DNA of 64,000 nt from a virus (Duplodnaviria > Heunggongvirae > Uroviricota > Caudoviricetes). The number at the start of each line of letters is the position of its first letter. Within the stretch, counting starts at the first letter, position 1. A program made the translations under genes and the position numbers. The stretch spans positions 159,865 to 223,864 of the IMG/VR virus record IMGVR_UViG_3300033463_000007; one strand, given 5' to 3'. The notes under the pieces were generated by a model. That model did not search any database. It was given only the letters and a program-made list of their open reading frames with translations, and was not told the DNA's origin. Below are positions 1 through 64,000 of this stretch, one piece after another.

Positions 1-134
1 CAGAAAGTGATTCTTGCCATATTGCAAAGACTAACCAAAAAACAATAATTAGACTTTCATTATACAAAGAAAATAAATTTATTACAGATACTGTAATTGA
101 ATTAGCTGTAAGCTTATTAATTTAGGAGGAGACT

Positions 135-1187
135 ATGGTAACTAATAATATACAAATGGCATTTGGTGCTTTAAAGCCAAAAAAAGATATTCGAGAATTT
201 AAGGCTATTACAAACAAAGCTGCGCAAGTTGTTGATATTCCAGATGAATTTGAATTAACTATGCCTCCTGTTAAATCACAAGGACAAGTAGGTAGTTGTG
301 TAGCTCATTCAATTTCTCTTGCTATAGAATATTATAATAAGTTGCAAGAGGAAACTGACATAACTTTTAGTACTGGATATATATATGGTAACAGACGAAA
401 TCAACGTGGGCATAACGGAAGCGGTATGTATGTTGATGCAGCACTTAGTGCTGTTGTTAAATGGGGAGATGTAGCTAAAGATAAATTTTCTGAAAATATA
501 GAAGTTCCAGAAGCTATTACATTGTTTGAAGAGCGTGCTTTTGATTTAGCTCCAGAAGCCTACCCGAATAGATTTACGGAATATTTTGCGCTTAAATCTG
601 ATGAACAAATTAAGTTAAATCTTATGCAAAATGGACCAGTTGTTTTTAGTATTCCATGATATAAGGATTATGCTGTAGAGGCAAAAACATATATATTAAA
701 ACATACTAATAATGCAACATCTGGCGGTCATTGTATGGTTATTTATGGCTGAAATAAGGATGGTTGAAAATTTCAAAATTCTTGGGGCACCTCTTGGGGA
801 AATAGGGGTCGTGCCATTTTGCCATATGGAACCAAAATGTCCACTTGTTATGGCATTAAAGATACAATTATGGCAAGAGCACATGAGAAACAATTAGCAG
901 AATTAAAAGAAAAGTTAGAGAAATTAACAGAAAATTTAGAAAATAAAGAAAAAGAATTACAAAAAACTATAGAAAAATTAAAAGTTCTTGATAAGAATAA
1001 TGCAGAACAAGCAGAAGAGCTTCAAGAACTTAAAGAATCTAAAACAGCTCTTACTAAAGAAATTAATAGTTTACAAAAACAGATTAAAGAATTGCAGATA
1101 CAAAATGAACAACTTGAAAGCCTAAGAGCAGAATTATTTGCAATTAAGAAACCATTTGAAAAAATGCCAAAATGATTAGTAAAAATA
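135..1187 (+). CDS. Papain-like (C1 family) cysteine peptidase with C-terminal coiled-coil; contains in-frame TGA codons read as Trp
   Basis: QGQVGSCVAHS Cys motif, GGHCMVIYG-W-NKDG-W-KFQNS-W-G His/Asn region where the three W are TGA; ORFs 135..659 and 819..1175 are in same frame and joined only if TGA is sense; coiled-coil KEKLEKLTENLENKEKELQK tail. Confidence 0.65.
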
Positions 1188-1240
1188 ATTAATGCTATTC
1201 TTAATTTATTTAATTAATTTATAAATGGAAGGTTAGTTAT

Positions 1241-2413
1241 ATGAGTATTGTTATTAATAATAGATCATATAATAATATAGATGCACTGAGAGTAAAATCT
1301 TTAGAAGATGGGGGATCTATTTCAGAAAAATGATTTTATTCTGCTGATAAGTCTCAGGCAAAAATAGGTGAACCATCTTCTTCTGAAATTAAAATAATTA
1401 CTCCGGATGTTAATTACGTATCATTGAGTCAAGTCACCATTCCGCAAATTAACTCTGTTAATTTAGACCCTTCTAAAATTCAGGCTGGCCAAACGATTAC
1501 AATTGGCTGAGCAGGGAATCCGGCTGCTTTATATTCTATCACTGGTACATATACTAATGATGCCACAGCAACAGAATATGATATTCGTAAGGGTAAAATT
1601 GCCTATGTAAAAGGGCAGCGATTAGTTGGTGTATTAACAAGTAGTGGCAGCGCCGGAGAAGAAACTTTAAAAATATCTTCTCTTGCACAATACCCGACAC
1701 GAAACGGTGAGGGTTATTATGACTATGCACAAATTCTGGATGATTCAGATGTAACTGGTTTAAAAGCAGAAAATATTGTTTGTGGAAAAACAATATTAAC
1801 TGATCTTTATGGCACTTTTGGTTCTTTAGCAATTCCATCACAAGCAGCAGATGAGGCTAGTATTCTAGAGGGTAAAGTAGCAAACGTCTATGTTTATAAT
1901 GAGGAAACAGGTGAAGAATCTCTGAGAACAGCTGTAGGTACTATTAGGACTTGGCCTGAAACAGTTTATAATCCTGATAAAAATAATGATAGAACAATTC
2001 CAGCCCAAAGATATATTGCTGAAGACTTAGTAATAAAAAAAGTTAATATAGGTCCCGTGGATTCACAAACACAACAGGTGACTGCTAATCAAATGTTAGC
2101 AGGTACTTCTTTGGCAGTCGGCTATGATGGCACGCCAGAGGGTCTTCTTAGTATAACTGGCACCATTCCCACAAATCCAAACTCTGGTTATACTATTACC
2201 CCGGGTACTTCATCAATAACACTTTCTGGCCCATCTTATATTAGTTCTGATATTACAATTATAGGTGATACCGATTTAGTTACTAATAATATACTGGAGG
2301 GTATTACTATTTTTGGTGTTACCGGAACTCTAAAATCAGAGGAGACTATTTATACAGAATTATGAACAAGAATATATGGTACTCCAGAGCCTGTGGCTGA
2401 AGCTATATTTTAA
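1241..2413 (+). CDS. Tail fibre-like repeat protein (TGTYT module family)
   Basis: RBS GGAAGG upstream of ATG; continuous frame through 4 TGA codons; repeated motif ITGTYTNDATATEYDIRKGKIAYVKGQRLVG shared with neighbouring genes. Confidence 0.5.
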
Positions 2414-2460
2414 ACTAAAAATAGTTTTCTAATAGATAATATTAAAAGGATATTAAAAAT

Positions 2461-5400
2461 ATGCCAACAAATAAAGAAAACTTTATAAATAAATTAAATA
2501 CCCTAGCTGATGCTGTTAAGACCAAGAGACCACTAGCTGAGGGTACGGATTATACTATTAATAATATTGTTGATGCAATTAGTAGTTGGGAGCTTAGACG
2601 AGCAGAAGAAAGCCCAACAGTTGATTTAGATTTATCTAATGGCAATCAGGTAATTATACCTACTGTAAGTGGTAATGTCTTATCTCAGGTCACTATTCGG
2701 CAACCGGTAGATCAGGAAGGCCATAATATATTTATTTCTGATAATATTAGGTCTGGAATAACTCTTGGAAATGTAACCGGAACTTATACAGCTGTAAATG
2801 AGAATGCTGTAACAGCTGCAGATATAAGATTTAATAAAAAAGCCTTTGTAAATGGTAGCGATGTAATAACTGGTTCCATGTCAGATTATAGTGGAACTAC
2901 TTTAATTGTTCCAACTTTTACAAATGGTACACCCTCACAGTCATCAACATCCCATATAGCTACACAAAATACTTTTGTAACAAGTAATATTAATTATGCA
3001 AATATTTGGTATTCAAATTTAGACCCCACAAAGATTCTTAATGGTGAAACAGTCAATATTGGCACTACTGATGATATTAGTACACCAAAAGTTACTGTTA
3101 CTGGTACTTACACTCCAGCAGTTGAAACTCTAATTCTTGACCAACCAAATGAACCCGGTGGTTTAAAACTTAATTATCAAAATACAGTTGGTTATGATTT
3201 ACCAGTACAAATTTTAACACACAGCCAAGGTAAATTAATAGAACAAGTTATATTATATCGTCCTGAAAATCTTATACCGGAAAATATTAAATATAATATA
3301 CCTATTGCAGGTACTGCTGGTACCTTTACAAGTAGTTCTACTGTTTCCAGTGGACAAATTGCGGCAACAGCTGATAAAATACGTTCTGGTTATTCCGCAT
3401 GGGTAAATGGTACTGAAATACAAGGTTCAATACCTAATAAAAGTGCAGAGGTTTATAATCCAACTATTGCATCGTCAAGTTCCGGCACAGCCACTTTAAA
3501 TCCTATAACAATTAGTTCTGGTCAATACTTAACTGGAAATCAAACGATTACAGCGACAGAGGTAAGAGGGTTAAATCCTGAATATATTGTTTCTGGGCAT
3601 AGCATTCAAATTGGCTATACACAAAATGATACTTTTAGACCAATTCATACAACACAAGGCTCTTACACAGGTATTGCTTCAGAATATATTGAGCCAACAG
3701 CTATAGAGTTTAATGAATTAATTTTCCGCACTACTACAAGTGGAATTACGATAGATTCAGATGTTGTAGTAAATCCAGAACCTGGGCATGCTTTTAGTCA
3801 GGTTAAAATTAAAAGGCCAACTGATATGTCTGCAGTTGCTGCAAAAATTGCTTATAATCAAACTATACACGGTATTTCTGGTACATTTTCTTATGAAGCA
3901 AATAATTCTATAACTGCCAGTTCAATTAGAAATGGCAAAGTTGGTTTTGTTAATGGTAATAAAATTATCGGTACAATGCTTGAGCGTGATGTCGGTAATA
4001 TTGGACTTTCTACTACAGATTATACAATAGCAGCAAATCAATATTTAGCAGGTGCTCAGACAATTTATGGTGCCAGAATAACAACCACGGATACTGGCGG
4101 TACAATAGCTGTTAATGATTTTAATGCTTTAGCCGGATTACTTGTTAAAGATGTAACTTTAGATATTGGTGATACTGGTGATACTGATAGACTTGCTCAT
4201 ATTGTTGGTACATATGATAACCAAAAACCGGAAGAAGTTGGAAATGTAACATTAAATTTCTGAGATTCAACACATTCAACTTATTATGATCAATTAGACA
4301 TTAATCCAAGCACACAAAATACAGTTTTTTCTCATGTTTTAATAAATAAACCAGCGACTTTAATTAAAGGAAATATTGCATCTGGAGTTTCTATCGCTGG
4401 TGTTACAGGTACTTATACAAATGATGCAAATGCAACATCAAGTGACATTTATCCTGGCAAAACTGCTTATGTACAGGGCACTAAAGTTTCTGGCAGCATG
4501 CAAACACGTGCCGCTGCAACAATTTATCCGAGTGCTTCAGACCAAACAATTGCTTCAGGTCGTTATTTAACTGGTACTCAAACAATAAAAGCAACGACTG
4601 TTAAAGCATATGACCCAGTATTACAAGAAACTGTTCCGTTAGATCCTGATTATATTATTAAGGGTGTTGTTGTAAAAGTTGGTGATGAAGTTAATAATGC
4701 TCGTGTTGCTAGTATAACTGGTACTTTCGATTATACTGAATTTATTGAAGGTCCAAGAGAAGTTGATTTATCATTAGCTTCTGGCAATCAAACTATAAAT
4801 CCAGAGGCCACTGGATATTCAATGAGCCAAATAATAATTAAGAAGCCCGTAAATTTATTAGCTAGTAATATTAAAAAAGATGTTGAAATTGCAGGTATTA
4901 CTGGAACATTTGAAGAAATAAAAGTATTAGAAATAGATGCAAATTACAATTCAGCATCAACTATTAATCTCACTACTGCACAAAAGAATGTTTTTACTTC
5001 TTTGGCTTTAGGTAGTACTATTAAATTAAAATTTACACAATCTAATAGTATTAAATATTTTACTAAAACCTATTCAAGCACCTCCGGTAGTGAAACATTT
5101 ATTGTTCTTACTGCACCAATTTCAAATGATTTTGAATGAAGTAATACTAAATATATTAGAACAAAAACTGAATTATGTTATATTGCTATTGCTAATAATA
5201 CAGCAGAATTACATTTGGTATATAAACAAGGCTCGTCTGCTGCTTTATTAGGTGAAATTAGGCCTAATACTGATCTTGTATTAGACCCAAGCACTGAAAC
5301 ACGTATTTATGATTATACAGATGCTACAATAGGTATTCCTACATCATTAACGGTTACAGGTCTTGCTTATACAGCTGTTCAACCAGAGCAGCTTTTACAG

Positions 5401-5688
5401 GGGACAACATTAAATATTGGAACCGCAGCGGATCCAGATGCGGTTTATACTGTAACAGGTACTGCTATATCAGAATATGACTTATATTCATTATTAAATA
5501 ATGCTAAATGGGGTAATTCTGGTGATCTTGCAGGTACAACTGTATTATTCTCTAATACACCTGAGCTCACAAATATTGGTACTAAAGCAGTTACATTTAC
5601 AGCTGGCTCTGATAACTATACAAGTTTAACAATTAATAATAATGAAATTAAATATAATGATACTCGTGTATATGGCGAAGCTGAGTAA
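2461..5688 (+). CDS. Large tail fibre / receptor-binding repeat protein (~1075 aa) formed by ORFs 2461..4263, 4498..5139 and 5215..5688 joined through TGA=Trp
   Basis: All three standard-code ORFs are in the same frame and separated only by TGA codons (4261, 5137); repeated x-I/V-TGT-Y/F-T beta-strand motifs; ends with TAA. Confidence 0.55.
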
Positions 5689-5703
5689 AGGAGAAATATA
5701 AAT

Positions 5704-7116
5704 ATGGCAAAAAGTTGACTTGCTGGAGCTTCAAAAAAAATTACGATAACTGGCGGAAATGACAGTACAAATACAGATATATTAAAATATATGCAATTAA
5801 ATGCAGGCTGAATACAAACACTAGCTACACCAGTATTATCATTAACAGACTTAGCTATTACTTGGCCAAGTGTAACTAATAGGACCTCTTATACTGTTTA
5901 TGTTAATAATCAGTCCTATCAAGATCAAGTAATGATAAATTCTTTTGATATATCAGACTTTACACCCGGGACTTATTCAATTACAGTAAAAGCTATTGGA
6001 AGTACTTATTATCAAGACAGTTCATTAAGTACACCTTTTGTATATACATACTTAACTGCTCCAACAAATCTTGCAATAACAAATGATACAACATTATCTT
6101 TTACAGGTTCTTCTGGTGCAACTCATTATAGAGTTATTGTAGATTCTGAGACAATTCTTGGTATTTGTAATAGTTCTCCAGTTGACTTAGCTAGTTTTCA
6201 AGGCTGGGGTAATCTGACAGCAGGTGGTCATACAGTACAGTTACAAGCATTTGCTGATAATGCACGAGATAGTCAAGTTTCAACGGGTGTATTAGTTAGA
6301 ACTGGTGGTTATAATTTAACAGTTTCTACTTGACAAGAATCTGGTGAAGATAGTGGTCAATTTCAAGTTTTATATTCAGATAACTCCTCTGCTTGAGTTG
6401 GCTCTGGTACAACTAAGCATGTTTTACAAGTACTAGACTATAGATATACTTGAGATTATCAACAATCTTGAGAAATTAATGATGCCCAGCCATCATTACC
6501 TTATACACTTGCTGCAAATGCCTCTGCCTCAGTTTATTCTGAATCAAGTGGTGGCGGTGGGACCTGCTTTATTGCTGGTACACAAATAACTCTTGCTGAT
6601 GGTACCACAAAAGCTGCTGAGGATATTACTTATGATGATTCTTTGTTAGTTTGAAATTTCTATACTGGTACTTTTGATACAGCTAAACCCTTATGAATTA
6701 AGAAAGAAGAATTATCACCCTGTTATAATTTAGTCACTTTTGACAATGGTAAAACAATTGGTTTTGTTGGACCTGGACAAGAGATCGGTTATCATAGAAT
6801 TTATAATAATGAAGCTAAACAATTTACACATACTGGTGTAGCTGATACACCGGTAGGTACAACTTCTTTTGATGTTTTTGGACAGCAACCAAAAATAGTA
6901 AGTCAAGAAGTTAAATGAGAAAGAGTAAAATATTATAATATAATAACAGATAAATACTATAATTTATTTACAAATAATATTTTAACTTCTTGTATGCTAT
7001 CTAATGAATATGAAATATTAGATAATATGACTTATAATATAAATAATAGATATTTAACAGATAAACAAATTACTGATTATCTACAAAAAATTGAGGATTT
7101 AAGACGTCCAAATTAG
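5704..7116 (+). CDS. Structural protein with fibronectin-III-like repeats and C-terminal Hint (intein/hedgehog-like) domain
   Basis: ATG with RBS AGGAGAAATATAAAT upstream; many in-frame TGA; motif GGGGTCFIAGTQITLADGTTKAAEDITYDD is a classic Hint block A; ends TAG at 7114. Confidence 0.45.
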
Positions 7117-7129
7117 AAAGGATATTATA

Positions 7130-7579
7130 ATGGTTTATATTTTAGAAGGTACACATGGAGTTGGTAAAACCGAACGAAGTACAACTTTTGGAGTTCCTGT
7201 TGCAAATATTAGAAATGATACTCGTGCAAGAAATATTACACAAGTAACCTCATTACTTAATAGTTATATTAATATAGATGCTGTATTTGATAGATTTTTT
7301 ATGCTATCTTTTCCAGGAGAAGATCATGATAAAAGGGTCTCCCAATGTATTGCAATTAATAATTATTTAAAAACTAGATCTGATGTAACTTGTATTTTAT
7401 ATATCTGTGACCGCGAAGTTGCTTGACAAAGGTATCAAAATACAGAACATCCAATTGAGCGACGCGTTGATAGAGCTGGTTTTGATGCAGCTTATAATTG
7501 ATATCAAGAAATTATTCCATATATGGATGCTTTTCAAATAATAGATACCACCAATGCCAGCAGTCATCATTCTGGCTAA
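7130..7579 (+). CDS. P-loop nucleoside/nucleotide kinase-like protein
   Basis: Walker A GTHGVGKT near N-terminus; two in-frame TGA (W) extend ORF 7130..7426 to TAA at 7577. Confidence 0.4.
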
Positions 7580-7602
7580 TAAGATATAGGAGATATTATT
7601 AA

Positions 7603-8382
7603 ATGCTAATAAGTGATTTAACAGGGACAACGTGGACGATAAACTCATCTGTAACGGCAACGTCGGGGCAATTCCGTTCCTCAAATATTGCTTTCACCGT
7701 TAACTACGGCGATGAGTGGAATGAAATCCGGATAGGCTATTATGCCTACCACCATGACCTCGTTGCTTCGGCAGACAGGGCGTGCGGTTTTAATGTTACG
7801 GTGGGCTTTTATTTTAACCTCGAAAACACGACGATAACCTTTACAGGCGGCACAGACGCCACCAACTCAACCCTCATCTCTTGGCTTGAAGCAAATGCTA
7901 CTAATGTTACGCCTGAACCAACACCAACAGAGAATATTTTGACACCCAAAGAGCAATTTTTTAAGAATATGAATGACCTTGCTCAAAGTATTATTGACAA
8001 AGCGGGTCTTGCAGCTGGCTTAAAAACGTTACAGGAGTTAAAAGAAGCTGTTGATGATATTGTTGTAGCCCAGGAAAGTGAAAGAAGGACATTATCATTA
8101 AATATGGCTAGCGGAGATCAAGTAGTTAACCCAACAGATGCTGATAAAGTAATGACACAGGTAACAATTACTAAACCAAGTACGTTTCTTGCAAGTAATA
8201 TTAAAGATGATATAGAAATAGGCGGAATTACTGGTACTTTTACTGACAGTACAACTGTTTCTACCGGACAAACGGCTGCAGCTGCAGGCCAGCTGTTAAT
8301 AGGATATTCAGCTTGGGTAAATGGTGTAGAAATACAAGGAACAATTCCAGTATATACTGGTGGAATTGTTACTACTGAATAA
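7603..8382 (+). CDS. Tail fibre-like protein, chimeric: GC-rich N-terminal module fused to conserved NIKDDIEIGGITGTFT C-terminal module
   Basis: C-terminal 90 aa nearly identical in pattern to 3300-3440 region of the large fibre gene; N-terminal 330 nt has strikingly higher GC and uses TGG for Trp. Confidence 0.5.
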   Translation: MLISDLTGTTWTINSSVTATSGQFRSSNIAFTVNYGDEWNEIRIGYYAYHHDLVASADRACGFNVTVGFYFNLENTTITFTGGTDATNSTLISWLEANATNVTPEPTPTENILTPKEQFFKNMNDLAQSIIDKAGLAAGLKTLQELKEAVDDIVVAQESERRTLSLNMASGDQVVNPTDADKVMTQVTITKPSTFLASNIKDDIEIGGITGTFTDSTTVSTGQTAAAAGQLLIGYSAWVNGVEIQGTIPVYTGGIVTTE

Positions 8383-8399
8383 TTTAGGAGTATAATAGA

Positions 8400-9200
8400 A
8401 TGGGAAAAAATATTTCTGTTAATGGCAGACAGTATAATTCAATAACAAAATTAAAAGTACAAAAAAATATATCTACAGAGAGCTATCATGTTTATGATTC
8501 TTATTACTCTGATGATTTATTTGAAAATACTAAATTAGTAGCGCCTTCTTTAGAGGTGCAGACAATTAACCCATCTGGTGATAATGTTGCTCTTAGTCAA
8601 GTAGTAGTACAAAGTATCGGAGCCGAAAATTTAATTCCAGAATATATTCAGGCGGGAAAAACAATTTCAATAAAAAGTAATGGTTTAGATGATAATCCTG
8701 ATTCATATCTTATGTCGGTTACAGGTACTTATACAAATGATGCAACAGCTACTGCTAATGATATCTTAGTAGGAAAAACTGCTTATATTAAAGGTGAAAA
8801 AGTTGTAGGTGCTAGATTAACTTCTGGTGGTATTATCCCAGAAGGTATTGCCTATATTACAACCACAGCACCAACTAATGTTTATAATTTTGCAGTTGCA
8901 AAAGTTGATAGCGAATTTCTTAGACCCGAAAATATTAAACAGGGTATAGAAATTTTAGGTAAAGTTGGTACTTATGGTGGTATCGATACAACAACTGCAA
9001 TAGATTTTTCAGCAGTTCATTTAGGCTATTTTTATAATGATGCTTTTTATACTGATAAAGCACATGTACATTTAATAGAGCCAGTTGATGGCAATACTTA
9101 TATGGATAAAGTATCTGCCAATGCTTATGATTATATAAATAATAGATATACTATTACCACGTCCTGGGTGGTAAATGTTGATCCAGCACAATTAGACTAA
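8400..9200 (+). CDS. Tail fibre-like protein (TGTYTNDATATANDILVGKTAYIKG module)
   Basis: Shares repeat modules with genes at 1241, 2461, 4376 region. Confidence 0.5.
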   Translation: MGKNISVNGRQYNSITKLKVQKNISTESYHVYDSYYSDDLFENTKLVAPSLEVQTINPSGDNVALSQVVVQSIGAENLIPEYIQAGKTISIKSNGLDDNPDSYLMSVTGTYTNDATATANDILVGKTAYIKGEKVVGARLTSGGIIPEGIAYITTTAPTNVYNFAVAKVDSEFLRPENIKQGIEILGKVGTYGGIDTTTAIDFSAVHLGYFYNDAFYTDKAHVHLIEPVDGNTYMDKVSANAYDYINNRYTITTSWVVNVDPAQLD

Positions 9201-9345
9201 ATGAATACAATTATTTTATGTTTAAAATAAAGTATTCAGTTTTATTGAATGCTTTATTTTATTCTTTTATTGTATAATATAATTGTATTTATAGGATCAA
9301 TAGAATCTGATAGATTCTTGATGATAATAAAGGAGTTTAATTTAA

Positions 9346-9951
9346 ATGGGTTTTTGTAAGACTTGTTATAAAGAAAAAATAAACCCTCAAGTTAAAGATG
9401 AAGATTTATCATATGAATTAGATGAAGCAATTTGTGAGTGTTGTGGAGAATTAAAGCATTTGGTAAAAATACCAGAAATTAAAGATCCAAACATAATGAC
9501 TGTTGCTGAATGTAATTTAGAAACACAAAAACATATAGAAAATGTTCGTAAATATATTAGATTTATTACAGATAAGTTGACACAGAGAGGTGTAGATCAT
9601 GATGCAAGTAAGATGGAATCACCGGAAGTTGAATTATTTGCACAATATACAAAAAAACTAGCCTCTTTAGTTTATGGTAGTGATGAATATAAAGCAAATT
9701 TAGAAGCTTTACAACCTGCACTAGAACATCATTATGCTACCAACAGACATCACCCAGAGCATTTTCCTAATGGAATAAATGATATGAATTTAATTGATAT
9801 TATTGAAATGTTTTGTGATTGGAAAGCTTCTTCTTTACGACAGAATGATGGAAATTTATTAAAAAGTATTGAGTTAAACACTGAGCGATTTAATATTGAT
9901 CCTCAGCTAAAACAGATTTTTATTAATACTGCTAATTTATTAGATGATTAA
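9346..9951 (+). CDS. Hypothetical protein, H-H...N-R-H-H...DM motif family (paralog of 34561..35124)
   Basis: LEHHYATNRHHPEHF...DMNLIDIIEMFCDWKASS resembles SWNHHYHHNKHHFQFWW...ESVCDMLGASKAY in the paralog; possible metal-dependent hydrolase. Confidence 0.35.
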   Translation: MGFCKTCYKEKINPQVKDEDLSYELDEAICECCGELKHLVKIPEIKDPNIMTVAECNLETQKHIENVRKYIRFITDKLTQRGVDHDASKMESPEVELFAQYTKKLASLVYGSDEYKANLEALQPALEHHYATNRHHPEHFPNGINDMNLIDIIEMFCDWKASSLRQNDGNLLKSIELNTERFNIDPQLKQIFINTANLLDD

Positions 9952-10005
9952 ATACTTTAAAGAGAATAAAGATAATTAAAAGAGTATTGGATATTCAATA
10001 CTCTT

Positions 10006-10020
10006 TTATTGTATAATATA
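10006..10020 (+). promoter_or_regulatory. Terminator-promoter cassette: hairpin 9980-10005 then TTATTGTATAATATA
   Basis: AAGAGTATTGGATATTCAATACTCTT hairpin immediately followed by extended -10. Confidence 0.5.
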
Positions 10021-10048
10021 ATACTATAGTAATAAAAGGAGATTTATT

Positions 10049-10270
10049 ATGTCAAATTTTGAAGAGCCTTCTGTAAAAGCACATATAGGAACTGGTGGAA
10101 TTAGCTTTACTGGGCTTTTAACTATTGTTTTTATAGTTCTAAAACTTTGTGGTGTTATTGATTGGAGTTGGTTTTGGGTATTAAGTCCAACTATTTTTGG
10201 TATAATTTTATTAATATTGATTATATTTATAGTAGCTATTATTATTGCAGCTAAAGAGAGACATAATTAA
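10049..10270 (+). CDS. Small two-TM membrane protein
   Basis: Highly hydrophobic 73-aa ORF with good RBS AAAGGAG. Confidence 0.35.
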   Translation: MSNFEEPSVKAHIGTGGISFTGLLTIVFIVLKLCGVIDWSWFWVLSPTIFGIILLILIIFIVAIIIAAKERHN

Positions 10271-10836
10271 TGGGTAAATTAGTATTTTATTATGGTGTAA
10301 TGGGTTGTTCAAAAACAGCTAATGCTTTAATTACGCGTTTTCAATATTTAGAAAAGGGTAAAAAGGTTTTGTTAATAAAACCGGCACTTGATACGAGAGA
10401 TAATATAGATAATAAGAGTATTATAGCTTCTAGAATAGGTATTCAAGCAGAAGCTTATGCAGTAAGAATTGATGAATCTATTGCTTCACTTTTAAGTAGA
10501 GATACTTATGATATAATTATTTGTGATGAAGCACAATTTTTAACAACAGCACAGGTTAATGAATTAAGAAATTTAAGTAAATATATAGATATTATTTGCT
10601 ATGGCTTAAGAACAGATTTTCAATCTCATTTATTTGAAGGTAGTAAGCGTTTATTTGAATTGGCTGATAATATTTATGAAATAGAAGGTGTATGTACTTG
10701 TGGTAAAAAAGCTGTAATTAATGCTCGTCTGACTGCAGATAAAAAAATTATCTATCATGGTGATCAATTAGAACTTGGTGGCAATGATAAATATGTTGGT
10801 ATGTGTTGGGATTGTTGGCAACGGGGTAATATTTAA
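10270..10836 (+). CDS. tdk: Thymidine kinase
   Basis: MGKLVFYYGVMGCSKTANALITRFQYLEKGKKVLLIKPALDTRD and C-terminal CxxC..CxxC zinc ribbon typical of type II TK; no TGA. Confidence 0.85.
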   Translation: MGKLVFYYGVMGCSKTANALITRFQYLEKGKKVLLIKPALDTRDNIDNKSIIASRIGIQAEAYAVRIDESIASLLSRDTYDIIICDEAQFLTTAQVNELRNLSKYIDIICYGLRTDFQSHLFEGSKRLFELADNIYEIEGVCTCGKKAVINARLTADKKIIYHGDQLELGGNDKYVGMCWDCWQRGNI

Positions 10837-10838
10837 TT

Positions 10839-11111
10839 ATGGATGAAGAATTTAATGCTTGTGATTTATTTTTAATGTGAAATAGAGATACTAAAGTAGA
10901 ATGTATTGGTACAAATGCACTATGGAATTATATTAATTCTTTTGTTCAGCAATATAAAACAAATATAGTTCTTACAAAAATAAATCAGAATTATAGATCT
11001 AATTTGGATAAATATTGCATTGAAGTGTGGTATAATTTTGATTCTGGTTGTAGGTTAATTAATGCCTATACACTAGAATATAATGAACCAGATAGACAAA
11101 TTTTTTATTAA
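10839..11111 (+). CDS. Hypothetical protein
   Basis: ORF continuous through one TGA (W). Confidence 0.3.
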
Positions 11112-11130
11112 TAGAAAGGAGAAAATATTT

Positions 11131-12024
11131 ATGAAATGGTTTTGTTGTAGTGATATTCACGGATTTTATGATGAATTAATTCAAGCATTAACTGATGCTG
11201 GTTTTGAATCAACTAATCAAGATCATGGTATTATTGTTTGTGGAGATATTTTTGATCGCGGAAAGCAACCATTAAAAGTATATGAATTTTTAAAAAGTCT
11301 TCCTAAGGAACGCCGTATTCTTATTAGAGGAAATCATGAATTTCTTTTACGTGATTTAGTAAAACGTGGTTATGCTTTAAGTCATGATGTTCATAATGGA
11401 ACAGAAGATACATTATGTTATATTGCAAATATTATAACAGATTCTGAATATAATCAAAAACAGATAATTGAATTAACTAAAAATAAAAATATAGATGAAT
11501 TATTACGAACAGATACTAATTATGATAAGCTAGAAAAGCGTCGTCGTAAAAAATATAATAATAGAAAAATTAAAGAAATATTAAAATGGATAGCTTCAGA
11601 TGAGTGGATAAACTACTATGAAACAAATAACTATATTTTTGTACATTCGTTTATTCCGCTTCGACCGCGGCAGAATCTAAAATTTTCTGAATTATTTTCA
11701 ACACCAAATGAGTATGATCCAGATTGGCGAAATGTACCACAATTTATTTGGGAAGAAGCAACCTGGGGATGCCCTTGGCAGCTCTATTTAAATTATTTTG
11801 AGCCAGAAATTAGAAATGGAAAAATTTTAGTATGTGGACACTGGCATGCCTCTGATTTTTGGAATCATTTAGATTTTAAAGATACTCCAGAGCTGCAGTT
11901 AGATACAGCTGGAGAAAATCCATTATATAAATCTGAAAAGTATCCAAATATTATTGGTCTTGATGCCTGCACTGTACGAAGTCATAGAATTAATGTTTTA
12001 GTTTTAGATGATGAGGATATGTAA
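11131..12024 (+). CDS. Calcineurin-like metallophosphoesterase (Ser/Thr phosphatase-like)
   Basis: DIHG...GDIFDRG...GNHE motifs; RBS AAAGGAGAAAA. Confidence 0.6.
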   Translation: MKWFCCSDIHGFYDELIQALTDAGFESTNQDHGIIVCGDIFDRGKQPLKVYEFLKSLPKERRILIRGNHEFLLRDLVKRGYALSHDVHNGTEDTLCYIANIITDSEYNQKQIIELTKNKNIDELLRTDTNYDKLEKRRRKKYNNRKIKEILKWIASDEWINYYETNNYIFVHSFIPLRPRQNLKFSELFSTPNEYDPDWRNVPQFIWEEATWGCPWQLYLNYFEPEIRNGKILVCGHWHASDFWNHLDFKDTPELQLDTAGENPLYKSEKYPNIIGLDACTVRSHRINVLVLDDEDM

Positions 12025-12025
12025 T

Positions 12026-12349
12026 ATGATTTCGAAAGAACAATTTATAGAAATAATTAATTTTACTAAGAAGAAAAATGAACAGGAAACTTCATTTTGT
12101 GATGTACTAGAAACACTAAGCCCACATGCCTATTGTGATTGTTTTTTATACAGCGAATATGAAGAAAAAGTTTTATTTCTTTTAGGTTTACTTTTAAATG
12201 ATACTTCTGACCTAATTGGTTATAAAATGTATGAATTTGATCAGTGGTCTGCAGAAGAAGCTAAACAAAGGCAGCTTCATGAAACACCAGAAGTAGCATC
12301 TTGGGAAACAGTTTATGATTATTTAATTGAACATTTACCTAAATCATAA
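12026..12349 (+). CDS. Hypothetical protein
   Basis: ORF with RBS GAGGAT. Confidence 0.3.
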   Translation: MISKEQFIEIINFTKKKNEQETSFCDVLETLSPHAYCDCFLYSEYEEKVLFLLGLLLNDTSDLIGYKMYEFDQWSAEEAKQRQLHETPEVASWETVYDYLIEHLPKS

Positions 12350-12428
12350 ATTTTAAAGAGCTCAAATAATTGCTAAATTAATAAAGAGAATAATTTTTAA
12401 TTATTCTCTTAAATTATTATTAAAGGAG

Positions 12429-13370
12429 ATGTATAGTAAATTGGCAATTACCACAGACACCTATACAGGCTGAAAAAAGTGGTCACCCACACAGGAAGAA
12501 CTTGGAAAATTCTATGAAACTTCAGAGCTTCCTTTTCAGTTATTTGAAAATGAGTATTTAATAATTTATGATGATGAAAATTTACCAACTTATTATTGTT
12601 ATGAAAAAGGTAGATTGCGGCCATTTAAAGGAGGTTCAATTAAAACAATTCATGATACCCCACCAGAAGACGAGCTTAATATTGAAACTGGTGGCTCAAA
12701 AAAACGCAAGACAAAAAAATATTCAAAAGGAAAACAGACTATAATATATCCACGTAATGATGAACAAGTATGCGCTTTTGACTTATTAAGGGATAATACA
12801 AAAACAATAAAATTATTATTAGGTGTATGAGGATCTGGTAAAGATTTGCTGATGGCAAATTCAGCACTAGAGGCCTTACGGCTTGGAAAATACGAAAAAA
12901 TTATTTGGTTAAGGAATAATGTAAGAACAAAAGATACACCGGATTTGGGTGCCCTTCCTGGTGAAGTTTGAGATAAATTGTGTGCTTATGTAGGTCCATT
13001 TATTGACTCAGTTGGGGAAGATTCTGTAAAGACTATGTTACAAAAAGGTACATTAAAAGTTGAACCTTTACAGTCTATCAGAGGACGTAATTTCAGTGAT
13101 AGTATAATTATTTGTTCTGAAGCTGAAAATTTAACTTATGATCATTTAAAATTAATTGTTGCTAGAGCAGCTGAAAATAGCTGCATTATGATAAACGGTG
13201 ATCTTCGCCAACGTGATTTATCTATTTTTGAAAGGTCACAAGGCTTAGAAAAATTTATAGAGTGCTTAAAAGGCGAGCCTTTATTTGGTTATGTTTATTT
13301 ACCGAAAACAGAACGTAGCGCAACAGCAAGATTAGCCGATAAATTAGATGCCTTTGAATTTAAAGATTAA
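12429..13370 (+). CDS. phoH: PhoH-like ATPase
   Basis: RBS AAAGGAG + ATG 12429; ORFs 12615..12830 and 12978..13370 same frame joined by two TGA (GV-W-GSGKD Walker A, GEV-W-DKL); C-terminal MINGDLRQRDL PhoH motif. Confidence 0.6.
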
Positions 13371-13383
13371 GGGGGAATTGTAG

Positions 13384-14091
13384 ATGAGTTTAGTAATCGC
13401 AATTCGAGATAAGGATAGAATCGTATTAGGGTCAGATAAACAAAGTTCATATGGTGTTAACAAACAGCATGATGCAACTAAAATTTGGGAGTCTGTAGAC
13501 ATTCCAGGTGCTCTTATTGGTGGAGTTGGAATGATGCGTGCTAGTCAAATTATTCAATATAATAAAATTGTTGATTTAAATGAATTATCTGATACTGGTT
13601 TAACTACTGAATTCATTATTAATTCTGTTGTTCCTGGCATTGTTTCCCAACTACAATCACATGGTGTATTTTGTGGCCAAATTGAAGAAAAAGATGTTGG
13701 TAGTAGTATTATGATCCCAAACACTTTTATATTTGCTTTTGAGGACCGGGCTTGGATAATTTCACCAGATTTAAGTGTGTCAGAACTTGGTGATTATTTA
13801 GCTATTGGCTCAGGGTCGGACGTAGCTAATGGCGCTTTATATGCTACTCCAGATAAAAATCCGTTCGAACGGATAGTAACAAGTATAAAAGCCGCCGCGG
13901 AAACAACTTTATTTGTTGATGATGAAATTGATTTTCTAGTTACAAAACCATATGCAAAAGATGAACAAGCACTTAAAAAAGCTATGGGAGTATTTGAGCA
14001 AGCTGAATTAACTATAGAAAATTCAGAGCCTGAAAAGCCAAAAGAAGAAGCAAAGACAAAGAAAAAATCAAAAGCTAAAAAGAAAAAATAA
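13384..14091 (+). CDS. HslV / proteasome beta-subunit-like Ntn hydrolase with lysine-rich C-terminal tail
   Basis: MSLVIAIRDKDRIVLGSDKQSS and YLAIGSGSDVANGALYA align with HslV TTIVSVRR...GDGQ and LIAIGSGGPYAQAAARA; Ser2 as putative nucleophile. Confidence 0.55.
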   Translation: MSLVIAIRDKDRIVLGSDKQSSYGVNKQHDATKIWESVDIPGALIGGVGMMRASQIIQYNKIVDLNELSDTGLTTEFIINSVVPGIVSQLQSHGVFCGQIEEKDVGSSIMIPNTFIFAFEDRAWIISPDLSVSELGDYLAIGSGSDVANGALYATPDKNPFERIVTSIKAAAETTLFVDDEIDFLVTKPYAKDEQALKKAMGVFEQAELTIENSEPEKPKEEAKTKKKSKAKKKK

Positions 14092-14101
14092 TAATTAATT
14101 A

Positions 14102-14144
14102 AAAGACCTAATTTTTAGGTCTTTTATTGTATTATATAATATAA
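14102..14144 (+). promoter_or_regulatory. Terminator-promoter cassette
   Basis: AAAGACCTAATTTTTAGGTCTTT hairpin then TTATTGTATTATATAATATA. Confidence 0.5.
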
Positions 14145-14166
14145 ATTTATTTTTAGGAGTTTATCT

Positions 14167-14691
14167 ATGAAATTTGTTATAAAAGAAAAAACACCAGCAG
14201 AAAATAAGGCTTTATGTGAAAAATATCCTTTTCTTACTTGGCGTGGAGATCCGTTATATGTTGGAAGTTATTCAAAAGATAGAGAGCCAGATTATAAATA
14301 TACATGGGAAGATGAAATGCCAGATGGCTGGCGAAAAGCTTTTTGTCCACGAATTTGGGATGAGCTTAAAGCTATTCTTGAAAAAGCTGACTTTGTAAAT
14401 GAGTTTGAATTTATGCAAATAAAGGAAAAGTTTGGTACTTTAAGACTCTATTATTGTGGTATACCTGCTGAAATAAGTAAAGAGCTTTCAGATTGGGAAG
14501 ATAAATATGATAAACTTTCTGAACAAACTTGTATTATTTGTGGAGAACCTGCCACACAAATGACTACAGGGTGGATTACATATGTTTGTGATGATTGTGC
14601 AAAAGAAATGGGTGGTAGAACAATTCCAATTAAAGATTTAGATGAGTATTATGATAATCCTAAAAAATACTGAGAAACACATACAAATTAA
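14167..14691 (+). CDS. Hypothetical Cys-rich protein
   Basis: ORF extended through terminal TGA to TAA at 14689. Confidence 0.35.
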
Positions 14692-14700
14692 TATAAAATT

Positions 14701-14717
14701 TATTGTATAATATATTG
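14701..14717 (+). promoter_or_regulatory. Extended -10 promoter (TTGTATAATATA) driving the intron-containing suppressor tRNA
   Basis: TGnTATAAT extended -10 consensus; same motif recurs upstream of >12 genes. Confidence 0.5.
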
Positions 14718-14811
14718 TCGGATAATTAATCCGACTATTGTCCTCCTTTCTATAGAAGTTCATATCGTCGCAGTTATGATTAAATAGTTTGCGCTAGACT
14801 AGCTTCATTTT

Positions 14812-15175
14812 GGAAGAATCGTTAAACGGTATGACCGCGGTCTTTAAAAGTAAATAGTAGCTAACTACTTATGGAGCACTTAATTAGAAATAATTAATGT
14901 GAATGTGGGCTAATTCGGTAAAGGTTAGAGAATGCCGAGCTAAATTGAATAAACAGGTGCTACGAGAACCGGATTAAGATCTTATGAAAGCTTATTAGGC
15001 ATCCTAGAGTGCTGTAGTTAAATGGTGTTAGATGAACAGCCTGTTATTTATAAATGTGTAGAGAACATATACCCACAACCTACGTCTTTATAAGATAAGG
15101 TTAAGACATGTTCCAATAAGATTAAATTCTTATGCAAAACCGCTTTTCTGGGTTCGAATCCTAGTTCTTCCGCCA
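14812..15175 (+). tRNA. Intron-containing suppressor tRNA-Trp(UCA): 5' exon 14812-14844, intron 14845-15134, 3' exon 15135-15172 plus encoded CCA
   Basis: Acceptor GGAAGAA/TTCTTCC perfectly paired across 360 nt; D-arm GTTA-AACGGTA-TGAC; anticodon stem GCGGT/ACCGC; splice positions fixed by U at exon end and G at intron end; spliced loop CUUCAAA (E. coli tRNA-Trp is CUCCAAA); T-arm CTGGG-TTCGAAT-CCTAG; discriminator G73 (Trp identity). Confidence 0.6.
14845..15134 (+). ncRNA. Group I-like intron (290 nt, no ORF) in anticodon loop of tRNA-Trp(UCA), inserted between nt 34 and 35
   Basis: Contains P-like GCTAATTCGGTAAAGG and Q-like AATGCCGAGC and S-like AAGATAAGGTT elements; insertion site identical to cyanobacterial tRNA-Leu(UAA) group I introns. 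Confidence 0.45.
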
Positions 15176-15212
15176 AAAGGAACTTTATTTAATATAAAGT
15201 TCCTTTTTATTT
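15176..15212 (+). terminator. Rho-independent terminator after tRNA
   Basis: AAAGGAACTTTATTTAATATAAAGTTCCTTTTT hairpin plus T-run. Confidence 0.6.
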
Positions 15213-15281
15213 ATCTTATTTTGTTTGCAATATAATTTGCTAAACTAATATGCAAGCAATTATTTAAAGGAGAAATTTATT

Positions 15282-15797
15282 ATGGAAATTTTATATTGTA
15301 AATATTGCGGTAAAGAATGTAAAAATAAAAATAGTTTAGCTCAGCATGAACTTAGATGCTCTTACAATCCAAATAGGCTAAAATATTCTACCTGGAATAA
15401 AGGAAAAACAAAAGAAGTTGATGCACGATTAGTTAGAAAAGTTACAGATGGTTTTAGTAAAGTTGGATGGCGTCATTATCAACAGTATCTTGCAGATAAT
15501 TCTATTGCTTGGGGGCAACAGAATATGCAGTGTTATAAAAAATATTTTTTAGAGGAACAACATCATTGTTGTGCTATTTGTGGCTGCTCCGATTTATGGC
15601 AAGATAAGCTATTAGTGTTTATTCTTGATCATATAGATGGTAATGCTGATAATAATAATCGTGAAAATTTACGTCTAATATGTCCTAACTGTGATTCTCA
15701 GTTAGATACTTTTAAATCTAAGAATAAAAAATCTGCACGAGCAAAACATAGAAATATAAAAGTAGTAACTGAGGAACAATATAAAGAATTATTTTAA
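15282..15797 (+). CDS. HNH homing endonuclease (zinc-finger + HNH)
   Basis: CKYCGKEC zinc finger; HHCCAICG...LDHIDGNADNNNRENLRLICPNCDSQL HNH motif; no TGA. Confidence 0.65.
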   Translation: MEILYCKYCGKECKNKNSLAQHELRCSYNPNRLKYSTWNKGKTKEVDARLVRKVTDGFSKVGWRHYQQYLADNSIAWGQQNMQCYKKYFLEEQHHCCAICGCSDLWQDKLLVFILDHIDGNADNNNRENLRLICPNCDSQLDTFKSKNKKSARAKHRNIKVVTEEQYKELF

Positions 15798-15861
15798 AAT
15801 TGTTCTAATATTACAGTAAATATTGTATAATAATATGTATAAAATTATTATGAGGTAAATT

Positions 15862-16443
15862 ATGGCAAAAGATCCATTAAAAACAGTTGGAGCAAGTAAT
15901 CTTTCTGACAAAGAACGAGCTAAAAATGATTATTATGCTACTGATCCTAAAACAACAAAGGCTTTTTTAGCTACATACCCATTAGATAAGACTAAGCTTA
16001 TCTGGGATCCAGGTAGTGGACATAATTTAATTATTAATGTTTTACAGGAGTATGGTTATAAAACATGGTCAACTGATTTATATAATTATGGTTATCAAGA
16101 TAATATTTTTGATTTTTTAACATATTCAAAAAAATTTGAAGGAATAATTTTTGGAAATCCCCCATATAAATTAGCTAATGAATTTGTAAAACACGCATTA
16201 GAAATAGTTACACCTGGAAGCCAAGTTATTTTTTTATTGCGTACGCTTTTTCTTGAGGGCCAGAAAAGATATAATGACATATTTAAACAAAAAAATTTAA
16301 AATTTGTTTTTGTATTTATAAATCGACAAGTATGTAGTACTAAAGATGATTTTACTGAAGGTAGTGCTATTTCATATAGTTTTTTTGTATTTGAAAAAGG
16401 TTTTATAGGAGAACCCACCATAAAATGGTTAGCTACAAATTAA
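15862..16443 (+). CDS. DNA N6-adenine (or N4-cytosine) methyltransferase
   Basis: IWDPGSGHN (motif I) and IIFGNPPY (motif IV NPPY). Confidence 0.6.
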   Translation: MAKDPLKTVGASNLSDKERAKNDYYATDPKTTKAFLATYPLDKTKLIWDPGSGHNLIINVLQEYGYKTWSTDLYNYGYQDNIFDFLTYSKKFEGIIFGNPPYKLANEFVKHALEIVTPGSQVIFLLRTLFLEGQKRYNDIFKQKNLKFVFVFINRQVCSTKDDFTEGSAISYSFFVFEKGFIGEPTIKWLATN

Positions 16444-16640
16444 AATATAGTGGTTATTGTATTATAAACTATACTACACAACAAATATTTTATGGTAAAA
16501 ACTTTGTAGAATTATCACAAACATCTGGTATTGCTGTTGCAGTAATTCAAAGAAATATAAAATTAAATAGAAAAGTAAAAAATATAGGTTATTATAAGTT
16601 GGATATTAATGGTATGCCAATAATAAAGGAGGTGATTTAA
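16425..16640 (+). CDS. Small hypothetical protein, possible HTH
   Basis: 71-aa ORF overlapping MTase 3' end; ELSQTSGIAVAVIQRNIKLNR helix-turn-helix-like. Confidence 0.25.
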   Translation: MVSYKLKYSGYCIINYTTQQIFYGKNFVELSQTSGIAVAVIQRNIKLNRKVKNIGYYKLDINGMPIIKEVI

Positions 16641-16641
16641 T

Positions 16642-17133
16642 ATGAAAGTGTTTATCATTAGTGATACACACTTTGGTTAAGGCCATACTAACATAATTAA
16701 ATATTGTAATAGGCCTTTTCAAACTACTCAAGAAATGGATGAAGTGATGATTAAAAATTGAAATGAAACAGTTTCTAATAAAGATACTATAATTCATCTT
16801 GGAGATGTTGGACTTAGTTCAAAAACATACATTTCTAGTATTGTTAAAAGATTACATGGTAATAAAATTCTTATTATGGGAAATCATGATAATTGGTCAG
16901 AGCAGGCCTATAGAGATATGGGATTTTCTACTGTAAGTAAATTTCCTATTTTATATAATAATTTTTATTTACTAAGTCATGAGCCCCTACAGTTAAGTGA
17001 AACGACTCCTTATTTTAATTGTTATGGACATGTTCATAATGATGAAAAATATCATGATATGGCTACAAGTAAATGTTTTTGTGTTGAAAGAACCGGCTAT
17101 AGGCCCGTACTATTATTTGAAAAAAATTAAGAG
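16642..17133 (+). pseudogene. Metallophosphoesterase (YfcE-like) interrupted by in-frame TAA at codon 13 (16678-16680), plus one TGA=Trp
   Basis: MKVFIISDTHFG-TAA-GHTNIIKYCNRPFQ...IHLGDVG...MGNHD...GHVH: all metal-binding motifs present and in one frame; the stop sits inside the conserved DTHFGH motif. Confidence 0.5.
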
Positions 17134-17141
17134 ATAAAATT

Positions 17142-18131
17142 ATGCAAAGAATGTTATCAGGAATAAAACCTACCGGAACTCCTACTTTAGGAACTTATTT
17201 AGGTGCAATTTTACCCTTTATAAGATACCAAAATGAATATGAGCTATTTATTTTTATTGCAGATTTACATGCCTTAACAACTTGTCAAAATGCTAAAGAA
17301 TTAAGAGATAATATTAATTTATTAGCTAAGATTTATCTAGCTGCTGGATTAGATTGTGGACAAAATAAAACTGTATTATTTAAGCAATCTGATGTATTAC
17401 AACATAGTCAGTTAAATTGGATTTTAAGTAATTATACACTAATGAGTGATCTTGAAATGATGACTCAATATAAACAAAAATGTCAGCAACTTGCAGCTAG
17501 ACAAGGAGTTAATGTATCTTTATTTACTTATCCTGTTTTAATGGCTGCAGATATTTTACTTTATAATACAGATTTAGTGCCTTGTGGTCAAGATCAAAAA
17601 CAACATATAGAATTAACACACGAGCTTGCCCGAAAATTTAACTCTATGTATGGTGAAACTTTTAAACTACCAAAGCCATATATAACCAAAACCGGCGCTA
17701 AAATAATGAGTTTATCTGACCCGACTAAAAAAATGAGTAAATCAGAGTCAGATAAAGGAACAATTTATTTAACTGATACTAAGGAAGTTATTTTTAATAA
17801 ATTTAAAAAAGCTGTCACTGATAGTGAAGGAAAAATTTATTATAATCCAGAAACTAAGCCTGGAATAAGCAATTTACTTACTATTTATGCTGCAATAAAA
17901 GATATTTCTATTCAAGAAGCTGAAAATATATTTAAAGATGAAAAAGATTACGGTAAATTTAAAAATGAAGTAGCTCAGATAGTTTGGCAATATTTAGATA
18001 CATTACAGTATAATATAAAACAAATTTCTGATAAACAAATATTTTTAACATTAGATGATGGTCAAAAACAGGCAGCTAAAATTGCATCAGAAACTCTATC
18101 CAAAGTATACAAAAAGGTGGGATTAAGATAA
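17142..18131 (+). CDS. trpS: Tryptophanyl-tRNA synthetase
   Basis: Class I aaRS: N-terminal MLSGIKPTGTPTLGTYLGAI, KMSKS motif KKMSKSESDKG; 329 aa; no TGA codons. Confidence 0.85.
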   Translation: MQRMLSGIKPTGTPTLGTYLGAILPFIRYQNEYELFIFIADLHALTTCQNAKELRDNINLLAKIYLAAGLDCGQNKTVLFKQSDVLQHSQLNWILSNYTLMSDLEMMTQYKQKCQQLAARQGVNVSLFTYPVLMAADILLYNTDLVPCGQDQKQHIELTHELARKFNSMYGETFKLPKPYITKTGAKIMSLSDPTKKMSKSESDKGTIYLTDTKEVIFNKFKKAVTDSEGKIYYNPETKPGISNLLTIYAAIKDISIQEAENIFKDEKDYGKFKNEVAQIVWQYLDTLQYNIKQISDKQIFLTLDDGQKQAAKIASETLSKVYKKVGLR

Positions 18132-18134
18132 AAT

Positions 18135-19196
18135 ATGTTTGATAGGCTTGAAAGTATATTAAATAAATATGATGAGCTTTCAATGAAATTAAGTTCTTCA
18201 GAAATTATTTCAAGTAATTTATATCAGCAATATAGTAAAGAGTTAGCAGATATTCAAGAAATTGTTGATACTTATTCTGCTTATAAAGACGCACAGGATT
18301 ATTTAGAACTACTTAAAGAAGATGAAGCTAAAAATACTGATTTGGAATTAAAAGTACTATATAATAGTGAAATTAAAGAAACTCAAAGTAAATTATCAGA
18401 GCTAGAAAATAATTTAAAATTATTATTATTGCCAGCTAACAAGGATGATTCCAAAAATATTATTATGGAAATTCGTGCAGGAGTTGGCGGAGATGAAGCA
18501 GCTATTTTTGCAGCAGATCTTTTTAATATGTATTTAAAATATACACAAAAACAAGGTTGGAATGTTTCAGTTAGTAGCTATACTGAAGGTGTTCTAGGTG
18601 GTTTTAAGGAAATTATCTTAAGTATTTCTGGTAAAAACGTTTATCAAAAATTAAAATATGAAGGTGGAGTACATCGGGTACAACGAGTACCAGAAACTGA
18701 GGCTAGAGGCAGAATTCATACATCAACAGCAACAGTTGCAGTACTTCCAGAAAGAACAGAAACAGAAGTTATAATTGATCCAAAAGATATTACTATTGGT
18801 TTATTTCATTCCGGTGGGGCTGGTGGTCAAAATGTAAACAAAGTTGAAACAGGTGTACGTATAACACATATTCCTACCGGAATGGTAGTTGCTTGTCAAG
18901 AAGAGCGGTCACAGCTACAAAACAAAGAACGTGCTTTTGAAATATTGCGCGCAAAGTTATGGGATTATTATAATACTCAAAATATTAATTCTGAAATAAA
19001 CCAACGAAATAGTATGATTGGTACTGGTGATAGATCAGAAAAAATTCGAACTTATAATTTTCCGCAGCATCGTATAACCGACCATAGAATTAATTATACT
19101 ACTTATAATATAGAAGAAGTATTACAAGGTAATTTAGATGATTTAATTGAACATTTACAAATTGCAGAAAATGCAAAATTGTTAATTAATCAATAA
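18135..19196 (+). CDS. prfA: Peptide chain release factor 1
   Basis: GGQ motif (SGGAGGQNVNKVETGVRITHIPTG), PxT-type tripeptide region RVPETEARGRIHTSTATVAVLPE, C-terminal HRINYT; 353 aa; no TGA codons. Confidence 0.85.
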   Translation: MFDRLESILNKYDELSMKLSSSEIISSNLYQQYSKELADIQEIVDTYSAYKDAQDYLELLKEDEAKNTDLELKVLYNSEIKETQSKLSELENNLKLLLLPANKDDSKNIIMEIRAGVGGDEAAIFAADLFNMYLKYTQKQGWNVSVSSYTEGVLGGFKEIILSISGKNVYQKLKYEGGVHRVQRVPETEARGRIHTSTATVAVLPERTETEVIIDPKDITIGLFHSGGAGGQNVNKVETGVRITHIPTGMVVACQEERSQLQNKERAFEILRAKLWDYYNTQNINSEINQRNSMIGTGDRSEKIRTYNFPQHRITDHRINYTTYNIEEVLQGNLDDLIEHLQIAENAKLLINQ

Positions 19197-19232
19197 GATT
19201 AAAAGAGCCTGTTTTAGCCAGGCTCTTTTTTA
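19197..19232 (+). terminator. Rho-independent terminator after prfA
   Basis: AAAAGAGCCTGTTTTAGCCAGGCTCTTTTTTAT hairpin, followed by TTTGCTAAATTATATAG motif. Confidence 0.6.
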
Positions 19233-19269
19233 TTTGCTAAATTATATAGTAAATATGGAGGATTTTATT

Positions 19270-20127
19270 ATGTTAAAATTTAAAGTACCAAAGCAACAAG
19301 ATTTAGATTTAGATCAGTTGATTTTTGATAGAATTACTTTTGGCAATACACAACCATCACCAAAAGATGATCGAGATTATATTGCGCAAGCTAAAGATTG
19401 ATCTAAAATAAAATTTCCAAAAGAATATAGAGCACCAAAAACAGAAGTTTTAAATCAAGAAAATTATGGGTCTTGCGTAGCTCATTCTTGCGCCACCGCT
19501 TTAGCCCAAGGAGAACAACTTATTTCAAATACCCACAATAATTATTCTCGCGGTTATATTTATGGTAATAGAAAATCAACTGACTTGCAAACTGAGGGTA
19601 TGATTGTTAGGCAGGCATTAAAGCAACTACATAATTGTGGAGATGTTCTATATGATGATTTTCCATATAATAAAACTTATCCTATGGTAAAAGCTTTAAT
19701 TGATATTGATAGAGAATATTTAGCAAATAAAGCAAAGCAGTATACTATTTTTGATTTTTATAGGTGTTGTGATGAAAATCAGTTAAAAGATGCTATTATA
19801 TCCTCCGGTGCAGTTATAATTGTAGTTCCTGTTTATAGTGATTTTGCCCGTGATTTACATAAAACTCAATCATGGGAACTCCGAGGCTATCATGCAATGG
19901 CTTTAGTTGGTTGAACTGCTGATAAATGAATTGTACAGAATTCTTGAGGCTTAGAATGGGGTTATGATGGTTGTTTATTAATGGATATGGATTATCCCAT
20001 AATTGAAAGCTGAGGCATAACCGTTAATAAGGAACTTAAAAAGTCACTTTGATATAGAATAAAAACAATTTTTAAACAATTTTGAAATTGAATTAAATAT
20101 ATCTGAAATAAAATATTTAAAAAATAA
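19270..20127 (+). CDS. Papain-like (C1) cysteine peptidase, paralog of 135..1187
   Basis: NYGSCVAHSCATALAQ Cys motif, GYHAMALVG-W-TADK-W-IVQNS-W-GLE-W-GYDG with W=TGA; ORF continuous only under TGA=Trp. Confidence 0.6.
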
Positions 20128-20216
20128 TTTGCTAAATTAATTAGTAATGCAGTAACTGTAAAAAATCTATTATTAGCTGCATTAGTTTAATAATTAGAGG
20201 AGAGATTTAGAAATAA

Positions 20217-20663
20217 ATGGATACTTGATTAGTAACTATAATTTCATTAATCGGGAGCACTGCATTATCAACAATAGTTGGCTTAATTATAAAAAACAGC
20301 GTCTCTAAAAAAATGGATGAACAAAAAGAATTACTTGAACTTCGTGAATCTAAAGGGCATCAAGAGCGTAAGCAAGAAATGACAGAAATTATAAAAGCTG
20401 AGTTATTACCCGTTACACAGCAGCTTGATTCATTATCAGAAGCAATAAAAAAGAATAATGCCGGTACTGTTACATTATTAAGAGAGAGCTTAAAGCAATC
20501 CAGAGATCATTTAATGGAAAAAGGAGTTGCCACTGCCTCTGAAGTTGCAAGTTGACATGAACTATATAATACTTATGCAAAGCTAGGCGGAAATAATTTT
20601 AAAGATTATGTTGATGCTTGAAAAGATGATGTAGATGGGCTACCAAGAGAAAAAAGTAAATAA
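20217..20663 (+). CDS. N-terminal transmembrane protein with charged coiled C-terminus (holin-like / lysis accessory)
   Basis: MDT-W-LVTIISLIGSTALSTIVGLII TM segment; three TGA=W; preceded by TTTGCTAAATTAATTAG motif. Confidence 0.35.
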
Positions 20664-20692
20664 AATTTTTAAATATGGTAAAGGAGTAATGT

Positions 20693-21073
20693 ATGGAAAA
20701 ATTTAGTTTAATTTGTGATTTAGTTATTGCTATTATTGGGGTAATTCCAACAATTATTTCATTAATTTATTTAGTTAGAAATATTATAAAAAATAAAAAT
20801 TGGAATATGATCATGAAAATGGCAATGGAAGCAATGACTGCTGTAGAAGCTTATGCTATTGCTAATCCTAACATGACATCTGAGGATAAACTTAATATGG
20901 CATTAGAGGCTATCAAGAAAGCCTGTGGATCTGCTGGAATTACAGTAGATGATATTCTTATTAAACAAATTATTGATTATATTTCTGAAATGTGCAGCTG
21001 GGCAAAAACTGTTAATACAAATGTAGAAGTAGTTGAAGTTAAAACTGTTATGCTTGCAGCAAAAACAAAGTAA
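20693..21073 (+). CDS. Holin-like protein (LL-H type architecture)
   Basis: N-terminal TM LICDLVIAIIGVIPTIISLIYLV followed by amphipathic helices. Confidence 0.4.
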   Translation: MEKFSLICDLVIAIIGVIPTIISLIYLVRNIIKNKNWNMIMKMAMEAMTAVEAYAIANPNMTSEDKLNMALEAIKKACGSAGITVDDILIKQIIDYISEMCSWAKTVNTNVEVVEVKTVMLAAKTK

Positions 21074-21095
21074 TTTAACAGGAGGATTTATTTAA

Positions 21096-21461
21096 GTGTT
21101 TTATATTGCAGATAATGGAATTATTAAGCTGCATGCTGGTGATTCTGGAAATTTTCATTTTCAAATCAATATTGGTTCCACAATAAATCCTCAACCTTAT
21201 GCATTACAAGCAAATGATAAAATTTATTTTTCAGTAATGGAACCAAACCAGCCTTTTGAGCTTGGTGTTTTAAGAAAAATTTTAACAGTTGATGATTTAA
21301 TTGATGAAACAACAATTAATATTCAATTTATAACAGAAGACACTGAAAGGTTAATTCCTGGAATTTATTATTATGAAATGAAATTAGTGCTTATAGATAA
21401 TGAAGAAAATACTCATTATTACACTATTTGCCCAAAAACTAAATTTTATATTCTTGATTAA
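21096..21461 (+). CDS. Hypothetical protein
   Basis: ORF with RBS AGGAGGA. Confidence 0.3.
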   Translation: MFYIADNGIIKLHAGDSGNFHFQINIGSTINPQPYALQANDKIYFSVMEPNQPFELGVLRKILTVDDLIDETTINIQFITEDTERLIPGIYYYEMKLVLIDNEENTHYYTICPKTKFYILD

Positions 21462-21529
21462 AAATAGTTTATTTAAAAATTAATAGCCCTCTCCACTTTA
21501 GGGGGCTTTTTTATTCGGAGAGATACTTT

Positions 21530-23023
21530 ATGAAGAAGACAGATAATTATCAACAAAATATAGATGAAAATAGTGATAAAAATTTTGAATCAATTGGGTA
21601 TGATGAACCAATTGATTTATTATATAGTGAATTAGTTGCCTCTAAGGAAACACCAGAACAAGTAATTATTTATACTGATTTTACACGTAGAACAGAATTA
21701 CCTACTGAAAATGATAAATATGTTAAATCATATATTCGTGAAGCTGATGGCGGATGAAATTTAGCTATTAAAGGTAAGCCTACTCATGAATTATGCACTG
21801 TATTAAGTAATTGTGTAGGCTGAGCCGCTGGTAGATATAATGAAATTTATGATGAAATTAAAAATATCACAGGTCATCATTATCCTTATTTAGTTTGTAA
21901 TGCAGAGGATTTTCCAGTTCGAGCCAAAAAATCATATCCTGATATTATAATGGATCAAACTCCTGAACCTGGCGCAATAATGGTCTGAGAAGGTATTGGT
22001 AGTCTCGCAGGACATGTTGCTATTGTAGAAGAAGTGATAGATAATAATACTGTATATACTTCTGAATCAGGTTATGGTAGTACTATTCCAATGAGATACC
22101 AAAAAAGAGTTAATGATAATGGTTGTTGAGGCATGAACACAACAAATTATAAATTTACTTGCTTTATGCACAATCCAGCAGTTGAAAAAACTATTATTAA
22201 TATAGTGCAACCAGTTGAAAGAGATGTACTAATAGATCAATTATATATTGATACACCTAATTATTCATATATTAGAATGGATCATAGTACAGCTTCTAAA
22301 GCCATAGGGCAGTTTAAACAGGGATATTTTAATTATACCGATAGTTTTATTGGCGATGATTATGTTTGATATAAGCTTGCTGAAAATCAATGAGTTGCTA
22401 AAACAGGCCATATCCAAGTATATCCTAAAGTAAATCCAAGTATAGAAAAAATTGAATTGAATGAAGACTATACTAATACATATTATGCAGGTGATTTTTT
22501 ACAGTTTAAAATGATAGGTTTAAATTGCAAAGAATATTGAAATACCGGGGAAGTAAAAGATGTTGTTTATAATAATTATAAAATAATACCAGCAAATGGC
22601 ACAGCTTTAACTGTTAATGATACAAAAATTATTATTAATTTTGAAAATAATTTAACTCTTGAATTACCTCTTGAGATAAAAGTTAAGGTTGAGCCAAAAG
22701 TTGTAAAAATACAGCTTTCTGGCACGTATAAAACTGAATATTGAGAAGGCGAAAAACTTGATTTAACTGGTCTTATTGTTGAAGCAGTTTATGATAATGG
22801 TGAAATTACTTCATCTATACCTTATATTGCTTCACCACAGGCAAATAGTTTGTTACCATTTATGGGGACTCAAAACGTTGTAATTGCTGCTTATCTTGAC
22901 AACAAAGGATTTTCAACTTCTTTTAAAATAAATGTAAAACATAAACAAACTGCAGCCGAAAAATTCAGTCAAATGATACAAGCACTAGCTAACTTTATTA
23001 GAAGTTTATTTAATAAAAAGTAA
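21530..23023 (+). CDS. CHAP-domain peptidoglycan hydrolase with C-terminal Ig-like repeats (lysin / tail-associated lysin)
   Basis: CTVLSNCVG-W-AAGRY (Cys) and GAIMV-W-EGIGSLAGHVAIVEEV (His) CHAP motifs; many TGA=W; C-terminal KVVKIQLSGTYKTEY-W-EGEKLDLTGLIVEAVYDNG Big-like domain. Confidence 0.6.
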
Positions 23024-23062
23024 AAAATAATCCCGGAATATTCTTCCGGGATTATTTTTATT
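23024..23062. terminator. Bidirectional terminator between converging + and - genes
   Basis: AAAAAATAATCCCGGAATATTCTTCCGGGATTATTTTT perfect hairpin. Confidence 0.65.
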
Positions 23063-25055
23063 TCAAACTTATTTTTTTATTATCTTTAACTTTAATAGCA
23101 CAAACACCACCAGATAATCGTTTCTTTAGATTAAATTTTTCAGAATCAATTATCTTTTCTTTATTATTATAAATAACTTTTATTTTGTCTTTATTAACTA
23201 AGCGGCAATCAATAATTAAATCGTCTAAATCCAATTTCATTATTGGTGTACCAACTTTTTTACTAATTTCGAAGACTTCCTTAGCCTCAATTTTTTTAAC
23301 TAGACCATTCTGTGTTATAAAAAACATATAAGGTAAATCTTCTTCACCATTATAAATTTGAATTATAACTTCATTTGGGTTAAGATGCAGTAAAGAAGTT
23401 AAATTAGTGCCGGTTGCATTTTGACTGCACTTAGGAATTTGTTTAGTATCAAATTTGTACATAATTCCTAAATTTGAAATTAAAATTACACGCTTATCTT
23501 CTGCAATTTTAATAACTGTTTTACTAGTACTTTTGTTGGCTTTATATTGTCTAAGATCAATTCGTTTAATATTATTATTATCTAGCATAATCATATAATC
23601 TTCAATAATTTTTGGTGCTTTTGTAATAATAGTTTTTTCTTCTTCTAAATTGATATCACAGACTTCGGTTCTTCGTTCCCAGCCATATTTTTTTGTAAAG
23701 TCAGTTAATCTTTTTAAAAATTCTTTTTGTTGTAATTTAGGATCATTTAAAATAGCAGTACAATCAAGAATAATTTTATTTAATTCTTTTTGTTCTTCCT
23801 GAAGTTCGAGGGTTTCTAAATTTGCTAATTTACCAAGTCGCATATCTACGATTGCCTTGGCCTGATTTTCTGTAAAACTAAATATATCGATTAAGTTCTT
23901 ACGAGCTTCTTCAGAAGATTTTGAAGATTTAATTGTCTTAATAATTTTATCAATAATACTAAGGGCTTTAATTAAACCATCTACAATTTCAAGTCTAGCG
24001 GTTGCTTTATTTAAAGTATACGTATACTCTCTTTGTAAACAATTAATATTATGTTCAACATAAATTTTAATATATTCTTGTAAATTAAGCATTTTAGGAA
24101 TACTATTTACAAGTGCCATTTGATTAGCTGAAAAAGTGGTTTGTAAATCTGTTAATTTATAAAGTTTATTTAAAACTATTTTGGGGTCAATAGAGCATTC
24201 TATTTCTATTAAAAGTCCATCATCACCAGATTTATTATAAATATCTTCTATACCAGTTAATGTATTAGCATTAACTAAATCTTTAATTTTTTGAATAAAA
24301 GGTTCAACATAAACTTGATATGGTAATTCTGTAATTTGAATAAAATTACCAAATATCTCAGCTTTTCCTCTTAGTATAATATTACCTCGACCAGTTTCAT
24401 AAATAGTATGTAAATCTTTTTTATTGATTATTATTCCACCTGTAGGATAATCAGGATAAATATTATCAATTGAAACTTTACCTTTTTTAAGATATTCTTT
24501 TATTTTTTCAACTAGCTCATTAAGATTATGTGGTTCCCATTCTTGAGCAATAGTATAGCCAATTCCTTGAGATCCATTAATATATAGACGAGGAAATAAT
24601 GCTGGTAATACCTGTGGCCATTTTTGATCTTCTGAATAATTTAAAATAAAATCTACAACATTTTTATCAATATTTTTAAATAAACCATCTTCAGAAATAG
24701 TTGATAATCTACATTCAGTATAACGAGGCGCTGCTGCCGTAGGGCCGCCCATCAATGAGCCATTAGCACCATGAAAGTCTATTTCAGAAAGATTATTTAT
24801 CCAATCTTGACTCATTCTAACAATAGTAGAATATTCAGAACCATGTGGATGCCAATTAGCAATAACACCACCATCAACTTTTGCAGACTTTACATGTGGC
24901 TTTGTAGAAGTATACTTTTTTTCAAACATTTCCCAGAGAATAGCTCGTTGAGAAATTTTTAAGCCATCTCGTACATCACAAAATGAACGATTATTATTGA
25001 CTTCTTGTGCATATATTAAAAAATCTTGTTTTAATTCATCCTCAATATTAATCAT
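23058..25055 (-). CDS. Type II DNA topoisomerase, GyrA/ParC-like subunit (T4 gp52-like)
   Basis: ISQRAIL-W-EM region, active-site Tyr region; 665 aa; no TGA. Confidence 0.7.
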   Translation of the reverse strand: MINIEDELKQDFLIYAQEVNNNRSFCDVRDGLKISQRAILWEMFEKKYTSTKPHVKSAKVDGGVIANWHPHGSEYSTIVRMSQDWINNLSEIDFHGANGSLMGGPTAAAPRYTECRLSTISEDGLFKNIDKNVVDFILNYSEDQKWPQVLPALFPRLYINGSQGIGYTIAQEWEPHNLNELVEKIKEYLKKGKVSIDNIYPDYPTGGIIINKKDLHTIYETGRGNIILRGKAEIFGNFIQITELPYQVYVEPFIQKIKDLVNANTLTGIEDIYNKSGDDGLLIEIECSIDPKIVLNKLYKLTDLQTTFSANQMALVNSIPKMLNLQEYIKIYVEHNINCLQREYTYTLNKATARLEIVDGLIKALSIIDKIIKTIKSSKSSEEARKNLIDIFSFTENQAKAIVDMRLGKLANLETLELQEEQKELNKIILDCTAILNDPKLQQKEFLKRLTDFTKKYGWERRTEVCDINLEEEKTIITKAPKIIEDYMIMLDNNNIKRIDLRQYKANKSTSKTVIKIAEDKRVILISNLGIMYKFDTKQIPKCSQNATGTNLTSLLHLNPNEVIIQIYNGEEDLPYMFFITQNGLVKKIEAKEVFEISKKVGTPIMKLDLDDLIIDCRLVNKDKIKVIYNNKEKIIDSEKFNLKKRLSGGVCAIKVKDNKKISLK

Positions 25056-26952
25056 TAGTCACCTCATTAATATGATTTAATAGGTAATCACGTCTTAAAT
25101 CTACTGAATTACTCATAAATATATCTAAAAGATTGGAAGCCAACTGGGTATCTTTGACAATAATTTGTTCAACATGACGTGTTTTTGGGTCTAAAAGACA
25201 ATATTTAGCCTCTTCCGGAGACATTTCACCCAATCCCTTCAGTCTTCCAACTATATAACTTTCATTTTTATGTTTTTTATTATATTGTTGAAGAGCTTCT
25301 TTATCCTTTAAATAAATATATTCATTCTTTTTTGTAGTAATTCTAAATAATGGCGGAATTACTGCCCATATTTTACCATTTATAAGTAATTCAGGACATA
25401 AGCACCAGAACATATTTATTAATAGAAGTCTGATTTGCATACCATCTTCATCAGCATCACTTGCAATAAAGATATTTCCATATCTTAATTTTTTTTCATC
25501 ATAAATAAGTTTACCGGTTACTTTATCAATGTCTAAACCAATAGCTTTAACAATATTAGAAATTTCTTGATTGGCATAAATTTTATCTGGTGATGCTTTT
25601 AAACAATTCAATATTTTACCACGAATTGGAAAGATTGCTTGTGTTTGACCATCTCTTTTTGCAACTAAACCATTCATAGCACTATCGCCCTCAACAATAA
25701 AAAGTGAAACATCTTCACGTTTTTTGGCTGAGCCATCAATAAGTTTAGTTGGTAGTGAAATAAACTTTTTACCTTTTAATGCTGTATTTCTGATGTTGTC
25801 TTTTGCTTTAGTGGCGGCTTCACGAGCTTTGCGAGCAATAAGAGCTTTATCAATAATAATTTTTGCATCTTTTGGATTGTTATTTAACCAATCTACAAAA
25901 TCATTATTAATAACTTGATTAATTAATGTCTTGTCTAAATCAACTACTTTAGATTTTACTTGACTATCATATTTAACATTGTTAGCTTTTACATTAAATA
26001 TTAATACTAGACCCTCATTTAATTCTGCTTGTGTTAATGGATCTGCATTTTTCTTTAATAATCCAGTATCATAGGCATATCTATTTATTTGTCTAGTAAG
26101 ACCAGCACGTACAGTTGAAATATGAACACCAGATTCAGTAAGTCCATAATTAACATAAGCGGTTATACTCTCAGAATAATCTGAAGTATAAGTCATACAT
26201 ATATCAAATAAATTAGTATTATTAATATATTTAATATAAAATCTATTATTTAGTATTTCTTTTTTAATATTTAATAATGATTGTAATCCATCATTAGATT
26301 TATATATAGTTTCTTTATTATTATATATAAATTTAATAGTTAATTCTGGGCATAAAGCACTTATATCTGTAAATAATTTTTCAAGGTCTTTTATATTTGC
26401 TTCAACATTTTGAAAAAATTGAGCATCTGGTTGCCACTGCACTAAAGTACCTGTAGTTTCTTTTATCCAATCGCCAGTTTCTCTCTTTTGGAAAAGACCA
26501 TCTTTAAACCAAATATGCTCATACTGCTGTCCATTATAGGAAATAACTTCTAGTTTTTTTGATAAAAAATTAGTTAATTTAGATCCAATTCCATTAAGCC
26601 CTATTACTGACCCTTGGTACACTCCATTATCATCATATTTACCAGAAGTATTAATAACATCAAAAGCTGCCTGTAAAACAGTTTCTCCGTCTTCTCTTAA
26701 TACATTAATAGGAAAGCCCTGTCCATTATCTTCAACACTATATAAATTTTTATTTGTATCTATATTAACAATAATAGTATTACCATGGCTAATTAAGAAT
26801 TCATCCAGTGAATTTGAAAATATTTCTCTAACAAGCTGTGTTGAATATTCATTAGACCCCAAATAAGTTGAAGGTCTAAGCCTTGTAAATTCTCGTGGAT
26901 TTAAAGATATAATACTATCATCATTATATAACGTTTTATCTTTTTTAGACAT
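25048..26952 (-). CDS. Type II DNA topoisomerase, GyrB-like ATPase + Toprim subunit (T4 gp39-like)
   Basis: GHKL ATPase motifs (DNGQGFP), Toprim EGDSA, PLRGKILN; 634 aa; overlaps downstream subunit by 8 nt. Confidence 0.75.
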   Translation of the reverse strand: MSKKDKTLYNDDSIISLNPREFTRLRPSTYLGSNEYSTQLVREIFSNSLDEFLISHGNTIIVNIDTNKNLYSVEDNGQGFPINVLREDGETVLQAAFDVINTSGKYDDNGVYQGSVIGLNGIGSKLTNFLSKKLEVISYNGQQYEHIWFKDGLFQKRETGDWIKETTGTLVQWQPDAQFFQNVEANIKDLEKLFTDISALCPELTIKFIYNNKETIYKSNDGLQSLLNIKKEILNNRFYIKYINNTNLFDICMTYTSDYSESITAYVNYGLTESGVHISTVRAGLTRQINRYAYDTGLLKKNADPLTQAELNEGLVLIFNVKANNVKYDSQVKSKVVDLDKTLINQVINNDFVDWLNNNPKDAKIIIDKALIARKAREAATKAKDNIRNTALKGKKFISLPTKLIDGSAKKREDVSLFIVEGDSAMNGLVAKRDGQTQAIFPIRGKILNCLKASPDKIYANQEISNIVKAIGLDIDKVTGKLIYDEKKLRYGNIFIASDADEDGMQIRLLLINMFWCLCPELLINGKIWAVIPPLFRITTKKNEYIYLKDKEALQQYNKKHKNESYIVGRLKGLGEMSPEEAKYCLLDPKTRHVEQIIVKDTQLASNLLDIFMSNSVDLRRDYLLNHINEVTND

Positions 26953-26954
26953 TA

Positions 26955-27113
26955 TTATATTTCCTTATTATTTATATATTGTTTCAAGATTGTTCTAATT
27001 AAACTAGACAAGCTTCTATCTTCTTTTTGAGCAATTTTATTTATTTTATTGTATAATTCATTATCAAGCTGTAATGCAATAGTTTTTTTAGAACTATTTT
27101 CTTTATTAACCAT
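26955..27113 (-). CDS. Ribbon-helix-helix (CopG/Arc-like) DNA-binding protein, 52 aa (not in ORF track)
   Basis: RBS GGAGTAACTACA-ATG; MVNKENSSKKTIALQLDNELYNKINKIAQKEDRSLSSLIRTILKQYINNKEI: beta-strand TIALQLDNEL then two helices; stop 3 nt upstream of topoisomerase ATG. Confidence 0.5.
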   Translation of the reverse strand: MVNKENSSKKTIALQLDNELYNKINKIAQKEDRSLSSLIRTILKQYINNKEI

Positions 27114-27280
27114 TGTAGTTACTCCTTAAACATAATATATTATGTATATACAATATATTTTATAATTTTTATAAATAATTATAAACAATTAATATAGCTT
27201 ATAGAAAATTATAAATAATTTATAATTTTTATTGTATATACTATATGTATATATTTATTTAGATTTGAGGTGTGTTATTA
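27114..27280. promoter_or_regulatory. Divergent AT-rich control region with direct repeats TTATAAATAATT(T)ATAA
   Basis: Repeats TTTTATAAATAATTATAAAC and AAATTATAAATAATTTATAATTTTT between RHH gene (-) and 27281 gene (+); candidate operators. Confidence 0.4.
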
Positions 27281-27598
27281 ATGACGCAAAAAAGATTTAA
27301 TCAAATTGTTGAAGAAACTGTAAAAAGAAGTACAGACCTTTTGGTTGTAAAGCAGGCAGAATATAATTTGTCTAATGACAGATTTGATTCTTTTAAGCGA
27401 GGAGCTGGAATTACAGGATGGAAGCCAGATCAGGTTCTTCTTGGTTATTTAACAAAACATTTAGCCTCTATTGTAGATATGATTAATAGTGATCAGCAAT
27501 TTACAGAAGAAAAAATTGAAGAAAAAATTGGAGATGCAATAAATTATTTTCTTCTTCTTAGAGGCCTTTGGGAAGATATTGGAAAGGTTAAAAAATAA
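27281..27598 (+). CDS. Hypothetical protein (possibly MazG-like NTP pyrophosphohydrolase fold)
   Basis: 105-aa helical ORF, RBS GAGG. Confidence 0.3.
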   Translation: MTQKRFNQIVEETVKRSTDLLVVKQAEYNLSNDRFDSFKRGAGITGWKPDQVLLGYLTKHLASIVDMINSDQQFTEEKIEEKIGDAINYFLLLRGLWEDIGKVKK

Positions 27599-28281
27599 TG
27601 GAAATAAGTATTTATCCTTGTTTTAAACATTGGTTATCTACAGATGGGACTAAAAATAATGCTATTTGGTTTTATAGTGATCCTCATTTTGCAGATGCTG
27701 AAATGCCTTATATACGAAAAAATTATATAGGTGATGAAGAACAGGTTAAAAGAATAAATAGTAAAATTGGTAAAAATGATACTATAATTTTTTTAGGTGA
27801 TATTGGTGATATATCATTTATACAAAAAATTAGAGGATATAAAGTTCTTATTAAGGGTAATCATGATTCAGGTCCTTCTAAGTATCAAAGAATAGAACAG
27901 ATTATTTCTGAACAGGAGGCTATAGAAAAAAAATTAGATATTACTCTTTATAAAAAAATGTTTCATTCTACAATTGGTTACTATTACTATTATGATAATA
28001 AATTATTTGATGAAGTTTATGACGGAACTTTACAAATTAATTCAAAAATTATACTAAGTCACGAGCCCGTTGAATATGAATATTGTTTTAATATTCATGG
28101 TCACGATCACTCAAATTGGTATAATAAAGAAAATCATTTAAATGTTTGTGCAGAACATATTAATTATACCCCAATTAGTTTTAAAAGTATTCTTGAAAAA
28201 GGGGTATTAAAAAATATTCCAGATATTCATAGGGTAACTATTGATACAGCAACAGAAAATAAAAAAGAAAAACAAATCTAA
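27598..28281 (+). CDS. Calcineurin-like metallophosphoesterase
   Basis: SDPHF...LGDIGD...GNHD...HGHDH motifs. Confidence 0.55.
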   Translation: MEISIYPCFKHWLSTDGTKNNAIWFYSDPHFADAEMPYIRKNYIGDEEQVKRINSKIGKNDTIIFLGDIGDISFIQKIRGYKVLIKGNHDSGPSKYQRIEQIISEQEAIEKKLDITLYKKMFHSTIGYYYYYDNKLFDEVYDGTLQINSKIILSHEPVEYEYCFNIHGHDHSNWYNKENHLNVCAEHINYTPISFKSILEKGVLKNIPDIHRVTIDTATENKKEKQI

Positions 28282-28389
28282 AAGCTTCAAAAGAGCAATT
28301 TGTAGTCTAAAAGACGAAAGGAGATTTTTAAATGATAATTAATTATAAATATTTTTATGAGTAACTATTGTGGAAAATGTGATAACTAA

Positions 28390-28406
28390 TTTGCTAAATT
28401 AATTAG
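28390..28406 (+). promoter_or_regulatory. TTTGCTAAATTAATTAG motif (second recurring intergenic motif)
   Basis: Near-identical copies at 20128, 28390, 53063; variants at 12370, 15236, 19233, 44565. Confidence 0.4.
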
Positions 28407-28430
28407 AATAATTTAGTAAAGGGGATTTTT

Positions 28431-29456
28431 ATGTCAGTAAAAGATGCGTTAATAGCTACTCATTTATTTTTAGAAAACGACTACTTTTTTCGGTATATTG
28501 ATTTAATTGAAAAAAATAAAAATAGAGTAAAACAAAAGTATAAAACTCAAAAACATCATATTATTCCAGCTATTGCTTTTAAATTATATAATTGAGAAGG
28601 TATTGATGCACCAGAAAATTTAGTTAATTTATTATATAAAGATCATATTTTAGCTCATTATTATTTAGCTTTAGCTACTAAAACTTCTGATTTTCAATAT
28701 AAAATGATTGCTGCTATAAATTTTATTTTAGGTAAAGCTAAACAAAGTAAAATAGATATACAAGAACTACAAACTTTTATCTTAAATTTGGAAAATTATC
28801 AAAATTTATATGAAAATTGAATTAAAGAAAGAAGTTTATTACTTCACTCCAAATTATTAGGTCATGAAACTTCTGAAGAAACAAGAAAAAAAATAAGTGA
28901 AGCAAATAAAAATAAAATTTATATTTATAAAGAAAATATAGTACGTGCTGTTCATAAAGAAGACTTACAATTATTTTTAGATAATGGTTGAACTTTAGGA
29001 AATCCTAACTGTCAAAAAAGAAAACAGACCACAGGACAGACTATTATACATAAAGAAGAAATTGAAAAATATATTTTTAAAGAAGACTTATCTTTATATT
29101 TAGCTAATGGTTGAATATTAGGACGAAGTGACCAACATAAAAAAGCAACACAGCAAGGAACACAAGCTTATTATGATAAATTAACAAAAGAAGAAAAAAT
29201 TAATAAATGTGCAACTAGACAAAATCAACACTGAGAAATGTCAGAAGAAACAAAGAAAAAAATAAGTAATGCAAAGTCTGGAAAAAAGCAATCTGAAGAA
29301 CAAAAACTTTTAAATAGTCAAAATAAAAAAGATACAATTTGAATGACTAATGGTCAACAAGATATTATGATTAAAAAAGATTTAGAACTTTATTATTTAG
29401 ACCAAGGTTTTATTCGAGGAAGAACTAATTATAAAAAAAATAAAAAAGGAGAATAA
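28431..29456 (+). CDS. Free-standing HNH homing endonuclease with NUMOD3-like repeats (341 aa, 9 in-frame TGA=Trp)
   Basis: KHHIIPAIAF HNH core; repeated SEETRKKISEANK / SEETKKKISNAKSG (NUMOD3) and LQLFLDNG-W-TLG / LSLYLANG-W-ILGR repeats; preceded by TTTGCTAAATTAATTAG motif; invisible in the standard-code ORF track. Confidence 0.55.
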
Positions 29457-29461
29457 ACTAG

Positions 29462-30358
29462 GTGAGTATATTTTCAGGTCGCGCAGACCTTTTTGATCAT
29501 ATGATGATGGAGAAGCTTAGAACTAAAGAGGGTTCTGATAAAAAAGAAGATACTGAAAAAGCAAAAGTACTTTATGGCGATATAATGGAATGCTTTCGTA
29601 TCTTTAAAAAGAAAACTGGTGGCATTTTACATCGGCATGTTCATATTGATGTAGATGAATGGAATCAGCGATTTGTAGCATCTAAATGTCCAGAATTTTC
29701 TTTTAAAGAAATTAAAACTAAAATTTCAGATAAAAGATTTAAAAAAGGCGAGAAAGAAGAAGTAAATTATATTTATACTTATTTCGGTAAAGAATATACT
29801 AAAAAAGAACTTCATAAACACGGTGGAGTTTATATTGATGATCCAATTTATTTTGATAATATTCTTGAATTAGTTCCGTATTTTCCTTATATTATTACAA
29901 TGGGTAGCTGTAATGATGAAAAAGAAACAATTTATATTTCTAAAGAATCGTTTGCAGAACAGGAACATGAAAAAATGCTTCAAAGCGGCTATGATTCAAA
30001 AACAATTCATTATTATCGCAAGAATTTAGCTGATATTTATTTTAAAATCTGTAAAGAATATTTAATGTATAATCTCGAGGCACGTACTAAAGTAATACAT
30101 ATTAAAGATTTAGTTAAGAATGATGATTCTGATTATTATATTAAAATTGATAAGGGTGTAGATGAAAATCATGCAGTAGAATATGTTTGGAATGATGGTA
30201 CAGTACATTCACATTGGACTTCGCCAAAGCTTATAGATAAAAATACTATTCTTCTTAGTCAAAAAGATGTAGATTGTTATTTATTTGCAGATATTAAGAC
30301 AGATAGTGTAAAAATTAAATATGTAGAATATTGTGAGTTTCCATTTTACTTAAATTAA
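29462..30358 (+). CDS. Hypothetical protein
   Basis: GTG start after AAGGAG RBS; 298 aa. Confidence 0.4.
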   Translation: MSIFSGRADLFDHMMMEKLRTKEGSDKKEDTEKAKVLYGDIMECFRIFKKKTGGILHRHVHIDVDEWNQRFVASKCPEFSFKEIKTKISDKRFKKGEKEEVNYIYTYFGKEYTKKELHKHGGVYIDDPIYFDNILELVPYFPYIITMGSCNDEKETIYISKESFAEQEHEKMLQSGYDSKTIHYYRKNLADIYFKICKEYLMYNLEARTKVIHIKDLVKNDDSDYYIKIDKGVDENHAVEYVWNDGTVHSHWTSPKLIDKNTILLSQKDVDCYLFADIKTDSVKIKYVEYCEFPFYLN

Positions 30359-30436
30359 ATAAATTTTAAATAGCAGATTAAATTCTGCTATTTTTTATTG
30401 TATTTTATATAGAAAAATTTAAATTGGAGATTTACT

Positions 30437-30976
30437 ATGCGGCGTATATATTTAGATAATATTGGACATATTAGTCGGTATGATAATTATTGGTATCCAG
30501 CCGAAATTTATTTTAAATATAAAATTGATAGTTTTTTAAGAATGCTTAAAGATAAGAGGCATAAGCATAAAACTGGTGTTGAAGCTGCAAGAACTTTTGT
30601 TCCTGAATTTTCAGTAATTGAATATATTTATGAAACTATATGTGAATATCTTGAGCAGGCTGGTAGAATAGTTGATTTAGATGATACAACAGAATGCTTA
30701 ATGCTTAACTTTGGAGGTCAAAAATATACAGAACGGCAGCTTTGCCAGATGCTTTTGCAAGTAGCGGAGTATATTTTATGTGATATTGATAATATTAAAG
30801 TTTATGGTAGATATAAAAAAGAAGCAAAAGAAAATATAAAATATACACTTTTAAATAATCCATATTATACTAAATATAATAAATGGTTTGATGAGTTAGA
30901 TTGGCAGCAAACAAATAAAGTTTTAAATAAATTTTGGGCAATTTGGAATGTGCTTAGAATTAGAATAGGATGGTAA
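30437..30976 (+). CDS. Hypothetical protein
   Basis: ORF with RBS TGGAGA. Confidence 0.35.
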   Translation: MRRIYLDNIGHISRYDNYWYPAEIYFKYKIDSFLRMLKDKRHKHKTGVEAARTFVPEFSVIEYIYETICEYLEQAGRIVDLDDTTECLMLNFGGQKYTERQLCQMLLQVAEYILCDIDNIKVYGRYKKEAKENIKYTLLNNPYYTKYNKWFDELDWQQTNKVLNKFWAIWNVLRIRIGW

Positions 30977-31431
30977 GAATGAAAATTATTGATTTCGAGC
31001 GAAAAGGCAATGTAATTAGATTTTATCTTGGTGAAAAAACTGATGATTGGGGTTGGACTCGTCCAGATTATAAAGATTATCGTGGAGAAACGCCTGAGTG
31101 GTTAAAACCAAGTGATATTTATTATGGCGATGACTGGGATGATCGCCCTTATGAACATAATGCAGGAGAGGTTTATTCTGAATTTGTTAAAGGTTATTGT
31201 GACATAGCTTTTAATTTTGATGATTTGGTATTAGAACCTTGTTGTGGTGAATATAATTCGGCTTGGTGTAAAGATGATATGCGGGATAGAAAAGTTCCTT
31301 GTATTATTGTAGTATCTAAAGAAGTTTATGGTGACTATTGTTGGGATGATTCATTTTCTCGTTGGTCTGGTGCTGATGGTATAAAAAAATATTATTTTGG
31401 TGATGACCTAGAACCTACTAAGGTTATTTAA
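30970..31431 (+). CDS. Hypothetical Trp/Asp-rich protein
   Basis: 153-aa ORF. Confidence 0.35.
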   Translation: MVRMKIIDFERKGNVIRFYLGEKTDDWGWTRPDYKDYRGETPEWLKPSDIYYGDDWDDRPYEHNAGEVYSEFVKGYCDIAFNFDDLVLEPCCGEYNSAWCKDDMRDRKVPCIIVVSKEVYGDYCWDDSFSRWSGADGIKKYYFGDDLEPTKVI

Positions 31432-31448
31432 ATGAAAGGAGATTTAAA

Positions 31449-32582
31449 ATGATCGGTTTTATTTTTGGAATTATTTTTTTGCTTGTTGGGATAACAGTCG
31501 GAATCATTTTGGCAGTTAAATCAGAAGAAGATTATCAGGAAGATGAGTATGGAAATACTATTCGCGATTCAAATGGCAAACGAATTCGTATAAAAGTATA
31601 TCCATATAAAAAATATGCTTGGATAGCTTTTGTTGGCGGTACAGTTTTGAGTATTATTTTAATATTCTGTGGTTGTACCGTAAGCGTTGAAACTGGAAAT
31701 ACCGGTGTAGTTACTACCTTTGGTAGAGTAGAAAATTATACTCTTGAGGCAGGTTTTCATCTTAAAGCACCTTGGAATTCCGTAATTTCTATGGATAATC
31801 GTGTTCAGAAAGCTACAGTTGAACTTAGCTGTTTTAGTTCTGATATTCAGGAAGTAGAAATGAAATATACATTGAATTATCAGATTGATAAAGCAAATGC
31901 CCAGGAAATTTATAAAACTATTGGTTCAGATTATTATAAAACAATTATTGAGCCCAATATTTCTGAGGCAGCAAAAGTTATTACTGCTAAATATACTGCA
32001 GAACAGCTTGTACAGACTAGAACAGAGCTAGCTGTTGGAATTGAATCAGTACTTACTGAGGCTCTTGCTTCTTATAATATTAAGGTTTCTTCCACAGCTA
32101 TTGAAGATCTTGATTTTACAGATTCTTTTACTAATGCTGTAGAAGCAAAGCAGGTTGCCGAGCAGAAGAAAAAGCAGGCTATTATTGAACAAGAGCAAGC
32201 AAGACTTGAAGCTGAAAATGCAAAAGCCATTGCTAAGACACAGGCAGAAGCAGCTGCAGAAGTAGCCAGAATTCAGGCCGAGGCAGACCTCGCAGTACAG
32301 CAGATTAATGCAGATGCCGCTGAATACACCGGCCGTAAGGAAGCTATGGCAACATTGTATGCTCTTGCAGGTGTAAATGGTTGGACAGTTGTAATTGATG
32401 AGAATGGCTCTGGTAAACTTTATAAAGCAGATGGTAGTAGTATTTCTGTAGATGAACTTAAAATTGGTACAGAAAATCTAATTAAATACTATTATACTCA
32501 GACTTGGAATGGTATTCTTCCAGAAACTTATGTTGGAAATGATAATGTAAGTTCAATTCTTGTTGGAAATACAGTTAAGTAA
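31449..32582 (+). CDS. SPFH (band-7 / prohibitin / HflK-like) domain membrane protein
   Basis: N-terminal TM; TGNTGVVTTFGRVENYTLEAGFHLKAPWNSV SPFH core; Ala/Glu/Gln-rich coiled-coil (AEAAAEVARIQAEADLAVQQ). Confidence 0.6.
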   Translation: MIGFIFGIIFLLVGITVGIILAVKSEEDYQEDEYGNTIRDSNGKRIRIKVYPYKKYAWIAFVGGTVLSIILIFCGCTVSVETGNTGVVTTFGRVENYTLEAGFHLKAPWNSVISMDNRVQKATVELSCFSSDIQEVEMKYTLNYQIDKANAQEIYKTIGSDYYKTIIEPNISEAAKVITAKYTAEQLVQTRTELAVGIESVLTEALASYNIKVSSTAIEDLDFTDSFTNAVEAKQVAEQKKKQAIIEQEQARLEAENAKAIAKTQAEAAAEVARIQAEADLAVQQINADAAEYTGRKEAMATLYALAGVNGWTVVIDENGSGKLYKADGSSISVDELKIGTENLIKYYYTQTWNGILPETYVGNDNVSSILVGNTVK

Positions 32583-32686
32583 GAATAAATTAATAAATAA
32601 TATTAAAAAGGATAGTATTTAATTAAATAAATATTATCCTTTTTATTGTATTATATTATTGAAAATTATTTTTGGAGATTTTTTAA

Positions 32687-33166
32687 ATGTATTGTATTTG
32701 TAAAAATTGTAAACAAAAAGCAGAAGTAGATACTGATCTTATTTATACTACTTTTCCACCACAATATAGATATCATTGTGATTTTTGTGATGAATATGGT
32801 TGGATTTCTATTGATGACCTACGTTCTGAACAAGCCAAAGAAACTTTGAAAGAAAAAATATCAGAAGCACAAGCTGATTTAAATCTAAAAGTATTAATTG
32901 AACAGGTAAAAGAACAAAAAGATGAAATTGAACAGCTAAAAAAAGAAATTGAACAGCTTAAATATATAAATAAACAGATTACTTATGTTCCAATTAATAT
33001 TCCTGAAATTAAAACTACTGAAACTAATCCTTGTGAATATTGTCCTTCTAACCCTAGATATAAAACTAATGGTATTTATGTTGGAGATTCACCTTGTCAA
33101 TGGTGTCCACATTCTCCCTATAGAACAACATGTTCATCAACTACAAATATAAAGGAGAGCAAATAA
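32687..33166 (+). CDS. Hypothetical Cys-rich coiled-coil protein
   Basis: CICKNCKQ...CDFCDEYG zinc-ribbon-like N-terminus, EQLKKEIEQLK coiled coil. Confidence 0.35.
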   Translation: MYCICKNCKQKAEVDTDLIYTTFPPQYRYHCDFCDEYGWISIDDLRSEQAKETLKEKISEAQADLNLKVLIEQVKEQKDEIEQLKKEIEQLKYINKQITYVPINIPEIKTTETNPCEYCPSNPRYKTNGIYVGDSPCQWCPHSPYRTTCSSTTNIKESK

Positions 33167-34009
33167 ATGAGTTTAGCAGATAAATATTTTAAAGACCAAA
33201 TGAAGATTATTAGAGAAACAGGTTTTAACGATAAAGATTATAAAGTAAGAGCCAAGTGGGAAGCCGATGATGTTCCTGCGCATACTATTAAAACTTTTGG
33301 GTATATAACTAGATATGATTTATCTAAAGAGTTTCCAATTTTAACTTTGCGTAGTCAGGGATTTAAAGGAGCTGTTAAAGAACTTCTTTGGATTTTTCAA
33401 AAGAAATCTACAAATATTAATGATTTAGGTTTACATATTTGGGATGCTTGGGCAGATGAAAATGGAGATTTAGGAAAAACTTATGCTTATCCTTTAAGAG
33501 AAAAAATAAAATATCCAGAAGGTGAGTTTGATCAAGTTGATTATTTACTTTATCAATTAAAAAATAATCCAATGGATAGGAGAATGATGTTACAGTTGTT
33601 TGATCCCCACAATGTAATAGCTACAAAATTACCTCCTTGTGTTATGACTTATCTATTTGATGTTTCTGATGGAAAATTAAATATGACAGTTATTCAAAGA
33701 AGTGGTGATTGTTTAGCTGCGGCTGCAGCAGGTGGCTGGGATGAAATTGGTGAAGCAGTTTTACAGCATATGTTAGCACAGGTTTCTGGTTTAAAAGTAG
33801 GCGAAATGGTGCATTTAACAAATAATCTTCATATTTATGATAGACATATGCAATATATAGATGAGATTTTAGCGAACCCAGAATATGAAGCACCAACATT
33901 TTGGATTAATCCTGAAATTACTAACTTTTATGATTTTAGACTAGAAGATTTTAAATTAGATAATTATCAAGCTACAAAACTCTCTACTAAGTTTGATGTT
34001 GCAGTATAA
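33167..34009 (+). CDS. thyA: Thymidylate synthase family enzyme (ThyA-like; atypical FDP...LPPCV motifs, possible dNMP hydroxymethylase)
   Basis: LPPCVMTYLF (Cys nucleophile), RSGD, folate-binding region; canonical WNP and PCH are replaced by FDP and PCV. Confidence 0.65.
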   Translation: MSLADKYFKDQMKIIRETGFNDKDYKVRAKWEADDVPAHTIKTFGYITRYDLSKEFPILTLRSQGFKGAVKELLWIFQKKSTNINDLGLHIWDAWADENGDLGKTYAYPLREKIKYPEGEFDQVDYLLYQLKNNPMDRRMMLQLFDPHNVIATKLPPCVMTYLFDVSDGKLNMTVIQRSGDCLAAAAAGGWDEIGEAVLQHMLAQVSGLKVGEMVHLTNNLHIYDRHMQYIDEILANPEYEAPTFWINPEITNFYDFRLEDFKLDNYQATKLSTKFDVAV

Positions 34010-34101
34010 TTAGTGTAATATATAATTTAAAAGGCAAAGTGCTTAAATATTAAGCACTTTTATTGTATATAATTATATATATTCAAAATTTGGAGGATTA
34101 T

Positions 34102-34554
34102 ATGCAAAAAATTTATTTAGCCAGTTCTTTTGCCTATGCAGATAGAGAAAAAACAGAAGAACGAAAAGCAATAATGCAGCAATTTGAATCTAATTTAATT
34201 GAACGAGGTTTTATAGTATATAATCCTTCAAAACTTAAAATTCCTAATGCTTGGGATTATTCTATGTGGGATTGGGGACAGCTTGTATTTGAGGCTGACT
34301 ATAAAGAATTAAATAATTGTGATTTAGTTGTTTTTATATCTTATGGAAAAGAAAATAATGCAGGATCAGCTTGGGAAGTAGGTTATGCATATGCAAAAAA
34401 TATTCCTATTATTATGGTAAGTATGGATAAAAATAGTCCAGAAAGTTTAATGTTATTACATTCTGCTCGAGCTTGTCTAGCTGGTTTTGAAGAATTTATT
34501 AATTATGACTTAAGTATCTTACCCAAGACTAAGATTGATGTTGTTGAAAGTTAA
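34102..34554 (+). CDS. Nucleoside 2-deoxyribosyltransferase-like protein
   Basis: KIYLASSFAY N-terminus and NAGSAWEVGYAYAKNIPII catalytic Glu region. Confidence 0.5.
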   Translation: MQKIYLASSFAYADREKTEERKAIMQQFESNLIERGFIVYNPSKLKIPNAWDYSMWDWGQLVFEADYKELNNCDLVVFISYGKENNAGSAWEVGYAYAKNIPIIMVSMDKNSPESLMLLHSARACLAGFEEFINYDLSILPKTKIDVVES

Positions 34555-34560
34555 CATAAA

Positions 34561-35124
34561 ATGAAATTATTACAACATTTAAAAACTATACATATACATA
34601 GGAAATACGTAAGAAAAGCTTGCTTTAAAGTTGGACTTTTTTGGCAAGGACTATTACATGATTTAAGTAAATATTCTATAATAGAATTAGGTATAGCAAA
34701 ATATTATACTGGTAAAAAATCTCCTCACCAAACCTGTCGAGAAATACTTGGATATAGTCCTTCTTGGAATCATCATTATCATCATAATAAACACCATTTT
34801 CAATTTTGGTGGGATGAGAATGAAGCAGGTCAAATTATTCCTATAAAGATGCCCTATAAATATATTGTAGAATCTGTTTGTGATATGCTTGGAGCGAGTA
34901 AAGCATATAACAGAGAAAATTGGAAGCCAGTAATACTTTGGAATTATTGGATATCTAAATGTAAAGGTAAGCGAATTATGCATGAATCATCGATTTATCT
35001 TACAGAAAAACTTCTTAATTATATTTATATGCATGGAGAACAAGAATTTTATATCTGGTATAAAAAATATAAAAATTATTTAAAAGAACATTATAATAAT
35101 GATAATAATAATTTAAATTATTAA
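34561..35124 (+). CDS. Hypothetical His-rich protein (paralog of 9346..9951)
   Basis: Shared HH..N.HH and DM..ASK motifs. Confidence 0.35.
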   Translation: MKLLQHLKTIHIHRKYVRKACFKVGLFWQGLLHDLSKYSIIELGIAKYYTGKKSPHQTCREILGYSPSWNHHYHHNKHHFQFWWDENEAGQIIPIKMPYKYIVESVCDMLGASKAYNRENWKPVILWNYWISKCKGKRIMHESSIYLTEKLLNYIYMHGEQEFYIWYKKYKNYLKEHYNNDNNNLNY

Positions 35125-35144
35125 TACGGAAAAAGGATTACGCT

Positions 35145-35201
35145 ATGAAAACATTATTACTTATGCGAGGTGCCCCTGTTTTATATGCCTATAAAAGATA
35201 G
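35145..35201 (+). CDS. 18-codon ORF duplicating the N-terminus of the downstream Pnkp-like gene (MKTLLLMRGAP...)
   Basis: MKTLLLMRGAP vs MRTLLLLRGAP at 35323; own RBS AAAAGGA. Confidence 0.3.
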   Translation: MKTLLLMRGAPVLYAYKR

Positions 35202-35322
35202 AGCTAATAAAATTTTAAAATTACGTCGTATTAAAAAATAGTTTAAAAACTTTTAAAAATAAAATAATTATTATAATATATATATAATCTATAGATTATA
35301 TAATGGAAGGTAGGTGATTATT

Positions 35323-37539
35323 ATGCGCACTCTCTTACTTTTAAGAGGTGCTCCTTAGCCAGGAGCAGGTAAGTCAACTTGGATACAGCAACACAATTTA
35401 CATGATTATACTATTTGTCCTGATGAGTTACGAGTTCTTTGTGCCTCAAAAGAGCTTATGGCTAACGGTGAGTATACAATTACTCAAGAAAGAAATAATG
35501 AAAATAAAGTATGGTCTTTATTATTTGATATTCTTGAATATAGAATGTCAAGAGGTGAATTTACTGTTATAGATGCTACTTGTTCTAAAACAAGAGATAT
35601 TCAACAGTATAAGGATCTTGCAGATCATTATAGATATAGAGTATATATTGTAGATTTTACAAAAGTGCCTCTTGAAACTTGTTTAGCACAAAATAAGCAG
35701 CGTCATCCCGATAAGTGGGTTCCGGATGATGCAATTAAAAATATTTATGCTAGATTTGCTACCCAGCCTATTCCTAAAGGTGTGTCTGTAATTCAGCCTG
35801 ATGAATTTGATACAATTTTAGAAACTCCTTTTGATGTATCTAACTATAGAAAATTAGTATTCATTGGAGATATTCATGGTTGTTATGATACTTTAATGCA
35901 GTATCCTGATTTCAAAGATGGATTAAAAGATGATACAGAATATATTTTTATTGGAGACTATATTGATAGGGGCAATCAAAATTATGAAGTCTTAAAGTTT
36001 CTTGGCGAAATAAAAGACCTTCCTAATGTTTGCTTACTTGTAGGAAATCATGAAAATCATATTCAAGATTTTGGAGACGGTATTACTGCAAAATCTAGGG
36101 AGTTTGAAGAAAAAACTAAAGTAGAGCTTCAGACAAAGGGATATACAGAAAAAGAAGCTAGAATGTTTTATAGAAAACTTAGACAGTTTTCTCACATCAC
36201 TTGGAATAGTTTTGAAATTCTAGCTTGTCACGGGGGAATTCCTAATCTTACAAAAAATCTACTCTATGTACCTTCTGAAAAACTTATTAAAGGATCAGGG
36301 TCTTATAGTGATTATTTAACGGTTACTGCTTCTTGGATGGCCCAGACAAATAGTAATCAATATTTAATTCATGGTCATAGAAATACTGAAGGTAGTGAAA
36401 CACAGATTGCTGATCGAGTTTTTAATCTTGAAGGCAAAGTAGAATTTGGTGGGCAGCTAAGAATTGTTGAATTAGATAAAGATGGTTTTCATACTATTGA
36501 GCTTGATGATTGTCAGCCAATTACTGAAGATCTTAATACCGAAACTCGACCGGTAGAGACAGTTGAAGACGCCATTTCTTATCTTAGAAATAATAAGTTT
36601 ATTCAAGAAAAGAAATTAAATGAACAAATATCTTCATTTAATTTTACCCGTGATGCTTTTTATAAAGGAAATTGGAATAGACAAACAATTCTAGCTCGTG
36701 GATTATTTATTGATACTGAAGCTAAAAAGATTATGGCTAGATCATACGAAAAATTCTTTAAAATTGGTGAAGTAAATTCTACTGAATTAGCTGTTTTAAA
36801 AAGTAAATTACAGTTTCCTGTAAGTGCATATGTTAAAGAAAACGGTTTTTTAGCTATTGTATCTTATGATTATAGAAATGATGATTTATTCATTGCATCT
36901 AAATCGACTAATCAAGGAGACTATGTTGAATATATCAAGACTGCTATCGAACCGTATAAAATAAATTTATTTAATTATTTAAAATATGCTAATGAAAATG
37001 GCAATAATATCTCTATGGTATTTGAATGTGAAGATCCTGAGCATGACCCACACATTATTAAATATAATAAGCTTAGAGTAGTTTTATTAGATATAATTTC
37101 TAACCAACTTGATTTTTTTGCTTGGCCTTATGAGCTAACTAAAAAAGTTGCAGAAGAAGTAATTTATTGTCCTGTAAAAGAAAAAGCATATGAATTTAAA
37201 GATTGGGACTCTTTTAGGGAATTTTATTCTGAAATCCAAGAAGATGATTATCAGTATAATGGAAAATATGTAGAAGGATTTGTATTTGTAGATTCTAACG
37301 GATTTCAAACAAAGTGTAAGACTCCTTATTATAATCAATGGAAAAAACTTAGAGGTGTTGCAGACCAGACTCTAAGACAGGGTTATATAGTAAAAACAGG
37401 AATGTTAATTAATTCTTTAGAAAATCTTTTTTATGGTTTTTGTAAAGATTTATATAAAACTTATAGAGATCCTGAAACAAAAACTTATCCATTTAAAACT
37501 GATATTATATCTTTAAGAGAAAGGTTTTTAGTTAATTAA
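35323..37539 (+). CDS. Polynucleotide kinase-phosphatase-ligase (Pnkp-like RNA repair enzyme) with in-frame TAG at codon 12 (35356-35358)
   Basis: P-loop LLRGAP-TAG-PGAGKSTW; metallophosphoesterase GDIHG...GDYIDRG...GNHE; C-terminal nucleotidyltransferase/ligase VKENGFLAIVSY (KxNG motif I); ORF 35458..37539 is the same frame. Confidence 0.5.
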
Positions 37540-37540
37540 T

Positions 37541-37981
37541 ATGACTAAAGATGAATATTATATTAAAATAGCTGAAGCAGTATGTCTTAAGTCAAAATGT
37601 TTTAAAAAACATTATGGATCTGTTATTGTAAAAAATGATACTGTAGTTAGCACAGGTTATAATGGCACAGCTCGCGGTGAAGCAGAATGTACTATTTGTA
37701 CAAAAATAGATTCAGATAAAGATTTAAAAGAATATTCTACTTGTCCTGCTATTCATTCTGAAATGAATGCAATTATTTCAGCATCAAGAGAAGAAATGTT
37801 AGGCTCAACTCTTTATCTAGCTGGCTGGGATGTGGCTAAAGAATGCTTCATAGAAGCTAAACCTTGTGAAATTTGTTTACGTCTTATCAAAAATGCTGGC
37901 ATAGATAGAGTTGTTAATTCTTCTGGTACACTCTATTTAAGAAATAATTTTGGTATTTTAAATAAAATAGAGGCTAATTAG
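37541..37981 (+). CDS. dCMP deaminase
   Basis: HSEMNAI and PCEICLRLI zinc-binding CDA motifs. Confidence 0.7.
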   Translation: MTKDEYYIKIAEAVCLKSKCFKKHYGSVIVKNDTVVSTGYNGTARGEAECTICTKIDSDKDLKEYSTCPAIHSEMNAIISASREEMLGSTLYLAGWDVAKECFIEAKPCEICLRLIKNAGIDRVVNSSGTLYLRNNFGILNKIEAN

Positions 37982-38029
37982 CCTCTATTTCTATATTTCA
38001 ATACTGTATAATATAAAGAAAATAATATT

Positions 38030-38563
38030 TTGAAGAGGCACTTAATGATTAAATGTATAGTATGTGCAGATAATAATTGGGCAATTGGTAAAAATAATGG
38101 TTTATTATATCAGCTTAAAGAGGATATGAAACATTTTCAGCAGAGTACTATTAAGTATGGTGAAAATTTTATAGTTATGGGTGAAAATACTTTTAAATCT
38201 TTGCCAAATAGCAAACCATTAAAAAATAGAATAAATATTGTACTTTGTAAACCAGAGTCTGAATATGAAGATTGTATTTGTATACATGATTTTTATAAGC
38301 TAGTTGATTTTATTAAAATTTTAGCTAAAACTTATACAGTTTGGATTATTGGTGGTGCAATGCTTTATCAGTCAATGTTACCTTTTTATGATGAGATAAT
38401 AGTTACAAAAGTAGATGCACAAGATTCAGAAGCAACAGCATATTTTCCAGATTTGGATGAATTAGTTGATGATTTTAAAATAGTAGAAGAATCAAAATCT
38501 TTTGAAGATAATGGCTATAATATTAGATTTGTTATTTATAAAAGAATGAAGGAGCAAAATTAA
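38030..38563 (+). CDS. folA: Dihydrofolate reductase
   Basis: MIKCIVCADNN-W-AIGKNNGLLYQLKEDMKHFQ N-terminal DHFR signature; GGAMLYQSMLP. Confidence 0.75.
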   Translation: MKRHLMIKCIVCADNNWAIGKNNGLLYQLKEDMKHFQQSTIKYGENFIVMGENTFKSLPNSKPLKNRINIVLCKPESEYEDCICIHDFYKLVDFIKILAKTYTVWIIGGAMLYQSMLPFYDEIIVTKVDAQDSEATAYFPDLDELVDDFKIVEESKSFEDNGYNIRFVIYKRMKEQN

Positions 38564-38564
38564 T

Positions 38565-39440
38565 ATGGCAAGAAAAAATGCAGACTATAGATCCCCTATT
38601 TTTTATAATATTTTAAATGAAGTAAATGATGAATTAAGAGAAAATTCTTGCCCTGAAATTTCAGCAGACATGGGAGCTATTTTTGAATCACAATTTGATA
38701 TAGGAAAATATGATACCACAGTAATATGGCGAGTAACAAGTAAAAATTGTCCGCAATTAAAAGATCCTAAAATTATATCTAAACTTAAAAAAAGATTAAC
38801 TTATAAATTTCCGAATTATATTCAAAATAAAATTATTAAATTAGCAGATCCTTCATGGCAAAAAGATAAGCAAGGTAATTTTATTGGTTCAATTGTTATA
38901 AAAATTACTGAATTAGAAGATAATATTATTACTCGTGAAGATTTAGACCTTTATAATAAAGGAGATTTTGATGCAATTCAGCATTGTTTTGAAATTGAAT
39001 CACGCATGTATAGGCGTCCTGGTGACACTAGAGATCAAGCTACACGACTTAATGATTTTACTGATGCATTAATCTATGAACCCCTGCTAGAAAAAACTCA
39101 ATTAAAAGGCATCACTAATTTAAAACTGCAGCATCAAGTAGAAGCTATAACATTAGAGACTGATAAAAAACCTGATTTTATTGGTACAATTAATAACAAT
39201 CAAGTTAAAATAGAAGGTAAATCAACACGTGTTGCTAAGCAATATTTAGATACTCCAATAGGACATCATGAATTTGCTGCTTATTTTAAGCATAGATTAG
39301 AATCAACTGGTTCTGAAAGTATAGGTAGTATTCATGAAACCGACTATGTGTTATTTGTACTTAAAAAAACAGGCGATGTAATTTGTATTAATGCAAATAA
39401 TTTTGAAGATAACTGGTTAGCTGGTAAAATTAATTTTTAA
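38565..39440 (+). CDS. Hypothetical protein
   Basis: 291-aa ORF. Confidence 0.4.
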   Translation: MARKNADYRSPIFYNILNEVNDELRENSCPEISADMGAIFESQFDIGKYDTTVIWRVTSKNCPQLKDPKIISKLKKRLTYKFPNYIQNKIIKLADPSWQKDKQGNFIGSIVIKITELEDNIITREDLDLYNKGDFDAIQHCFEIESRMYRRPGDTRDQATRLNDFTDALIYEPLLEKTQLKGITNLKLQHQVEAITLETDKKPDFIGTINNNQVKIEGKSTRVAKQYLDTPIGHHEFAAYFKHRLESTGSESIGSIHETDYVLFVLKKTGDVICINANNFEDNWLAGKINF

Positions 39441-39496
39441 TGATAATTTTAGTAATAATTATATTATTTATTTTATAGAGATTGGAGACACTATAA

Positions 39497-39778
39497 ATGA
39501 TACTTCATTTAAAAGATGGTAGATATATAGATGCTGAGGCATATGGACTTTCTACTTGGGGCTCTTTAAATCAAAAATATATTGAGAAAAAACAAAAATA
39601 TTGGTATATAGTTGAAAGCTGCTGTTTTGACCCAAGACATGACGAATGGTCAAAATATGAAACAAAATTAAATGTAGTAGAAGAACTTCATGAATTGCCA
39701 AAAAACTGTAAGCTAGAAAATCAGTCAGATGCTAACTATTTTAAATTAATGTATGAGGAGCATAAAAATGGAAATTAA
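39497..39778 (+). CDS. Hypothetical protein
   Basis: ORF with RBS GGAGACA. Confidence 0.3.
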   Translation: MILHLKDGRYIDAEAYGLSTWGSLNQKYIEKKQKYWYIVESCCFDPRHDEWSKYETKLNVVEELHELPKNCKLENQSDANYFKLMYEEHKNGN

Positions 39779-39956
39779 GAGAATTATTAATGTAAGTAAA
39801 GATGAATTAGAGACCCTAGTAAAAGCAGGTACTATTTTAGGTGAAATTAAAAATGAATATAAGCCAAATAGTACAGATTCTCTTGGAACTGAAACTATAG
39901 ATATTTTAAATGCACTTAAGACAGTTATTGACACACTTATATATCGAGGAGACTAA
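39768..39956 (+). CDS. Hypothetical small protein
   Basis: ATG after GAGGAGCATAAAA. Confidence 0.3.
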   Translation: MEIKRIINVSKDELETLVKAGTILGEIKNEYKPNSTDSLGTETIDILNALKTVIDTLIYRGD

Positions 39957-39958
39957 CA

Positions 39959-40165
39959 ATGCAACTTTTTTATGATGTTCATTTTAGTAATAAAAAATCA
40001 AATCGTTTTTCATCTAAAGAAGAAGCTTATAAATTTGCGCATGAAAAACAGTTAAGACAGAAAAAACCAGTCATTATAAAAACAATAATGTTTAGTGATG
40101 ATTTTCTTGATTGGTCAATTATAGATGAAAGAAATTTTGTGGAGCCTGAGAGAGTAAATGATTAG
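39959..40165 (+). CDS. Hypothetical small protein
   Basis: 68-aa ORF. Confidence 0.3.
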   Translation: MQLFYDVHFSNKKSNRFSSKEEAYKFAHEKQLRQKKPVIIKTIMFSDDFLDWSIIDERNFVEPERVND

Positions 40166-40958
40166 TATAAAAGATTATGTAGAGAATAGAAAAGCACAAA
40201 TTAAAGATGAAGTTAGTAAATTAACAATAAAACCAAAACTTGTTATAGTTCAGGTTGGAAATGTAGAGGCTTCGAATCGTTATGTAAAAAATAAAATGAA
40301 AGATTGTGCAGAATGTGGTATTCCTTGTGAATTAATTCATTTAGATGAAACAATTACAGAGGCAGAACTTTTATCTACTATTATTGATTTAAATAATAAT
40401 CCAACTGTAACAGGTTTTATTGTACAGCTTCCTCTTCCAAAACATATTAGAGAATCTATAGTTATTGAAGCTATTGATCCTAAAAAAGATGTAGATGGTT
40501 TTTCTAAATTAGCTTTAGTGTCTCCAGGTACTCCGCAAGGTGTTATTGATTTTCTTGATTTTAATAATATAGATTATACTGATAAAAACGCGGTAGTTAT
40601 TGGTAGATCAAATATTGTAGGTAAACCAATGGCTAAATTACTTTTAGAAAAGAATTGTAATGTTGTACAACTTCATTCTAAAACATCAGAAGAAAATAAA
40701 CGTAAGTTTTTAAAAGAAGCAGATCTTATTGTAGTTGCAGTTGGTCATAGAAATATTATAGATACATCTTATGAATTAAAACCCTCTTGTATTATTATGG
40801 ATATTGGAATGAATATTAATGATGAAGGTAAACTTTGTGGTGATGTTGAACAAGACTTACCTGTATATTTTAAATCCCCAACACCTGGAGGTTCAGGACT
40901 TCTTACAAGATTAGCTTTAATAACTAATTTAATTAAATTATATAAATTGCAAAATTAA
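40158..40958 (+). CDS. folD: Bifunctional methylenetetrahydrofolate dehydrogenase/cyclohydrolase
   Basis: KLVIVQVGNVEASNRYVKNKMK, GFIVQLPLP, VVIGRSNIVGKPMA FolD motifs. Confidence 0.75.
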   Translation: MISIKDYVENRKAQIKDEVSKLTIKPKLVIVQVGNVEASNRYVKNKMKDCAECGIPCELIHLDETITEAELLSTIIDLNNNPTVTGFIVQLPLPKHIRESIVIEAIDPKKDVDGFSKLALVSPGTPQGVIDFLDFNNIDYTDKNAVVIGRSNIVGKPMAKLLLEKNCNVVQLHSKTSEENKRKFLKEADLIVVAVGHRNIIDTSYELKPSCIIMDIGMNINDEGKLCGDVEQDLPVYFKSPTPGGSGLLTRLALITNLIKLYKLQN

Positions 40959-41042
40959 ACAAAATTTTTCTTAAAGATCCTAAATATTTAGGGTCTTTAA
41001 TTGTATATTATAGTAATTCCAATTTATGATTAGGAGATTTTT

Positions 41043-41609
41043 ATGATACAGTTTATTAAAACAATGTTGGTAAAGAATCCAGTTAGAAATGTAGCTGAAA
41101 ATGCAGGTATTGACTTTTTTATCCCCGAAAATACTGCAGATTTTATTGTAGCTTTAAAAGATAAGAATCCAACGCTTAATATAATTAACGATATTAATGC
41201 CGCTGGCAAAATTAATTTATTATTTTTAAATAAGCAGTCATATATAACGCTTTATGATGGTAAGATTCATATTGCACCCCACCATGATATTATTATTCCG
41301 CTTGGTATTAAGAGTAAGTTTAGTCATGGTTTAGCACTTATTGCAAATAATAAATCTGGTATTGCAACAAAAAAGAAGCTTATTTTTGGTGCTTCTGTAA
41401 TTGACGAAAGTTACCAAGGTGTTTGGCATGGCCATATGATTAATTGGTCTGATGAATTTCAAGAAATTGATTGTGGACAGAAAATTATTCAGTTTATTCC
41501 ACATTTTATTTCAACAGATGAACTTGAAGTATTAGATATGTCAGAAGAAGAATTTTTTACAGAAAAAACATCAAGAGCCGAAGGTTGGGCAGGTAGTACT
41601 GGAGTATAA
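41043..41609 (+). CDS. dUTPase / dCTP deaminase-like protein
   Basis: GASVIDESYQGV-WH resembles dUTPase motif 3 (G.IDxDYRG). Confidence 0.45.
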   Translation: MIQFIKTMLVKNPVRNVAENAGIDFFIPENTADFIVALKDKNPTLNIINDINAAGKINLLFLNKQSYITLYDGKIHIAPHHDIIIPLGIKSKFSHGLALIANNKSGIATKKKLIFGASVIDESYQGVWHGHMINWSDEFQEIDCGQKIIQFIPHFISTDELEVLDMSEEEFFTEKTSRAEGWAGSTGV

Positions 41610-41628
41610 TTTTAAAGGGGCGCATTAA

Positions 41629-42303
41629 ATGGAGTGTTGGCTTTATAATAGTTGTAATCACAAAGACTGTGATAAAGATTTTTGCTTAAGAAGATATAAA
41701 TTAGATTATTTATATAATAATTCTTTATTATCTGACGTTCAGCGAAATCATACAAATATTTTTACAGATGAAGATGGGACTGATCTAGAAGAATTTAAAA
41801 AGCTGGCAGATATTCAAACAAATATTGAATCTTTTGTACTTACTGGAAAAAATCTCTATATTTATTCTTCAAATGCTGGAAACGGTAAGACTACTTGGGC
41901 AGTTAGGTTGATTCAAGCTTATTTTAATAAAATTTGGCCAAAAACGCCGCTTATGTGTAAAGCTTTATTTATTAGTGTACCAAGATTTTTGGTGGCCTTA
42001 AAAGATAATATTTCAGCTAAAAGTGATTATATTGAGTTTATAAAAAATAATATTATGATTGCTGACTTAGTAGTTTGGGATGATCTTGGCGCAAAGGTTG
42101 CAACAAATTATGAAGTAGATCAGTTATTAAGTTTAATTGATGGTAGAATAGCTCTTGGTAAATCAAATATCTATACCTCTAATCTAAATTCAAAAGAAAT
42201 GTATGATAACTTCGGAGAGAGGCTAGCCAGTAGAGTTTGTAATTTTAGTATTAATATTGAATTTAAAGGTGCAGACAAAAGACAAATTGGAGGTGCTAAT
42301 TAA
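41629..42303 (+). CDS. DnaC/IstB-like helicase loader ATPase
   Basis: Walker A SSNAGNGKTTWA; Walker B LVVWDDLG. Confidence 0.55.
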   Translation: MECWLYNSCNHKDCDKDFCLRRYKLDYLYNNSLLSDVQRNHTNIFTDEDGTDLEEFKKLADIQTNIESFVLTGKNLYIYSSNAGNGKTTWAVRLIQAYFNKIWPKTPLMCKALFISVPRFLVALKDNISAKSDYIEFIKNNIMIADLVVWDDLGAKVATNYEVDQLLSLIDGRIALGKSNIYTSNLNSKEMYDNFGERLASRVCNFSINIEFKGADKRQIGGAN

Positions 42304-43601
42304 TGTTATCACAGAATGTTATAATAAATAAAATTTTAGCTACCAAAGATATGTCATTAATAACTCTTAATGCTTTAACTGAAGATTATTTTTTTAATTA
42401 TAAAGCAGAGTTTTTATTTATAGTTAATCATTATAAAACATATGGTACAGTACCAGATAAAGTAACTTTTATTAATGCTTTTCCTGATTTTGATTTACAA
42501 GATGTAAATGAACCGGATACTTATTTATTGGATCAGCTTTATAAAGATTATAATACAAGCTATTTAGCTAATTGTTTTAATCATATTAAAAAATTACTTG
42601 AAGCGGGTAAAACTGAAGAAGCATATGAATATCATATTAATTCTATAAATAAATTACATCATGGTTCAGTTTTGCAGCCAGTAGATATTATTACAGATAC
42701 AAGTCGATATGATCATTATCTTGAACGTACAGCCAATTGGAATCAATATTATATCTCTACAGGTTTTCCGGAACTTGATAAAATTATAGGCGGTATTGAC
42801 TGTAAAAATGAAAATATGGTAATTGCAGCTCGAACTGGTCAAGGTAAAACTATGTGTATGGTAAAAATGGCTGTAGCTGCTTATCTTCAGGGTAAACGAG
42901 TTGGTATTTATGAAGGCGAAATGACTGAAGATAAACTTGGTTATCGCATTGATACATTTCTTGGTCATATTAAAAATACTGCTATTAATCGTGGTGATCT
43001 TTATATTCAGCAAGAATATCAAAAATATATTAATAGCTTATCTTTAAGTAATAATAAAGGCTGTATAAAGGTTTTAACACCAAATAGTGCAGGTGGAAGA
43101 GTAACTGTAGACACTTTACAAGCTTTTATTGAGAAAGAAAAACTTGATATTTTATATGTTGACCAATATTCTTTGCTTGAGGATACAAGTCATGCTAAGA
43201 CAAGTTTTGAGCGAGTTGGTAATATTGCAAAAGCAATTAAACAATTACAAGTAAAATTTCAGATCCCAATTATTGCTGTATCCCAAATGAATAGAACAAA
43301 AAATGAAGATGGCTCACAGGATACTACCCAAATTGGTTTATCTGACATGATTCCACAGTATGCAACAATTCTTCTTATGCTAGATAGAGATAAGAATGAT
43401 CGTACAAAACTTACAATTAATGTTGTAAAAGCAAGAGATGGTGGCGATGGCAATAAACTTGAATATGTTGTTAATTGGGATCTTGGTACTTTTCAATATA
43501 TCCCATCTGAGAATGATTTAGTATCTTCTGATGAAGATATTAATAATATTGCTCAGAGCTATGAAAATACATTTCCGATAGATGATGATTTAGTTTATTA
43601 A
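42303..43601 (+). CDS. dnaB: Replicative DNA helicase (DnaB-like)
   Basis: GFPELDKIIGG, IAARTGQGKTMCMV Walker A, ILYVDQYSLL, RecA-fold C-terminal domain. Confidence 0.75.
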   Translation: MLSQNVIINKILATKDMSLITLNALTEDYFFNYKAEFLFIVNHYKTYGTVPDKVTFINAFPDFDLQDVNEPDTYLLDQLYKDYNTSYLANCFNHIKKLLEAGKTEEAYEYHINSINKLHHGSVLQPVDIITDTSRYDHYLERTANWNQYYISTGFPELDKIIGGIDCKNENMVIAARTGQGKTMCMVKMAVAAYLQGKRVGIYEGEMTEDKLGYRIDTFLGHIKNTAINRGDLYIQQEYQKYINSLSLSNNKGCIKVLTPNSAGGRVTVDTLQAFIEKEKLDILYVDQYSLLEDTSHAKTSFERVGNIAKAIKQLQVKFQIPIIAVSQMNRTKNEDGSQDTTQIGLSDMIPQYATILLMLDRDKNDRTKLTINVVKARDGGDGNKLEYVVNWDLGTFQYIPSENDLVSSDEDINNIAQSYENTFPIDDDLVY

Positions 43602-43607
43602 TAAATT

Positions 43608-44564
43608 ATGAGATATTTAAGAATAGATAATTATATTATTGATAAACCAATAATTGATATTTTATATGAAATAAAACGCAATTTAACAAATGGCAAGCTA
43701 AAAAGTATTAGGCCAAATGGTGATAATATTTTGGTAACGTGCCCGCATCATGCTAATGGATTAGAACAAAAGCCAGCTTTAAATATTTATATTGGTGAAA
43801 ATTCTAGTATTCCATATGGTTTTGTACATTGTTTTGTTTGTGATTTTAAAGGCTCTTTTGAATATTTTGTTTCAGAATGCTTTAATAGTACACTTGATTA
43901 TGCAAAACAATGGTTAATTACAAAATTTGGTATATTAGTAGAAGAGACTATTTTAGTAGATTCACCAATTAATTTAAATAAACCAAAATCGCTATTTTTA
44001 AATGAAAAATTATTAGAGCAGTATCAAACTTGGACACCTTATTTTGCCAAAAGAAAATTATCAAGACAAACTTGTGAAAATTTTAAATTAAGATATGATC
44101 CAATTCATAGGCAAGCTATTTTTCCAGTTTATGATATATCAGGTCATTTAAAAATGTTAGCAAAACGTAATATTGATACCAAAGTTTTTTATTTAGATAA
44201 GAAACAGGAAAAAGAAGTTTATGCACTCAATATTATTCAAAAAAATAATATTAAAAAGGCATTAATAACAGAGGGTCCATTCGATTGTTTGTCCGGTTGG
44301 GAACATGAAATTCCCACAATTGCAACTTTAGGTAATATTTCAAATTATCAAATTGAACAGCTTAATAAGTCTTGTTTAAATATTTTATATTTAGCTTTTG
44401 ATAATGATGAGGCCGGTAAGCGATTTAGCGATATTATTAAACGTAGATTAACTAATAGAATTATTACTTTTGATATAGAACTTCCTAAAAATAGAAAAGA
44501 TTTAAATGATTTATCCGAAGAAGATTGGCAAAATTTAATAAAAAATTATAATTTAGCTGTTTAA
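43608..44564 (+). CDS. DNA primase (zinc-finger + Toprim)
   Basis: CPHHANG...CFVCDF zinc finger; Toprim ITEGPFDCLS and DNDEAGKRF. Confidence 0.65.
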   Translation: MRYLRIDNYIIDKPIIDILYEIKRNLTNGKLKSIRPNGDNILVTCPHHANGLEQKPALNIYIGENSSIPYGFVHCFVCDFKGSFEYFVSECFNSTLDYAKQWLITKFGILVEETILVDSPINLNKPKSLFLNEKLLEQYQTWTPYFAKRKLSRQTCENFKLRYDPIHRQAIFPVYDISGHLKMLAKRNIDTKVFYLDKKQEKEVYALNIIQKNNIKKALITEGPFDCLSGWEHEIPTIATLGNISNYQIEQLNKSCLNILYLAFDNDEAGKRFSDIIKRRLTNRIITFDIELPKNRKDLNDLSEEDWQNLIKNYNLAV

Positions 44565-44677
44565 ATTCGCTAAATTATATTGTATAATAATTATACAAGT
44601 GTGCAAATATATGTAAATATAAAACATACTTGATAAAATAGATTAATAAAAAAGAATTATAAAATAAGGAGATTTTT

Positions 44678-45493
44678 ATGGCAAATTTTAGTTTTTCAGA
44701 TTATCAGAACGTAGTTAATGCAGCACAGAATAAAAATAATGCTGCTCGTATTGGTTACTTTAAACTTGCCAATGATGGTGATGAAGCGCTCATTAGAATT
44801 AATTGTGCAAATGTAAATGATCTTTTGTTTGCATCAGTTCATACTATTAGTGCTGCAGGTAAGTGGCTTAAAGTAAATTGTCTTAATCCTCTTGGAACCT
44901 ATAATGACGGCTGTGAACTGTGTACGGCGGCTGCCAATGGAAATAGTGCAATTTCTAAGGCAGGCAAAAAAGTATATATTCAAATGATGGTATCATATAA
45001 GGATAAGACGACGGGTGCTTGGGCAGAAGCTATTCCAGTTATTTGGGAAAGACCTGCATCATTCTCACGTGAAATTGCAAATAAACTTAGAGATTATGGA
45101 GATCTTAGACAGGTTCTTTTAAAGGTTACCCGTAATGGCGTGGCAGGCGATATGAAGACAACTTATTCAATGGATTATGCTGTGCCAACAATTTTTAAGC
45201 CCGAGATGATTCCCATGGATTTTAGTGCTTTTAATAATTTTAATATTGCAAAGCATTCTTATTGGGAAAAGACAGCTTCTGAAATTCACACTTTCCTTAC
45301 AACTGGTGCATTTCCAGAAGTTATTACAGCAGCTCCTGCTGAAACACAGACAATGACAGCCCCTGTACAGCCAGTAAATAATATTCCTGTACAGAATACC
45401 ATTCCTGTTGCTGAAGCTCCGGTAGTTCAGGCAATGCCTGTCACTGAGACACCACCGGCGAGAAATTTTTCAGGTAGTAAATTCTCGTTCTAA
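44678..45493 (+). CDS. Probable single-stranded DNA-binding protein (zinc-containing, gp32-like) with Pro/Val-rich C-terminal tail
   Basis: Cys cluster NCLNPLGTYNDGCELC; position between primase and further replication genes; low-complexity acidic/proline tail. Confidence 0.35.
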   Translation: MANFSFSDYQNVVNAAQNKNNAARIGYFKLANDGDEALIRINCANVNDLLFASVHTISAAGKWLKVNCLNPLGTYNDGCELCTAAANGNSAISKAGKKVYIQMMVSYKDKTTGAWAEAIPVIWERPASFSREIANKLRDYGDLRQVLLKVTRNGVAGDMKTTYSMDYAVPTIFKPEMIPMDFSAFNNFNIAKHSYWEKTASEIHTFLTTGAFPEVITAAPAETQTMTAPVQPVNNIPVQNTIPVAEAPVVQAMPVTETPPARNFSGSKFSF

Positions 45494-45791
45494 GTTTTTT
45501 AATTTAATATTTGGTTAATTTTAAAATATTGCAACTAAAATATTTTGATAGGTGATTATAAAAAAATAATTTTAATTAGGCCTAATAATTATCATTTATA
45601 CTCATTGAAGTTTTCTGAAAAGATCAGTGAAGTTGCTACCTCTCGATATATAGGTGAAAGAAATCGGACCGCTATAAGGTGGGGTGCGGTTTAGACCCCT
45701 AAAGACAGCCGTCATTGAATGGTGATCACCCTATTCCATTCATTTTTTTATCTACTGCTGGTGTGGCTCAATGGCAGAGCAGCTGATTTGT

Positions 45792-46369
45792 AAAATAAAT
45801 TGCAACCTTGTAAGGAAACTTATAAGTGAAAATCTCGCTAATTCGGGGAAACCTACAATGAGTAGAATCTATCTTAATTGTGGTAGAAAAATTACCGGAC
45901 GAGGGCTTAAGTATTGTAACAATGTTTGCCAGAAAGAATATGAATATAAATCATATATTGAAAGATGGAAACAAGGTTTAGAAACTGGGCTTCGTGGGGA
46001 GTATCAAATATCTGATTTTATTAAAAGATATTTGTTTGAAACTCGTGGTAAGAAATGTGAACTGTGTGGTTGGGATAAAGTAAATCCTTTAACAAAAAAT
46101 GTTCCTGTAGAAATCCATCATATAGATGGAGATTACAAGAATAATTCAGAAGAAAATTTACAAATTTTATGTCCAAACTGCCATTCACTTACAAATACCT
46201 ACAAAAACTCTAATACTAATAATGGTAGAAAAGAGAGAAATAAATACTCGTCATGACAATCCCGAGCTAGGTTAATACCGAGTGTAGAGACTTTACACGA
46301 GAAACCTAAACCTATATAGGCATGGTTAAGAGAAAGTCCAGACTACAATGTGAAAACGATGTAGCACTG
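45792..46369 (+). ncRNA. Group I intron (td-like, subgroup IA) in tRNA-Thr anticodon loop
   Basis: P element CTAATTCGGGGAAACC (45836-45851), Q element GACAATCCCGAGCTA (46262-46276, near-identical to T4 td intron GACAATCCCGTGCTA), R element GTCCAGACTACAATG (46336-46350). Confidence 0.55.
45858..46256 (+). CDS. Intron-encoded HNH homing endonuclease
   Basis: MSRIYLNCGRK zinc finger; CELCG...VEIHHIDGDYKNNSEENLQILCPNCHSL HNH motif; ORF track extension to 45771 overlaps the tRNA 5' exon and is probably not translated. Confidence 0.6.
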   Translation: MSRIYLNCGRKITGRGLKYCNNVCQKEYEYKSYIERWKQGLETGLRGEYQISDFIKRYLFETRGKKCELCGWDKVNPLTKNVPVEIHHIDGDYKNNSEENLQILCPNCHSLTNTYKNSNTNNGRKERNKYSS

Positions 46370-46422
46370 AATCAGCAGGTTGATGGTTCGACTCCGTTCA
46401 CCAGCTCCAATAAATTATAAGA

Positions 46423-47019
46423 GTGGGCTATATGTTTAAAAATTGTTTTACTATATGTATAGACATGGATGATACAATTGAAGATCTTTTACCTGCCTGG
46501 CTTATTTGGCTTAATAATAAATATGGTTATAATAAACAGGTTGAAGATGTAAAAGAATGGGGTATGGATAAAGTCTACCCAGAATTAACAAATGATCAAC
46601 TTTATGAACCCTTAACCATCAGAGATTTTTGGAAAACAGTAAAACCAAAACAAGATGCTATTGAATATATTGGAAAATTAGTTAGTGAGCACCAAGATAT
46701 AAGAATTGTTACTTCTGCAAGATATGATACTTTTCAATATAAGGTAGAAGAGGTAATTTTAAAATATTTTCCAATGATTGACTATCATAATATTATTTTA
46801 AGCTATGATAAAGCAAGAATAAATTGCGATATTATGATTGATGATAATATTAATAATTTACTTGGTGGAAATTATTATAAATTATTATATAATACAACTC
46901 ATAATCAATTGGAAGATTTAAAAGACTGTAAACGTGTATCTTCTTGGAAAGAGATTTATAATATTATTAGCACCTTAGATTGGTATTATACTTGTAATCA
47001 TAAACAAACAGTTAATTAA
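46423..47019 (+). CDS. HAD-family 5'(3')-deoxyribonucleotidase
   Basis: ICIDMDDT DxD motif, IVTSAR, MIDDN motif III/IV. Confidence 0.55.
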   Translation: MGYMFKNCFTICIDMDDTIEDLLPAWLIWLNNKYGYNKQVEDVKEWGMDKVYPELTNDQLYEPLTIRDFWKTVKPKQDAIEYIGKLVSEHQDIRIVTSARYDTFQYKVEEVILKYFPMIDYHNIILSYDKARINCDIMIDDNINNLLGGNYYKLLYNTTHNQLEDLKDCKRVSSWKEIYNIISTLDWYYTCNHKQTVN

Positions 47020-47020
47020 T

Positions 47021-47080
47021 GCCCAGGTAACTCAGCTGGTTAGAGGAAATTGTGTCGTGGGTTCAAGTCCCACCCTGGGT
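47021..47080 (+). pseudogene. tRNA remnant lacking the anticodon stem-loop (acceptor + D-arm fused to T-arm + acceptor)
   Basis: GCCCAGG-TA-ACTCAGCTGGTTAGAGG ... GTGGG-TTCAAGT-CCCAC-CCTGGGT: only 10 nt where ~22 nt of anticodon arm plus variable loop should be. Confidence 0.35.
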
Positions 47081-47285
47081 TTTTTATAAAAGTTACAGTA
47101 AAATTATTAGCTAAATTAAAAGAATAAAATAGCTAAGATAGAAAAAATAGCACAACCAAAGAAATTTGGTGTCGCAAAGCTAAAGGGCCCTTTCCGGGCA
47201 GCCAGTTGCTTCTAGGAGACATTACTCATGGAAGCTTTTATTTTATTTATATTTTATTAAAAATTTATATAAAGGGGAAAAATTT

Positions 47286-47927
47286 ATGAAATTAAGAAAC
47301 ACATTAGCACTTATTATGGTAGCAGCTATGCTTTGCTTTGTTGGTGTTGGCTTTGCAGCATGAACATTTATGAATATTGAAGATGCTGAAGTTAGTACAA
47401 TTCAGGATAAAGTTGCTGTCGGTATTGAATTAAATAATGGTTTTAAACTCTATAATGCAGCAGATGATGCTGAAATTACCGCACTTTATCTTATTTGTGA
47501 TGCTCCTGCTGGTGAAACAGATATTCTTAATGGCCAGGGTGTTTATTGGTCAACTTCTGCAACAGGTAAAGATGGTTCTGGTAATAAGTTAGCTGTTACT
47601 AATGTATATATTAAAGGTACATTAGCAAAAGCTGATGAAGACGGTGTCTGGGATAAAGCTACTGTTGATGTTGCATTTACAGCCGACTATACTGATTTAA
47701 GTTCAACTTATATTACTTTTGGTGTAGCTCCAACTATTGCTAATACTACTGGTATTACTGTTGCAAATAATGCAGTAGTTCAAAGTGCATCTTTTGTATT
47801 ACCTTCAGTTGCATATGTTGCAGCAAATCTTCCTCACAGTATTTCAGAGTTAACAGATATGAATACTGCCCTTGGAACAGACTTAAGCGGTACTGCTTTA
47901 AGATTTACAGCTCAAATTGTTGCTTAA
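47286..47927 (+). CDS. Secreted protein with signal peptide
   Basis: MKLRNTLALIMVAAMLCFVGVGFAA-W signal peptide; TGA=W joins to ORF 47370..47927. Confidence 0.4.
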
Positions 47928-47942
47928 TTTAAGGGGTGTTTT

Positions 47943-48710
47943 ATGAATTCAATTACGATTATTACAATAGTCGTAGTTGCACTCTTAACCGTAGTTATCT
48001 TTGGGTTAGCCTGGTTAGGCTGGAGTTCTTGCCTAAAATTTTATAGAATTGAAATAAATTTAGGTAAGCATGATACTGAAATACTTAAAGAATATTGTTC
48101 TAAGAAGAAAAATAAAGGGGGACTGATTGGACTTATTAGTTCATACTTAGTCCTCCTTATCCTATTAGGACTATTTATAACCGGGATAGTTTATAAAATT
48201 AACGGTGAAAATTTTATTATCAACAATAAGACTGCCCTTGTAATCAAATCTGATTCAATGTCTGAATTTTTTGATGATGAAATAGCTAAACAATATCAAT
48301 TGTTAGATTATGATTCAGCATTACAATTTAGTATGGGAGATATTTGTATTTTTGAAAGGGTAACTGATAATACAAAATTAGTTAAGGGTGAAGTCTATGG
48401 CTATAAATATAAAAATATTATTATTACACATAGATTAGTAGATGAACCTATGAATGAAATTTATAGGTTTAGAGGCGATAATAATCCAGTTGCAGATCAA
48501 GTACTTATAAAAAAAGAAAATATTATTTATCATTATACCGGATATAAGATTCCAGGCTTTGGTGTTTTTATTTTATATGCTCAGTCATATTTTGGTATTT
48601 GGTCCTTGGTTAGTATCATTGGTGTAGCTATTAGTGCAGAAATTGTTTATCATAAATTAGATAATATAAATAAAAAGCATTATAGATATCTTGTAGAAAA
48701 TCGAGGCTAA
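47943..48710 (+). CDS. Signal peptidase I (S26)-like membrane protein
   Basis: N-terminal TM; KSDSMSE (SM catalytic Ser region) and RGDNNPVADQ (GDN box). Confidence 0.4.
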   Translation: MNSITIITIVVVALLTVVIFGLAWLGWSSCLKFYRIEINLGKHDTEILKEYCSKKKNKGGLIGLISSYLVLLILLGLFITGIVYKINGENFIINNKTALVIKSDSMSEFFDDEIAKQYQLLDYDSALQFSMGDICIFERVTDNTKLVKGEVYGYKYKNIIITHRLVDEPMNEIYRFRGDNNPVADQVLIKKENIIYHYTGYKIPGFGVFILYAQSYFGIWSLVSIIGVAISAEIVYHKLDNINKKHYRYLVENRG

Positions 48711-48714
48711 ATAT

Positions 48715-49695
48715 ATGAAAAATAAATTTTTAATTTGTATAATTAGTCTATTTACTATAGCTGCTTTATTTGGAACAACTTATTCTGCTTGATTATTCAC
48801 TGATGTCGCTATCGCCTCAAATCAATTTCAGGTTGAGGTACTTTCTTGAGTTTTTGGTGATAATGGTTTTGCTAAAATTGAAAATGTTCGAAATGGTACC
48901 AATGTAATTATTACAAAAGAAGAAAATATTACACAAAATAGTTCTGAAGCTATTAGAATGACTAGCACTACTGGAACATCTACAAAAGATCATATAATAA
49001 ATATTAATTTTGATCGTGATTATTATCTTTCAGAAATTCAGTTTTATAAATTTGAATTTGATTATTATCATAGATATAAAAGAGAACAGTATGATAAAGG
49101 GTTTCCTAAGATACAATTTACTATAAACAATTCAACTTTAGGAAGTGATCAGGGTGGAACTGACTATTGTACTGAAACCTCCGCCTTTGTAGTAACAGAA
49201 ATTGATGAAAATTGGTGACATTTAGAATATTATGTATTTGCTAATATGCCAACAATTGCTCGACATAGTGATACTCCAATTGCTTTAACTAAAAAAGTAA
49301 ATGGCGTTAGAATTACAGATCGAACTATGTATGATTATGCTGGTACTACAGCTTTTGTTATTATTGATAATATGCAATTTAGTGCGGAGCCCACCTCCAG
49401 ATTGGGCATATTTAACAGATGGACCGGAGATACTGCTGGAAATTATTTTTGGGTTAAAGTTGCATTTTCTGGGCAGCCACATTCAGTTAAGCTTTATTCA
49501 AGTGATACAAGCATAGCTGTTCCTGAATTTGATCCTAGCGATATAGTATCTACTTCATATCCGTTTCCTAATGGAAGTCCATTTTATGTACAATTTTTAA
49601 AAGCTGGTACAGTGACTATCACAGCTGTTTTGGAACTTGGTGATAATCATGAAATACAAACTATTAGTTATACTTATATAGTTACAGATCCTTAA
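48715..49695 (+). CDS. Secreted protein (signal peptide; ORFs 48958..49218 and 49246..49695 joined via TGA=Trp)
   Basis: MKNKFLICIISLFTIAALFGTTYSA-W signal; frame continuous through 4 TGA. Confidence 0.4.
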
Positions 49696-49736
49696 AAAAA
49701 TCTGCTCCTTGTGAGCAGATTTTTTATTTTTTATTG
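49696..49736 (+). terminator. Rho-independent terminator followed by TTATTGTATAATATA promoter
   Basis: AAAAAAATCTGCTCCTTGTGAGCAGATTTTTTATTTTTT. Confidence 0.6.
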
Positions 49737-49775
49737 TATAATATATTGCACATAAAAAAATGTGCAATATTATAT

Positions 49776-50181
49776 GGGGGTGTAAAGGTTTCGACAGGGT
49801 TAAGAAAGTGATAGTATACGCAGGAGTTATTCACCTTACGAATCGGTAATTTAAAATAAACGACAATACAATTGTTACTTTTAGTCCTTTCTTAATTAAT
49901 GCACTCTCTTCTATGAGGGCTGCTGCTTAAGATATTATAGGCGCCAAAACAATACGCTGGTGATCAAGCAAGTATTTGAGGTCAAAGAACGGGTCACATA
50001 AAGTTGTCCAACTTTAAAATGGACTGGTGGAGACGGATAAAACCGGCGCAACTCATTTAATATATTGAATTTGCTTATTTTACATTATATTAAATTATTT
50101 TATTAAATAAGCTAGTGCGTAAGTATTATACTATTTTAGTATTAATTTTGGACAGGGGTTCGATTCCCCTCACTTCCACCA
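49776..50181 (+). ncRNA. ssrA: tmRNA (ssrA) with long tag ending -AAA
   Basis: 5' GGGGGTGTAAAGGTTTCGACAGGG (cf. E. coli GGGGCUGAUUCUGGAUUCGACGGG), 3' GGACAGGGGTTCGATTCCCCTCACTTCCACCA; acceptor with G3:U70; tag ORF ...GAC AAT ACA ATT GTT ACT TTT AGT CCT TTC TTA ATT AAT GCA CTC TCT TCT ATG AGG GCT GCT GCT TAA = (N)DNTIVTFSPFLINALSSMRAAA. Confidence 0.75.
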
Positions 50182-50185
50182 ATGT

Positions 50186-50261
50186 CTGGGTGTAATTCAG
50201 TTGGTAGAATGCGTGATTTGGGATCACGATGCCGGATGTTCAAGTCATCTCACTCAGACCA
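50186..50261 (+). tRNA. tRNA-Pro(UGG)
   Basis: CTGGGTG-TA-ATTC-AGTTGGTA-GAAT-G-CGTGA-TTTGGGA-TCACG-ATGCC-GGATG-TTCAAGT-CATCT-CACTCAG-A-CCA. Confidence 0.7.
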
Positions 50262-50271
50262 TAGGCTCATT

Positions 50272-50347
50272 GGAGCTCGTCCTCGACGATATTGAGGGCA
50301 CGCCTTATAAGCGTGTACATAAGGTTTGACTCCTTAGGGCTCTACCA
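50272..50347 (+). tRNA. tRNA-Ile(UAU)-like
   Basis: GGAGCTC-GT-CCTC-GACGATATT-GAGG-G-CACGC-CTTATAA-GCGTG-TACA-TAAGG-TTTGACT-CCTTA-GGGCTCT-A-CCA; D-loop lacks GG and pos 8 is G, so lower confidence. Confidence 0.4.
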
Positions 50348-50403
50348 GGAAAAAGTTAATAGCAATATTAACTTTTATTTTTTATAAAGGAAGGTTTTAT
50401 AGC

Positions 50404-51191
50404 ATGAATTTATTTAAATGCTACCTATCCGACAGTAAGTGATATAAAGAAGCCGTAAGAAATGGTCAACCCATTGGAATTCTTTGACATGACACTGCTG
50501 CTGGAAACCCAAACTTAAAACGTTATGTCCAACCAAATGAATCAGATCCAGATTATGATAAGCTTATGGCAATGCTTGGAAAGAATCAATATAATAATTC
50601 TTGACAGCATTCTACCATGAATAAAGGTGTAAATGCTTTTATTGGTAAACTAGAAGATGGCTCGGTTGCAACAGCTCAATTAGGTGAATGAGATATTCAT
50701 GCTTGAGGTTGTGGGGGCGGAAATAAAGGCTCCTGTAATGGTTATACTATTGTAAATGGTAAAACAACTTGAGTTGAACCTTTTTGGATTCAATTTGAAA
50801 CTTGCGACGACTTTTATACTGATAAAAGCTACTTTGAAGCGGTCTATAAAGAAGCTTGTGAGTTTACAGCTTATATTTGTAAGCAATTTAATATTGATCC
50901 AAATGGTACCGTAGAGTTTAATGGTGTTCAGGTACCTACTATTTTATGTCATGCAGATAGCTATAAGCTTGGACTTGGAAATGATCATGGTGACGTTTTA
51001 GTATGATTTAAAAAGTTTGGTAAAACTATGGATGATGTAAGAAGAGATGTGGCTGCTATCTTACAAGAAGAAAAAGAAAAAGATGATAAAGATAAAGACG
51101 ATGAAGAAATAGATGAAAATACATTTCTCAAATGCTTTAAAATAGTCATCAAATTTATTAAACAGCTCTGGTATAGCACAAATAAAAAGTA
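50404..51191 (+). CDS. N-acetylmuramoyl-L-alanine amidase (Amidase_2/PGRP-like endolysin); 9 in-frame TGA=Trp
   Basis: GIL-W-HDTAAGNP, HA-W-GCGGGNKGSCNGY, PTILCHADS zinc-ligand pattern; completely fragmented in the standard-code ORF track. Confidence 0.65.
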
Positions 51192-51198
51192 AAACTTT

Positions 51199-51240
51199 AA
51201 AAGACCCCAGAATTCTGAGGTCTTTTTATTGTATAATATA
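51199..51240 (+). promoter_or_regulatory. Terminator-promoter cassette upstream of polA
   Basis: AAAGACCCCAGAATTCTGAGGTCTTT hairpin then TTATTGTATAATATA. Confidence 0.5.
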
Positions 51241-51267
51241 AAGAATAAATTTATAGTAGAGGTTGTT

Positions 51268-53037
51268 ATGTCTAGTTTATTTGGTGATGAATTTGAAATT
51301 AAAATTAAAGAACCAGTAGTTAAAGATTTAATTAATAAAACAAAAGCTAAGAAAGAAGCAGAGATTGATCCTGAAAAGCTTTTAAAATCAAAGAAGACCT
51401 CTTTACTCGATAGATTAGCTCTTATTAATGAAAATGTATCTAAAATTTTGGGTAAGCAAAAACATAATGTTTTAGTAATTAAAGATAAACAAACATTTGA
51501 AAATTATATTACTGAAGCCATTAAATCCGGTCGAATCGCAATAGATACAGAAACTAATAATTCAACAGACCCCGTAACTTGTAAATTAATGGGTCCTTGT
51601 TTCTATTATCCTGGTGGTAAACAGGCTTATGTACCTATTAATCATAGAAATCCGGAAACAAAAGAACGGCTTTCATGGCAATTAACAGAACAGGACTGTC
51701 AGGAGCAGTTTAAAAGACTTGTTGATAGCCATAATGAAATTATAATGCATAATGGCAAATTTGACTATGAAGTTATTAAATGTACATGTGGAATCGAAGT
51801 TGTTCCAGATTGGGATACTCTAATTGCTGCAAGATTAATAGATGAAAATACATTTAAAGATGCTGCTATTGGCCTTAAATCACTATATACTAAATATATT
51901 GATCCGGAGCAAGAAAAATACTCAATAGATCATTTATTTGCAAATGTTACATATGCTGATGTAGATCCAGATATTTTTGCTTTATATGCTGCCACAGACT
52001 CAATGATGACTGATAAAGTATATATTTGGGAGCATAAAACTTTTTATGATTTACCAGAAAATCAACCTGTATTAAATTTGCTTAGAACTATTGAAATGCC
52101 GATTATTCAGGTTACAGCTGAAATAGAATTACGCGGTGTTTTTATTGATCAGGAGCTTGGTGAAAGACTTAAGATAAAATATAATAATCAACTTAATGAA
52201 TTAGATAATAAAATTAATCAAATTCTAGTAGATATAAAACCGATTATTTCAACTTGGCGGCTTACAAAAGATGCAGTAGATCAAGCTAAACAATATGTTT
52301 CCGCAAAATCTAAAATGACAGCTGAAAAAATTGAAACAACATATCCTTTTATTGATAAGGATGGCAGACGTTATAAAATTGGTAAATCAAAGTCAGAACA
52401 GCTACCTGAAGATGTAAATCTTGCATCTCCTACACAACTTGCTATTTTATTGTATGATATTTTAGGTTGCCCAGTAATTGATAAAAAGAATCCAAGGGCT
52501 ACAGGTGAAGAAGAAATTGGTAAAATTGTTGAGAAATTAGAGTCAAAGGAGACAAATGATATTAAAGTAGCCGCGGCTAAACAGCTTTGTAGTAGCATTT
52601 TGCAGCGTAGAGGCTTAGCTAAGTTAATTACTACTTATATTGATGTTATTCCTGACTTGGCAAAGCATTGGCCAGACGGTAGAATTAGATATAGATTAAA
52701 TTCAACCGGCACAGACACAGGTCGTTTTGCCTCTGGTGGCAAGTTTAAATTCCTAGATGAAAATGAAAACCCAGTAGAATTAAACTCAATTAATAGCCAA
52801 AATTTACCTTCTCATAATGCAGAAATTAGACTTTTATTTAAAGCCAGTGAAATTTATAATAAATGTTATTGTAATGATGATGTTTATAAGATTCAAGTCG
52901 GTGATGAAGTTGAAACTATTGATGGCTGGAAAAATGTTAAAGAATTAAAAGTTGGTGATGTTATTATTGGTGATGAAAGTCAGGATACTATTATTAATAT
53001 AGTTCAAAAAGAGCAAACTTATTTAATTTATATTTAA
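51268..53037 (+). CDS. polA: DNA polymerase I (family A), 3'-5' exo + N-terminal part of polymerase domain (exon 1 to ~52857; remaining 60 codons are in-frame read-through into the insertion)
   Basis: IAIDTETN (Exo I), HNGKFDYEV (Exo II), RIRYRLNSTGTDTGRFASGG and NLPSHNAEIRLLFKASEIY align to Klenow RIHTSFNQTGTATGRLSS and NLQNIP...IRQAFIAPEDY. Confidence 0.7.
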   Translation: MSSLFGDEFEIKIKEPVVKDLINKTKAKKEAEIDPEKLLKSKKTSLLDRLALINENVSKILGKQKHNVLVIKDKQTFENYITEAIKSGRIAIDTETNNSTDPVTCKLMGPCFYYPGGKQAYVPINHRNPETKERLSWQLTEQDCQEQFKRLVDSHNEIIMHNGKFDYEVIKCTCGIEVVPDWDTLIAARLIDENTFKDAAIGLKSLYTKYIDPEQEKYSIDHLFANVTYADVDPDIFALYAATDSMMTDKVYIWEHKTFYDLPENQPVLNLLRTIEMPIIQVTAEIELRGVFIDQELGERLKIKYNNQLNELDNKINQILVDIKPIISTWRLTKDAVDQAKQYVSAKSKMTAEKIETTYPFIDKDGRRYKIGKSKSEQLPEDVNLASPTQLAILLYDILGCPVIDKKNPRATGEEEIGKIVEKLESKETNDIKVAAAKQLCSSILQRRGLAKLITTYIDVIPDLAKHWPDGRIRYRLNSTGTDTGRFASGGKFKFLDENENPVELNSINSQNLPSHNAEIRLLFKASEIYNKCYCNDDVYKIQVGDEVETIDGWKNVKELKVGDVIIGDESQDTIINIVQKEQTYLIYI

Positions 53038-53101
53038 TTTTTTATCTTGACCGGTAAAATCAGTGCTAAATTAATTAGATTAATATTTTGGAGGTTTAAT
53101 T

Positions 53102-53896
53102 ATGGCATATGGTTTTATTTATAAAATAATAACTACAGCTTCTAATAAAGTTTATATTGGACAAACAACTAGAACTATTGAAGAACGTTACCAAGAGCAT
53201 TTGAAAGCAAGAAATAGTAAAGATAAAAATACTTTACATTTATATCTTGCTATGAATAGGTATGGCGTTGATACTTTTAGTGTTGAAAAAATTGATGAAG
53301 CTAATACACAAGAAGAACTAAATCAAAAAGAAATATATTGAATTAATTTTTATGATTCAATGAATAATGGATATAATATGGCACCTGGTGGTAGCATAAA
53401 TATTTTTGAATCTGAAAAAGTTAGAAAAAAACATGCAGCAAGCATGCGTGATCCAAAAACACGAGAAAAAATTTCTAAAACAATGCATGAGCTTAGAACT
53501 ACTTTTGGCTTTTCTGAGGAACATAAAAAAAAGATACGTGAATCAAGTCGAAAGCGAAAAGAAGAACGGGCAAAGTTAGGTTTAAAATATTATGATGATT
53601 GTTCACATTGTGCAACTAGATCAAAAGCAGTTTATTGTATATTAGATACCGGTGAAAAATTTGAATTTGATTCTATTTTACACGCTGGTAAATGATGATA
53701 TGAAACATACAAACCCTTTGGTGAAACTTATTCTACTGCTACCTATCAAAGAAAAATTGAAGCCTCTATTGCGGGTAAAGAAATTATTTTCCAATCCGGA
53801 CATGACAGTAGAAGTCAAGGTAAAAAAAATATTATTATTAAAATAACTAATATAAAATGATTTTATAAAGATAATTGAAATGGAGGTGATGCCTAA
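53102..53896 (+). CDS. GIY-YIG homing endonuclease inserted within polA (intron-encoded)
   Basis: GFIYKIITTASNKVYIGQTTRTIEERYQEHL GIY-YIG motif; ORFs 53102..53341 and 53360..53695 same frame joined by TGA; preceded by GTGCTAAATTAATTAG motif and RBS GGAGG. Confidence 0.7.
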
Positions 53897-55066
53897 TGAA
53901 AAAGTCTGTCAATATTCGCACAAAATATCGAATTGTTGGTTCAGACTATTCTTAAGTCCGGTCAGGAATTACGACTAGCTGCTTTTATTAGTCAAGATAA
54001 AAAATTACTTGATGCTTATGCAAATAATCAAGATGCTTATGCTATTATTGCAAGCACAATTTTTAATGTACCATATGAAGAATGCCTAGAATTTTATCCA
54101 GCTGGTACTGAGCTAGAAATTGGTGGCCAAAAGGTTATTGCCGGTAATAAAACTCATTTAAATCCAGATGGTAAGGCAAGAAGATCTGTTGGTAAAACAA
54201 TGGTGCTTGCTGGAAACTATGGAATGTCAGGTGCTGGTGCTGGTTCTCTTATGAAGAAAACAGCTAAAGAAGGCAAAGAACTCCTCGAAAAATATTTTCA
54301 GATGTTTACCGGACTTGGTAGTGCTATAGAAAAAGCAAAGGCAGATTTAAAAAAGACTGGTTACGTTGAAGGTCTTTGTGGGCGTAGACGTAGGCTGCCA
54401 GATATTTTTCTTTCTCCCTATGAAGTAAAATATAAAGATCCTGCTAAATTAGAGCAGCAGAATTTTAATCCATTTATAAATTGTCAAAATAGAAATTATA
54501 TTGATCCAACACTTCAGAAATATATTACAAAAACTAATTTTTGTAAAAATAATACTGACTATGAAGCTTTGGTACAGGAAGCTGCTAAAGATGGTGTAAT
54601 TGTACAGGCTAATACAGGTAGAATTGCGCAGGCAGAGAGACAGTGTTTTAATGCTTTAATTCAGGGCGCCGCTGGTACACTTACTAAAAAAGCTATGATT
54701 GATATTTTCAACGATGAACAATTAAGAGCTTGGGATACACATTTAATTGTTACAGTACATGATGAAGTATTAGTTGAATGTAAAGAAGAATATGCAGACT
54801 TGGTTGAGCAAAGATTACCGGAAATTATGATTAATGCAGCTAAAGAACTTGGCATTGAAGCGCCCAGTATGAAATGTGATCCGTATAATGTTACTAGATG
54901 GTATGCAGATAATGCAGCAGCAGCAATTTTAAAAGAATATAATAAAGCTGTTGAAAAAGGAAAGTCAAATGAAGAGGCTCTTGAAAAAGTTATTCAAGAG
55001 CATGAGGAAATTCCAGGAGAAGCCATTATTAAAACAGTTGAAACTGGTTGTGATTTAAATTTTTAA
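53897..55066 (+). CDS. polA: DNA polymerase I C-terminal part (motifs A, B, C); contains a 7-nt frame discontinuity inside motif A at 53947-53953
   Basis: Frame a: MKKSVNIRTKYRIVGSDYS-TAA (motif A Asp); frame b from 53954: GQELRLAAFISQD..., RRSVGKTMVLAGNYG (motif B), VHDEVLVE (motif C). Confidence 0.6.
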
Positions 55067-55082
55067 ATAGAGGGTGATAAAT

Positions 55083-56213
55083 ATGGTATTAAAGACTCAA
55101 TTATTTCAAGAAACTTGTAAAACGATTTTAATGGCTGTAGATAGTTCTAATTATGCAGCTAACCTTGAGTTAATAACAGATCAAAATATTTTATATTTAA
55201 ATGTTACAAATAGAGAATATTATGTAAGTATTAAGTACCAATTAGACCAAGAAGAAAATTTTCATGCAGTATTAAATGCACAATTATTTTTAAATTTAAT
55301 TACTACAATTACTGCTGATACTTTTATATTAGAATCAAAAGATAATATAGTAATTATTAAAACAGGAAAAAGTACTTATAAACTGCCTTTAATTTTTGAA
55401 AATGATACATTATTAAAATTACCTACAATTTCAATAGATAATATAACGGTATCAATGCCAATTAAGCTAGAAATTTTAAATAGTATTGTAAATGTTAATC
55501 GTAAAGAGTTTTTAAAGCTTAAAAATCGTGACACTGCGACCATAAATTTACTTAATAAGTTTTATTATATTGATGAAGATGGTTGTTTTAATTATACAGA
55601 TGGTGGAACACTTAATACTTTTAAACTTGATAAACCTGTAAAGTTAGCATTAACTGATAATATTGTAAAATTATTTAAACTCTTTAAAACAGATGTATTT
55701 TTTGATTTTGGGCATAATTTACTTTCAAATGGAGTGGTTCAAACAGTAGCTATTTTTAAATCAGATACTACATATTTAGCAATTAATGCAATATCAGATT
55801 CTACTATACTTAGTAAACTTCAAACTTGTTGTGGTATATTAAAAAGATATGTTTCAGATTTGTATGAAACCACTATAACGGTTGATGCTAATACCTTATT
55901 AGCAGCACTTAATAGACTTTTACTTTTTACAAAAAATAGTTATGCTGATACTAAGCTGTTTGCAATTTATATGAAATTTACAATTACACCGACAGAACTT
56001 TTAATTTCAGATAATATGAATAATACAGAAAGTATTGTAATAGAAAATAGTATTTCGTCTAATTATGAAATGCAATTAAATTTGATGGATTTAAAACTTT
56101 TACTAGAGGCTTGTAAAAATGAGCATATTACTATAAATTGCGGAAATCATAAGGTAGTTATTATTAAACATGGACTTATAAGTCATATGCTACCTGAGAA
56201 AGTTGGAAATTAA
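55083..56213 (+). CDS. Probable DNA polymerase sliding clamp (beta/DnaN-like)
   Basis: Size (377 aa), position adjacent to polA and clamp loader genes; weak direct motif evidence. Confidence 0.35.
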   Translation: MVLKTQLFQETCKTILMAVDSSNYAANLELITDQNILYLNVTNREYYVSIKYQLDQEENFHAVLNAQLFLNLITTITADTFILESKDNIVIIKTGKSTYKLPLIFENDTLLKLPTISIDNITVSMPIKLEILNSIVNVNRKEFLKLKNRDTATINLLNKFYYIDEDGCFNYTDGGTLNTFKLDKPVKLALTDNIVKLFKLFKTDVFFDFGHNLLSNGVVQTVAIFKSDTTYLAINAISDSTILSKLQTCCGILKRYVSDLYETTITVDANTLLAALNRLLLFTKNSYADTKLFAIYMKFTITPTELLISDNMNNTESIVIENSISSNYEMQLNLMDLKLLLEACKNEHITINCGNHKVVIIKHGLISHMLPEKVGN

Positions 56214-56216
56214 TCT

Positions 56217-56687
56217 ATGAAACCAGACCTTGGAAAAAAATTTGAGGAGCTTTTTAAGTTAGACTGAAAAAGATGCTTTCCAGATACTTTTATTTTTAGA
56301 CTAAAAGATGATTTAGCTGGATTTAAAAATGCTAGTCAAAATCCTTGTGATTTTATGTGTTTTCCAGGAAACTACTTATTTTTAGTTGAAACCAAAGAAC
56401 ACCATGGCGCCTCGATCCCGTTTACAGCAATTCCTCAATATGAAAGATTATTAAAATATAAAGATTTACCAAATGTATATCCCGGTGTTATAATCTGATT
56501 TTCAGAAAAAGATCTAGTAATGTGAGTTAGCATCAATGATATGGAAAAAATGGTTTTAAATGGTGAAAAATCAATTGGAATAAGAATGCTAAAAAATAAA
56601 TTGTATAATATAATAGTTTTACCGTCAGTTAAAAAACGGGTATATTTAGAAGTTGATTATACACCTTTAATACCCAAGGAGGATTAA
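56217..56687 (+). CDS. PD-(D/E)xK nuclease (RecU-like Holliday junction resolvase candidate)
   Basis: PCDFMCFPGNYLFLVETKE D...E-x-K motif; 3 TGA=W. Confidence 0.35.
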
Positions 56688-56688
56688 T

Positions 56689-57210
56689 ATGACTGAAAAA
56701 TTGGAAAAAGCTAAACGTGAGGTTGATGAAACTTATAATTTATTATTAGAAGCCGTTAGAGATGTCACTGCACAATATACAGCTGAGCTTGATGGAATTG
56801 TTAAGGAATTATCAAAAGGAATTAATTTATTTTCTAATACAGAACTTTGGGATTTTCAAGTTAGACTAAGTATTGCTGCTTATGTTCTTGGTAATGCAAA
56901 AGAACAGAGCTCATTAAAAGAGGCTTGTGCAGAAGCTCTTTATAAAGAAAATTTAGCTCGTGCTTTTAATACTTCTGTAGGTACACAGGAAGCTAAAAAG
57001 CAAGCTTCAATTCTTGATTCTACAGATAAGCAAGCAATTTCTATGCTATATGCCTCTGTAGCAAGTCTATTAAAAACTAAATGTGATGAGGCTCATAGAC
57101 TGGTAAATGTATTACAAGGCATTCAAATTTCACGGGCTGCAGAAGCAAAAATTTCAGCAAGTCCAAGAAGTGAATCAGAACGACAAATTTTATTAGAAGA
57201 TATTAGATAA
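56689..57210 (+). CDS. Hypothetical helical protein
   Basis: 173-aa ORF. Confidence 0.35.
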   Translation: MTEKLEKAKREVDETYNLLLEAVRDVTAQYTAELDGIVKELSKGINLFSNTELWDFQVRLSIAAYVLGNAKEQSSLKEACAEALYKENLARAFNTSVGTQEAKKQASILDSTDKQAISMLYASVASLLKTKCDEAHRLVNVLQGIQISRAAEAKISASPRSESERQILLEDIR

Positions 57211-57223
57211 AGGAGAATAAATA

Positions 57224-58450
57224 ATGGCAGAAGTAAAACAATTGTCATTTAAAGATGTAGTTAAAAAAATTAATAAAGCATGCAAGGATTGAGATATTTT
57301 GGGTTCTGGTAATTTTTCTCAGAACTTAAAAAAATTGTCTCTAGGTACACTTGGTTTTGATTGTCCTTTTAAAGGTGGTTTGCCATATGGGCAAATTGTT
57401 ACATTTAGTGGTGTTGAGCACTCAGGAAAATCTACTGCAGCGGTACTTGCTATGGCTCAATACCAAAAAGAAAACCCAGATAAAATTTGTATCTATGTTG
57501 ATGCCGAAAATACACTTTTAACACAGTCTGATTATTTTCAATCAATTTCATCAATTAGTTATGATGAAAATCATTTTGTTAGATATGATTGTACAGGTAG
57601 ATCTGCAGAAGAAATTTTTCAGGATTTAATTATGCTTCAAGAAACTGAAGAAGTTGGTATGATTGTGATTGATTCTTCCAGAGCACTTATTTCACAAGCA
57701 GATCTTGATAATGAATTTGTAAAAGATAATGGACAACGAGCAAGTGTCGCAAAACCTATTGGTAAATTTATTAAACAAATGATGATGTATTTACCAAAAA
57801 GAAATAATATTCTGTTAATTATTAATCAGGTTACAGTTGAAAAAAGTTTATATGCCACTACTTATACTGAACCAGGTGGATATGCTTTAAAATATTTTCC
57901 ATCTCTAAAGGTTAGATTTGGTACCCGTACTTATACAGCTGGCGATAAAACTGATATTACACAGTCAAAGGTTGATGAAAAAGTTGATGGTATTAGGTTG
58001 CATTTTGCGATTGTTAAAAGCCGTTTGGGTGCAATTGGAAAAGACGGTGGTTTTATTACTATCCGTTATAATAGCGGAGTAGATACTGTTTTTGATCTAC
58101 TAGAAGTTGCATTAAAGGCTGGATTTATCAAAACACCCACTAATAAGTCTTATGTTCTAACTAATCTGTTAACCGGTGAAACTTATAGAGATGGCGAAAA
58201 TGAGCTTGTCTTTGAAGCAAGTCGTGGTGCTGATGCTTATGCTGCATTAGTAAATTATTTATGTAGTAATCCTGTTTTTGTTAATGAATATTCAAAAATG
58301 ATTAATGAATATTTATCACAAAACAAAGTTAAAGTTGATTTAATTGATGAACAGATTATTAATGATTTAATGAAACAAGAGAGTGAAATTATGGGTGACG
58401 TTGAAATGACTGATACTCAGGCGCTTGCTGCAGATGGAGTAGATGAATAA
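57224..58450 (+). CDS. RecA/UvsX-like recombinase
   Basis: GGLPYGQIVTFSGVEHSGKST Walker A, IVIDSSRAL Walker B region; one N-terminal TGA (CKD-W-DIL). Confidence 0.65.
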
Positions 58451-58454
58451 TAAA

Positions 58455-58847
58455 ATGAGTAATAGCTTTAGAATTCATAATACTGAAGATACAAAAAATC
58501 ATAGTACTCGTTGATATTCATCAAGACAGGAAGCAGTTGTTGCAAAAACTGTAGATGGCAAACAAATGCCGAATAGCGGAGCTACAACATTTCTTCCAGG
58601 AGATGTTAGTATTGATAATTTATTTTCACTTGAATGTAAAACAAAAACAACTAATTCAGAGTCTATTTCTGTTAAACGTGAATGGTTTGAAAAACAAATT
58701 AAAGAAACTATACAATCCGGAAAAAAATATAGTGCTGTAGTTATTAATTTTGGTCCAGATAATCCATATAACAAAAATTATTATATTATTGATGAGTATC
58801 TTTTTCAAGAGCTACTTGACTATTTAAAGGAAAAACCTAATGATTAG
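58455..58847 (+). CDS. Small PD-(D/E)xK-like nuclease candidate
   Basis: PGDVSIDNLFSLECKTK pattern; one TGA=W. Confidence 0.3.
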
Positions 58848-59205
58848 ACCCTATATTCAAAAACAGCTAAATAAATGTAGTTTTGCTAAACTTGATAATT
58901 TTGATACAAAAACAAATACTTATCATATTGCAAAGTATACAAAACCAAGATATGAAGTAGGTAAAGGTTATTTAATTAAAATTCCTAAATATCTAATTAA
59001 TAATAATACATCTATTTTAGCAACTAATTGAAATAGTGGTAGATCACCACAAAATGAATATTATAAAGCATATGTTAATAAATTTATGGGATCATATATT
59101 TATGTAGATTGTTTGGCTTATGATTACCAAAATCAGCAAGATTTATCAAGTATGTGGTTTGGTTGGCTTGATGTTAATGAACTACAGCAATTAAGTATTT
59201 TATAA
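58840..59205 (+). CDS. Hypothetical protein
   Basis: ORF 58840..59031 extended through TGA to TAA at 59203. Confidence 0.3.
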
Positions 59206-59272
59206 TTAAAAGGGCCAATTTTTAAGGCCCTTTATTGTATATTATATTAAGAAATTTATAAATCGAGGTGAA

Positions 59273-60328
59273 ATGATAGTGTCAAACACCTATGGCTCTT
59301 TAGCTGCAAAATGCAGACCTGATACTTTAGATAAAATTTTAGGTCAGCCAATTACAATTAAAATTTTATCTGAACAGCTAAAACGGCGGCTATTTAAAAA
59401 TGTTTATTTATTTACAGGACAAACCGGTATTGGCAAAACAACGGTTGCTAGGTGCTTTGCCAATGCAATTAATAATAATATTGGTTATCCTATTGAAATA
59501 GATGCTGCATCAAATAATTCTGTTGAAGATGCACGAGCATTAGTCGCAGCTGCACATGAAAGGGCTCTTGTTGGAGAATATAAAATTTATATTATTGATG
59601 AATGTCATATGTTAAGTACAGCTGCTTGGAATGTTCTTTTAAAATGCTTAGAAGAATGTCCTAAATATACAATTTTTATGCTGTGTACAACTGAAAAATA
59701 TAAAGTACCAAAGACTATCCAAAATAGGGCGCAATGTTTTAATTTAGTTCCAATTGCACCAGAAATTATTAAAAAAAGATTAGAAGAAGTTTGTAATTTA
59801 CAAGGTTTTTTAAACTATAATGAAACTTGTGATTTTATAAGTAAAATAGTTGATGGAAGTCTTCGTACAGCTTTAAATTATCTAGAACAGTGTGCCGATT
59901 ATTCAATTGATTTAAGTTTAACAAATGCTAAGCAAGTATTAAATCATTTATCTTATGAAGTTTTGTTTAAACTTACCTGGGCTATTTTTGAACAAAATGA
60001 ACCAGAAATAATTAATACTATTGATACATTATTTAATACTGGATATGATTTAAAAACTTTTATTGATTGGTATTTAAATTTTATATTAGATCTTTTGAAA
60101 TATACTTTATTTAACCAAAATATAAAAGTAACAAGTATCCCAGAATATTTGGCAACTGAAAATAATGCAGTAGTTCAGTATACTGTAAATCAGCCGGCTA
60201 GCGTAGCAAAATTTAATTTTATTTTAGATCAATTATTGGATCTTAAACAACTTATTAAGTATGACTTAAATTATAAAAATACAATTCTTATTAAATTTTT
60301 ACAAATAGCAAGAGAATTAAATGGCTAA
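59273..60328 (+). CDS. Clamp loader ATPase (DnaX/gp44-like AAA+)
   Basis: YLFTGQTGIGKTTVARCFA Walker A, IYIIDECHML Walker B, SRC-like region. Confidence 0.6.
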   Translation: MIVSNTYGSLAAKCRPDTLDKILGQPITIKILSEQLKRRLFKNVYLFTGQTGIGKTTVARCFANAINNNIGYPIEIDAASNNSVEDARALVAAAHERALVGEYKIYIIDECHMLSTAAWNVLLKCLEECPKYTIFMLCTTEKYKVPKTIQNRAQCFNLVPIAPEIIKKRLEEVCNLQGFLNYNETCDFISKIVDGSLRTALNYLEQCADYSIDLSLTNAKQVLNHLSYEVLFKLTWAIFEQNEPEIINTIDTLFNTGYDLKTFIDWYLNFILDLLKYTLFNQNIKVTSIPEYLATENNAVVQYTVNQPASVAKFNFILDQLLDLKQLIKYDLNYKNTILIKFLQIARELNG

Positions 60329-61115
60329 CTCAATTATTGGACAGGAAAAAATTTTAGATAAATTAAATAGTTATACACTACAAACATTACCTAGAACTTT
60401 ATTGTTTTTAGGTGAGGTTGGAAGTGGAAGACATACTTTAATTAATTATATTACTGAAAAATTTAATCTAGCAAGAATAGAATTAACAGAAGATTTTTTG
60501 ATTTCTAATTTTGATCTACCTGTAATACCAACAATGTATATAATTGATTTAGATTTATTTACCGAAAAACAGCAAAATCAATTTTTAAAATTTATTGAAG
60601 AGCCATCAAATTTTGCTTATATTGCACTTATTGCTAGATCAGATATTAATATTTTATCTACAGTACTAAATCGTTGTTTGAAATTGCCTCTTGCTATCTA
60701 TACAAAATCACAGTTAAAGGAAATTTGTCCAATAGCTTCTGATTTAGGTTTACAATTAAACTTGACACCCGGCAATTTAAAAACCGTTGATTTTAAACAG
60801 CTTGACCAATTATATTCTCTAGTTGAATCTTTTTTAAAAAATATTAAAAGTTATTCACTAGTGGAGTATTTAAAGCAAGCATTATTATTAAATTATAAAG
60901 AAAATTATAATAAATATGATTATACTTTATTTTTAAAATTAATTCTTTATATTTCATATAATATTTATAGTACTGAAAAAAATATATTATATTTAAGAAT
61001 TTATATATTTACAACTAAATGTTGTCAAGAATTATTGTATAAAAATATAGATAAAAATAATTTTATCTTAAATTATTTAATAAATTTAAAGGAGATTATA
61101 ACCCATGAATCTTAA
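60321..61115 (+). CDS. Clamp loader accessory subunit (delta-prime/gp62-like)
   Basis: LLFLGEVGSGRHTL degenerate P-loop; adjacent to AAA+ subunit. Confidence 0.4.
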   Translation: MANSIIGQEKILDKLNSYTLQTLPRTLLFLGEVGSGRHTLINYITEKFNLARIELTEDFLISNFDLPVIPTMYIIDLDLFTEKQQNQFLKFIEEPSNFAYIALIARSDINILSTVLNRCLKLPLAIYTKSQLKEICPIASDLGLQLNLTPGNLKTVDFKQLDQLYSLVESFLKNIKSYSLVEYLKQALLLNYKENYNKYDYTLFLKLILYISYNIYSTEKNILYLRIYIFTTKCCQELLYKNIDKNNFILNYLINLKEIITHES

Positions 61116-61440
61116 GGATATCACAGAAAAAGCTGCTTCCCTTGAAGATCTAAAAATTGAAATCATTGCAAGAAATACTGCCATTTCTGTAATGGTTAAT
61201 GTCATTAATGCCTATCTACAGGTACACAGTCTTTCTCAAGTAGAGATTGAAGCAATTCAGAAGGCACTTGATAATGAAAATAATCAGGCCATTTCTCTTA
61301 TGACCGTGCTTGGTAATGCGCTCTCTATTACAGAGCCTCCTGCAGCACCTACAGAGACTGAAGCACCTGCAGATGGAACAGATACACCCGCAGTGGAAGC
61401 TGTAACGGAAACTACTACTGAAACAACAGAAGAGGCATAA
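61105..61440 (+). CDS. Hypothetical protein with acidic Thr/Glu-rich tail
   Basis: 111-aa ORF. Confidence 0.3.
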   Translation: MNLKDITEKAASLEDLKIEIIARNTAISVMVNVINAYLQVHSLSQVEIEAIQKALDNENNQAISLMTVLGNALSITEPPAAPTETEAPADGTDTPAVEAVTETTTETTEEA

Positions 61441-61442
61441 TA

Positions 61443-62342
61443 ATGGAATTACAAGAATTAAAAAATAAAATTTTGACGAATACTTTGTCTGATAGTTTTT
61501 TAATTCTGGTATATTCTGATACCGATTTTATTGTAAATCAGTATATAGATCAAATCTGTAATATAAAAAATTATAATAAAATTATAGTTCAAACACTTGC
61601 AGATGTAAATAACTTAAAGAATAAATTATTTGGTGCCGATCAAGATTTATATATAATATGTAATGATACTTTTTCAGAAGATTTTTTAGATTATAGTATT
61701 TTTACAAATTGTATTATTTCTTGTAAAAATATAGATAAAAATATATTTGATAAGGTTAAAAATTATATAGTTACTGTACCTGCTCCAGTTTCTTGGCAGG
61801 TACAGGATTATATGAAAGTTATCTGTCCGGGGTTAGATTTAAATAATTATAATTGGCTATATGAGACAGCAGAACATGATTTATATAAAATTACTAATGA
61901 GCTAGATAAATTAACTTTATTTGATATTACTGATAAACAACAAATTTATAATTTTATAAAATTTGATAAATTTGGTAGTATATATAATATAACACAAACA
62001 CAATTAGCAAATAGTATAGAAACTTTAGATAAAATTAAGTTAAATGATTATTTAATTTATCAACAAAATTGTGATATTGAAGCTATTGGACTCATAAAAA
62101 TTTTAATTTATTATTTTAAGTTAATTTTTTATATAAAATATGTAAAAGCAACAGCTAATGAGCTAGCAATTTCAGATAAACAATATTTTTATTTAAATAA
62201 AAATATAAATTTATCTAGCCAATTTTTAATATTAGCTCTTAAATTTTTATCTGAATTAGATTTAAAAATTAAAGAGGGTAGAATTGAATTACAAAATAAT
62301 ATTTTAGTAAGTTATATTATTTGTAGATTATTGAGCTTCTAG
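61443..62342 (+). CDS. Hypothetical protein (possible clamp-loader delta-like subunit)
   Basis: Position within clamp loader cluster only. Confidence 0.25.
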   Translation: MELQELKNKILTNTLSDSFLILVYSDTDFIVNQYIDQICNIKNYNKIIVQTLADVNNLKNKLFGADQDLYIICNDTFSEDFLDYSIFTNCIISCKNIDKNIFDKVKNYIVTVPAPVSWQVQDYMKVICPGLDLNNYNWLYETAEHDLYKITNELDKLTLFDITDKQQIYNFIKFDKFGSIYNITQTQLANSIETLDKIKLNDYLIYQQNCDIEAIGLIKILIYYFKLIFYIKYVKATANELAISDKQYFYLNKNINLSSQFLILALKFLSELDLKIKEGRIELQNNILVSYIICRLLSF

Positions 62343-62351
62343 GAGGCTATA

Positions 62352-63290
62352 ATGGATTTAGAAAATTTTTCTTATTCAAAATTAGATACCTATACTCAAT
62401 GCCCATTTAAATTTAAACTAAAATATATTGATGGATTTTATTTTTATGCAGATTCTATAAATACGGAAATAGGGACTGCCGTTCATAAATGTGAGGAACA
62501 AATTGCTAAAGATATTCAGGCTCAACGAAATATAGACTATATAAAATATAAAAATGAGCTTTTATTAGTTTTAGCAGAATTAAAATATAAGTATCCAACA
62601 GAATTTTTTAACTTAGATAAATCTGGGAGAACTTTTGAACAAAAAATATATGAGTATCTAAATTATGGTATTTATAAACTAGAACAATATATGAAAGATC
62701 ATCCAACATATAAAATTGTTGGTATTGAGCAACCTTTTAAAGTAGTTTATAAGTCAGGTCAAAATTTAAATGGCTTTATTGATAGAATTTTTTATGATGA
62801 GGTATCACATAAATATATTATTCAAGATATAAAAACTTATGCAGTACCAATTGAAACTGAAAAATTAACTACACCACTTCAATTTGTAGTTTATACTTAT
62901 GCTGTTCAGGATTTATATAAATGTAAGCTAAGTCAAATAATTTGTCAGTATTATTTACCATTTTGTTCTATAACACAAACAGCTTGTACGACTGGTTATC
63001 TTTCACGAGGCGAAGCTAAAATAGATAAAATTTTTATAAATATTGCTGAGCAGAATTTTGAACCAAAGCCGACGCCATTATGTAATTGGTGTGAATATGC
63101 AGCTACTAATCCAGATGCTGGAGAAGAAAGTAAATTTAAATGCCCATATTTTTGTTATTGGGATCGTAATACTCGCAATTCTAAAGATATTACAAAATTA
63201 GAAAATAAATGGCAAGGATTAGAACAGCACAATAAAATTATGGAAAACTATTTAACAAAACATAATTTAAATAAAAAGGAGGTGAATTAA
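62352..63290 (+). CDS. PD-(D/E)xK nuclease with C-terminal 4-Cys cluster (Cas4/RecB-like exonuclease)
   Basis: N-terminal C at QCPFKF; NGFIDRIFYDEVSHKYIIQDIKTY (D...QDIK motif); C-terminal CNWCEY...KFKCPYFC Fe-S-like cysteines. Confidence 0.5.
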   Translation: MDLENFSYSKLDTYTQCPFKFKLKYIDGFYFYADSINTEIGTAVHKCEEQIAKDIQAQRNIDYIKYKNELLLVLAELKYKYPTEFFNLDKSGRTFEQKIYEYLNYGIYKLEQYMKDHPTYKIVGIEQPFKVVYKSGQNLNGFIDRIFYDEVSHKYIIQDIKTYAVPIETEKLTTPLQFVVYTYAVQDLYKCKLSQIICQYYLPFCSITQTACTTGYLSRGEAKIDKIFINIAEQNFEPKPTPLCNWCEYAATNPDAGEESKFKCPYFCYWDRNTRNSKDITKLENKWQGLEQHNKIMENYLTKHNLNKKEVN

Positions 63291-63476
63291 ATGGCAAAAG
63301 TAATTGTAAATCCAGAAGATGGCCTTGAAGCTGCACTTCGTAAGTTTAAGAAGCAAGTTATAAAAGAAGGTATTCTTGATGATCTTAAAAAGAAAGAATA
63401 TTATAAATCAAAGTCTGTAAAAAGACGTGAGAAGTCAAAGGAAGCAAGACGTAGACTTGAATTAGGTAAAAATTAA
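63291..63476 (+). CDS. rpsU: Ribosomal protein bS21
   Basis: MAKVIVNPEDGLEAALRKFKKQVIKEGILDDLKKKEYYKSKSVKRREKSKEARRRL aligns with bacterial S21 ([42 protein letters not shown]...). Confidence 0.7.
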   Translation: MAKVIVNPEDGLEAALRKFKKQVIKEGILDDLKKKEYYKSKSVKRREKSKEARRRLELGKN

Positions 63477-63489
63477 ATTATATGAATAC

Positions 63490-64000
63490 AAATATTTGTT
63501 ATGACATTTTAATAATTGGTGCGGGACCTGCTGGAATGACTGCTGCTATTTATGCTGGAAGATCTAATAAACAAGTAGCTTTAATTGACAAAAATGGTTT
63601 TGGTGGAAATATTGCCAATTCACCTAAAGTAGAGAATATTCCAGGTTTTGTTAGCATTTCGGGTGCAGATTTTGCAGCCAATATGTATGAGCAAATAAGT
63701 AATTTTTCAACTGTAAATCATATTATTGCAGAAGCATTATTTATAGACTATCGATATGGCTTGTTTAGAATTACACTAGATGATAAATCTATAATTTGCG
63801 GTAAAACATTAATTTTTGCTACCGGTACAGAACACAGGCAATTAAAATTAGATACTAAGGATATTTATTATTGCGCTACTTGTGATGGACCATTTTTTAA
63901 AAATAAAAATGTTATTGTGGTGGGATCTGGAAATACTGGTGCCACGTATGCCTTAGAATTATCTACCTATTGTAAAAATGTATATTTATGTGATTTAACA
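63490..64000 (+). CDS. trxB: Thioredoxin reductase-like flavoprotein (5' part; continues beyond window)
   Basis: YDILIIGAGPAGMTAAIYAGRS FAD-binding GxGxxG; CATCDG redox-active CxxC. Confidence 0.65.

Follow-up and report, generated by a model that had tools for sequence, protein, structure and literature searches.

A probable self-splicing group I intron at the anticodon of an opal-suppressor tRNA gene in a TGA-recoded phage

Group I introns are excised in two steps, the first one initiated by guanosine, and their boundaries follow the U-G wobble and omega-G rules (PMC3984707). Most of the introns located in tRNA genes of bacteria are classed as IC, those at position 35/36, mostly from Patescibacteria, as IA, and the tRNA-Leu(UAA) intron is located at position 34/35 (PMC13011429). 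Zaug et al. (1993), as cited in PMC3984707, reported that a tRNA-Leu intron depends on the pairing of the anticodon stem. In phages, group I introns have been described in protein genes, namely td, nrdB and sunY of T4 and genes of Twort, Bastille-type, crAss-like and Jug phages (PMC3984707, PMC7886860, PMC12363816). A review of 2014 placed all phage introns then known in protein-coding genes, despite the many tRNA genes of phages (PMC3984707).

In TGA-recoded Jade phages the lysis cassette is preceded by a code change module made up of a suppressor tRNA, a tryptophanyl-tRNA synthetase (TrpRS) and release factor 1 (RF1) (Borges et al., preprint 10.1101/2021.08.26.457843); the tRNAs of that study were predicted with tRNAscan-SE. 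A suppressor tRNA is recognized in only 35-40% of the recoded phage genomes, and undetected non-canonical tRNAs are suspected (preprint 10.1101/2021.08.26.457843; PMC7886860; table in PMC12386605). The Theta ribozymes, which are small, HDV-like and self-cleaving, adjoin tRNAs of phages, a fifth of which are suppressors; they cleave beside the tRNA, and a role in 3′-end processing has been proposed (PMC10879173). In the full-text literature searched, which included few subscription journals, no phage tRNA, and no suppressor tRNA of any kind, was described as carrying a group I intron.

The window analysed here is the whole 64-kb stretch of DNA, part of a genome of ~232 kb. One of its tRNA genes is interrupted as follows:

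14812..14844, + strand: tRNA exon 1, with the acceptor 5′ strand, D arm, anticodon-stem 5′ strand and C32, U33, U34; contiguous with exon 2 in the related contigs L002 and L003.
14845..15134, + strand: group I intron of 290 nt without ORF, which starts with UAAAAG and ends with omega-G 15134; boundaries from intron-plus versus intron-minus alleles.
15135..15175, + strand: tRNA exon 2, with C35, A36, A37, A38, anticodon-stem 3′ strand, variable loop, T arm, acceptor 3′ strand, G73 and an encoded CCA.

Exon 1 reads GGAAGAA TC GTTA AACGGTA TGAC C GCGGT CTT and exon 2 CAAA ACCGC TTTT CTGGG TTCGAAT CCTAG TTCTTCC G CCA. The insert splits the tRNA exactly between nucleotides 34 and 35, and the joined exons are folded by ARAGORN into a clean 74-nt cloverleaf with the anticodon UCA; the two halves lying 290 nt apart are thus as the preliminary description had them. 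Because the intron splits the gene, it was missed by ARAGORN in default mode and by Rfam at gathering thresholds. The intron mode of ARAGORN detected the split gene, but placed the splice two bases off and labelled it Ala(UGC) with a mismatched stem. Such a tRNA-Ala(UGC) with a 288-nt intron was rejected since it needs a mismatched and shifted anticodon stem and conflicts with the intron-less alleles.

The related contig L002 carries, at the syntenic position, an uninterrupted tRNA(UCA) whose sequence equals the joined exons 1 and 2 of L001, a split allele. The sole insertion placement that fits both contigs is ...GGTCTT^CAAAACC..., so that the junction is fixed without any splicing rule. It is the same junction that had been deduced from a U at the end of exon 1 and a G at the end of the intron. 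The intact allele scored 57 bits on the tRNA model RF00005. Compensatory changes were found at 16 of the 21 tRNA pairs, and the window exons conform at every pair. Furthermore, the split alleles of the window and of L001 differ at four compensated stem pairs and by no disruptive change, which indicates that the split gene is still under tRNA constraint.

The spliced loop would be CUUCAAA and is associated with G73, on a tRNA body close to the tRNA-Trp(CCA) of L005 and L036 (loop CUCCAAA); the window tRNA is near-identical to the tRNA-Trp(CCA) of a related phage. These features agree with the Trp-type UCA suppressor initially proposed: judged by its sequence, the host gene is a tRNA-Trp paralogue with a C34U change, hence an opal suppressor. 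Charging with Trp and decoding of UGA by this tRNA are suggested by the adjacent TrpRS and by the codon evidence given below. A different intact tRNA(UCA), the presence of which would have argued against a need for splicing, was searched for in the 64-kb window, and none was found even in the intron-aware mode of ARAGORN. Splicing would be required on condition that no intact tRNA(UCA) lies in the remaining ~170 kb of the genome.

The nature of the insert was evaluated with a family covariance model (R1) of the intron core, built from other sequences with the window left out. This model matches positions 14899-15117 with 94 bits (E 5e-18). All core helices P3-P4-P5-P6-P7-P8 were located in the insert, including the P3/P7 pseudoknot, and P3-P8 covary strongly across 21 homologues: 91% of the cells of the core helices are paired, versus 31-47% if the partners are slid, 19 of the 34 core pairs show changes on both sides, and the covariation score is 0.388 versus at most 0.087. 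The U34 at the exon end, its predicted G partner in P1 and the omega-G at the intron end are all present. The general group I model RF00028, suggested as a check, gave a more mixed answer. The match on the insert is full-length, but its 17.7 bits (E 0.044) stay below the gathering score of 50; on two phage tRNA-Leu homologues the matches, also full-length, reach 37.5 and 31.6 bits (E 2.7e-6 and 1.6e-4). Being AT-rich and minimal, this subfamily is poorly captured by the general model. On the strength of the R1 match and of the core covariation, which bear out the earlier assignment, the insert is to be considered a genuine group I intron, and guanosine-dependent self-splicing with exon ligation is predicted.

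Other intron classes were also considered. Group II introns have a six-domain structure with a domain V and usually carry a reverse-transcriptase ORF; the insert contains no ORF, measures only 290 nt, and no group II match was obtained with Rfam in 14700-15300 at E up to 10. The bulge-helix-bulge introns of archaeal and eukaryotic tRNAs are short, usually at 37/38, and cut out by a protein endonuclease at the BHB motif, whereas the insert is 290 nt long, lies at 34/35 and has a group I core.

The predicted helices of the intron are the following:

14842..14876, + strand: P1 stem-loop predicted by RNAfold, in which exon C32-U33-U34 and intron U1-A2 (14842-14846) pair with the guide UGGAG (14872-14876).
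14877..14901, + strand: P2 hairpin of 10 bp with one bulged U and a GAAA tetraloop at 14887-14890 (RNAfold).
14904..14909, + strand: P3 5′ strand UGUGGG, pairing with 15072-15077 (CCCACA).
14914..14939, + strand: P4 (14914-14920/14933-14939), enclosing J4/5 AA and a very short P5 at 14923-14932, GGUUAGAGAA.
14946..15050, + strand: P6 with a ~100-nt extension peculiar to the window phage; its base is 14946-14950 with 15046-15050.
15063..15068, + strand: P7 5′ strand GAACAU, pairing with 15108-15113 (AUGUUC) and forming a pseudoknot with P3.
15079..15100, + strand: P8 hairpin with CC...GG outer and GUCU/AGAU inner pairs and a tetraloop-receptor-like internal loop CCUACG / UAAGG.
15116..15134, + strand: P9 hairpin AUAAGA / UCUUAU followed by omega-G 15134 (RNAfold; 3′ boundary from intron-less alleles).

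In the predicted P1 (CUUUA/UGGAG), U34 (14844) faces G (14874) and would form the 5′ splice-site U-G wobble, an extension hairpin lying in between (RNAfold). The phage tRNA-Leu introns and the intron L053 have likewise conserved the guide triplet GAG beside P2. The GAAA loop of P2 is kept on stems of differing sequence, with compensatory changes in L011 and L014 and a single compensated pair separating L039 from the window. For P3, the alignment pair 7/200 is CG in 11, GC in 6 and UA in 3 sequences. All cells of P4 are paired (100%) and its two inner pairs covary. The reduction of P5 to about 3 bp and the shortness of P1 and P10 count against a working intron; a short P5 is also present in the other UCA-arm intron, L053 (GGUUGAGGAAC). 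The base of P6 is in register with a helix whose five pairs all covary. Its extension is wholly replaced by CAGA-GAAA-UCUG in L001 and L004, and the length difference between the alleles is confined to it; no similar copy of the extension was found elsewhere, nor any match to an Rfam family. P7, which should hold the guanosine-binding site, is paired in 100% of the cells of the 21 sequences. Two of its pairs switch jointly (CG to AU, UA to CG) between the introns of MAGs (GTDB) and four introns of the phage clade; L053, outside the alignment, has by eye G and C at the first switched position. In P8 many homologues have CCUAAG...UAUGG, which we take to be the canonical 11-nt GAAA receptor, and the window copy differs from it at two positions, a further point against a working intron.

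Several elements flank the split gene:

14703..14712, + strand: promoter-like motif TTGTATAATA of the extended -10 type, upstream of the tRNA and conserved in four close relatives.
14713..14811, + strand: conserved, structured 5′ leader of ~100 nt, with a hairpin at 14717-14735 and the invariant CCTCCTTTCT.
15175..15207, + strand: intrinsic-terminator-like hairpin of 14 bp with a T-run, beginning at the final base of the CCA end.
15282..15797, + strand: free-standing gene for an HNH homing endonuclease, only in the window phage, 107 nt downstream of the tRNA.

The + strand of the window contains 8 copies of the motif TTGTATAATA versus 1.2 expected, and another copy is located just before the tmRNA; the motif probably acts as a promoter. 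Alignment and consensus folding of the leader in four relatives revealed 4 compensatory pairs; the leader is presumably removed by RNase P. Hairpins equivalent to the terminator lie 3′ of the tRNA in L001-L003. The HNH product (PHROG HNH endonuclease, E 2e-18; Pfam HNH_3, weak), whose gene is absent from L001-L003, is 38% identical to the HNH ORF within the second tRNA intron of the window and, to the same degree, to the HNH ORF of a tRNA-Leu(UAA) intron from a Bacteroidales MAG; the gene may be linked to intron mobility. The second split tRNA of the window is Thr(UGU), at 45757-46409, with the HNH ORF carried by its intron. The window also holds a tmRNA and a riboswitch; a bacterial origin, which these could suggest, was discarded as gene content and synteny match those of Jade-type phages.

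Downstream of the tRNA lie the genes relevant to recoding:

17142..18131, + strand: tryptophanyl-tRNA synthetase (Pfam PF00579, E 1e-71; NCBIfam trpS equivalog, 324 bits versus a cut-off of 177), with 0 in-frame TGA.
18135..19196, + strand: release factor 1 (Pfam PCRF and RF-1; NCBIfam prfA equivalog, 472 bits versus a cut-off of 400), with 0 in-frame TGA.
19186..23023, + strand: TGA-rich late/lysis genes, downstream of TrpRS/RF1.
19186-20127, + strand: papain-like peptidase frame with 9 in-frame TGA; the L001/L002 orthologue is a Peptidase_C1.
21443-23023, + strand: CHAP-domain protein frame with 9 TGA and 0 TGG; the L001/L002 orthologue is a CHAP protein.

Release factor 1 reads UAA and UAG and not UGA. 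The suppressor tRNA, the TrpRS and RF1, written in the standard code, are thus found upstream of a recoded lysis cassette as in a Jade-type module, and the window is syntenic with the published Jade representative JS_HF2_S141_scaffold_159238 (L035), the TrpRS being 55% identical. TGA occupies the Trp of the NSWG and GW motifs in the peptidases, and at six Trp sites the window has TGG where orthologues have TGA. Recoding TGA raised the stop-to-stop ORF coverage from 0.80 to 0.93; as a comparable increase follows from recoding TAA, coverage by itself is weak evidence. Reading of UGA as Gly (code 25) or selenocysteine was dismissed, TGA sitting on invariant Trp positions, and the ARAGORN label 'SeC' mirrors only the anticodon. 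The conserved Trp motifs and the six exchanged sites show, in line with the preliminary description, that this phage reads TGA as Trp; it has its own TrpRS and RF1 next to the tRNA.

Three loci have the intron, whilst five related ones, among them the Jade representative, lack it. L037, a separate assembly from run SRR10393135, which may be the window's own sample, matches the window at 100% identity over 11.6 kb, a stretch in which the split gene lies. A shorter form of the same intron at the same site was found in L001 and L004, from two further samples; that of L001 measures 198 nt and is 98% identical to the window's. The closest introns are those splitting tRNA-Leu(UAA) in other large phage contigs (L011-L014 and L039), homologues which match 71-77% of the positions of the 198-nt intron of L001. 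The insertion site is, as first described, that of the tRNA-Leu(UAA) introns (PMC13011429). About a dozen further IMG/VR phage contigs contain tRNA genes split by the same intron family, which also resides in ordinary tRNA-Leu and tRNA-Thr genes. No match to the exact exon 1 was found in IMG/VR, nor relatives with the TrpRS and an upstream-protein alignment as queries, and the clade of the window phage seems to be absent from the IMG/VR set searched. The P7′-P9 21-mer was not found in IMG/VR, nor the P7 pattern in the GTDB genome collection, the latter as expected because the MAG introns have GACUAU and not GAACAU. With blastn, 14700-15300 gave no match among GenBank phages. Searching these with a tRNA-Leu intron or the core consensus returned no match shown to be a tRNA intron; the matches were the DNA polymerase of Pseudoalteromonas phage pYD6-A, a weak one in an unannotated 735-kb uncultured phage record, and the primase-gene intron of IAS virus. 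The five intron-less loci point to a tolerated mobile element. From its presence and absence among relatives, the intron is most likely mobile and selfish, and, judged by sequence similarity, it probably derives from a phage tRNA-Leu(UAA) intron.

Taken together, we consider it highly probable that the locus is the working opal-suppressor tRNA gene of a large Jade-type phage reading TGA as Trp, interrupted at U34/C35 by a mobile, tolerated, self-splicing group I intron. The promoter TTGTATAATA would drive a transcript of ~500 nt containing the leader, exon 1, the intron, exon 2 with its CCA, and the terminator. The intron would fold into the P1-P9 core, pairing of C32-U33-U34 with the guide GAG placing the U-G wobble at the 5′ splice site, while the anticodon stem would keep both exons together. 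Guanosine or GTP would attack after U34, and the freed exon 1 after omega-G (15134), giving the joined anticodon loop CUUCAAA. RNase P would cut off the leader, and the phage TrpRS would charge the tRNA with Trp for the reading of UGA in the late and lysis genes, the phage RF1 reading UAA/UAG but not UGA. The C34U change that made the suppressor would also have created the ...CUU| 5′-exon sequence used by the intron family. We propose that its splicing, and not a regulatory function, is the reason why the intron is tolerated.

Regulation was, however, part of the preliminary description, in which splicing could be coupled to TGA read-through. If splicing were slow or conditional, with for instance GTP, Mg2+, the P6 extension or some phage protein as a requirement, it would time UGA reading and the production of the lysis genes. 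The split tRNA indeed lies in a code-change module directly upstream of the TGA-rich lysis genes, the intron persists in three samples, and the ~100-nt P6 extension is unique to the window phage; allosteric group I introns of bacteria are mentioned in PMC13011429, and ribozymes beside phage suppressor tRNAs were earlier proposed as players in code switching (PMC10879173). Yet the five related loci, including the Jade representative, have the tRNA without intron, in one case identical to the split-allele exons, and this leaves the coupling without support. Furthermore, the P6 extension, which matches no Rfam family, does not occur in the remaining split alleles, a ligand-sensing domain was not recognized, and the same intron family also splits tRNA-Leu and tRNA-Thr genes that are ordinary and have no part in a switch. 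We therefore judge such a gate unlikely, although a secondarily acquired regulatory role may be compatible with the pattern of presence and absence.

The minimal P5 and the altered receptor could conversely have inactivated this copy, UGA being read by another tRNA(UCA) or by a host tRNA; the weak RF00028 score, the very short P5, the ~170 kb of genome outside the window and the large tRNA arrays of relatives would fit. That the gene is disabled is nevertheless very unlikely, for the cloverleaf of the exons is still perfect and the substitutions that separate split alleles are compensated, the core helices are all intact under a family model giving 94 bits, the short P5 is common to the independent UCA-arm intron L053, the promoter-like motif, leader and terminator hairpin have counterparts in relatives, and the window holds no further tRNA(UCA). 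Removal might also depend on proteins instead of true self-splicing, either on a maturase-like activity of the HNH protein encoded 107 nt downstream, or on cutting and rejoining by the 693-aa polynucleotide kinase/phosphatase-RNA ligase fusion which the window encodes at 35458-37539; the minimal P1, P5 and P10 speak for it. We regard it as extremely unlikely: the complete covarying core, exon-end U and intron-end G are the requirements of self-splicing, L001 and L004 have the intron without the HNH gene, and self-splicing in vitro is known for related tRNA introns (PMC13011429). A chimeric assembly, or the chance meeting of two tRNA-like halves that are unrelated, found nothing in its favour, has virtually no likelihood left and is already refuted by the present results: the same sequence was obtained in the separate assembly from SRR10393135, the same intron occupies the same site in two other samples, the intron core has an E of 5e-18, and the intron-less alleles equal exon 1 plus exon 2 exactly.

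The locus provides a concrete example of a suppressor that is present and yet was missed, although the code switch of the phage seems to depend on it, and annotation pipelines for recoded phages should look for split tRNAs. At least two tRNA genes are split in this one phage window, whereas the 2014 review knew phage introns in protein genes only. Judged from the 64-kb window, the TGA-containing genes would need a ribozyme reaction for their expression, and the splice junction offers a simple experimental handle on the code switch. We find it doubtful that the intron is a checkpoint timing lysis and that split suppressors are common enough in recoded phages to explain part of the missing ones. 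If so, UGA would be readable and the lysis genes translatable only after splicing, the rate and cofactors of which would time lysis, and split suppressors would account for part of the recoded genomes without a known suppressor tRNA, which are the majority.

Compared with known systems, the intron is closest to those of tRNA-Leu(UAA) in bacteria and plastids, which occupy the same 34/35 site after a ...CUU 5′ exon and have the same plan: a short P1, a P2 with a GAAA loop, P3-P9, no P5abc and usually no ORF. The MAG tRNA introns recovered here have the core sequence of P3-P4 and P7 in common with it, and the core presumably resembles that of the Azoarcus intron (AAUUCGG, GCCGAGC, GUGUAGAGACUA, AUAGUCC). 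Unlike the tRNA-Leu(UAA) introns, it resides in a Trp-type opal suppressor of a phage genome, its P5 is almost absent, two P7 pairs carry compensated changes and the P6 extension is unique. The introns of phage protein genes are likewise phage-borne, self-splicing, often accompanied by HNH or GIY-YIG endonucleases and patchy among close relatives, but they interrupt coding sequences and not a tRNA. With the Jade module the window shares gene set and order, the module in standard code being followed by TGA-rich lysis genes; the tRNA(UCA) of the Jade representative is intact and found by ARAGORN in default mode, whereas that of the window is split and was missed by both this mode and Rfam at gathering. 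The Theta ribozymes also represent self-processing RNAs coupled to suppressor-tRNA maturation in recoded gut phages; in contrast to them, the group I intron sits inside the anticodon loop, so that excision and rejoining of the exons would both be needed.

The opal suppressor tRNA gene of the window is divided into two halves, both read from the sequence:

14812-14844, plus strand: tRNA exon 1, GGAAGAA-TC-GTTA-AACGGTA-TGAC-C-GCGGT-CTT
15135-15175, plus strand: tRNA exon 2, CAAA-ACCGC-TTTT-CTGGG-TTCGAAT-CCTAG-TTCTTCC-G-CCA

Joined, the exons form a 74-nt cloverleaf with the anticodon UCA (ARAGORN on the spliced sequence). The split gene was missed by the default mode of ARAGORN and by Rfam at gathering thresholds; the intron mode of ARAGORN called it Ala(UGC), a call which was rejected because the splice was displaced by two bases and the stem mismatched. 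Homologues of the window TrpRS, 80% identical, were found on three further metagenomic contigs with conserved gene order. The contigs L002 and L003 carry an unsplit 74-nt tRNA(UCA) in the matching intergenic space (57.4 bits on RF00005 for L002), whereas the gene in L001, and likewise in L004, the fourth contig, is interrupted by a 198-nt form of the window insert. The L002 tRNA is identical to the joined L001 exons, and only one placement of the insertion is compatible with both alleles, after nucleotide 34 and before nucleotide 35 (...GGTCTT^CAAAACC...). The splice junction is therefore set by the comparison of intron-less and split alleles and not by a splicing rule. The tRNA(UCA) in two halves interrupted at 34/35, as proposed in the preliminary description, is thus borne out by the ARAGORN cloverleaf and by the intron-less alleles.

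Sequence comparison identifies the insert as a group I intron, with the following predicted anatomy:

14842-14846 (CUU^UA) with 14872-14876 (UGGAG), plus strand: P1, predicted, with a U34-G wobble at the splice site
14877-14901, plus strand: P2, GAAA tetraloop
14904-14909 / 15072-15077, plus strand: P3
14914-14920 / 14933-14939, plus strand: P4
14923-14932, plus strand: P5, about 3 bp
14946-15050, plus strand: P6, extension of about 100 nt
15063-15068 / 15108-15113, plus strand: P7, pseudoknot with P3
15079-15100, plus strand: P8, receptor-like internal loop CCUACG/UAAGG
15116-15133, plus strand: P9, followed by omega-G at 15134

All of the length difference from the L001/L004 intron falls within the P6 extension, a peripheral element that is expected to vary. 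RF00028 matched the insert over its full length but weakly, at 17.7 bits against a gathering score of 50 (E 0.044 for 600 nt searched). A 21-nt pattern of the P7 region retrieved four IMG/VR phage contigs in which tRNA-Leu(UAA) is split by a homologous intron of 227-229 nt; the RF00028 scores for phage introns of this type are 37.5 and 31.6 bits (E 2.7e-6 and 1.6e-4). A P3-P4 pattern retrieved 19 MAG loci labelled Patescibacteria, Gammaproteobacteria, Bacteroidales and Bacilli, 16 of them called split tRNA genes by ARAGORN in intron mode. The core alignment took in 18 of the 19 and comprised 21 distinct core sequences overall. With the hand-drawn P3-P8 structure 91% of cells were paired, against 31-47% after sliding the 3′ partners; 19 of the 34 core pairs were altered on both sides (covariation score 0.388, at most 0.087 in the slid controls), and P7 differs by two compensated pairs between the phage clade (GAACAU/AUGUUC) and the MAG introns (GACUAU/AUAGUC). 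Since the search patterns fixed P3-P4 or P7, those segments are conserved in part by design of the search; this bias does not touch the P7 switch or the covariation seen in P5, P6 and P8. A family covariance model built from 19 homologues, window and L001 left out, gave the window intron a score of 94 bits (E 5e-18; E-values of this model are rough). The weak Rfam match, the family model and the covarying core helices together uphold the group I-like intron first suggested.

Because the core is complete and covarying and both U-1 and omega-G are present, guanosine-initiated self-splicing would be the most economical reading of the insert. Protein-dependent removal is unlikely. So is a disabled copy: the substitutions between the two split alleles (window and L001) are compensated, indicating that the gene is still a constrained tRNA. 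An artefact is unlikely too; a separate assembly from run SRR10393135 (L037), whose sample may be the window's own source, reproduces the split gene exactly inside 11.6 kb at 100% identity.

The preliminary description also suggested that TGA read-through could be coupled to splicing. Its intron-split suppressor stands as a structure; nothing specific supports the intron as a regulatory gate, and the intron-less sister loci count against it. Among loci with the code change module, split copies of tRNA(UCA) occur in the window (and L037), in L001 and in L004, and intact ones in L002, L003, L034, L035 and L036, which points to a recent, dispensable acquisition by one sub-lineage. This analysis covered the 64-kb window; about 170 kb of the phage genome lies outside it.

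The identity of the tRNA was evaluated with eight related tRNAs, six UCA and two tRNA-Trp(CCA), all taken from relatives. Compensatory changes affect 16 of the 21 cloverleaf pairs, the window exons pair at every position, and G73 is kept in most suppressors. The anticodon loop differs from that of phage tRNA-Trp(CCA) solely by C34U (CUCCAAA to CUUCAAA), in agreement with the Trp-type suppressor proposed earlier. Codon usage indicates that TGA is Trp in this phage: TGA occupies the Trp of NSWG and GW motifs in two papain-like peptidases, and the CHAP-protein frame has nine TGA and zero TGG. TrpRS, RF1 and other genes contain no TGA. The gene just 5′ of the suppressor tRNA (14167-14691) has TGG at six conserved Trp sites, and its orthologues (L001 69-593, L002 7011-7529, L003 1527-2042) have TGA at four to six of these, which also marks TGA as Trp and suggests that recoding of single genes turns over fast among close relatives. 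A more distant relative, L007 (neighbour protein with 41% identity), has a tRNA(CUA), an amber suppressor, at 9410-9485 rather than an opal suppressor; which stop codon is reassigned may vary across the wider phage group.

The nearest relatives of the window intron are those of phage tRNA-Leu(UAA) genes. The intron of one such locus, L011, matches 77% of positions of the L001 intron, itself 98% identical to that of the window, and in L039 the guide sequence and P2 are nearly as in the window. Both targets have ...CUU ahead of the splice site and AAA shortly past it. As the C at -1 in the parental tRNA-Trp(CCA) would abolish the U-G wobble, we infer that C34U, the origin of the suppressor, also provided a site that a tRNA-Leu intron could use.

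Two further split genes belong here:

45757-46409, plus strand: tRNA-Thr(UGU), exon 1 45757-45791, exon 2 46370-46409, 578-nt intron at 36/37
3900-4183 of L053 (IMGVR_UViG_3300045988_180133), minus strand: split gene

The tRNA-Thr gene was missed by ARAGORN in default mode; its intron core matches the family model (39 bits, E 4e-6) and holds an HNH endonuclease ORF (about 45859-46256) within the P5 loop. L053 contains a complete tRNA-Trp(CCA) body and, immediately 5′ of the CCA arm, an additional UCA arm (GUGGU-CUU, a 186-nt intron, CAAA-ACCAU plus 7 nt). Its intron shares the guide sequence ACUACUUAUGGAGC and a short P5 with that of the window. L053 thus appears as a second lineage with a UCA anticodon arm split at the same site; spliced, it could fold as tRNA(UCA) with the old CCA arm as a long variable arm. 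The family core occurs in 20 IMG/VR loci (L011-L014, L038-L052 and L053) on contigs of 5-252 kb, most 40-250 kb. About 12 are split tRNA genes in ARAGORN intron mode, mainly tRNA-Leu called UAA, UAG or CAA, some with introns of 790-810 nt. The 'Lys' of L039 is tRNA-Leu(UAA) on hand check; the remaining non-Leu calls (Lys, Phe, Ser) are ARAGORN's alone. Such introns seem widespread in large phages.

On the plus strand, the promoter-like TTGTATAATA is followed by a conserved structured leader, the split tRNA, a terminator hairpin, an HNH endonuclease gene, three small ORFs, TrpRS (trpS equivalog), RF1 (prfA equivalog) and the TGA-rich peptidase, holin-region and CHAP genes.

9270, 10009, 14703, 15823, 44580, 49734, 51229, 56601, plus strand: copies of TTGTATAATA
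14713-14811, plus strand (L001 612-716; L002 7554-7658; L003 2061-2165): structured leader of about 100 nt, separating the promoter-like motif from the suppressor tRNA

The eight copies (1.2 expected), all on the plus strand, lie mostly between listed ORFs, that at 51229 coinciding with the DNA polymerase ORF start; TTGTATAATA is probably a phage promoter class that would also drive the suppressor tRNA and tmRNA. The leader matched no Rfam family. It contains a covarying hairpin, and its sequence CCTCCTTTCT, which is invariant, is similar to an anti-Shine-Dalgarno sequence. The HNH gene, unique to the window phage, is 38% identical to HNH ORFs within two other tRNA introns. It might act in homing, an idea not supported by L001 and L004, which carry the intron but not the gene. 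A 71-aa ORF (16425-16640, plus strand) matches, at 98% identity, the last 66 residues of the GIY-YIG endonuclease that is intact (323 aa) in L001 and L002; it is a recent relic of a homing endonuclease that the window phage has lost by deletion. The interval between tRNA and TrpRS is a hotspot for elements of this kind.

Further features of the window are:

35458-37539, plus strand: polynucleotide kinase/phosphatase-RNA ligase fusion, 693 aa (PHROG RNA ligase, E 2e-174)
47139-47213, plus strand: c-di-GMP-I riboswitch aptamer (49.5 bits, over the gathering score)
49776-50261, plus strand: tmRNA (Rfam 85.5 bits), tag peptide ending ...SSMRAAA
51229-53037 and 53933-55066, plus strand: DNA polymerase in two pieces

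The fusion belongs to the tRNA-repair type of enzyme and has counterparts in the Jade relatives L034 and L035. The aptamer sits 5′ of an ORF (47370-47927) with no PHROG match. A tmRNA is noteworthy in a phage rewiring termination; the TTGTATAATA copy at 49734 lies immediately 5′ of it and tRNA-Pro(UGG) follows after 5 nt. Between the polymerase pieces lies a GIY-YIG endonuclease ORF (53084-53896) with five in-frame TGA and zero TGG. The arrangement at 51229-55066 probably reflects insertion of an intron or homing endonuclease into an early gene, with the endonuclease readable only after the code switch; a similar insertion is described for Agate phages (preprint 10.1101/2021.08.26.457843).

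The locus matches the 'code change module' of Jade phages, whose named representative is JS_HF2_S141_scaffold_159238 (preprint 10.1101/2021.08.26.457843). This scaffold (L035) was recovered as a relative, with a 55% identical TrpRS and similar gene order around the module; its tRNA(UCA) is, however, intact. Group I introns are well known in bacterial tRNA anticodon loops, including 34/35 in tRNA-Leu (PMC13011429, PMC3984707), whereas the phage introns known by 2014 were all in protein-coding genes (PMC3984707). In a full-text literature search, neither an intron in a phage tRNA nor one in a suppressor tRNA turned up in later work, and no match in the GenBank phage records searched was shown to sit in a tRNA. 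The closest concept is the theta ribozyme adjoining phage suppressor tRNAs (PMC10879173).

Follow-up and report, generated by a model that had tools for sequence, protein, structure and literature searches.

Introduction

How can a phage gene carry a stop codon inside its most conserved motif and still look like a working gene? This question is raised by a metallophosphoesterase (MPE) gene in the window, the 64,000-nucleotide stretch of DNA analyzed here (30% GC, phage-like). The MPE open reading frame translates as MKVFIISDTHFG*GHTNII..., with a TAA at 16678-16680. A strong Shine-Dalgarno sequence (AAAGGAGGTGA) lies ahead of the start codon, and the MPE motifs follow in the order SDTHFG^H, GDVG, GNHD, SHEP and GHVH, the later ones all in the same frame as the start. 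A sequence-only reading of this locus had already pointed to the good ribosome-binding site and to the downstream catalytic motifs in the same frame, and both observations are confirmed on the sequence. It offered three explanations for the stop: a very recent nonsense mutation, a sequencing error or ochre read-through. We examined the MPE stop alongside related alleles and two further sites in the same window.

Results

The TAA is part of a short insert in a conserved motif

The MPE gene encodes a calcineurin-like metallophosphoesterase of the aq_1665-like subfamily. Its product, repaired by skipping 6 nt, scores over the curated cut-offs of two Pfam profiles (PF00149, E=1e-9, 39.3 bits, cut-off 21.5; PF12850, E=2e-8, 35.2 bits, cut-off 27) and matches the solved homolog aq_1665 (PDB 1xm7, E=4.5e-8). 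The Pfam scores are nearly unchanged when X is put in place of the stop. The sequence-only reading had placed the TAA inside the DxH metal-binding motif. It does fall within the extended family motif, D-x-H-x-x-H-x-N-I-I, but two residues past DxH itself. As encoded, motif I is split by the TAA plus one extra Gly codon, and the family spacing is found only after a 6-nt skip.

Comparison with relatives defines the extra sequence. The alignment with 1xm7 sets ISDTHFY--HENII against ISDTHFGxGHTNII in the window, and three close IMG/VR orthologs (L001-L003) differ from the window by a single clean 6-nt gap, CAC TTT ------ GGG CAT against CAC TTT GGT TAA GGC CAT. On these alignments the TAA is part of a 6-nt in-frame insertion (GGT TAA ahead of GGC; equivalently TTAAGG) and not a substitution. 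The orthologs have no codon at this position, so the nonsense mutation suggested earlier gives way to an insertion. Skipping 16678-16683 (equivalently 16675-16680) yields DTHFGHTNII, with the spacing of 1xm7 and of about 145 related loci from IMG/VR and metagenomes. The extended motif is invariant in those loci, none of which has an insert or a stop at motif I apart from copies of the window's own allele. The repaired MPE is 71-81% identical in amino acid sequence to the intact 160-aa orthologs (L001-L003 and L071-L074). Intact MPE orthologs occupy unrelated gene neighborhoods in different phages.

The MPE gene contains a second in-frame "stop", a TGA, which the sequence-only reading overlooked. 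In the window, TGA occurs in frame 79 times, in 24 of the 69 ORFs, and is the only stop codon used as sense; all 69 ORFs end in TAA (65) or TAG (4). Reading TGA as Trp (KNWNET) accounts for the second MPE stop, but not for the TAA. As for the gene at 27598-28281 that had been called an intact paralog, it is a distant family member (26% identity; Pfam Metallophos_2 E=3.5e-4, under the curated cut-off) rather than a backup copy. The coordinates of the features discussed here are collected in Table 1.

Table 1. Features of the window that bear on the three interrupted genes.
Feature	Position	Strand	Remark
Remnant (last 66 codons) of a GIY-YIG/SegE-like gene	16440..16640	+	ends 1 nt before the MPE start
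MPE gene	16642..17130	+	160 codons if the 6-nt gap is skipped
Proposed take-off codon GGT (Gly)	16675..16677	+	GGC in strain L151
In-frame TAA	16678..16680	+	A-site stop at take-off in the hop model
Proposed landing codon GGC (Gly)	16681..16683	+	CAT (His) is the next decoded codon
TGA read as Trp (KNWNET)	16759..16761	+	TGG in L001-L003, L151 and L154
TrpRS and RF1 genes	17142..19196	+	directly downstream of MPE
Relic of the original Pnkp start (MKTLLLMRGAP)	35145..35201	+	now joined to a handful of stray codons
3' remnant of a second, different GIY-YIG-like endonuclease gene	35190..35241	+	
Pnkp-type gene (P-loop kinase, metallophosphoesterase, RNA ligase)	35323..37539	+	
Phage tRNA-Pro(UGG)	50186..50261	+	
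Family-A DNA polymerase part 1 (exonuclease and N-terminal polymerase region)	51229..53037	+	
Third GIY-YIG homing-endonuclease gene, between the polymerase parts	53102..53896	+	PF01541 E=5.5e-7
DNA polymerase part 2	53896..55066	+	starts MKKSVNIRTKYRIVGSDYS

The insert recurs in diverged strains

The in-frame TAA is real, and it is found in a second assembly and in diverged strains. A Logan assembly (L070, run SRR10393135) is 100% identical to the window across the MPE gene. Two further truncated MPE products in the protein database led to the strains L151 and L154, in which the same stop is present; related genomes were where the sequence-only reading had suggested looking for it. L151 (a contig from run SRR3457761) reads TTT GGC TAA GGC CAT, and L154 (a contig from run SRR14630334) reads ACT CAC TTT GGT TAA GGC CAT GCT AAT, with flanking substitutions that are mostly synonymous. 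The insert is thereby seen in assemblies of three sequencing runs. Variation at the take-off and landing codons is minimal, being confined to GGU/GGC.

The three insert-bearing MPE alleles differ by 26-27 synonymous and 9-10 nonsynonymous changes, and none has a second stop or a frameshift when TGA is read as Trp, which argues against the very recent event that had been proposed. Pairwise dN/dS is 0.06-0.10 (about 0.07 overall; P(neutral) 1e-12 to 2e-5), a signature of purifying selection that could partly predate the insert, since the MPE and Pnkp tracts were recently exchanged. Much of this divergence may have arisen in intact genes that were later joined to the insert by recombination. The gene does not behave as a pseudogene, in that it shows neither relaxed selection nor any extra lesion, although decay could be hidden by recombination with intact alleles. 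Searching IMG/VR and GTDB genomes by pattern turned up no further MPE or Pnkp insert allele, and GenBank phages include no close relative. Public databases hold only truncated products of these MPE, Pnkp and polymerase genes.

The MPE insert is linked to a GIY-YIG endonuclease gene

Both L151 and L154 have a 323-aa GIY-YIG/SegE-like gene whose end is separated by 1 nt from the start codon of MPE. It matches PF01541 and PF19835 (in L151, PF01541 E=2e-7 and SegE E=1e-5). The small ORF annotated at 16425-16640 in the window is a remnant of this endonuclease and is 98.5% identical in amino acid sequence to residues 258-323 of the full-length gene. Relative to L151, the remainder of the endonuclease gene has been replaced in the window, and an HNH gene (15282-15797) has been inserted nearby. 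The MPE insertion lies 36 nt downstream of the end of the GIY-YIG gene. A tract of at least 285 nt, reaching at least from 16440 to about 16725 and comprising the 3' end of the endonuclease gene, the MPE start and the insert, is 98-99% identical between carriers, with two differences between the window and L151; its flanks are about 77-80% identical (TrpRS and RF1 about 80%). This near-identical tract looks like co-conversion.

The closest intact MPE allele, L156 (>90% amino acid identity), reads CAC TTT GGA CAC. Its similarity to the window vanishes 14 nt upstream of the ATG, and therefore L156 is without the endonuclease gene. At the MPE locus, endonuclease-plus alleles are insert-plus and endonuclease-minus alleles are intact. 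On this pattern, the MPE insert travels with the endonuclease gene.

A second site interrupts the Walker A motif of a Pnkp-type gene

A scan for in-frame stops led to a second site, near the start of a Pnkp-type gene. The N-terminus reads MRTLLLLRGAP*PGAGKST, with CCT (35353-35355), TAG (35356-35358) and CCA (35359-35361) falling within Walker A; orthologs read RGAPGxGKST, and their Walker A spacing is fixed. The relic of the original start is identical to the N-terminus of an intact ortholog (P0121/L153, MKTLLLMRGAPGAGKST). The endonuclease remnant is about 95% identical in nucleotide sequence to the end of a 287-aa GIY-YIG-like ORF in L155 (3984-4846), which sits between the relic and the new start module. 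That ORF is readable only with TGA as Trp and has a BLASTP match to the other GIY-YIG endonucleases described here (E=2e-7) and no Pfam match. The window and L152 retain only remnants of the gene.

Three genomes share an identical 42-nt start module containing CCT TAG CCA, although their gene bodies differ (dS 0.4-0.8), and the Pnkp body of the window is closer to the intact L153 than to the TAG-bearing L152. The start module has therefore moved horizontally. Within the window, we found no other copy of the 184-nt Pnkp segment that would mark it as a repeated mobile module. Codons 13-45, between the stop and the next Met, have accumulated 13-14 synonymous changes against 2 nonsynonymous ones. 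The phage tRNA-Pro(UGG) could read both CCU and CCA at this site. A decayed relic start that we had assigned in L152 was withdrawn; the sequence is the ribosome-binding region of a small RHH gene.

A third site shifts the frame of a split DNA polymerase

The third site lies in part 2 of a family-A DNA polymerase whose two parts flank a GIY-YIG gene; the ORF that corresponds to part 1 in L157 and L163 matches PF01612 and PF00476. Inside motif A, part 2 has TCT (53950-53952), TAA (53953-53955), a single G (53956) and TCC (53957-53959), and reading resumes at the GGT at 53960 in the +1 frame (GQELRLAAF...). The DNA reads ATG...GGT TCA GAC TAT TCT TAA G TCC GGT CAG GAA TTA CGA, and the intact L163 has TAT TCC GGG CAA. 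A move of 7 nt from UCU to UCC gives ...IVGSDYSGQELR..., the sequence of intact 387-aa orthologs (P0247, P0248 and P0251), and the repaired polymerase aligns without gaps to Klenow motif A, VIVSADYSQIELR. Only the segment ahead of the stop encodes the catalytic Asp.

The polymerase insert is present in six distinct alleles, down to 44% identity. The window has UCU UAA G UCC; L162 (90% polymerase identity to the window) and L157-159 (73%) have UCU UAG G UCU; L160/161 (65%) have UCG UAA G UCG. Two more alleles, L164 (about 60%; UCU UAG G UCA) and L165 (44%; UCG UAG U UCG), were found by a search pattern in which both Ser positions had to be TCN, which leaves only their wobble bases informative. 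In every allele the stop is TAA or TAG, with G or T as the spacer, and a single tRNA can read both flanking Ser codons: UCU is paired with UCU, UCC or UCA, and UCG, which a UCG-only tRNA can read, is paired only with UCG, twice. Up to the stop, frame 0 encodes [IV]GSDYS without variation; past it, GQE is read in frame +1. Changes in the 19-codon leader are mostly synonymous. The L164 polymerase carries a separate interruption further downstream.

The polymerase-linked endonuclease has had a different fate in different lineages. Its orthologs are 74-90% identical in amino acid sequence in L157-L161, it is down to 17 codons in L162, and it is absent in L164 and L165. From these comparisons, the polymerase cassette is old and has outlived its endonuclease in a gene that is presumably essential. 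The MPE and Pnkp sites, each known from three genomes, are younger than the polymerase site, and their tracts look recently exchanged.

The three sites share one design

A single layout is common to the three sites: a codon X, then UAA or UAG, then 0-1 nt, then a codon X' read by the same tRNA. The codon pairs are GGU/GGC-UAA-GGC at the MPE site, CCU-UAG-CCA at the Pnkp site and UCU/UCG-UAR-N-UCC/UCU/UCA/UCG at the polymerase site. Each site lies 11-19 codons into the ORF directly after a GIY-YIG gene, and each insert falls in the most conserved motif of its target, namely MPE motif I, Walker A or Pol A motif A. The coding gap is absent from orthologs in all three cases, and skipping it restores the ortholog sequence exactly. 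Besides the insert, no lesion was found at or near the site in any allele (3/3 MPE, 3/3 Pnkp and 6/6 polymerase). Endonuclease genes have decayed or been lost in several lineages, and the inserts and target ORFs there are intact.

The insert sites also carry CNNNG motifs: CTTTG at MPE, CCTGG/CCYGG at Pnkp and CCGGG at the polymerase, with the Pnkp relic ending in ...CCTG. The cleavage motif of I-TevI-type GIY-YIG enzymes is CN^NN^G, at a fixed spacing from where the enzyme binds (PMC5009752), and the motifs are consistent with GIY-YIG cleavage of the intact targets. We found no stimulatory RNA structure or sequence shared across the sites. A local hairpin at the Pnkp site is no better than that of shuffled sequence (z=-0.15). 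The MPE gene has no hairpin at the site and a strong 5' mRNA hairpin upstream (z=-3.6), which is weakened in L154. A scan of about 800 kb of DNA for more stops between synonymous codons near gene starts gave no convincing example.

Discussion

A proposed hop over the stop

We think it probable that ribosomes hop over the TAA at the MPE site, and that the insert which contains it is linked to the endonuclease and disrupts its target site. The 6-nt insert would most likely break the endonuclease's own target site, and a genome carrying the broken site would be spared from cutting. During translation, a peptidyl-tRNA-Gly would sit on GGU or GGC in the P site with the slow-to-decode UAA in the A site. 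The tRNA-Gly would then unpair and re-pair with the synonymous GGC 6 nt downstream, and decoding would restart at CAU to give the canonical ...DTHFGH.... If a fraction of ribosomes hop in this way, the MPE protein would still be made, and the ribosomes that do not hop would release a 12-residue peptide. Across the three sites, the peptidyl-tRNAs proposed to hop are those of Gly-GCC, Pro-UGG and Ser, and the moves are 6-7 nt. RF1 would compete with hopping at both UAA and UAG, and hop efficiency might be tuned by the phage's own RF1. We infer the hop, its efficiency and the protection from cleavage from the sequences. In the case of the polymerase, hopping over the stop seems close to unavoidable for this phage group.

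Weighing other explanations

The explanations that treat the stop as an artifact, or as a codon read in place, fare poorly. There is next to no chance that we are dealing with a sequencing or assembly error, or with a very recent nonsense mutation private to one genome. Such an account can call on nothing except what one would expect beforehand of a premature stop in a contig from a metagenome, and it must face a 6-nt insertion rather than a substitution, an identical gene in the SRR10393135 assembly, and diverged strains from SRR3457761 and SRR14630334 in which the adjacent codon has changed synonymously. Read-through or local suppression at the TAA, giving a protein with two extra residues (G-X-G-H), deserves more thought, as the frame is kept at the MPE and Pnkp sites and this phage already manipulates termination, with TGA read as Trp and with its own RF1 and TrpRS. 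The sequence-only reading was right in its intuition that a ribosome might pass the stop. However, read-through would add two residues to a D-x-H-x-x-H spacing that is invariant in about 145 relatives and to a Walker A spacing that is fixed in orthologs, whereas the hop from GGU to GGC restores HFGH. TAA and TAG terminate every ORF of the window, no suppressor tRNA is present within it, and the synonymous flanking codons would be left unexplained. As a general cause read-through fails at the polymerase, where the 7-nt insert changes the frame and reading through the stop cannot rescue the product. We therefore hold read-through to be improbable. Outright reassignment of TAA or TAG to sense was rejected on the same count of ORF ends and on the lack of a codon at this position in orthologs. 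Re-initiation downstream was likewise rejected: at MPE, D8 and H10 would be lost; at Pnkp, the codons ahead of the next Met evolve as coding sequence; and at the polymerase, a product begun after the stop would lack the catalytic Asp. A +1 frameshift at the polymerase that inserts two extra residues is disfavored, because those residues (K, R or S) are not conserved, the motif A spacing would be broken and the codon matching would go unexplained. A group I intron was dismissed as well; across the window, Rfam gave no match to group I or II introns that reached the gathering threshold, and even at E<=1 nothing matched within 52800-54200; the inserts measure 6-7 nt; and the polymerase of intact relatives is split in the same way and has its own start.

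A more serious contender accepts the linkage to the endonuclease and denies the hop. The insert would simply inactivate a dispensable MPE gene and spread through its linkage to, and its protection against, a selfish endonuclease, and the intact look of the ORF would reflect nothing more than recent acquisition. The MPE gene may be dispensable, its differing neighborhoods suggest an accessory gene, and a selfish endonuclease can spread a null allele. The tract near the insert is nearly identical between carriers with flanks that are about 20% diverged, which points to recent or horizontal spread, and at Pnkp it is clear that the module entered a gene that had been intact, leaving a relic of its start behind. 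Against this, no particular design is required of a null allele, whereas a stop stands between synonymous codons at each of the three sites. The polymerase copy is old (endonuclease 74%, polymerase 44-90% identical between carriers) and its gene presumably essential; endonucleases have decayed in several lineages in which the target alleles carry no further lesion at or near the site; and the L154 substitutions beside the MPE insert are mostly synonymous. On balance we regard this account as unlikely, though less so than any other we weighed against hopping. The stop could instead be regulatory, an RF1-sensitive gate acting through pausing, hopping or polarity on a TrpRS-RF1 operon, similar to that of prfB, with the MPE itself secondary. 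MPE, TrpRS and RF1 are tightly packed (spacings of 11 nt and 3 nt), and UAA and UAG are both RF1 codons. The Pnkp and polymerase sites, however, share the design with no release factor gene downstream, and the unrelated neighborhoods of intact MPE orthologs also speak against it. Regulation as the main purpose of the stop has a slightly slimmer chance than read-through, and it would supplement the hop model, not compete with it.

Implications and comparison with known systems

To our knowledge, programmed bypassing has so far rested on T4 gene 60 and its homologs, the yeast mitochondrial byps and one Streptomyces phage candidate. Our literature search found no natural stop-hop and no endonuclease-linked short bypass outside the gene 60 family, the nearest candidate being the phiHau3 terminase. 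We lean, with some reserve, toward a general reading of the three sites: that they belong to a family of GIY-YIG cassettes, carried by TGA-recoded gut phages, with a minimal stop-hop of 6-7 nt that disrupts the target; that hopping would be routine in at least three genes of one phage, among them its DNA polymerase; and that no natural stop-hop would have been known before these, which would give endonuclease-linked bypassing a second origin, independent of T4 gene 60 and far simpler. If the sites are decoded by hopping, bypassing that is useful in nature needs no more than a stop between two cognate codons; homing endonucleases have, on more than one occasion, relied on hopping ribosomes to break their DNA target and spare the protein; and gene callers wrongly truncate genes in phage metagenomes. 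If confirmed, this would be a new variant of endonuclease-linked translational bypassing, in-frame stop-hops having been seen so far only in synthetic constructs. The sites are also small, portable test sequences for mechanistic study.

The closest precedent, of which our sites would be a small-scale version, is T4 gene 60 with its MobA element. There, a non-coding insert in conserved target DNA prevents self-cleavage, ribosomes pass over it, and it remains after the endonuclease has decayed (bioRxiv 10.1101/2022.08.31.505936). As in that system, a free-standing endonuclease gene lies directly upstream of a segment with a non-coding insert in conserved DNA, and in the polymerase case the element divides one gene into two parts. 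As in gene 60, the codons for take-off and landing are matched, and the first of them is followed by a stop. A start encoded by the insert can replace the target's own segment, and the Pnkp relic resembles "HomR". As with MobA, the endonuclease is often pseudogenized or lost with the insert staying behind, and most insertions look recent. There are clear differences as well. The gap is 3-4 nt here (a 6-7-nt move) against 50 nt in gene 60, and no conserved take-off stem-loop or nascent-peptide signal is evident in our sites, whose nascent chains are 11-19 residues long. MobA is an HNH enzyme, whereas the endonucleases here are of the GIY-YIG type. The target of the gene 60 element is a topoisomerase; ours are MPE, Pnkp and Pol A, in carriers whose host group is that of gut Firmicute-type, TGA-recoded phages.

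Seg and Mob systems usually escape self-cleavage by point polymorphisms, or by introns or inteins. The cassettes described here resemble free-standing GIY-YIG enzymes (Seg-type, I-TevI-like) in that the endonuclease lies between genes, its presumed target is in a neighboring conserved coding sequence and flanking markers are co-converted. Unlike the known Seg and Mob systems, they would have stop-bearing micro-inserts as putative protection. The decoding event has a parallel in the +1 frameshift of prfB (RF2), where a release factor competes kinetically with re-pairing of the P-site tRNA at an early in-frame stop. In prfB, however, the codon overlaps, the shift is +1 and the outcome is autoregulatory, whereas the landing codon at our sites is synonymous and does not overlap.

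The synthetic stop-hops that Weiss described in E. coli in 1987 were reportedly inefficient. [quoted passage not shown] The terminase gene of the Streptomyces phage phiHau3 comes near to one, with 10-nt inserts that start with the rare codon UUA; its bypass is supported by comparative alignment and by mass spectrometry in E. coli with UAA (PMC10732093). As in phiHau3, our inserts are short, absent from orthologs and located at a highly conserved junction of a phage gene, and a slow A-site codon would trigger a short bypass. The phiHau3 insert depends on a rare sense codon tied to host physiology and has no link to a homing endonuclease, whereas the codon here is a true stop. In layout, the MPE and Pnkp sites match the synthetic stop-hops exactly, with a product two residues shorter than that of read-through. 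Unlike those engineered constructs, however, the sites described here occur naturally, are seen again in other strains and are associated with mobile elements.

The hairpin at the start of the metallophosphoesterase gene

The metallophosphoesterase (MPE) gene opens with an inverted repeat that lies immediately ahead of the proposed hop, a peptidyl-tRNA jump over the inserted stop to a codon read by the same tRNA. Its predicted folding is unusually stable (z=-3.6), with 0 of 200 shuffled sequences folding as well, and the repeat ends 3 nt before the last base of the take-off codon. One mismatch weakens it in the related locus L154, and it is not evident in intact orthologs.

Features located in the window (nucleotide positions)
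Feature	Position	Strand	Description
HNH-type endonuclease gene, first	15282-15797
HNH-type endonuclease gene, second	28431-29456
30-nt inverted repeat	16645-16674		MPE codons 2-11
Second stop-bearing insert	35323-35361		CCT TAG CCA, 6 nt; within Walker A motif; Pnkp-type gene 35323-37539
c-di-GMP-I riboswitch	47139-47213	+	Rfam RF01051, 49.5 bits, above gathering score
Phage-encoded tmRNA, then at once tRNA-Pro(UGG)	49776-50261	+	Tag ends ...SSMRAAA
Third insert	53896-53962		TCT TAA G TCC, 7 nt, frame-changing; within motif A; polymerase part 2, 53896-55066

The metallophosphoesterase gene as a probable endonuclease target

At locus L077 2913-2960 (Ga0247608_10041740), an MPE ortholog with 67% identity carries a 1-nt insertion, CAC TTT C GGA CAC, at exactly the same spot as the window insert; this ortholog is otherwise undamaged, and its surroundings contain no endonuclease gene. 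Decoding would require a +1 shift on UUU_C ahead of a rare CGG. Possible readings are an escape indel offset by frameshifting, a dead gene, or an assembly error. In another phage (L003 3731-4531), an endonuclease-like ORF with NUMOD-type repeats lies directly 3' of an intact MPE gene, and the end of this ORF duplicates the C-terminus of MPE, CVERIGYRPKLLFEKN. Mobile endonucleases therefore seem to target the MPE gene repeatedly.

Two more genes in the window encode HNH-type endonucleases. Compared with strain L151, the first has been inserted; the second contains six in-frame TGA codons and adjoins a distant MPE paralog (27598-28281). The genes downstream of these two have no stop-bearing insert.

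Pnkp, recoding and translation genes

The insert in the Pnkp-type gene, which encodes kinase, metallophosphoesterase and RNA ligase parts, is preceded by a relic of the original start (35145-35201) and by what is left of the 3' end of a GIY-YIG-like gene. L152 and L155 carry the same Pnkp module.

TGA encodes Trp in about one third of the phage genes (window 1-64000), with up to nine TGA codons in each structural-looking gene. The MPE gene is followed directly by adjacent TrpRS and RF1 genes (17142-19196), and the window contains no suppressor tRNA. Speculatively, the tmRNA might rescue ribosomes stalled at the proposed hop sites, and tRNA-Pro(UGG) might serve the proposed CCU-to-CCA hop. This phage genome also carries a c-di-GMP-I riboswitch upstream of an ORF (47286-47927) that apparently encodes a membrane or secreted protein.

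The split DNA polymerase

The polymerase insert sits immediately 3' of a GIY-YIG gene (53102-53896) and is kept in six alleles, at identities down to 44%, with tRNA-compatible Ser codons. In the IMG/VR phage L164, polymerase part 2 (~8560-10130, on the reverse strand of that locus) has the stop-hop insert and a second interruption ~150 codons in; because the match to the window protein resumes ~1.3 kb later, a further inserted element is suggested. The split itself is common to all relatives, including L163, which has an intact motif and a 536-aa DUF7487 gene in place of the GIY-YIG gene between the polymerase parts. Part 1 ends in a conserved tail of ~60 aa, …VGDEVET..GW..V…GD…YLYI* (window 52870-53037; ends of L157 and L163), which by its sequence resembles a Hint/intein N-fragment.

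Follow-up and report, generated by a model that had tools for sequence, protein, structure and literature searches.

Probable code-change module of suppressor tRNA(UCA), tryptophanyl-tRNA synthetase, and release factor 1 in a partly TGA-recoded phage genome

Introduction

Why would a phage carry, side by side, genes for a tryptophanyl-tRNA synthetase (TrpRS) and a release factor, a short distance downstream of a tRNA with the anticodon UCA? The original prediction, made from the sequence alone, held that this trpS-prfA pair completes a toolkit in which an intron-containing suppressor tRNA(UCA), extra TrpRS, and release factor 1 (RF1) favor the reading of UGA as tryptophan. We analyzed this locus within the window, i.e., the whole stretch of 64,000 nucleotides (nt) of phage DNA considered here, and we compared it with related phages and with characterized recoding systems.

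Results

The first gene of the pair, trpS (17142 to 18131, + strand), ends with TAA and encodes a protein of 329 amino acids (aa). In the profile search suggested for it, the product scored 324.1 bits over the whole protein against TIGR00233 (cut-off, 176.75), whereas the best tyrosyl-tRNA synthetase (TyrRS) model, NF006330, gave 47.9 bits against a cut-off of 220. Its Pfam domain is tRNA-synt_1b, the predicted KMSKS motif is intact at aa 197 to 201 (17730 to 17744), and the protein aligned over its full length with the TrpRS of B. stearothermophilus (1i6k; E = 2e-88). The tryptophan pocket residues M129, D132, and Q147 (B. stearothermophilus numbering) are kept in the window enzyme and in 120 of 120 homologues. 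In contrast, the TIGN signature, equivalent to HIGH, reads TLGT, with N18 (same numbering) replaced by T. N18 is retained in bacterial TrpRS sequences and in the enzyme of L008, a scaffold from the Jade phage study, and the T was found in only 8 of the 120 closest homologues, all relatives of the window phage lineage. The closest named relatives of the protein belong to Acholeplasmatales and Anaeroplasma (54 to 56% identity). Together, these comparisons confirm the product of trpS as a tryptophan--tRNA ligase and not a TyrRS.

The second gene, prfA, starts 3 nt from trpS, and both ORFs lie on the + strand at exactly the coordinates given. It spans positions 18135 to 19196, also ends with TAA, and encodes a protein of 353 aa. 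The product exceeded the cut-offs of the RF1 models NF001859 (472 bits; cut-off, 400) and TIGR00019 (466.8 bits; cut-off, 423.25) and stayed under that of the RF2 model TIGR00020 prfB (260.9 bits; cut-off, 370). Pfam domains PCRF (1.4e-66) and RF-1 (4.6e-39) were recognized, and the alignment with RF1 1zbt covered the full length (E = 3e-100). The RF1-type PxT tripeptide reads PET (aa 186 to 188), GGQ occupies aa 230 to 232, and SPF, the RF2 tripeptide, is absent from the protein. Moreover, in the alignment with solved RF1s, QRVPETEARGRIHTSTATV of the window protein matches the same decoding element, and GGDEA at the helix tip, QRVPET, RIHTSTAT, and GGQ line up as well. The sequence comparisons thus confirm the second gene as encoding RF1, as predicted, and not RF2, and the conserved decoding elements suggest that the phage factor would release at UAA and UAG and not at UGA.

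The tRNA lies upstream of the pair, 1,967 nt from trpS, in agreement with the predicted distance of about 2 kb. Its 5' exon (14812 to 14844, + strand) ends with U34, and its 3' exon (15135 to 15175, + strand) runs from C35 and A36 to the CCA end. Between tRNA positions 34 and 35 sits an intron of 290 nt (14845 to 15134, + strand). Joined in silico, the exons form a tRNA of 74 nt with a canonical cloverleaf, the anticodon UCA, G73, and an encoded CCA. The anticodon stem-loop GCGGTCTTCAAAACCG is common to this tRNA and its intronless L008 counterpart, and the changes in the acceptor stem of the tRNA from L001, another phage, are compensatory relative to the window tRNA. The intron matched the full model of Rfam Intron_gpI (RF00028) at 17.7 bits (E = 0.047), short of the gathering score of 50. 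The intron copy of L001, of 198 nt, likewise gave a full-model match under the gathering score (30.4 bits; E = 3.8e-6). The cores of the two introns are near-identical, the window copy carrying an additional insertion of ∼93 nt, and the boundaries show a U at the end of the 5' exon and a G at the end of the intron. We therefore describe the intron as group I-like, a formal membership in RF00028 not being reached, and its splicing is predicted. ARAGORN called neither the intron-split tRNA(UCA) nor the noncanonical suppressor tRNA of another lineage.

The window is partly TGA-recoded phage DNA, as supported by its codon statistics. Among its 66 genes, 61 stop at TAA, 5 at TAG, and none at TGA. 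Reading TGA as sense raised the stop-free ORF coverage of the + strand from 47.7 kb to 57.0 kb, and in two Peptidase_C1 paralogues, TGA in one aligned with TGG in the other at the conserved Trp of the papain-family NSWG motif. The genes of the whole window contain 76 in-frame TGA and 174 TGG codons, with a bimodal distribution of TGA per gene: 23 genes carry some, including lysis enzymes, homing endonucleases, and tail-like proteins, and 43 carry none. The large TGA-free set suggests that the host uses the standard code and that the switch occurs during infection.

As predicted, neither trpS nor prfA contains an in-frame TGA, although out-of-frame TGA occurs 20 and 22 times, respectively. By itself, this status is not unusual. 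Each gene has only two Trp codons, and TGG at all 4 of them has a probability of ∼0.23 under the pooled TGA fraction. Since 43 of the 66 window genes are also TGA free, the status is meaningful only by contrast. Such a contrast was observed with the adjacent lysis genes (TGA versus TGG, Fisher p = 0.003), and, over five phage lineages, module genes had 0 TGA and 17 TGG codons versus 62 TGA and 28 TGG in lysis genes (p = 5e-8, for lineages that are phylogenetically nonindependent). TGA freedom is nevertheless no clean marker of early expression, because the PhoH gene upstream has 3 in-frame TGA codons and a metallophosphatase gene just before trpS, in the same putative transcription unit, has one at codon 9.

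The order tRNA(UCA), trpS-prfA, and recoded lysis genes is kept in five phage lineages at 49 to 82% identity, and trpS and prfA are TGA free in the window and in the four other lineages. An RF1 identical to that of the window is encoded on a contig of 232,051 bp, and the relatives are contigs of about 200 to 230 kb with the same synteny. One of them, L008 (JS_AP1_S143_scaffold_136784; 203 kb), bears the name of a Jade-study scaffold and shares the synteny of the window, in which PhoH precedes the module and a holin follows it; its TrpRS and RF1 are 52% and 56% identical, respectively, to those of the window. The scaffold name and the G73 discriminator make L008 the likely source of the published AP1 TrpRS:tRNA(UCA) pair. 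Scans of IMG/VR with RF1 peptide patterns and with an intron-junction DNA pattern returned no matches. The GenBank phage collection was uninformative for relatives, because its matches reached at most 50% identity and came mostly from host-contaminant or unverified contigs.

Whether the two proteins form phage-specific clades, a point raised with the original prediction, received different answers. In neighbor-joining (NJ) trees with few bacterial sequences, Clostridia not included, the phage RF1s formed one clade with 99% bootstrap support against this small bacterial sample, its outgroups being ordinary bacterial RF1s of at most 52% identity obtained as chance peptide matches in a bacterial contig scan. 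The topology of the TrpRS tree was congruent with that of RF1, but the monophyly of the phage TrpRS, against a similarly small sample, had a support of 53%.

A promoter-like extended -10 motif, TTGTATAATA, lies ∼100 nt upstream of the 5' exon of the tRNA (14703 to 14712, + strand), and a second one (15823 to 15832, + strand) stands at the start of a putative transcription unit that would run from a methyltransferase-like gene to prfA. The window holds 8 exact copies of TTGTATAATA, all on the + strand, for 1.19 expected, and at least 8 copies were found in 0 of 100 shuffles. Resembling motifs are present upstream of the module in L001, L002, L005, and L008, and a promoter function seems plausible. 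Directly 3' of the tRNA is a terminator-like hairpin (15175 to 15207, + strand) with a 14-bp stem followed by a T tract. Another one, with an 11-bp stem including 5 GC pairs and also followed by a T tract, begins 5 nt past the prfA stop (19201 to 19229, + strand) and stands between the unit written in standard code and the lysis genes with in-frame TGA. Between the second motif and position 19201, the search for terminator-like sites gave only weak intragenic matches.

The ∼2 kb between the tRNA and trpS contain genes for an HNH endonuclease, an NPPY N6-adenine methyltransferase-like protein (15862 to 16443, + strand), a 71-aa ORF, and the metallophosphatase. The methyltransferase-like gene adjoins the module in all five lineages, with 48 to 53% identity across them. 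We considered a role in the toolkit for its product, as a PrmC-like release factor methylase or a TrmM-like tRNA m6A37 methylase. An AF2 model (pLDDT 89) gave M.TaqI, CamA, and TrmM as top Foldseek matches, the best fold matches mixing DNA m6A methyltransferases with TrmM. We rejected such a role as unsupported, because the PHROGs assignment is "DNA methyltransferase" (phrog_799; E = 5e-48) and homologous genes are found in phages without recoding and, beside a C5 DNA methylase, in a Solobacterium prophage. The gene is probably outside the code switch. The window also encodes a tmRNA and a tRNA-Pro, and its GC content is ∼30%.

The lysis genes begin ∼60 nt past prfA and together contain 20 TGA versus 4 TGG codons; the four genes described here all follow the module within 2.4 kb. 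The first, at 19255 to 20127 (+ strand), encodes a papain-family peptidase (Peptidase_C1, PF00112, E = 4e-13; phrog_16701, peptidase) with 9 TGA and 2 TGG codons, and its true start is likely the ATG at 19270, which follows GGAGG. Next come a protein with an N-terminal transmembrane segment (20217 to 20663, + strand; 3 TGA, 0 TGG), whose PHROG matches are of unknown function, and a holin-like gene (20693 to 21073, + strand; phrog_2609 holin, E = 1.3e-6) with 0 TGA, which scored 21.2 bits against Pfam Phage_holin_6_1, under the cut-off. A CHAP-domain cell wall hydrolase-like gene (21530 to 23023, + strand; Pfam CHAP, E = 7.7e-12) carries 8 TGA and 0 TGG codons.

Discussion

Altogether, our results indicate that the locus is very probably a code-change module and belongs to a Jade-like gut phage of ∼230 kb with TGA recoding. 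We propose that early in infection, TrpRS and RF1 would be made by standard-code host ribosomes from their TGA-free genes. Meanwhile, transcription of the tRNA(UCA) gene and removal of its group I intron would yield the mature tRNA(UCA), which the phage TrpRS would charge with tryptophan. Reading of UGA as Trp would then compete with termination by host RF2. This would unlock the genes with in-frame TGA, i.e., the peptidase, CHAP, and amidase lysis genes, the homing endonucleases, and the tail fiber-like proteins. According to this proposal, the in-frame TGA codons in lysis and other late genes would therefore delay their production until the code switch. Phage RF1, for its part, would likely ensure release at the UAA and UAG stops, to which the phage is restricted, and free phage translation of its dependence on RF2, so that the end state would resemble a code-4 Mycoplasma cell. 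We infer the timing of expression, the splicing of the intron, and the role of RF1. Charging of tRNA(UCA) and insertion of Trp at UGA by the window pair are expected by analogy with the AP1 and HF2 homologues. Counting against the proposal, the window TrpRS is only 52% identical to the characterized AP1 enzyme, a value obtained with L008, the inferred AP1 phage, and it carries the replacement of N18 by T.

The notion that tRNA(UCA), TrpRS, and RF1 jointly favor UGA as Trp is thus largely upheld by the recoded window, the canonical tRNA, the conserved module, and the activity of homologous pairs. One part of it requires revision: extra RF1 cannot itself promote read-through, because RF1 is inactive at UGA and RF2 is not removed. 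More plausibly, RF1 secures termination at the 61 TAA and 5 TAG stops while the suppressor competes with RF2, the strength of which limits UGA suppression by phage TrpRS:tRNA(UCA) pairs (Seki et al., PMC12636597). We speculate that reading by the suppressor might extend to the UGA that lies in frame at the frameshift site of host prfB, which would lower the synthesis of RF2. A more ambitious joint reading would combine an intron-gated tRNA, a TLGT TrpRS acting as its dedicated orthogonal partner, and a suppressor that reads the host prfB UGA until RF2 collapses and phage RF1 is the sole working release factor. Such a switch would be RNA gated and self-reinforcing, and we regard the full combination as rather unlikely.

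Several other explanations of the locus were weighed. The phage TrpRS might serve not to charge the suppressor, for which the host TrpRS would already suffice, but to raise the overall supply of Trp-tRNA or replace a shut-off host enzyme, like other aminoacyl-tRNA synthetases of large phages. Indeed, UGA suppressor tRNAs are substrates of the E. coli TrpRS, and most recoded phages lack a synthetase (Borges et al., 10.1101/2021.08.26.457843). In addition, the TrpRS of phage HF2 can also aminoacylate E. coli tRNA-Trp(CCA) (Seki et al., PMC12636597), and TrpRS genes are found in large phages without recoding, e.g., Microcystis phage MaAM05. However, all the lineages that we examined have trpS linked with tRNA(UCA) and prfA, AP1 TrpRS acts on its cognate tRNA(UCA) but leaves total E. 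coli tRNA uncharged, and the AP1 and HF2 enzymes are each most active with their own tRNA (Seki et al., PMC12636597), all of which makes this explanation improbable. The specific trio of RF1 (and not RF2), TrpRS, and tRNA(UCA) in a TGA-recoded genome, mirrored by RF2 in TAG-recoded phages, also argues against the view that trpS and prfA are generic jumbo-phage translation auxiliaries that lie beside the suppressor tRNA and the lysis cassette incidentally. Genes for tRNAs, synthetases, and translation factors are frequent in large phages, the window itself encoding a tmRNA and a tRNA-Pro, and RF-like matches turn up widely in phage database records (325, many of them host contigs or short domain matches). 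Yet the adjacency of trpS and prfA is kept across lineages that are only 49 to 57% identical, with congruent gene trees, and we judge an incidental placement very unlikely.

Antagonism between the codes of phage and host or of two phages was first proposed for recoded crAss-like phages (Borges et al., Introduction, 10.1101/2021.08.26.457843), and RF1 might, alone or besides housekeeping, increase termination at UAG so as to block TAG-recoded coinfecting phages or amber-suppressing hosts. The antagonism model is discussed in the literature, and the same gut habitats commonly harbor TAG-recoded phages. We give such a role of RF1 very little credence: the 61 TAA and 5 TAG stops of the phage already provide housekeeping work for RF1, and the decoding elements of the window RF1 look ordinary. 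Finally, the low GC content and the affinity of the TrpRS with Acholeplasmatales and Anaeroplasma could suggest that the window comes from a Mycoplasmatota-like bacterial genome with code 4, in which trpS and prfA are ordinary housekeeping genes, as code-4 cells have RF1 only (PMC12421855). The bimodal use of TGA, which is not genome wide, and the phage gene content (holin, endolysins, homing endonucleases, PhoH, and tail-like proteins) led us to reject this reading, the relatives moreover being the syntenic 200- to 230-kb contigs that include the named Jade-study scaffold; its probability is practically nil.

As a probable code-change module, the window offers a divergent and complete example of phage machinery for transient rewriting of the genetic code. 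Together with its relatives, it shows that the tRNA(UCA)-TrpRS-RF1 unit is passed on as one block within a wide group of ∼200- to 230-kb phages, beyond the two genomes first reported. Suppressor tRNAs may have been missed in many recoded phages because they are split by an intron, as in one lineage, or noncanonical, as in another, and remain uncalled by ARAGORN. The naturally diverged TrpRS:tRNA(UCA) pair, with its TIGN-to-TLGT change, could serve genetic-code-expansion work.

The arrangement of the window is already known from Jade phages and is not new. In these TGA-recoded phages, a suppressor tRNA, TrpRS, and RF1 form a standard-coded "code change module" upstream of a recoded lysis cassette (Borges et al., 10.1101/2021.08.26.457843, Fig. 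S6 and Table S2). The window has the same components in the same order, tRNA(UCA), TrpRS, and RF1, immediately 5' of a cassette of lysis genes that contain in-frame TGA, and the two kinds of phage also share a genome of ∼200 kb and recoded genes in scattered blocks. Compared with Jade L008, the window differs by the 290-nt group I-like intron that interrupts a tRNA intronless in L008, by the ∼2 kb of genes inserted between the tRNA and trpS, by a papain-family peptidase as first lysis gene, and by a TrpRS signature that reads TLGT instead of TLGN.

Group I introns occur in the anticodon loops of bacterial tRNAs, for example, in cyanobacterial and plastid tRNA-Leu(UAA). Those introns resemble the one described here in that they are of a self-splicing type inserted after U34, with a U at the end of the 5' exon and a G at the end of the intron. 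The window intron differs from them by its location in a phage nonsense-suppressor tRNA and by its Rfam score below the gathering threshold.

Biochemical assays and work in E. coli have established that the TrpRS:tRNA(UCA) pairs of phages AP1 and HF2 insert Trp at UGA (Seki et al. 2025, PMC12636597). The window pair is homologous to them, belongs to the same kind of phage operon, and has the same UCA anticodon, and the G73 discriminator is common to the AP1 and window tRNAs. Whereas the activity of the AP1 and HF2 pairs is demonstrated, that of the window pair is predicted, and the window pair is divergent and needs removal of the intron first.

The proposed end state of the infection is like that of code-4 Mycoplasmatota, in which a UCA tRNA decodes UGA as Trp and RF1 terminates at UAA and UAG only; all Mycoplasmatota without prfB carry a UGA suppressor tRNA (PMC12421855). 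Their code is permanent and genome wide in the absence of RF2, whereas the phage state would be transient, with RF2 still made in a host that presumably uses the standard code, and TGA is used in only about a third of the phage genes. The mirror image is found in Lak, Agate, and crAss-like phages recoded at TAG, since they combine tRNA(CUA) with RF2, the factor that does not read the reassigned stop (Borges et al., 10.1101/2021.08.26.457843). They differ from the window phage in reading TAG as Gln, in carrying RF2, and in usually having no linked synthetase.

Adjacent trpS and prfA genes encode a TrpRS and an RF1

The original prediction had placed TGA-free genes for a tryptophanyl-tRNA synthetase (trpS) and release factor 1 (prfA) side by side, and profile searches confirmed both assignments with exact coordinates. 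The trpS ORF (17142-18131, + strand) encodes a 329-aa protein that scored 324 bits on TIGR00233, the trpS equivalog (cut-off, 176.75), only 47.9 bits on the best TyrRS model (cut-off, 220), and aligned end to end with the Bacillus stearothermophilus TrpRS (E = 2e-88). The prfA ORF (18135-19196, + strand), 3 nt after trpS, encodes a 353-aa protein with PCRF and RF-1 domains that exceeded the cut-offs of both RF1 equivalogs (NF001859, 472 versus 400 bits; TIGR00019, 466.8 versus 423.25 bits) and fell below that of the RF2 model (260.9 versus 370 bits). It contains PET (aa 186-188) and GGQ (aa 230-232) motifs and lacks an SPF motif over its 353 aa. Identification as a TyrRS or an RF2 is thus contradicted. 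Each gene has no in-frame TGA, two TGG codons and a TAA stop.

The window is TGA-recoded

On the + strand, ORFs of ≥100 codons covered 47.7 of the 64 kb with TGA as a stop and 57.0 kb with TGA as a sense codon, and the gain was much smaller with TAG as sense. Over a set of 66 genes, we counted 76 in-frame TGA and 174 TGG codons. The per-gene distribution was bimodal, since 43 of the 66 genes had no TGA and a minority had 3 to 9, with few or no TGG. The TGA-rich genes include those for two papain-family peptidases, a CHAP-domain protein, an amidase endolysin, two homing endonucleases, a Holliday-junction resolvase and tail-fibre-like proteins. When the peptidase paralogues were aligned, a TGA of one lay opposite a TGG of the other at the tryptophan of the conserved NSWG motif, a direct argument that TGA is read as Trp. 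Together, these results establish that the window is TGA-recoded. A bacterium using code 4, in which UGA also encodes Trp, was ruled out as the source because the TGA pattern is bimodal and the gene content is that of a phage.

Of the 66 genes, 61 terminate with TAA and 5 with TAG, and a genuine TGA stop is possible in at most two. These genes, at 14167-14691 and 45771-46319 (+ strand), are the only ones with a near-C-terminal TGA (codon 169 of 174 and 162 of 182, respectively), which may be a genuine stop that yields a short extension once suppression is on. The homing endonuclease genes (28431-29456 and 53102-53896, + strand), one HNH-type and one GIY-YIG-type, contain 6 and 5 in-frame TGA and no TGG, a heavy recoding that fits the published preferential recoding of homing endonucleases. 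A 470-aa ORF without a family match (5704-7116, + strand) has 9 in-frame TGA and contains GGGGTCFIAGTQI, reminiscent of a Hint/intein N-terminal splice motif. TGA-free genes are common in the window, and P is ~0.23 for trpS and prfA alone being TGA-free; the PhoH gene, and the metallophosphatase gene just upstream of trpS, do contain in-frame TGA.

The trpS-prfA module is conserved in five phage lineages

An identical RF1 and TrpRS are encoded on a public 232,051-bp contig, and we fetched loci from four further lineages, L001 (RF1 and TrpRS 82% and 81% identical to those of the window), L002/L003 (221-kb and 93-kb scaffolds; 61% and 57%), L005-L007 (59% and 57%) and L008/L009 (56% and 52%), L008 being the 203-kb JS_AP1_S143_scaffold_136784. 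In all of them, prfA lies directly 3' of trpS; the pair is preceded by a PhoH gene and an HslV-like gene and followed by peptidase, transmembrane or holin genes. Both trpS and prfA are TGA-free in every lineage, and downstream genes carry TGA (0 TGA/17 TGG in the module versus 62 TGA/28 TGG downstream; Fisher p = 5e-8, the lineages not being independent).

As to whether the proteins form phage-specific clades, neighbor-joining with a small set of bacterial sequences grouped the phage RF1s in one clade (99% bootstrap); TrpRS gave a congruent tree, with weaker phage monophyly (53%), and the nearest named bacterial TrpRSs were from Anaeroplasma and Acholeplasmatales. An RF1 labelled "Intestinibacter sp." is 97% identical to that of L008, so its source is probably a mis-binned phage contig. 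At the HIGH-equivalent TIGN signature, the window TrpRS has TLGT (aa 15-18; 17184-17195), an N18T substitution of the conserved N present in only 8 of the 120 closest homologues. The carriers that could be placed belong to the window's lineage and its sisters L001, L002 and L005, and the N is kept in L008 and in bacterial TrpRSs.

Beside the module in all five lineages is a gene (15862-16443, + strand) for a 193-aa NPPY N6-adenine methyltransferase catalytic domain that lacks an obvious target-recognition domain. Modification of RF1 or of the tRNA by this protein was considered; PHROGs, fold matches and the occurrence of the gene in non-recoded phages and a Solobacterium prophage counter this role and point to an orphan DNA m6A methyltransferase.

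A suppressor tRNA is split by a group I-like intron

ARAGORN detected only a tmRNA and a tRNA-Pro in the raw window. Joining exons 14812-14844 and 15135-15175 in silico gave a 74-nt tRNA that folds into a canonical cloverleaf, carries the anticodon UCA and G73, and has its CCA encoded; its 3' end lies 1,967 nt upstream of trpS, in line with the ~2 kb originally predicted. The 290-nt group I-like intron (14845-15134, + strand) aligns with the whole of the Rfam group I model, albeit with a weak score (17.7 bits, E = 0.047); the 198-nt copy of L001 (L001 750-947) scored 30.4 bits (E = 3.8e-6), both being under the gathering score of 50. The intron core is almost identical in the two, apart from a ~93-nt extra insertion in the window, against just ~81% identity of the flanking proteins, which suggests recent spread or strong constraint. 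Directly 3' of the intron-bearing tRNA is a free-standing, TGA-free HNH endonuclease gene (15282-15797, + strand), replaced in the corresponding L001 neighbourhood by a GIY-YIG endonuclease gene (L001 1764-2735); both genes resemble mobile insertions within the module.

A tRNA(UCA) is present in each lineage. That of L001 is split by the intron, and that of L008 is intronless and adjoins trpS. The L002 tRNA (8278-8349) is non-canonical, passing the Rfam tRNA model (35 bits) and missed by ARAGORN, and that of L005 (about 8281-8352) shows a compensatory anticodon-stem change relative to it. Suppressors of this sub-lineage, whose T arm is odd and whose discriminator base is U73, may explain those "missing" from recoded phages.

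The tRNA-Pro(UGG) (50186-50261, + strand) comes 5 nt after the tmRNA (49776-50181, + strand; Rfam, 85.5 bits, gathering score 47). We speculate that a tmRNA in a UGA-suppressing phage could rescue ribosomes reading through host UGA stops. A c-di-GMP-I riboswitch aptamer (47139-47213, + strand; 49.5 bits, gathering score 35) lies upstream of ORF 47286-47927.

A proposed code switch

The promoter-like motif TTGTATAATA has 8 exact copies in the window versus 1.2 expected, all on the + strand (9270, 10009, 14703, 15823, 44580, 49734, 51229 and 56601), that at 49734 being near the tmRNA. Most are intergenic and precede an RNA gene or a TGA-free gene, making it a candidate phage promoter. Terminator-like hairpins lie directly after the tRNA (15175-15207) and 5 nt after prfA (19201-19229), which, with the copies at 14703 and 15823, would fit a module that is expressed separately and earlier but are no proof of it.

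The best-supported reading is a four-step code switch. The TGA-free trpS and prfA would be translated in the host's standard code, and the tRNA would be transcribed from its own promoter-like motif, then spliced. TrpRS would load it with Trp, and UGA suppression would then unlock the TGA-containing genes. Finally, RF1 plausibly gives RF2-independent termination at the phage UAA and UAG stops, mimicking the RF1-only state of code-4 Mycoplasmatota. The original interpretation is supported, except for its loose statement that supplying RF1 favours UGA read-through, which RF1 cannot itself do. We infer that the suppressor may also override frameshifting in the host prfB gene and thereby lower RF2.

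Comparison with known systems

Borges et al. (10.1101/2021.08.26.457843) described a "code change module" in TGA-recoded Jade phages of ~200 kb with Firmicutes hosts. It comprises a suppressor tRNA, TrpRS and RF1 in standard code, immediately precedes a lysis cassette that contains in-frame TGA, and was proposed to drive late and lysis gene expression. Seki et al. (PMC12636597) showed that two TrpRS:tRNA(UCA) pairs from Jade phage operons, AP1 and HF2, insert Trp at UGA both in vitro and in E. coli, with suppression limited by RF2 strength; the AP1 pair is orthogonal. Judging from its scaffold name and G73, L008 very probably corresponds to the AP1 contig. Since the Jade module is published and the AP1 and HF2 pairs are functional, the window is a divergent further example of an already described, partly validated system.

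Follow-up and report, generated by a model that had tools for sequence, protein, structure and literature searches.

The RNA repair gene pnkp in the 64,000-nt stretch of tailed-phage DNA analysed here (hereafter the window) begins with MRTLLLLRGAP, the start of a kinase P-loop, and is then interrupted by an in-frame TAG; an 18-codon ORF with a ribosome-binding site (RBS) of its own lies upstream. An earlier note on this DNA had pointed out these elements, all of which we found. How did a stop codon come to lie within a catalytic motif, and can such a gene still be translated?

A cassette inserted into the P-loop of pnkp

The product of pnkp has the architecture of Pnkp-type RNA repair proteins, with an N-terminal P-loop kinase, a central metallophosphoesterase and a C-terminal adenylyltransferase/ligase. 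Its closest relatives, P0001 and P0002, start with MKTLLLMRGAP-GAGKSTW, which corresponds to the upstream ORF fused straight to the sequence 3' of TAG-CCA; in the window, the two are thus separated by a clean insertion of about 184 nt. This insert (35178-35361, plus strand, as for all features below unless stated; boundary ambiguous by 1 nt) lies between Pro11 and Gly12 of the P-loop. On its left, the RBS and first 11 codons of the resident gene (35129-35177), encoding the same peptide as in P0001 and P0002, are now severed from the gene, and their frame enters the insert and ends there, forming the 18-codon ORF (ATG at 35145, TAG at 35199-35201; product MKTLLLMRGAPVLYAYKR, with GGAAAAAGGA preceding it). 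On its right, the rest of pnkp (35362-37539; GAGKSTW and onward) encodes the kinase, metallophosphoesterase and T4-type RNA ligase domains recognized by Pfam, and the reading frame after CCA (GGA GCA GGT AAG...) is open to 37539.

The insert is missing from five related loci (L001, L002, L003, L006 and L007), one of which, L006, is 94.6% identical to the window DNA in the left flank (up to 35177) and 92.4% identical in the right flank (the rest of pnkp). The right ~100 nt of the cassette are near-identical to a different allele, L005, with nucleotide identity over 45 nt. Most synonymous sites differ between the two N-termini, which points to diverged alleles and led us to reject a target-site or transposon duplication. 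Judging from these alignments, the upstream 11 codons are pnkp's own original N-terminus, and the second N-terminus was imported on the ~184-nt cassette from a different allele; of the duplication or insertion scar suggested in the earlier note, the insertion stands and the duplication does not. A group I or group II intron was also rejected, the group I splice-site rules and the size being a misfit and the insert consisting of AT-rich DNA with a same-sense copy of exon 1, as was an intein or other in-frame protein-splicing domain, the 184-nt insert being out of frame. An Rfam search for self-splicing RNA returned nothing at E<=1 save a chance miRNA match.

The cassette comprises an AT-rich leader, a promoter-like region, an RBS (GGAAGGTAGGTGA; 35305-35317), an 11-codon mini-ORF, a stop codon and an additional Pro codon. 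The mini-ORF with its stop (ATG CGC ACT CTC TTA CTT TTA AGA GGT GCT CCT TAG, encoding MRTLLLLRGAP) occupies 35323-35358, the ATG at 35323 being one nucleotide away from the position that the earlier note had implied. It ends in CCT (Pro11; 35353-35355) and the in-frame TAG (35356-35358), and is followed by CCA (35359-35361), which is synonymous with CCT and additional as compared with all cassette-less homologues. The TAG had been described as filling one extra position of the P-loop; it is indeed additional, but the P-loop contains two additional codons (TAG and CCA, 6 nt) relative to every homologue. Within the promoter-like region lies the perfect 22-nt palindrome TATATAATCTATAGATTATATA, present as reported but at 35281-35302 (no strand assigned) rather than 35282-35303, with TATAAT on both strands. 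No second copy, for which the earlier note had suggested a check, occurs in the window, where 0 matches are expected by chance. The cassette of L005 has only its right half, TATAGATTATATAA, in common, and the palindrome is thus no defining part of the cassette. A scan for promoter and terminator consensus sequences around the site was uninformative in such AT-rich DNA.

Diverged alleles carry the same cassette

A comparison with orthologous pnkp genes, which the earlier note had proposed, showed that the cassette, absent from the closest relatives, recurs in 10 other diverged contigs from other samples (11 alleles with the window), and this argues against an error. The alleles came from a metagenome scan and from protein-derived contigs (Logan, ENA, JGI and NCBI); among IMG/VR and GTDB genomes, no pnkp with the cassette was found in either. 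We found no near-identical isolated phages, the best tblastn matches to isolated phages (Bacillus and Staphylococcus phages) being 40% or less.

An RBS of the GAAAGG(T/C)(A/C)AGGTGA type is found in the cassette alleles, and the mini-ORF (33 nt) is almost invariant over all 11, apart from an ATA in place of the ATG in L045, whereas the next 29 codons differ at pS 0.4-0.9. CCT is present in 11/11 alleles and is directly followed by a stop codon (TAG in 5, TAA in 6), never by a sense codon. The 3-4 nt 3' of the stop vary (CCA, CTA, CTT, TCCA, GTCA), with several changes having occurred while the stop was kept, and the last codon before the conserved frame is CCA in 8/11 alleles, including the window, and CTA, CTT or TCA in the others. 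Nine alleles have 6-nt inserts; those of L172 (TAG-T-CCA) and L173 (TAG-GTCA) are 7 nt long and alter the frame, which rules out simple readthrough in these two, and P0306 probably belongs to the +1 frame as well, judging from its N-terminus. About 30 nt past the stop are common to L045, L090, L171 and L174, as co-converted tracts. That the cassette is mobile is therefore well supported, by its presence on diverged alleles, by these co-conversion tracts and by the insertion junction in the window.

Between the stop and the first Met, the codons are intact and show purifying selection (8 synonymous differences and 1 non-synonymous difference between L170 and L172, for example), and divergence of the kinase domain is no greater among 20 cassette-type proteins than among 173 others. 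Gene callers label the cassette alleles as N-truncated (P0003, P0257-P0267 and others), and about 20 protein clusters from our searches begin at an internal Met.

In four of the cassette loci (L090, L093, L170 and L174), pnkp is immediately preceded by a gene with matches to PHROG 'homing endonuclease' families and to DUF7487, found at 1899-2837 in L170, and remnants of endonuclease-like genes occupy this place in two others (L045 and L171). No endonuclease gene adjoins pnkp in the window.

A second gene of the window with the same arrangement

The parallel that the earlier note had drawn with a phosphoesterase gene (16642-17130) was borne out: its SDTHFG|H motif is split by GGT TAA GGC (16675-16683), after 12 residues. 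The homologues, of 160 aa, equal the window gene minus 2 codons. The corresponding site reads GGC TAA GGC in L168 and GGT TAA GGT in the distant L169, so that matched Gly codons flank the stop in 3/3 phosphoesterases (GGU/GGC, GGC/GGC and GGU/GGU). Directly upstream of the window gene, at 16425-16640, is what remains of the 3' part of a homing endonuclease gene of the GIY-YIG (SegE-like) type, near-identical to the 3' end of an intact 323-aa GIY-YIG gene that adjoins the phosphoesterase in L168, at 1764-2735. In all cassette-less homologues, RGAP|GAGK of pnkp and DTHFG|H of the phosphoesterase are uninterrupted, with a single residue at the site, and the stop and the codon after it are additional relative to about 170 full-length homologues.

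The genome reads TGA as Trp in many genes, and the TGA at 16759 within the phosphoesterase aligns with TGG/Trp in homologues, L168 among them. When TGA is counted as sense, TAA is the main terminator (64/70 ORFs). The phage encodes an RF1-type release factor and TrpRS, and the window a tRNA-Pro(UGG), which reads both CCU and CCA; no suppressor tRNA was found in the window. Two further candidates, AAT TGA AAT (16759) and GAT TGA GAT (57290), were rejected as ordinary TGA=Trp codons of a recoded genome, and a generic scan of the window and the loci for more codon-stop-codon sites left only the two known cases above noise.

Predicted RNA structures around the pnkp stop

Two hairpins are predicted at the pnkp site. 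SL1 (35327-35351; GCAC-U-CUCUU(A), loop, (U)AAGAG-GUGC) is predicted in all cassette alleles; its stem positions are invariant and its loop variable, with an apical pair that is A-U, G-C or A.C. Its 3' arm holds a Shine-Dalgarno (SD)-like GAGGUG 2 nt 5' of CCU; the corresponding AGAGGTG is also present in the cassette-less allele L003. The mini-ORF uses the locally rare codons CGC (5% of Arg) and CTC (2% of Leu; both in 20 sampled ORFs), and these cassette-specific rare codons lie in the conserved predicted hairpin. The smaller SL2 (35349-35367) would pair UGCUCCU with AGGAGCA around the loop UAGCC, placing the stop in the loop. Its core, UCCU/AGGA, is retained in most alleles; it is short and, in L175 and L093, weak; the self-complementarity of the Ala-Pro-Gly-Ala codons accounts for part of it, and it shows no covariation. 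RNAalifold-predicted pairs as a whole showed no covariation, being nearly all invariant apart from one apical pair.

A ribosomal hop as the proposed explanation

The best explanation of these observations, to which we would give about an even chance, is an endonuclease-associated protective insert that is tolerated by means of a 6-7 nt ribosomal hop from CCU to CCA. In such a scenario, a mobile cassette associated with a homing endonuclease would have been copied into the P-loop-coding DNA of pnkp. Entry in the window would have been one-sided, the right end by homology within the gene and the left end illegitimately at the Pro11/Gly12 break, and would thus have stranded the original N-terminus as an 18-codon 'uORF'. 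The 6-7 additional nt probably disrupt the endonuclease target at a place where amino-acid changes are intolerable. During translation, peptidyl-tRNA-Pro on the take-off codon CCU, with the stop as a slow codon in the A site, would re-pair to the landing codon CCA past the stop, and the ribosome would resume at GGA, yielding the canonical RGAPGAGKST; pnkp would probably stay functional because of this re-pairing. Pfam recognizes AAA_33 (1.6e-18), Metallophos (1.5e-14) and RNA_lig_T4_1 (1.9e-35) in the Pnkp sequence corrected for the hop. The GGT TAA GGC of the phosphoesterase, beside its GIY-YIG remnant, would follow the same design. The hop may be assisted by the phage-encoded tRNA-Pro(UGG), RF1-type factor and tmRNA.

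Several features support the hop. The stop, which lies 3' of the take-off codon in 14/14 sequences (as TAG or TAA), is flanked by codons readable by one tRNA in 8/11 pnkp alleles (CCU/CCA) and in 3/3 phosphoesterases (GGY/GGY), and the deviant landing codons CUA, CUU and UCA differ by C-to-U changes compatible with G.U pairing to a UGG anticodon. In the 7-nt inserts of L172 and L173, only re-pairing just before GGN would restore the frame. Further support comes from the retention of the stop in 11/11 alleles while the adjacent 3-4 nt changed, from the intact and constrained codons downstream, from the additional nature of the stop and next codon together with a kinase domain that is not more diverged, and from the conserved predicted hairpin of cassette-specific rare codons and the tRNA-Pro(UGG). 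The layout itself is that of a stop-hop: a codon, a stop and a synonymous codon, 9 nt for one amino acid, where homologues have a single residue. Two attributes of gene 60-type bypassing are lacking at these sites: instead of a gap of ~50 nt with an internal mini-SD, the gap is 3-4 nt, and a gene 60-type nascent-peptide signal (KKYK..., about 14-30 residues back) cannot operate with a nascent chain of 11 residues (pnkp; 12 in the phosphoesterase) before take-off.

Other features speak against the hop. Three alleles are without a perfectly matched landing codon, L045 is without the mini-ORF ATG, and the RF1-type factor of the phage would be expected to promote termination at UAG/UAA. In E. coli, a stop-hop without stimulation is inefficient (about 1%). 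As the cassette seems to have moved recently, judging from its ~30-nt co-converted tracts, the purifying selection downstream may be older than the cassette at these sites, and the near-invariant mini-ORF may be a sign of recent spread instead of an RNA signal. Against the hairpins stand the scarcity of compensatory pair changes, confined to one apical pair, and the partly codon-forced nature of SL2; against the part assigned to the endonuclease, the lack of such a gene beside pnkp in the window.

Alternative readings of the insert

The cassette may instead be a selfish knock-out that spreads by homing, with translation ending after 11 codons and the kinase domain inactivated, a reading that we regard as possible though rather doubtful. 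At most a P-loop-less protein would then be made from Met45 (35458), keeping the phosphatase and ligase domains, and the matched Pro and Gly codons would be by-products of the origin of the insert. This would accord with the clear mobility and recency of the cassette, whose mini-ORF is identical on alleles that otherwise differ greatly; with pnkp and the phosphoesterase both being accessory genes; with the N-truncated annotation of the cassette alleles, the lost ATG of L045 and the three imperfect landing codons; and with the 7-nt variants, which would be equally neutral. However, a dead gene has no reason to keep a stop that persists amid drifting bases in 11/11 pnkp and 3/3 phosphoesterase alleles. 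The stretch from the stop to the first Met is free of secondary damage in every allele, the kinase domain is without relaxed constraint, and neither an SD nor an evolved start precedes Met45 or its equivalents. In addition, the phosphoesterase ORF is intact in three lineages, one only distantly related, and truncation would destroy this enzyme, because its catalytic DxH motif lies upstream of the stop. A 'codon, stop, synonymous codon' arrangement in two unrelated genes is also unlikely by chance (1 in 15-20 each, by our own rough estimate).

Amber read-through, proposed in the earlier note, could draw on a genome that already reassigns one stop (TGA) and encodes an RF1-type factor and TrpRS, with a suppressor or near-cognate tRNA decoding TAG/TAA and the P-loop growing by two residues (GAP-X-P-GAGKST). 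We consider it very unlikely: the stop aligns with no sense codon of the homologues and sits in the additional 6-7 nt, TAG is replaced in 6/11 alleles by TAA, the main terminator, the two 7-nt inserts would be out of frame, the two-residue insertion breaks the [AG]xxxxGK[ST] spacing and the window holds no suppressor tRNA. The same low probability applies to a prfB-like +1 frameshift at CCU-UAG, driven by the GAGGUG 2 nt upstream. The site does resemble the RF2 frameshift site in that an SD-like element is followed, after a short spacer, by a shift-prone Pro codon and a stop, and L172 and L173 directly, and P0306 by its N-terminus, are in the +1 frame; yet the shift would be unproductive in the 9/11 alleles with 6-nt inserts, leaving the window's form non-functional, its product would still have two additional P-loop residues (SP, RS), AGAGGTG is also found in the cassette-less L003 and the phosphoesterase site has no SD-like element. 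More improbable still is a regulatory role of the 18-codon ORF as a leader peptide, with the palindrome as operator or attenuator of pnkp. Its own RBS and the AT-rich palindrome between it and the gene speak for this, and the earlier note had named a regulatory upstream ORF as one possibility, but the ORF is the resident N-terminus, identical in protein to P0001/P0002, running into inserted DNA; it is missing at all 10 other cassette loci, and the palindrome as such is not conserved. The DNA does come from a metagenome assembly, but we regard an assembly or sequencing artefact, such as two strains joined in a chimera, as next to negligible: an identical sequence exists in an ENA contig that ends inside the window and is hence a separate record, TAG-CCA cassettes turn up in samples and sources independent of one another, and the two N-termini contain, by eye, no long exact word able to mislead a k=141 assembler.

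Comparison with known systems

Nearly all that is known of programmed translational bypassing comes from T4 gene 60 and its homologues and from a single lineage of yeast mitochondria. The hop reading, taken further, would make these sites the first natural 'stop-hops': portable 6-7 nt bypass elements without a long nascent-peptide signal, with which the homing endonucleases of jumbo phages that recode TGA would repeatedly, and in no fewer than two unrelated genes, conceal their target sites within catalytic motifs that do not vary. We put this forward tentatively, as somewhat short of an even chance. If ribosomes do hop here, 9-10 nt and an upstream hairpin would be a minimal natural system for take-off and landing in which no nascent-peptide signal is involved, and 'insert plus bypass' would be a general means of self-protection by homing endonucleases inside unchangeable sequences. 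Whatever the mechanism, such genes are now annotated as N-terminally truncated.

Bonocora and colleagues are said to have described, in 2011, the translational bypass cassette of T4 gene 60 with the MobA homing endonuclease, and the pnkp insert would be a miniature of it. Akin to that cassette, the insert places additional untranslatable nucleotides near the 5' end of the gene, within a strongly conserved coding motif; the stop comes right after a Gly/Pro-type take-off codon, with a matched landing codon for the same tRNA; and the take-off codon may likewise lie in a small hairpin, the predicted SL2. A homing endonuclease gene, often degraded or lost, is found directly upstream, and the cassette carries its own N-terminal coding segment and sits on diverged alleles, i.e., is mobile. 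Unlike gene 60, where the gap is 50 nt, the gap here is 3-4 nt (insert 6-7 nt) and contains no mini-SD, and 11-12 residues leave no room for a nascent-peptide signal. The targets are the pnkp P-loop and the phosphoesterase DxH motif, the endonucleases belong to other families (DUF7487-like and GIY-YIG), the insert shares no homologous sequence with the gene 60 element, and bypass is deduced here from sequence. The gene 60 insert confers protection against MobA and moves together with MobA, GIY-YIG or VSR endonucleases (Manning & Atkins, bioRxiv 10.1101/2022.08.31.505936).

The 'byp' elements of Magnusiomyces capitatus mitochondria are likewise short mobile coding inserts that are bypassed, with imperfect landing matches tolerated, but they are mitochondrial, measure 27-55 nt, have an unused sense codon in the A site and show no association with endonucleases. 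The free-standing Seg/Mob endonuclease cassettes of T-even phages share with the present loci an endonuclease beside a conserved target gene, co-converted flanks and degradation of the endonuclease after fixation; immunity there normally takes the form of synonymous or tolerated substitutions, introns or inteins, in contrast to an in-frame stop. The genome also belongs with the stop-recoded gut phages of animals and humans, in which TGA has become Trp or TAG has become Gln: some of its genes use TGA as sense, and it encodes TrpRS and an RF1-type factor. Such recoding leaves the TAG/TAA inserts unexplained, as these are additional codons, none of them reassigned.

Closest in local design are the synthetic stop-hops of E. 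coli, in which matched codons flank a stop (Weiss et al. 1987 and O'Connor et al. 1989, as reviewed in PMC5009743). These are established; according to the same 2016 recoding review, in-frame stop-hopping has been demonstrated with synthetic constructs alone, and of natural counterparts 'no occurrences are known' (PMC5009743). Both designs spend 9 nt on one amino acid (CCU UAG CCA and GGU UAA GGC here). Unlike the synthetic sites, which are engineered and of low efficiency, the design described here has been retained in evolution, goes with conserved RNA sequence upstream and has 7-nt variants in which the frame changes as well.

A foreign segment in the P-loop of pnkp

The RNA repair gene pnkp has a strong RBS and an ATG at 35323, encodes MRTLLLLRGAP, and then runs into an in-frame TAG (35356-35358) followed by CCA and GGA GCA GGT AAG; past TAG-CCA the frame is open as far as 37539. 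Without the stop and CCA, the protein is a kinase/metallophosphoesterase/RNA-ligase fusion of the Pnkp type. Upstream lies an 18-codon ORF with its own RBS (ATG at 35145, TAG at 35199-35201; product MKTLLLMRGAPVLYAYKR), separated from the main gene by ~120 AT-rich nt holding a perfect 22-nt palindrome (35281-35302) that has no second copy within the window. An earlier note had described this locus correctly from the window sequence, with coordinates off by one, but had counted the TAG as a single extra position. Because every cassette-less homologue (one without the insert described here) reads RGAPG[AC]GK[ST], the window in fact carries two extra codons, 6 nt rather than 3.

The upstream fragment, previously taken for a duplication, is the original N-terminus. 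The closest proteins, P0001 (89% identity) and P0002 (83%; 221-kb contig), both begin with MKTLLLMRGAPGAGKSTWIQQHNLHDY, that is, the upstream ORF peptide fused directly to the sequence after the window's TAG-CCA. At the DNA level, the window is 94.6% identical to L006, the contig of P0001, up to 35176 and 92.4% identical from 35368 on, with ~184 nt between these matches that have no counterpart in L006. Since the protein starts and the L006 flanks match around this unmatched DNA, copy 1 is the resident N-terminus, and positions 35178-35361 are a foreign segment, or cassette, that went in precisely at the border of Pro11 and Gly12. On its left side, the junction (...GGT GCC CCT / GTTTTATATGCC...) falls where, in L005, a Logan contig from another sample, the DNA following the stop of the upstream gene begins, and the window appears to have received only the donor part from the intergenic region rightwards. 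Such a structure would result from a break between Pro11 and Gly12 if homology guided the repair of its right end and the left end was joined illegitimately.

Recurrence and mobility of the cassette

The L005 protein is 85% identical to that of the window, and the two share the cassette stretch ...TATAGATTATATAA(C)G(A)AAGGTAGGTG(G)TTATT ATGCGCACTCTCTTACTTTTAAGAGGTGCTCCT TAG CCAGGAG, nucleotide-identical over 45 nt, after which the gene diverges at once. A degenerate metagenome scan for GAP-stop-P-G.GK yielded three further alleles (L045, L090, L093), and contigs encoding N-terminally truncated Pnkp calls yielded six (L170 to L175), giving 11 alleles with the window and L005. The 11-codon mini-ORF is followed by CCT TAG CCA GGA in the window, L005 and L093, CCT TAA CCA GGA in L045, L090, L171 and L174, CCT TAA CTA GGC in L170, and CCT TAA CTT GGG in L175, while 7-nt forms occur in L172 (CCT TAG T CCA GGA) and L173 (CCT TAG GTCA GGC). 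A third 7-nt variant, CCT TAG G CCA GGA (TAG-G-CCA), is implied by the NCBI protein P0306 (N-terminus MLLRPGAGKST...), whose start was probably called from a GTG inside AGAGGTGCT; ~20 of the 196 aligned Pnkp proteins (all >690 aa) likewise begin at an internal Met. In L045 alone (9087 region, minus strand), the mini-ORF starts with ATA in place of ATG, all else being as in L171 and L174.

The 33-nt mini-ORF is nearly invariant among the 11 alleles, while the following 29 codons show pS of 0.4-0.9; in cassette-less L176, with a similar peptide (MRTLLITRGAP), the choice among synonymous codons differs at 8 of 10 positions. L045, L090, L171 and L174 have ~30 nt past the stop in common before their sequences part, a pattern to be expected of co-conversion tracts. 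Immediately 5' of the cassette, L170, L090, L093 and L174 carry a gene for a protein of 283-312 aa with, by eye, a PD...E-x-K nuclease motif. For the L170 protein, the matches are DUF7487 in Pfam (1e-12) and, in PHROG, 'homing endonuclease' families (1.4e-9, 7e-5); that of L174 by itself matched no Pfam or PHROG family and was assigned to the L170 family by tblastn homology to L170. Degraded remnants of the gene persist in L045 and L171, and the window has no endonuclease-like gene of the L170 type at pnkp.

L006 also encodes a DUF7487-like endonuclease homologue (8822-9682; 34-44% aa; called as fragments) ~600 nt downstream of its cassette-less pnkp, which might target cassette-less pnkp in trans. 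Small CopG/ribbon-helix-helix-like genes (51-53 aa; L007 481-639, 5754-5909 and 12721-12882; L005 1225-1380) recur in these genomes; one follows a GIY-YIG gene without a gene between, another immediately precedes pnkp, and they may be parts of endonuclease cassettes.

A second interrupted gene

The parallel drawn earlier with the phosphoesterase at 16642 is borne out by the same design: it reads SDTHFG TAA GH (GGT TAA GGC), and its homologues, with the motif DTHFGH, have 160 aa, the window gene minus two codons. In the related contig L168, whose phosphoesterase is 95% identical, the site is GGC TAA GGC and an intact GIY-YIG/SegE-like endonuclease gene ends 2 nt before the ATG; in the window, the last ~210 nt alone of such a gene remain (16425-16640). 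In place of its 5' two-thirds stands an ORF (15862-16443) that has no significant Pfam match but resembles, by eye, an adenine methyltransferase (NPPY motif). A distant phosphoesterase in L169 (IMG/VR) has GGT TAA GGT at the same position. Some 220 nt upstream of it is a small kinase gene of the AAA_33 type whose P-loop, GAPGSGKST, is uninterrupted; the two genes occupy 753-1202 and 1426-2003, and a possible endonuclease DNA-binding remnant occurs at 36-320. In L103 (~2060-3030), a phosphoesterase lacking the stop is followed downstream by an HNH-like ORF (HHIIPR motif), which an in-frame TAG (AAT TAG AAA) parts from an N-terminal piece of 42 codons that has a good RBS; this could be another interrupted endonuclease gene.

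Genetic code and translation genes

The source phage is uncultured, ~232 kb and of ~29% GC, and sample names suggest animal-gut or rumen origins for the related contigs. TGA is Trp in a subset of genes. It is sense in 5704-7116, 19270-20127, 21530-23023, 28431-29456, 50404-51192 and 57224-58450 (a RecA-like gene; TGA at codon 23, 57290), and at 16759, which is TGG/Trp in L168 and homologues; large ORFs with 6-9 in-frame TGAs are seen only when TGA is read through, and many other genes, such as pnkp, have none. The window encodes TrpRS, an RF1-type factor, tmRNA and tRNA-Pro. A class I tRNA synthetase (TrpRS-like, KMSKS; 17142-18131) adjoins the RF1-type release factor (PCRF and RF-1 domains, PET and GGQ motifs; 18135-19196). 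The pair directly follows the phosphoesterase with the internal stop and is what one would expect a phage that recodes TGA to Trp to carry. The tmRNA (49776-50181; tag DNTIVTFSPFLINALSSMRAAA) directly precedes tRNA-Pro(UGG) (50186-50261; normal 7-nt anticodon loop, G37), and one may speculate that both bear on ribosomes paused at Pro-stop.

Proposed expression across the stop

Read-through, raised in the earlier note for the amber codon, is excluded: TAG and TAA interchange, the stop is sited in extra sequence, the frame is shifted in two alleles, and a two-residue insertion would break Walker A spacing. From sequence we infer instead a hop over the stop, in which peptidyl-tRNA-Pro would leave CCU and pair again with the triplet that adjoins GGN on its 5' side; this single event would yield the canonical protein from all 6-nt and 7-nt forms. 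Several features fit a hop. Codons on either side of the stop are matched in 8 of 11 pnkp alleles and 3/3 phosphoesterases. The landing triplets of the other three alleles (CUA, CUU, UCA) depart by C-to-U changes under which G.U pairing to a UGG anticodon is kept, and the window encodes tRNA-Pro(UGG). The stop is kept in 14/14 sequences while the bases directly after it drift. The ORF from the stop to the first Met is intact and under selection in all alleles, and no relaxation of constraint is seen in the kinase domain. The rare codons CGC and CTC, specific to the cassette, form a predicted hairpin that is conserved and terminates in an SD-like GAGGUG 2 nt 5' of CCU, and the stop sits in the loop of a second, small predicted hairpin. 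Release-factor termination is reportedly slowest at Pro and Gly, a result attributed to Björnsson et al. 1996 and Hayes et al. 2002.

These features must be weighed against the alternative that two accessory genes have suffered a selfish knock-out. Because the cassette seems to have moved recently, its past rather than a present role may explain both the selection seen downstream and the constancy of the mini-ORF. Moreover, the L045 mini-ORF lacks its ATG, the hairpins are supported by conservation and not by covariation, the phage RF1-type factor should favour termination, and unstimulated hops are inefficient. For these reasons the knock-out is a serious rival to the hop, if a less likely one.

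Comparison with known systems

A 2016 review knew of no natural occurrences of stop-hops (PMC5009743), and we found no later report. The closest system to the pnkp and phosphoesterase inserts is the T4 gene 60/MobA cassette. There, 50 nt inserted in an invariant Toprim motif prevent nicking by MobA and are themselves bypassed, take-off being at GGA-UAG and landing at a matched GGA; the cassette travels with MobA or GIY-YIG/VSR endonucleases, and these endonucleases are often lost later (bioRxiv 10.1101/2022.08.31.505936). The present elements share no sequence with gene 60, have neither a nascent-peptide signal nor a long gap, and differ in the genes that they occupy and in the endonuclease families beside them.
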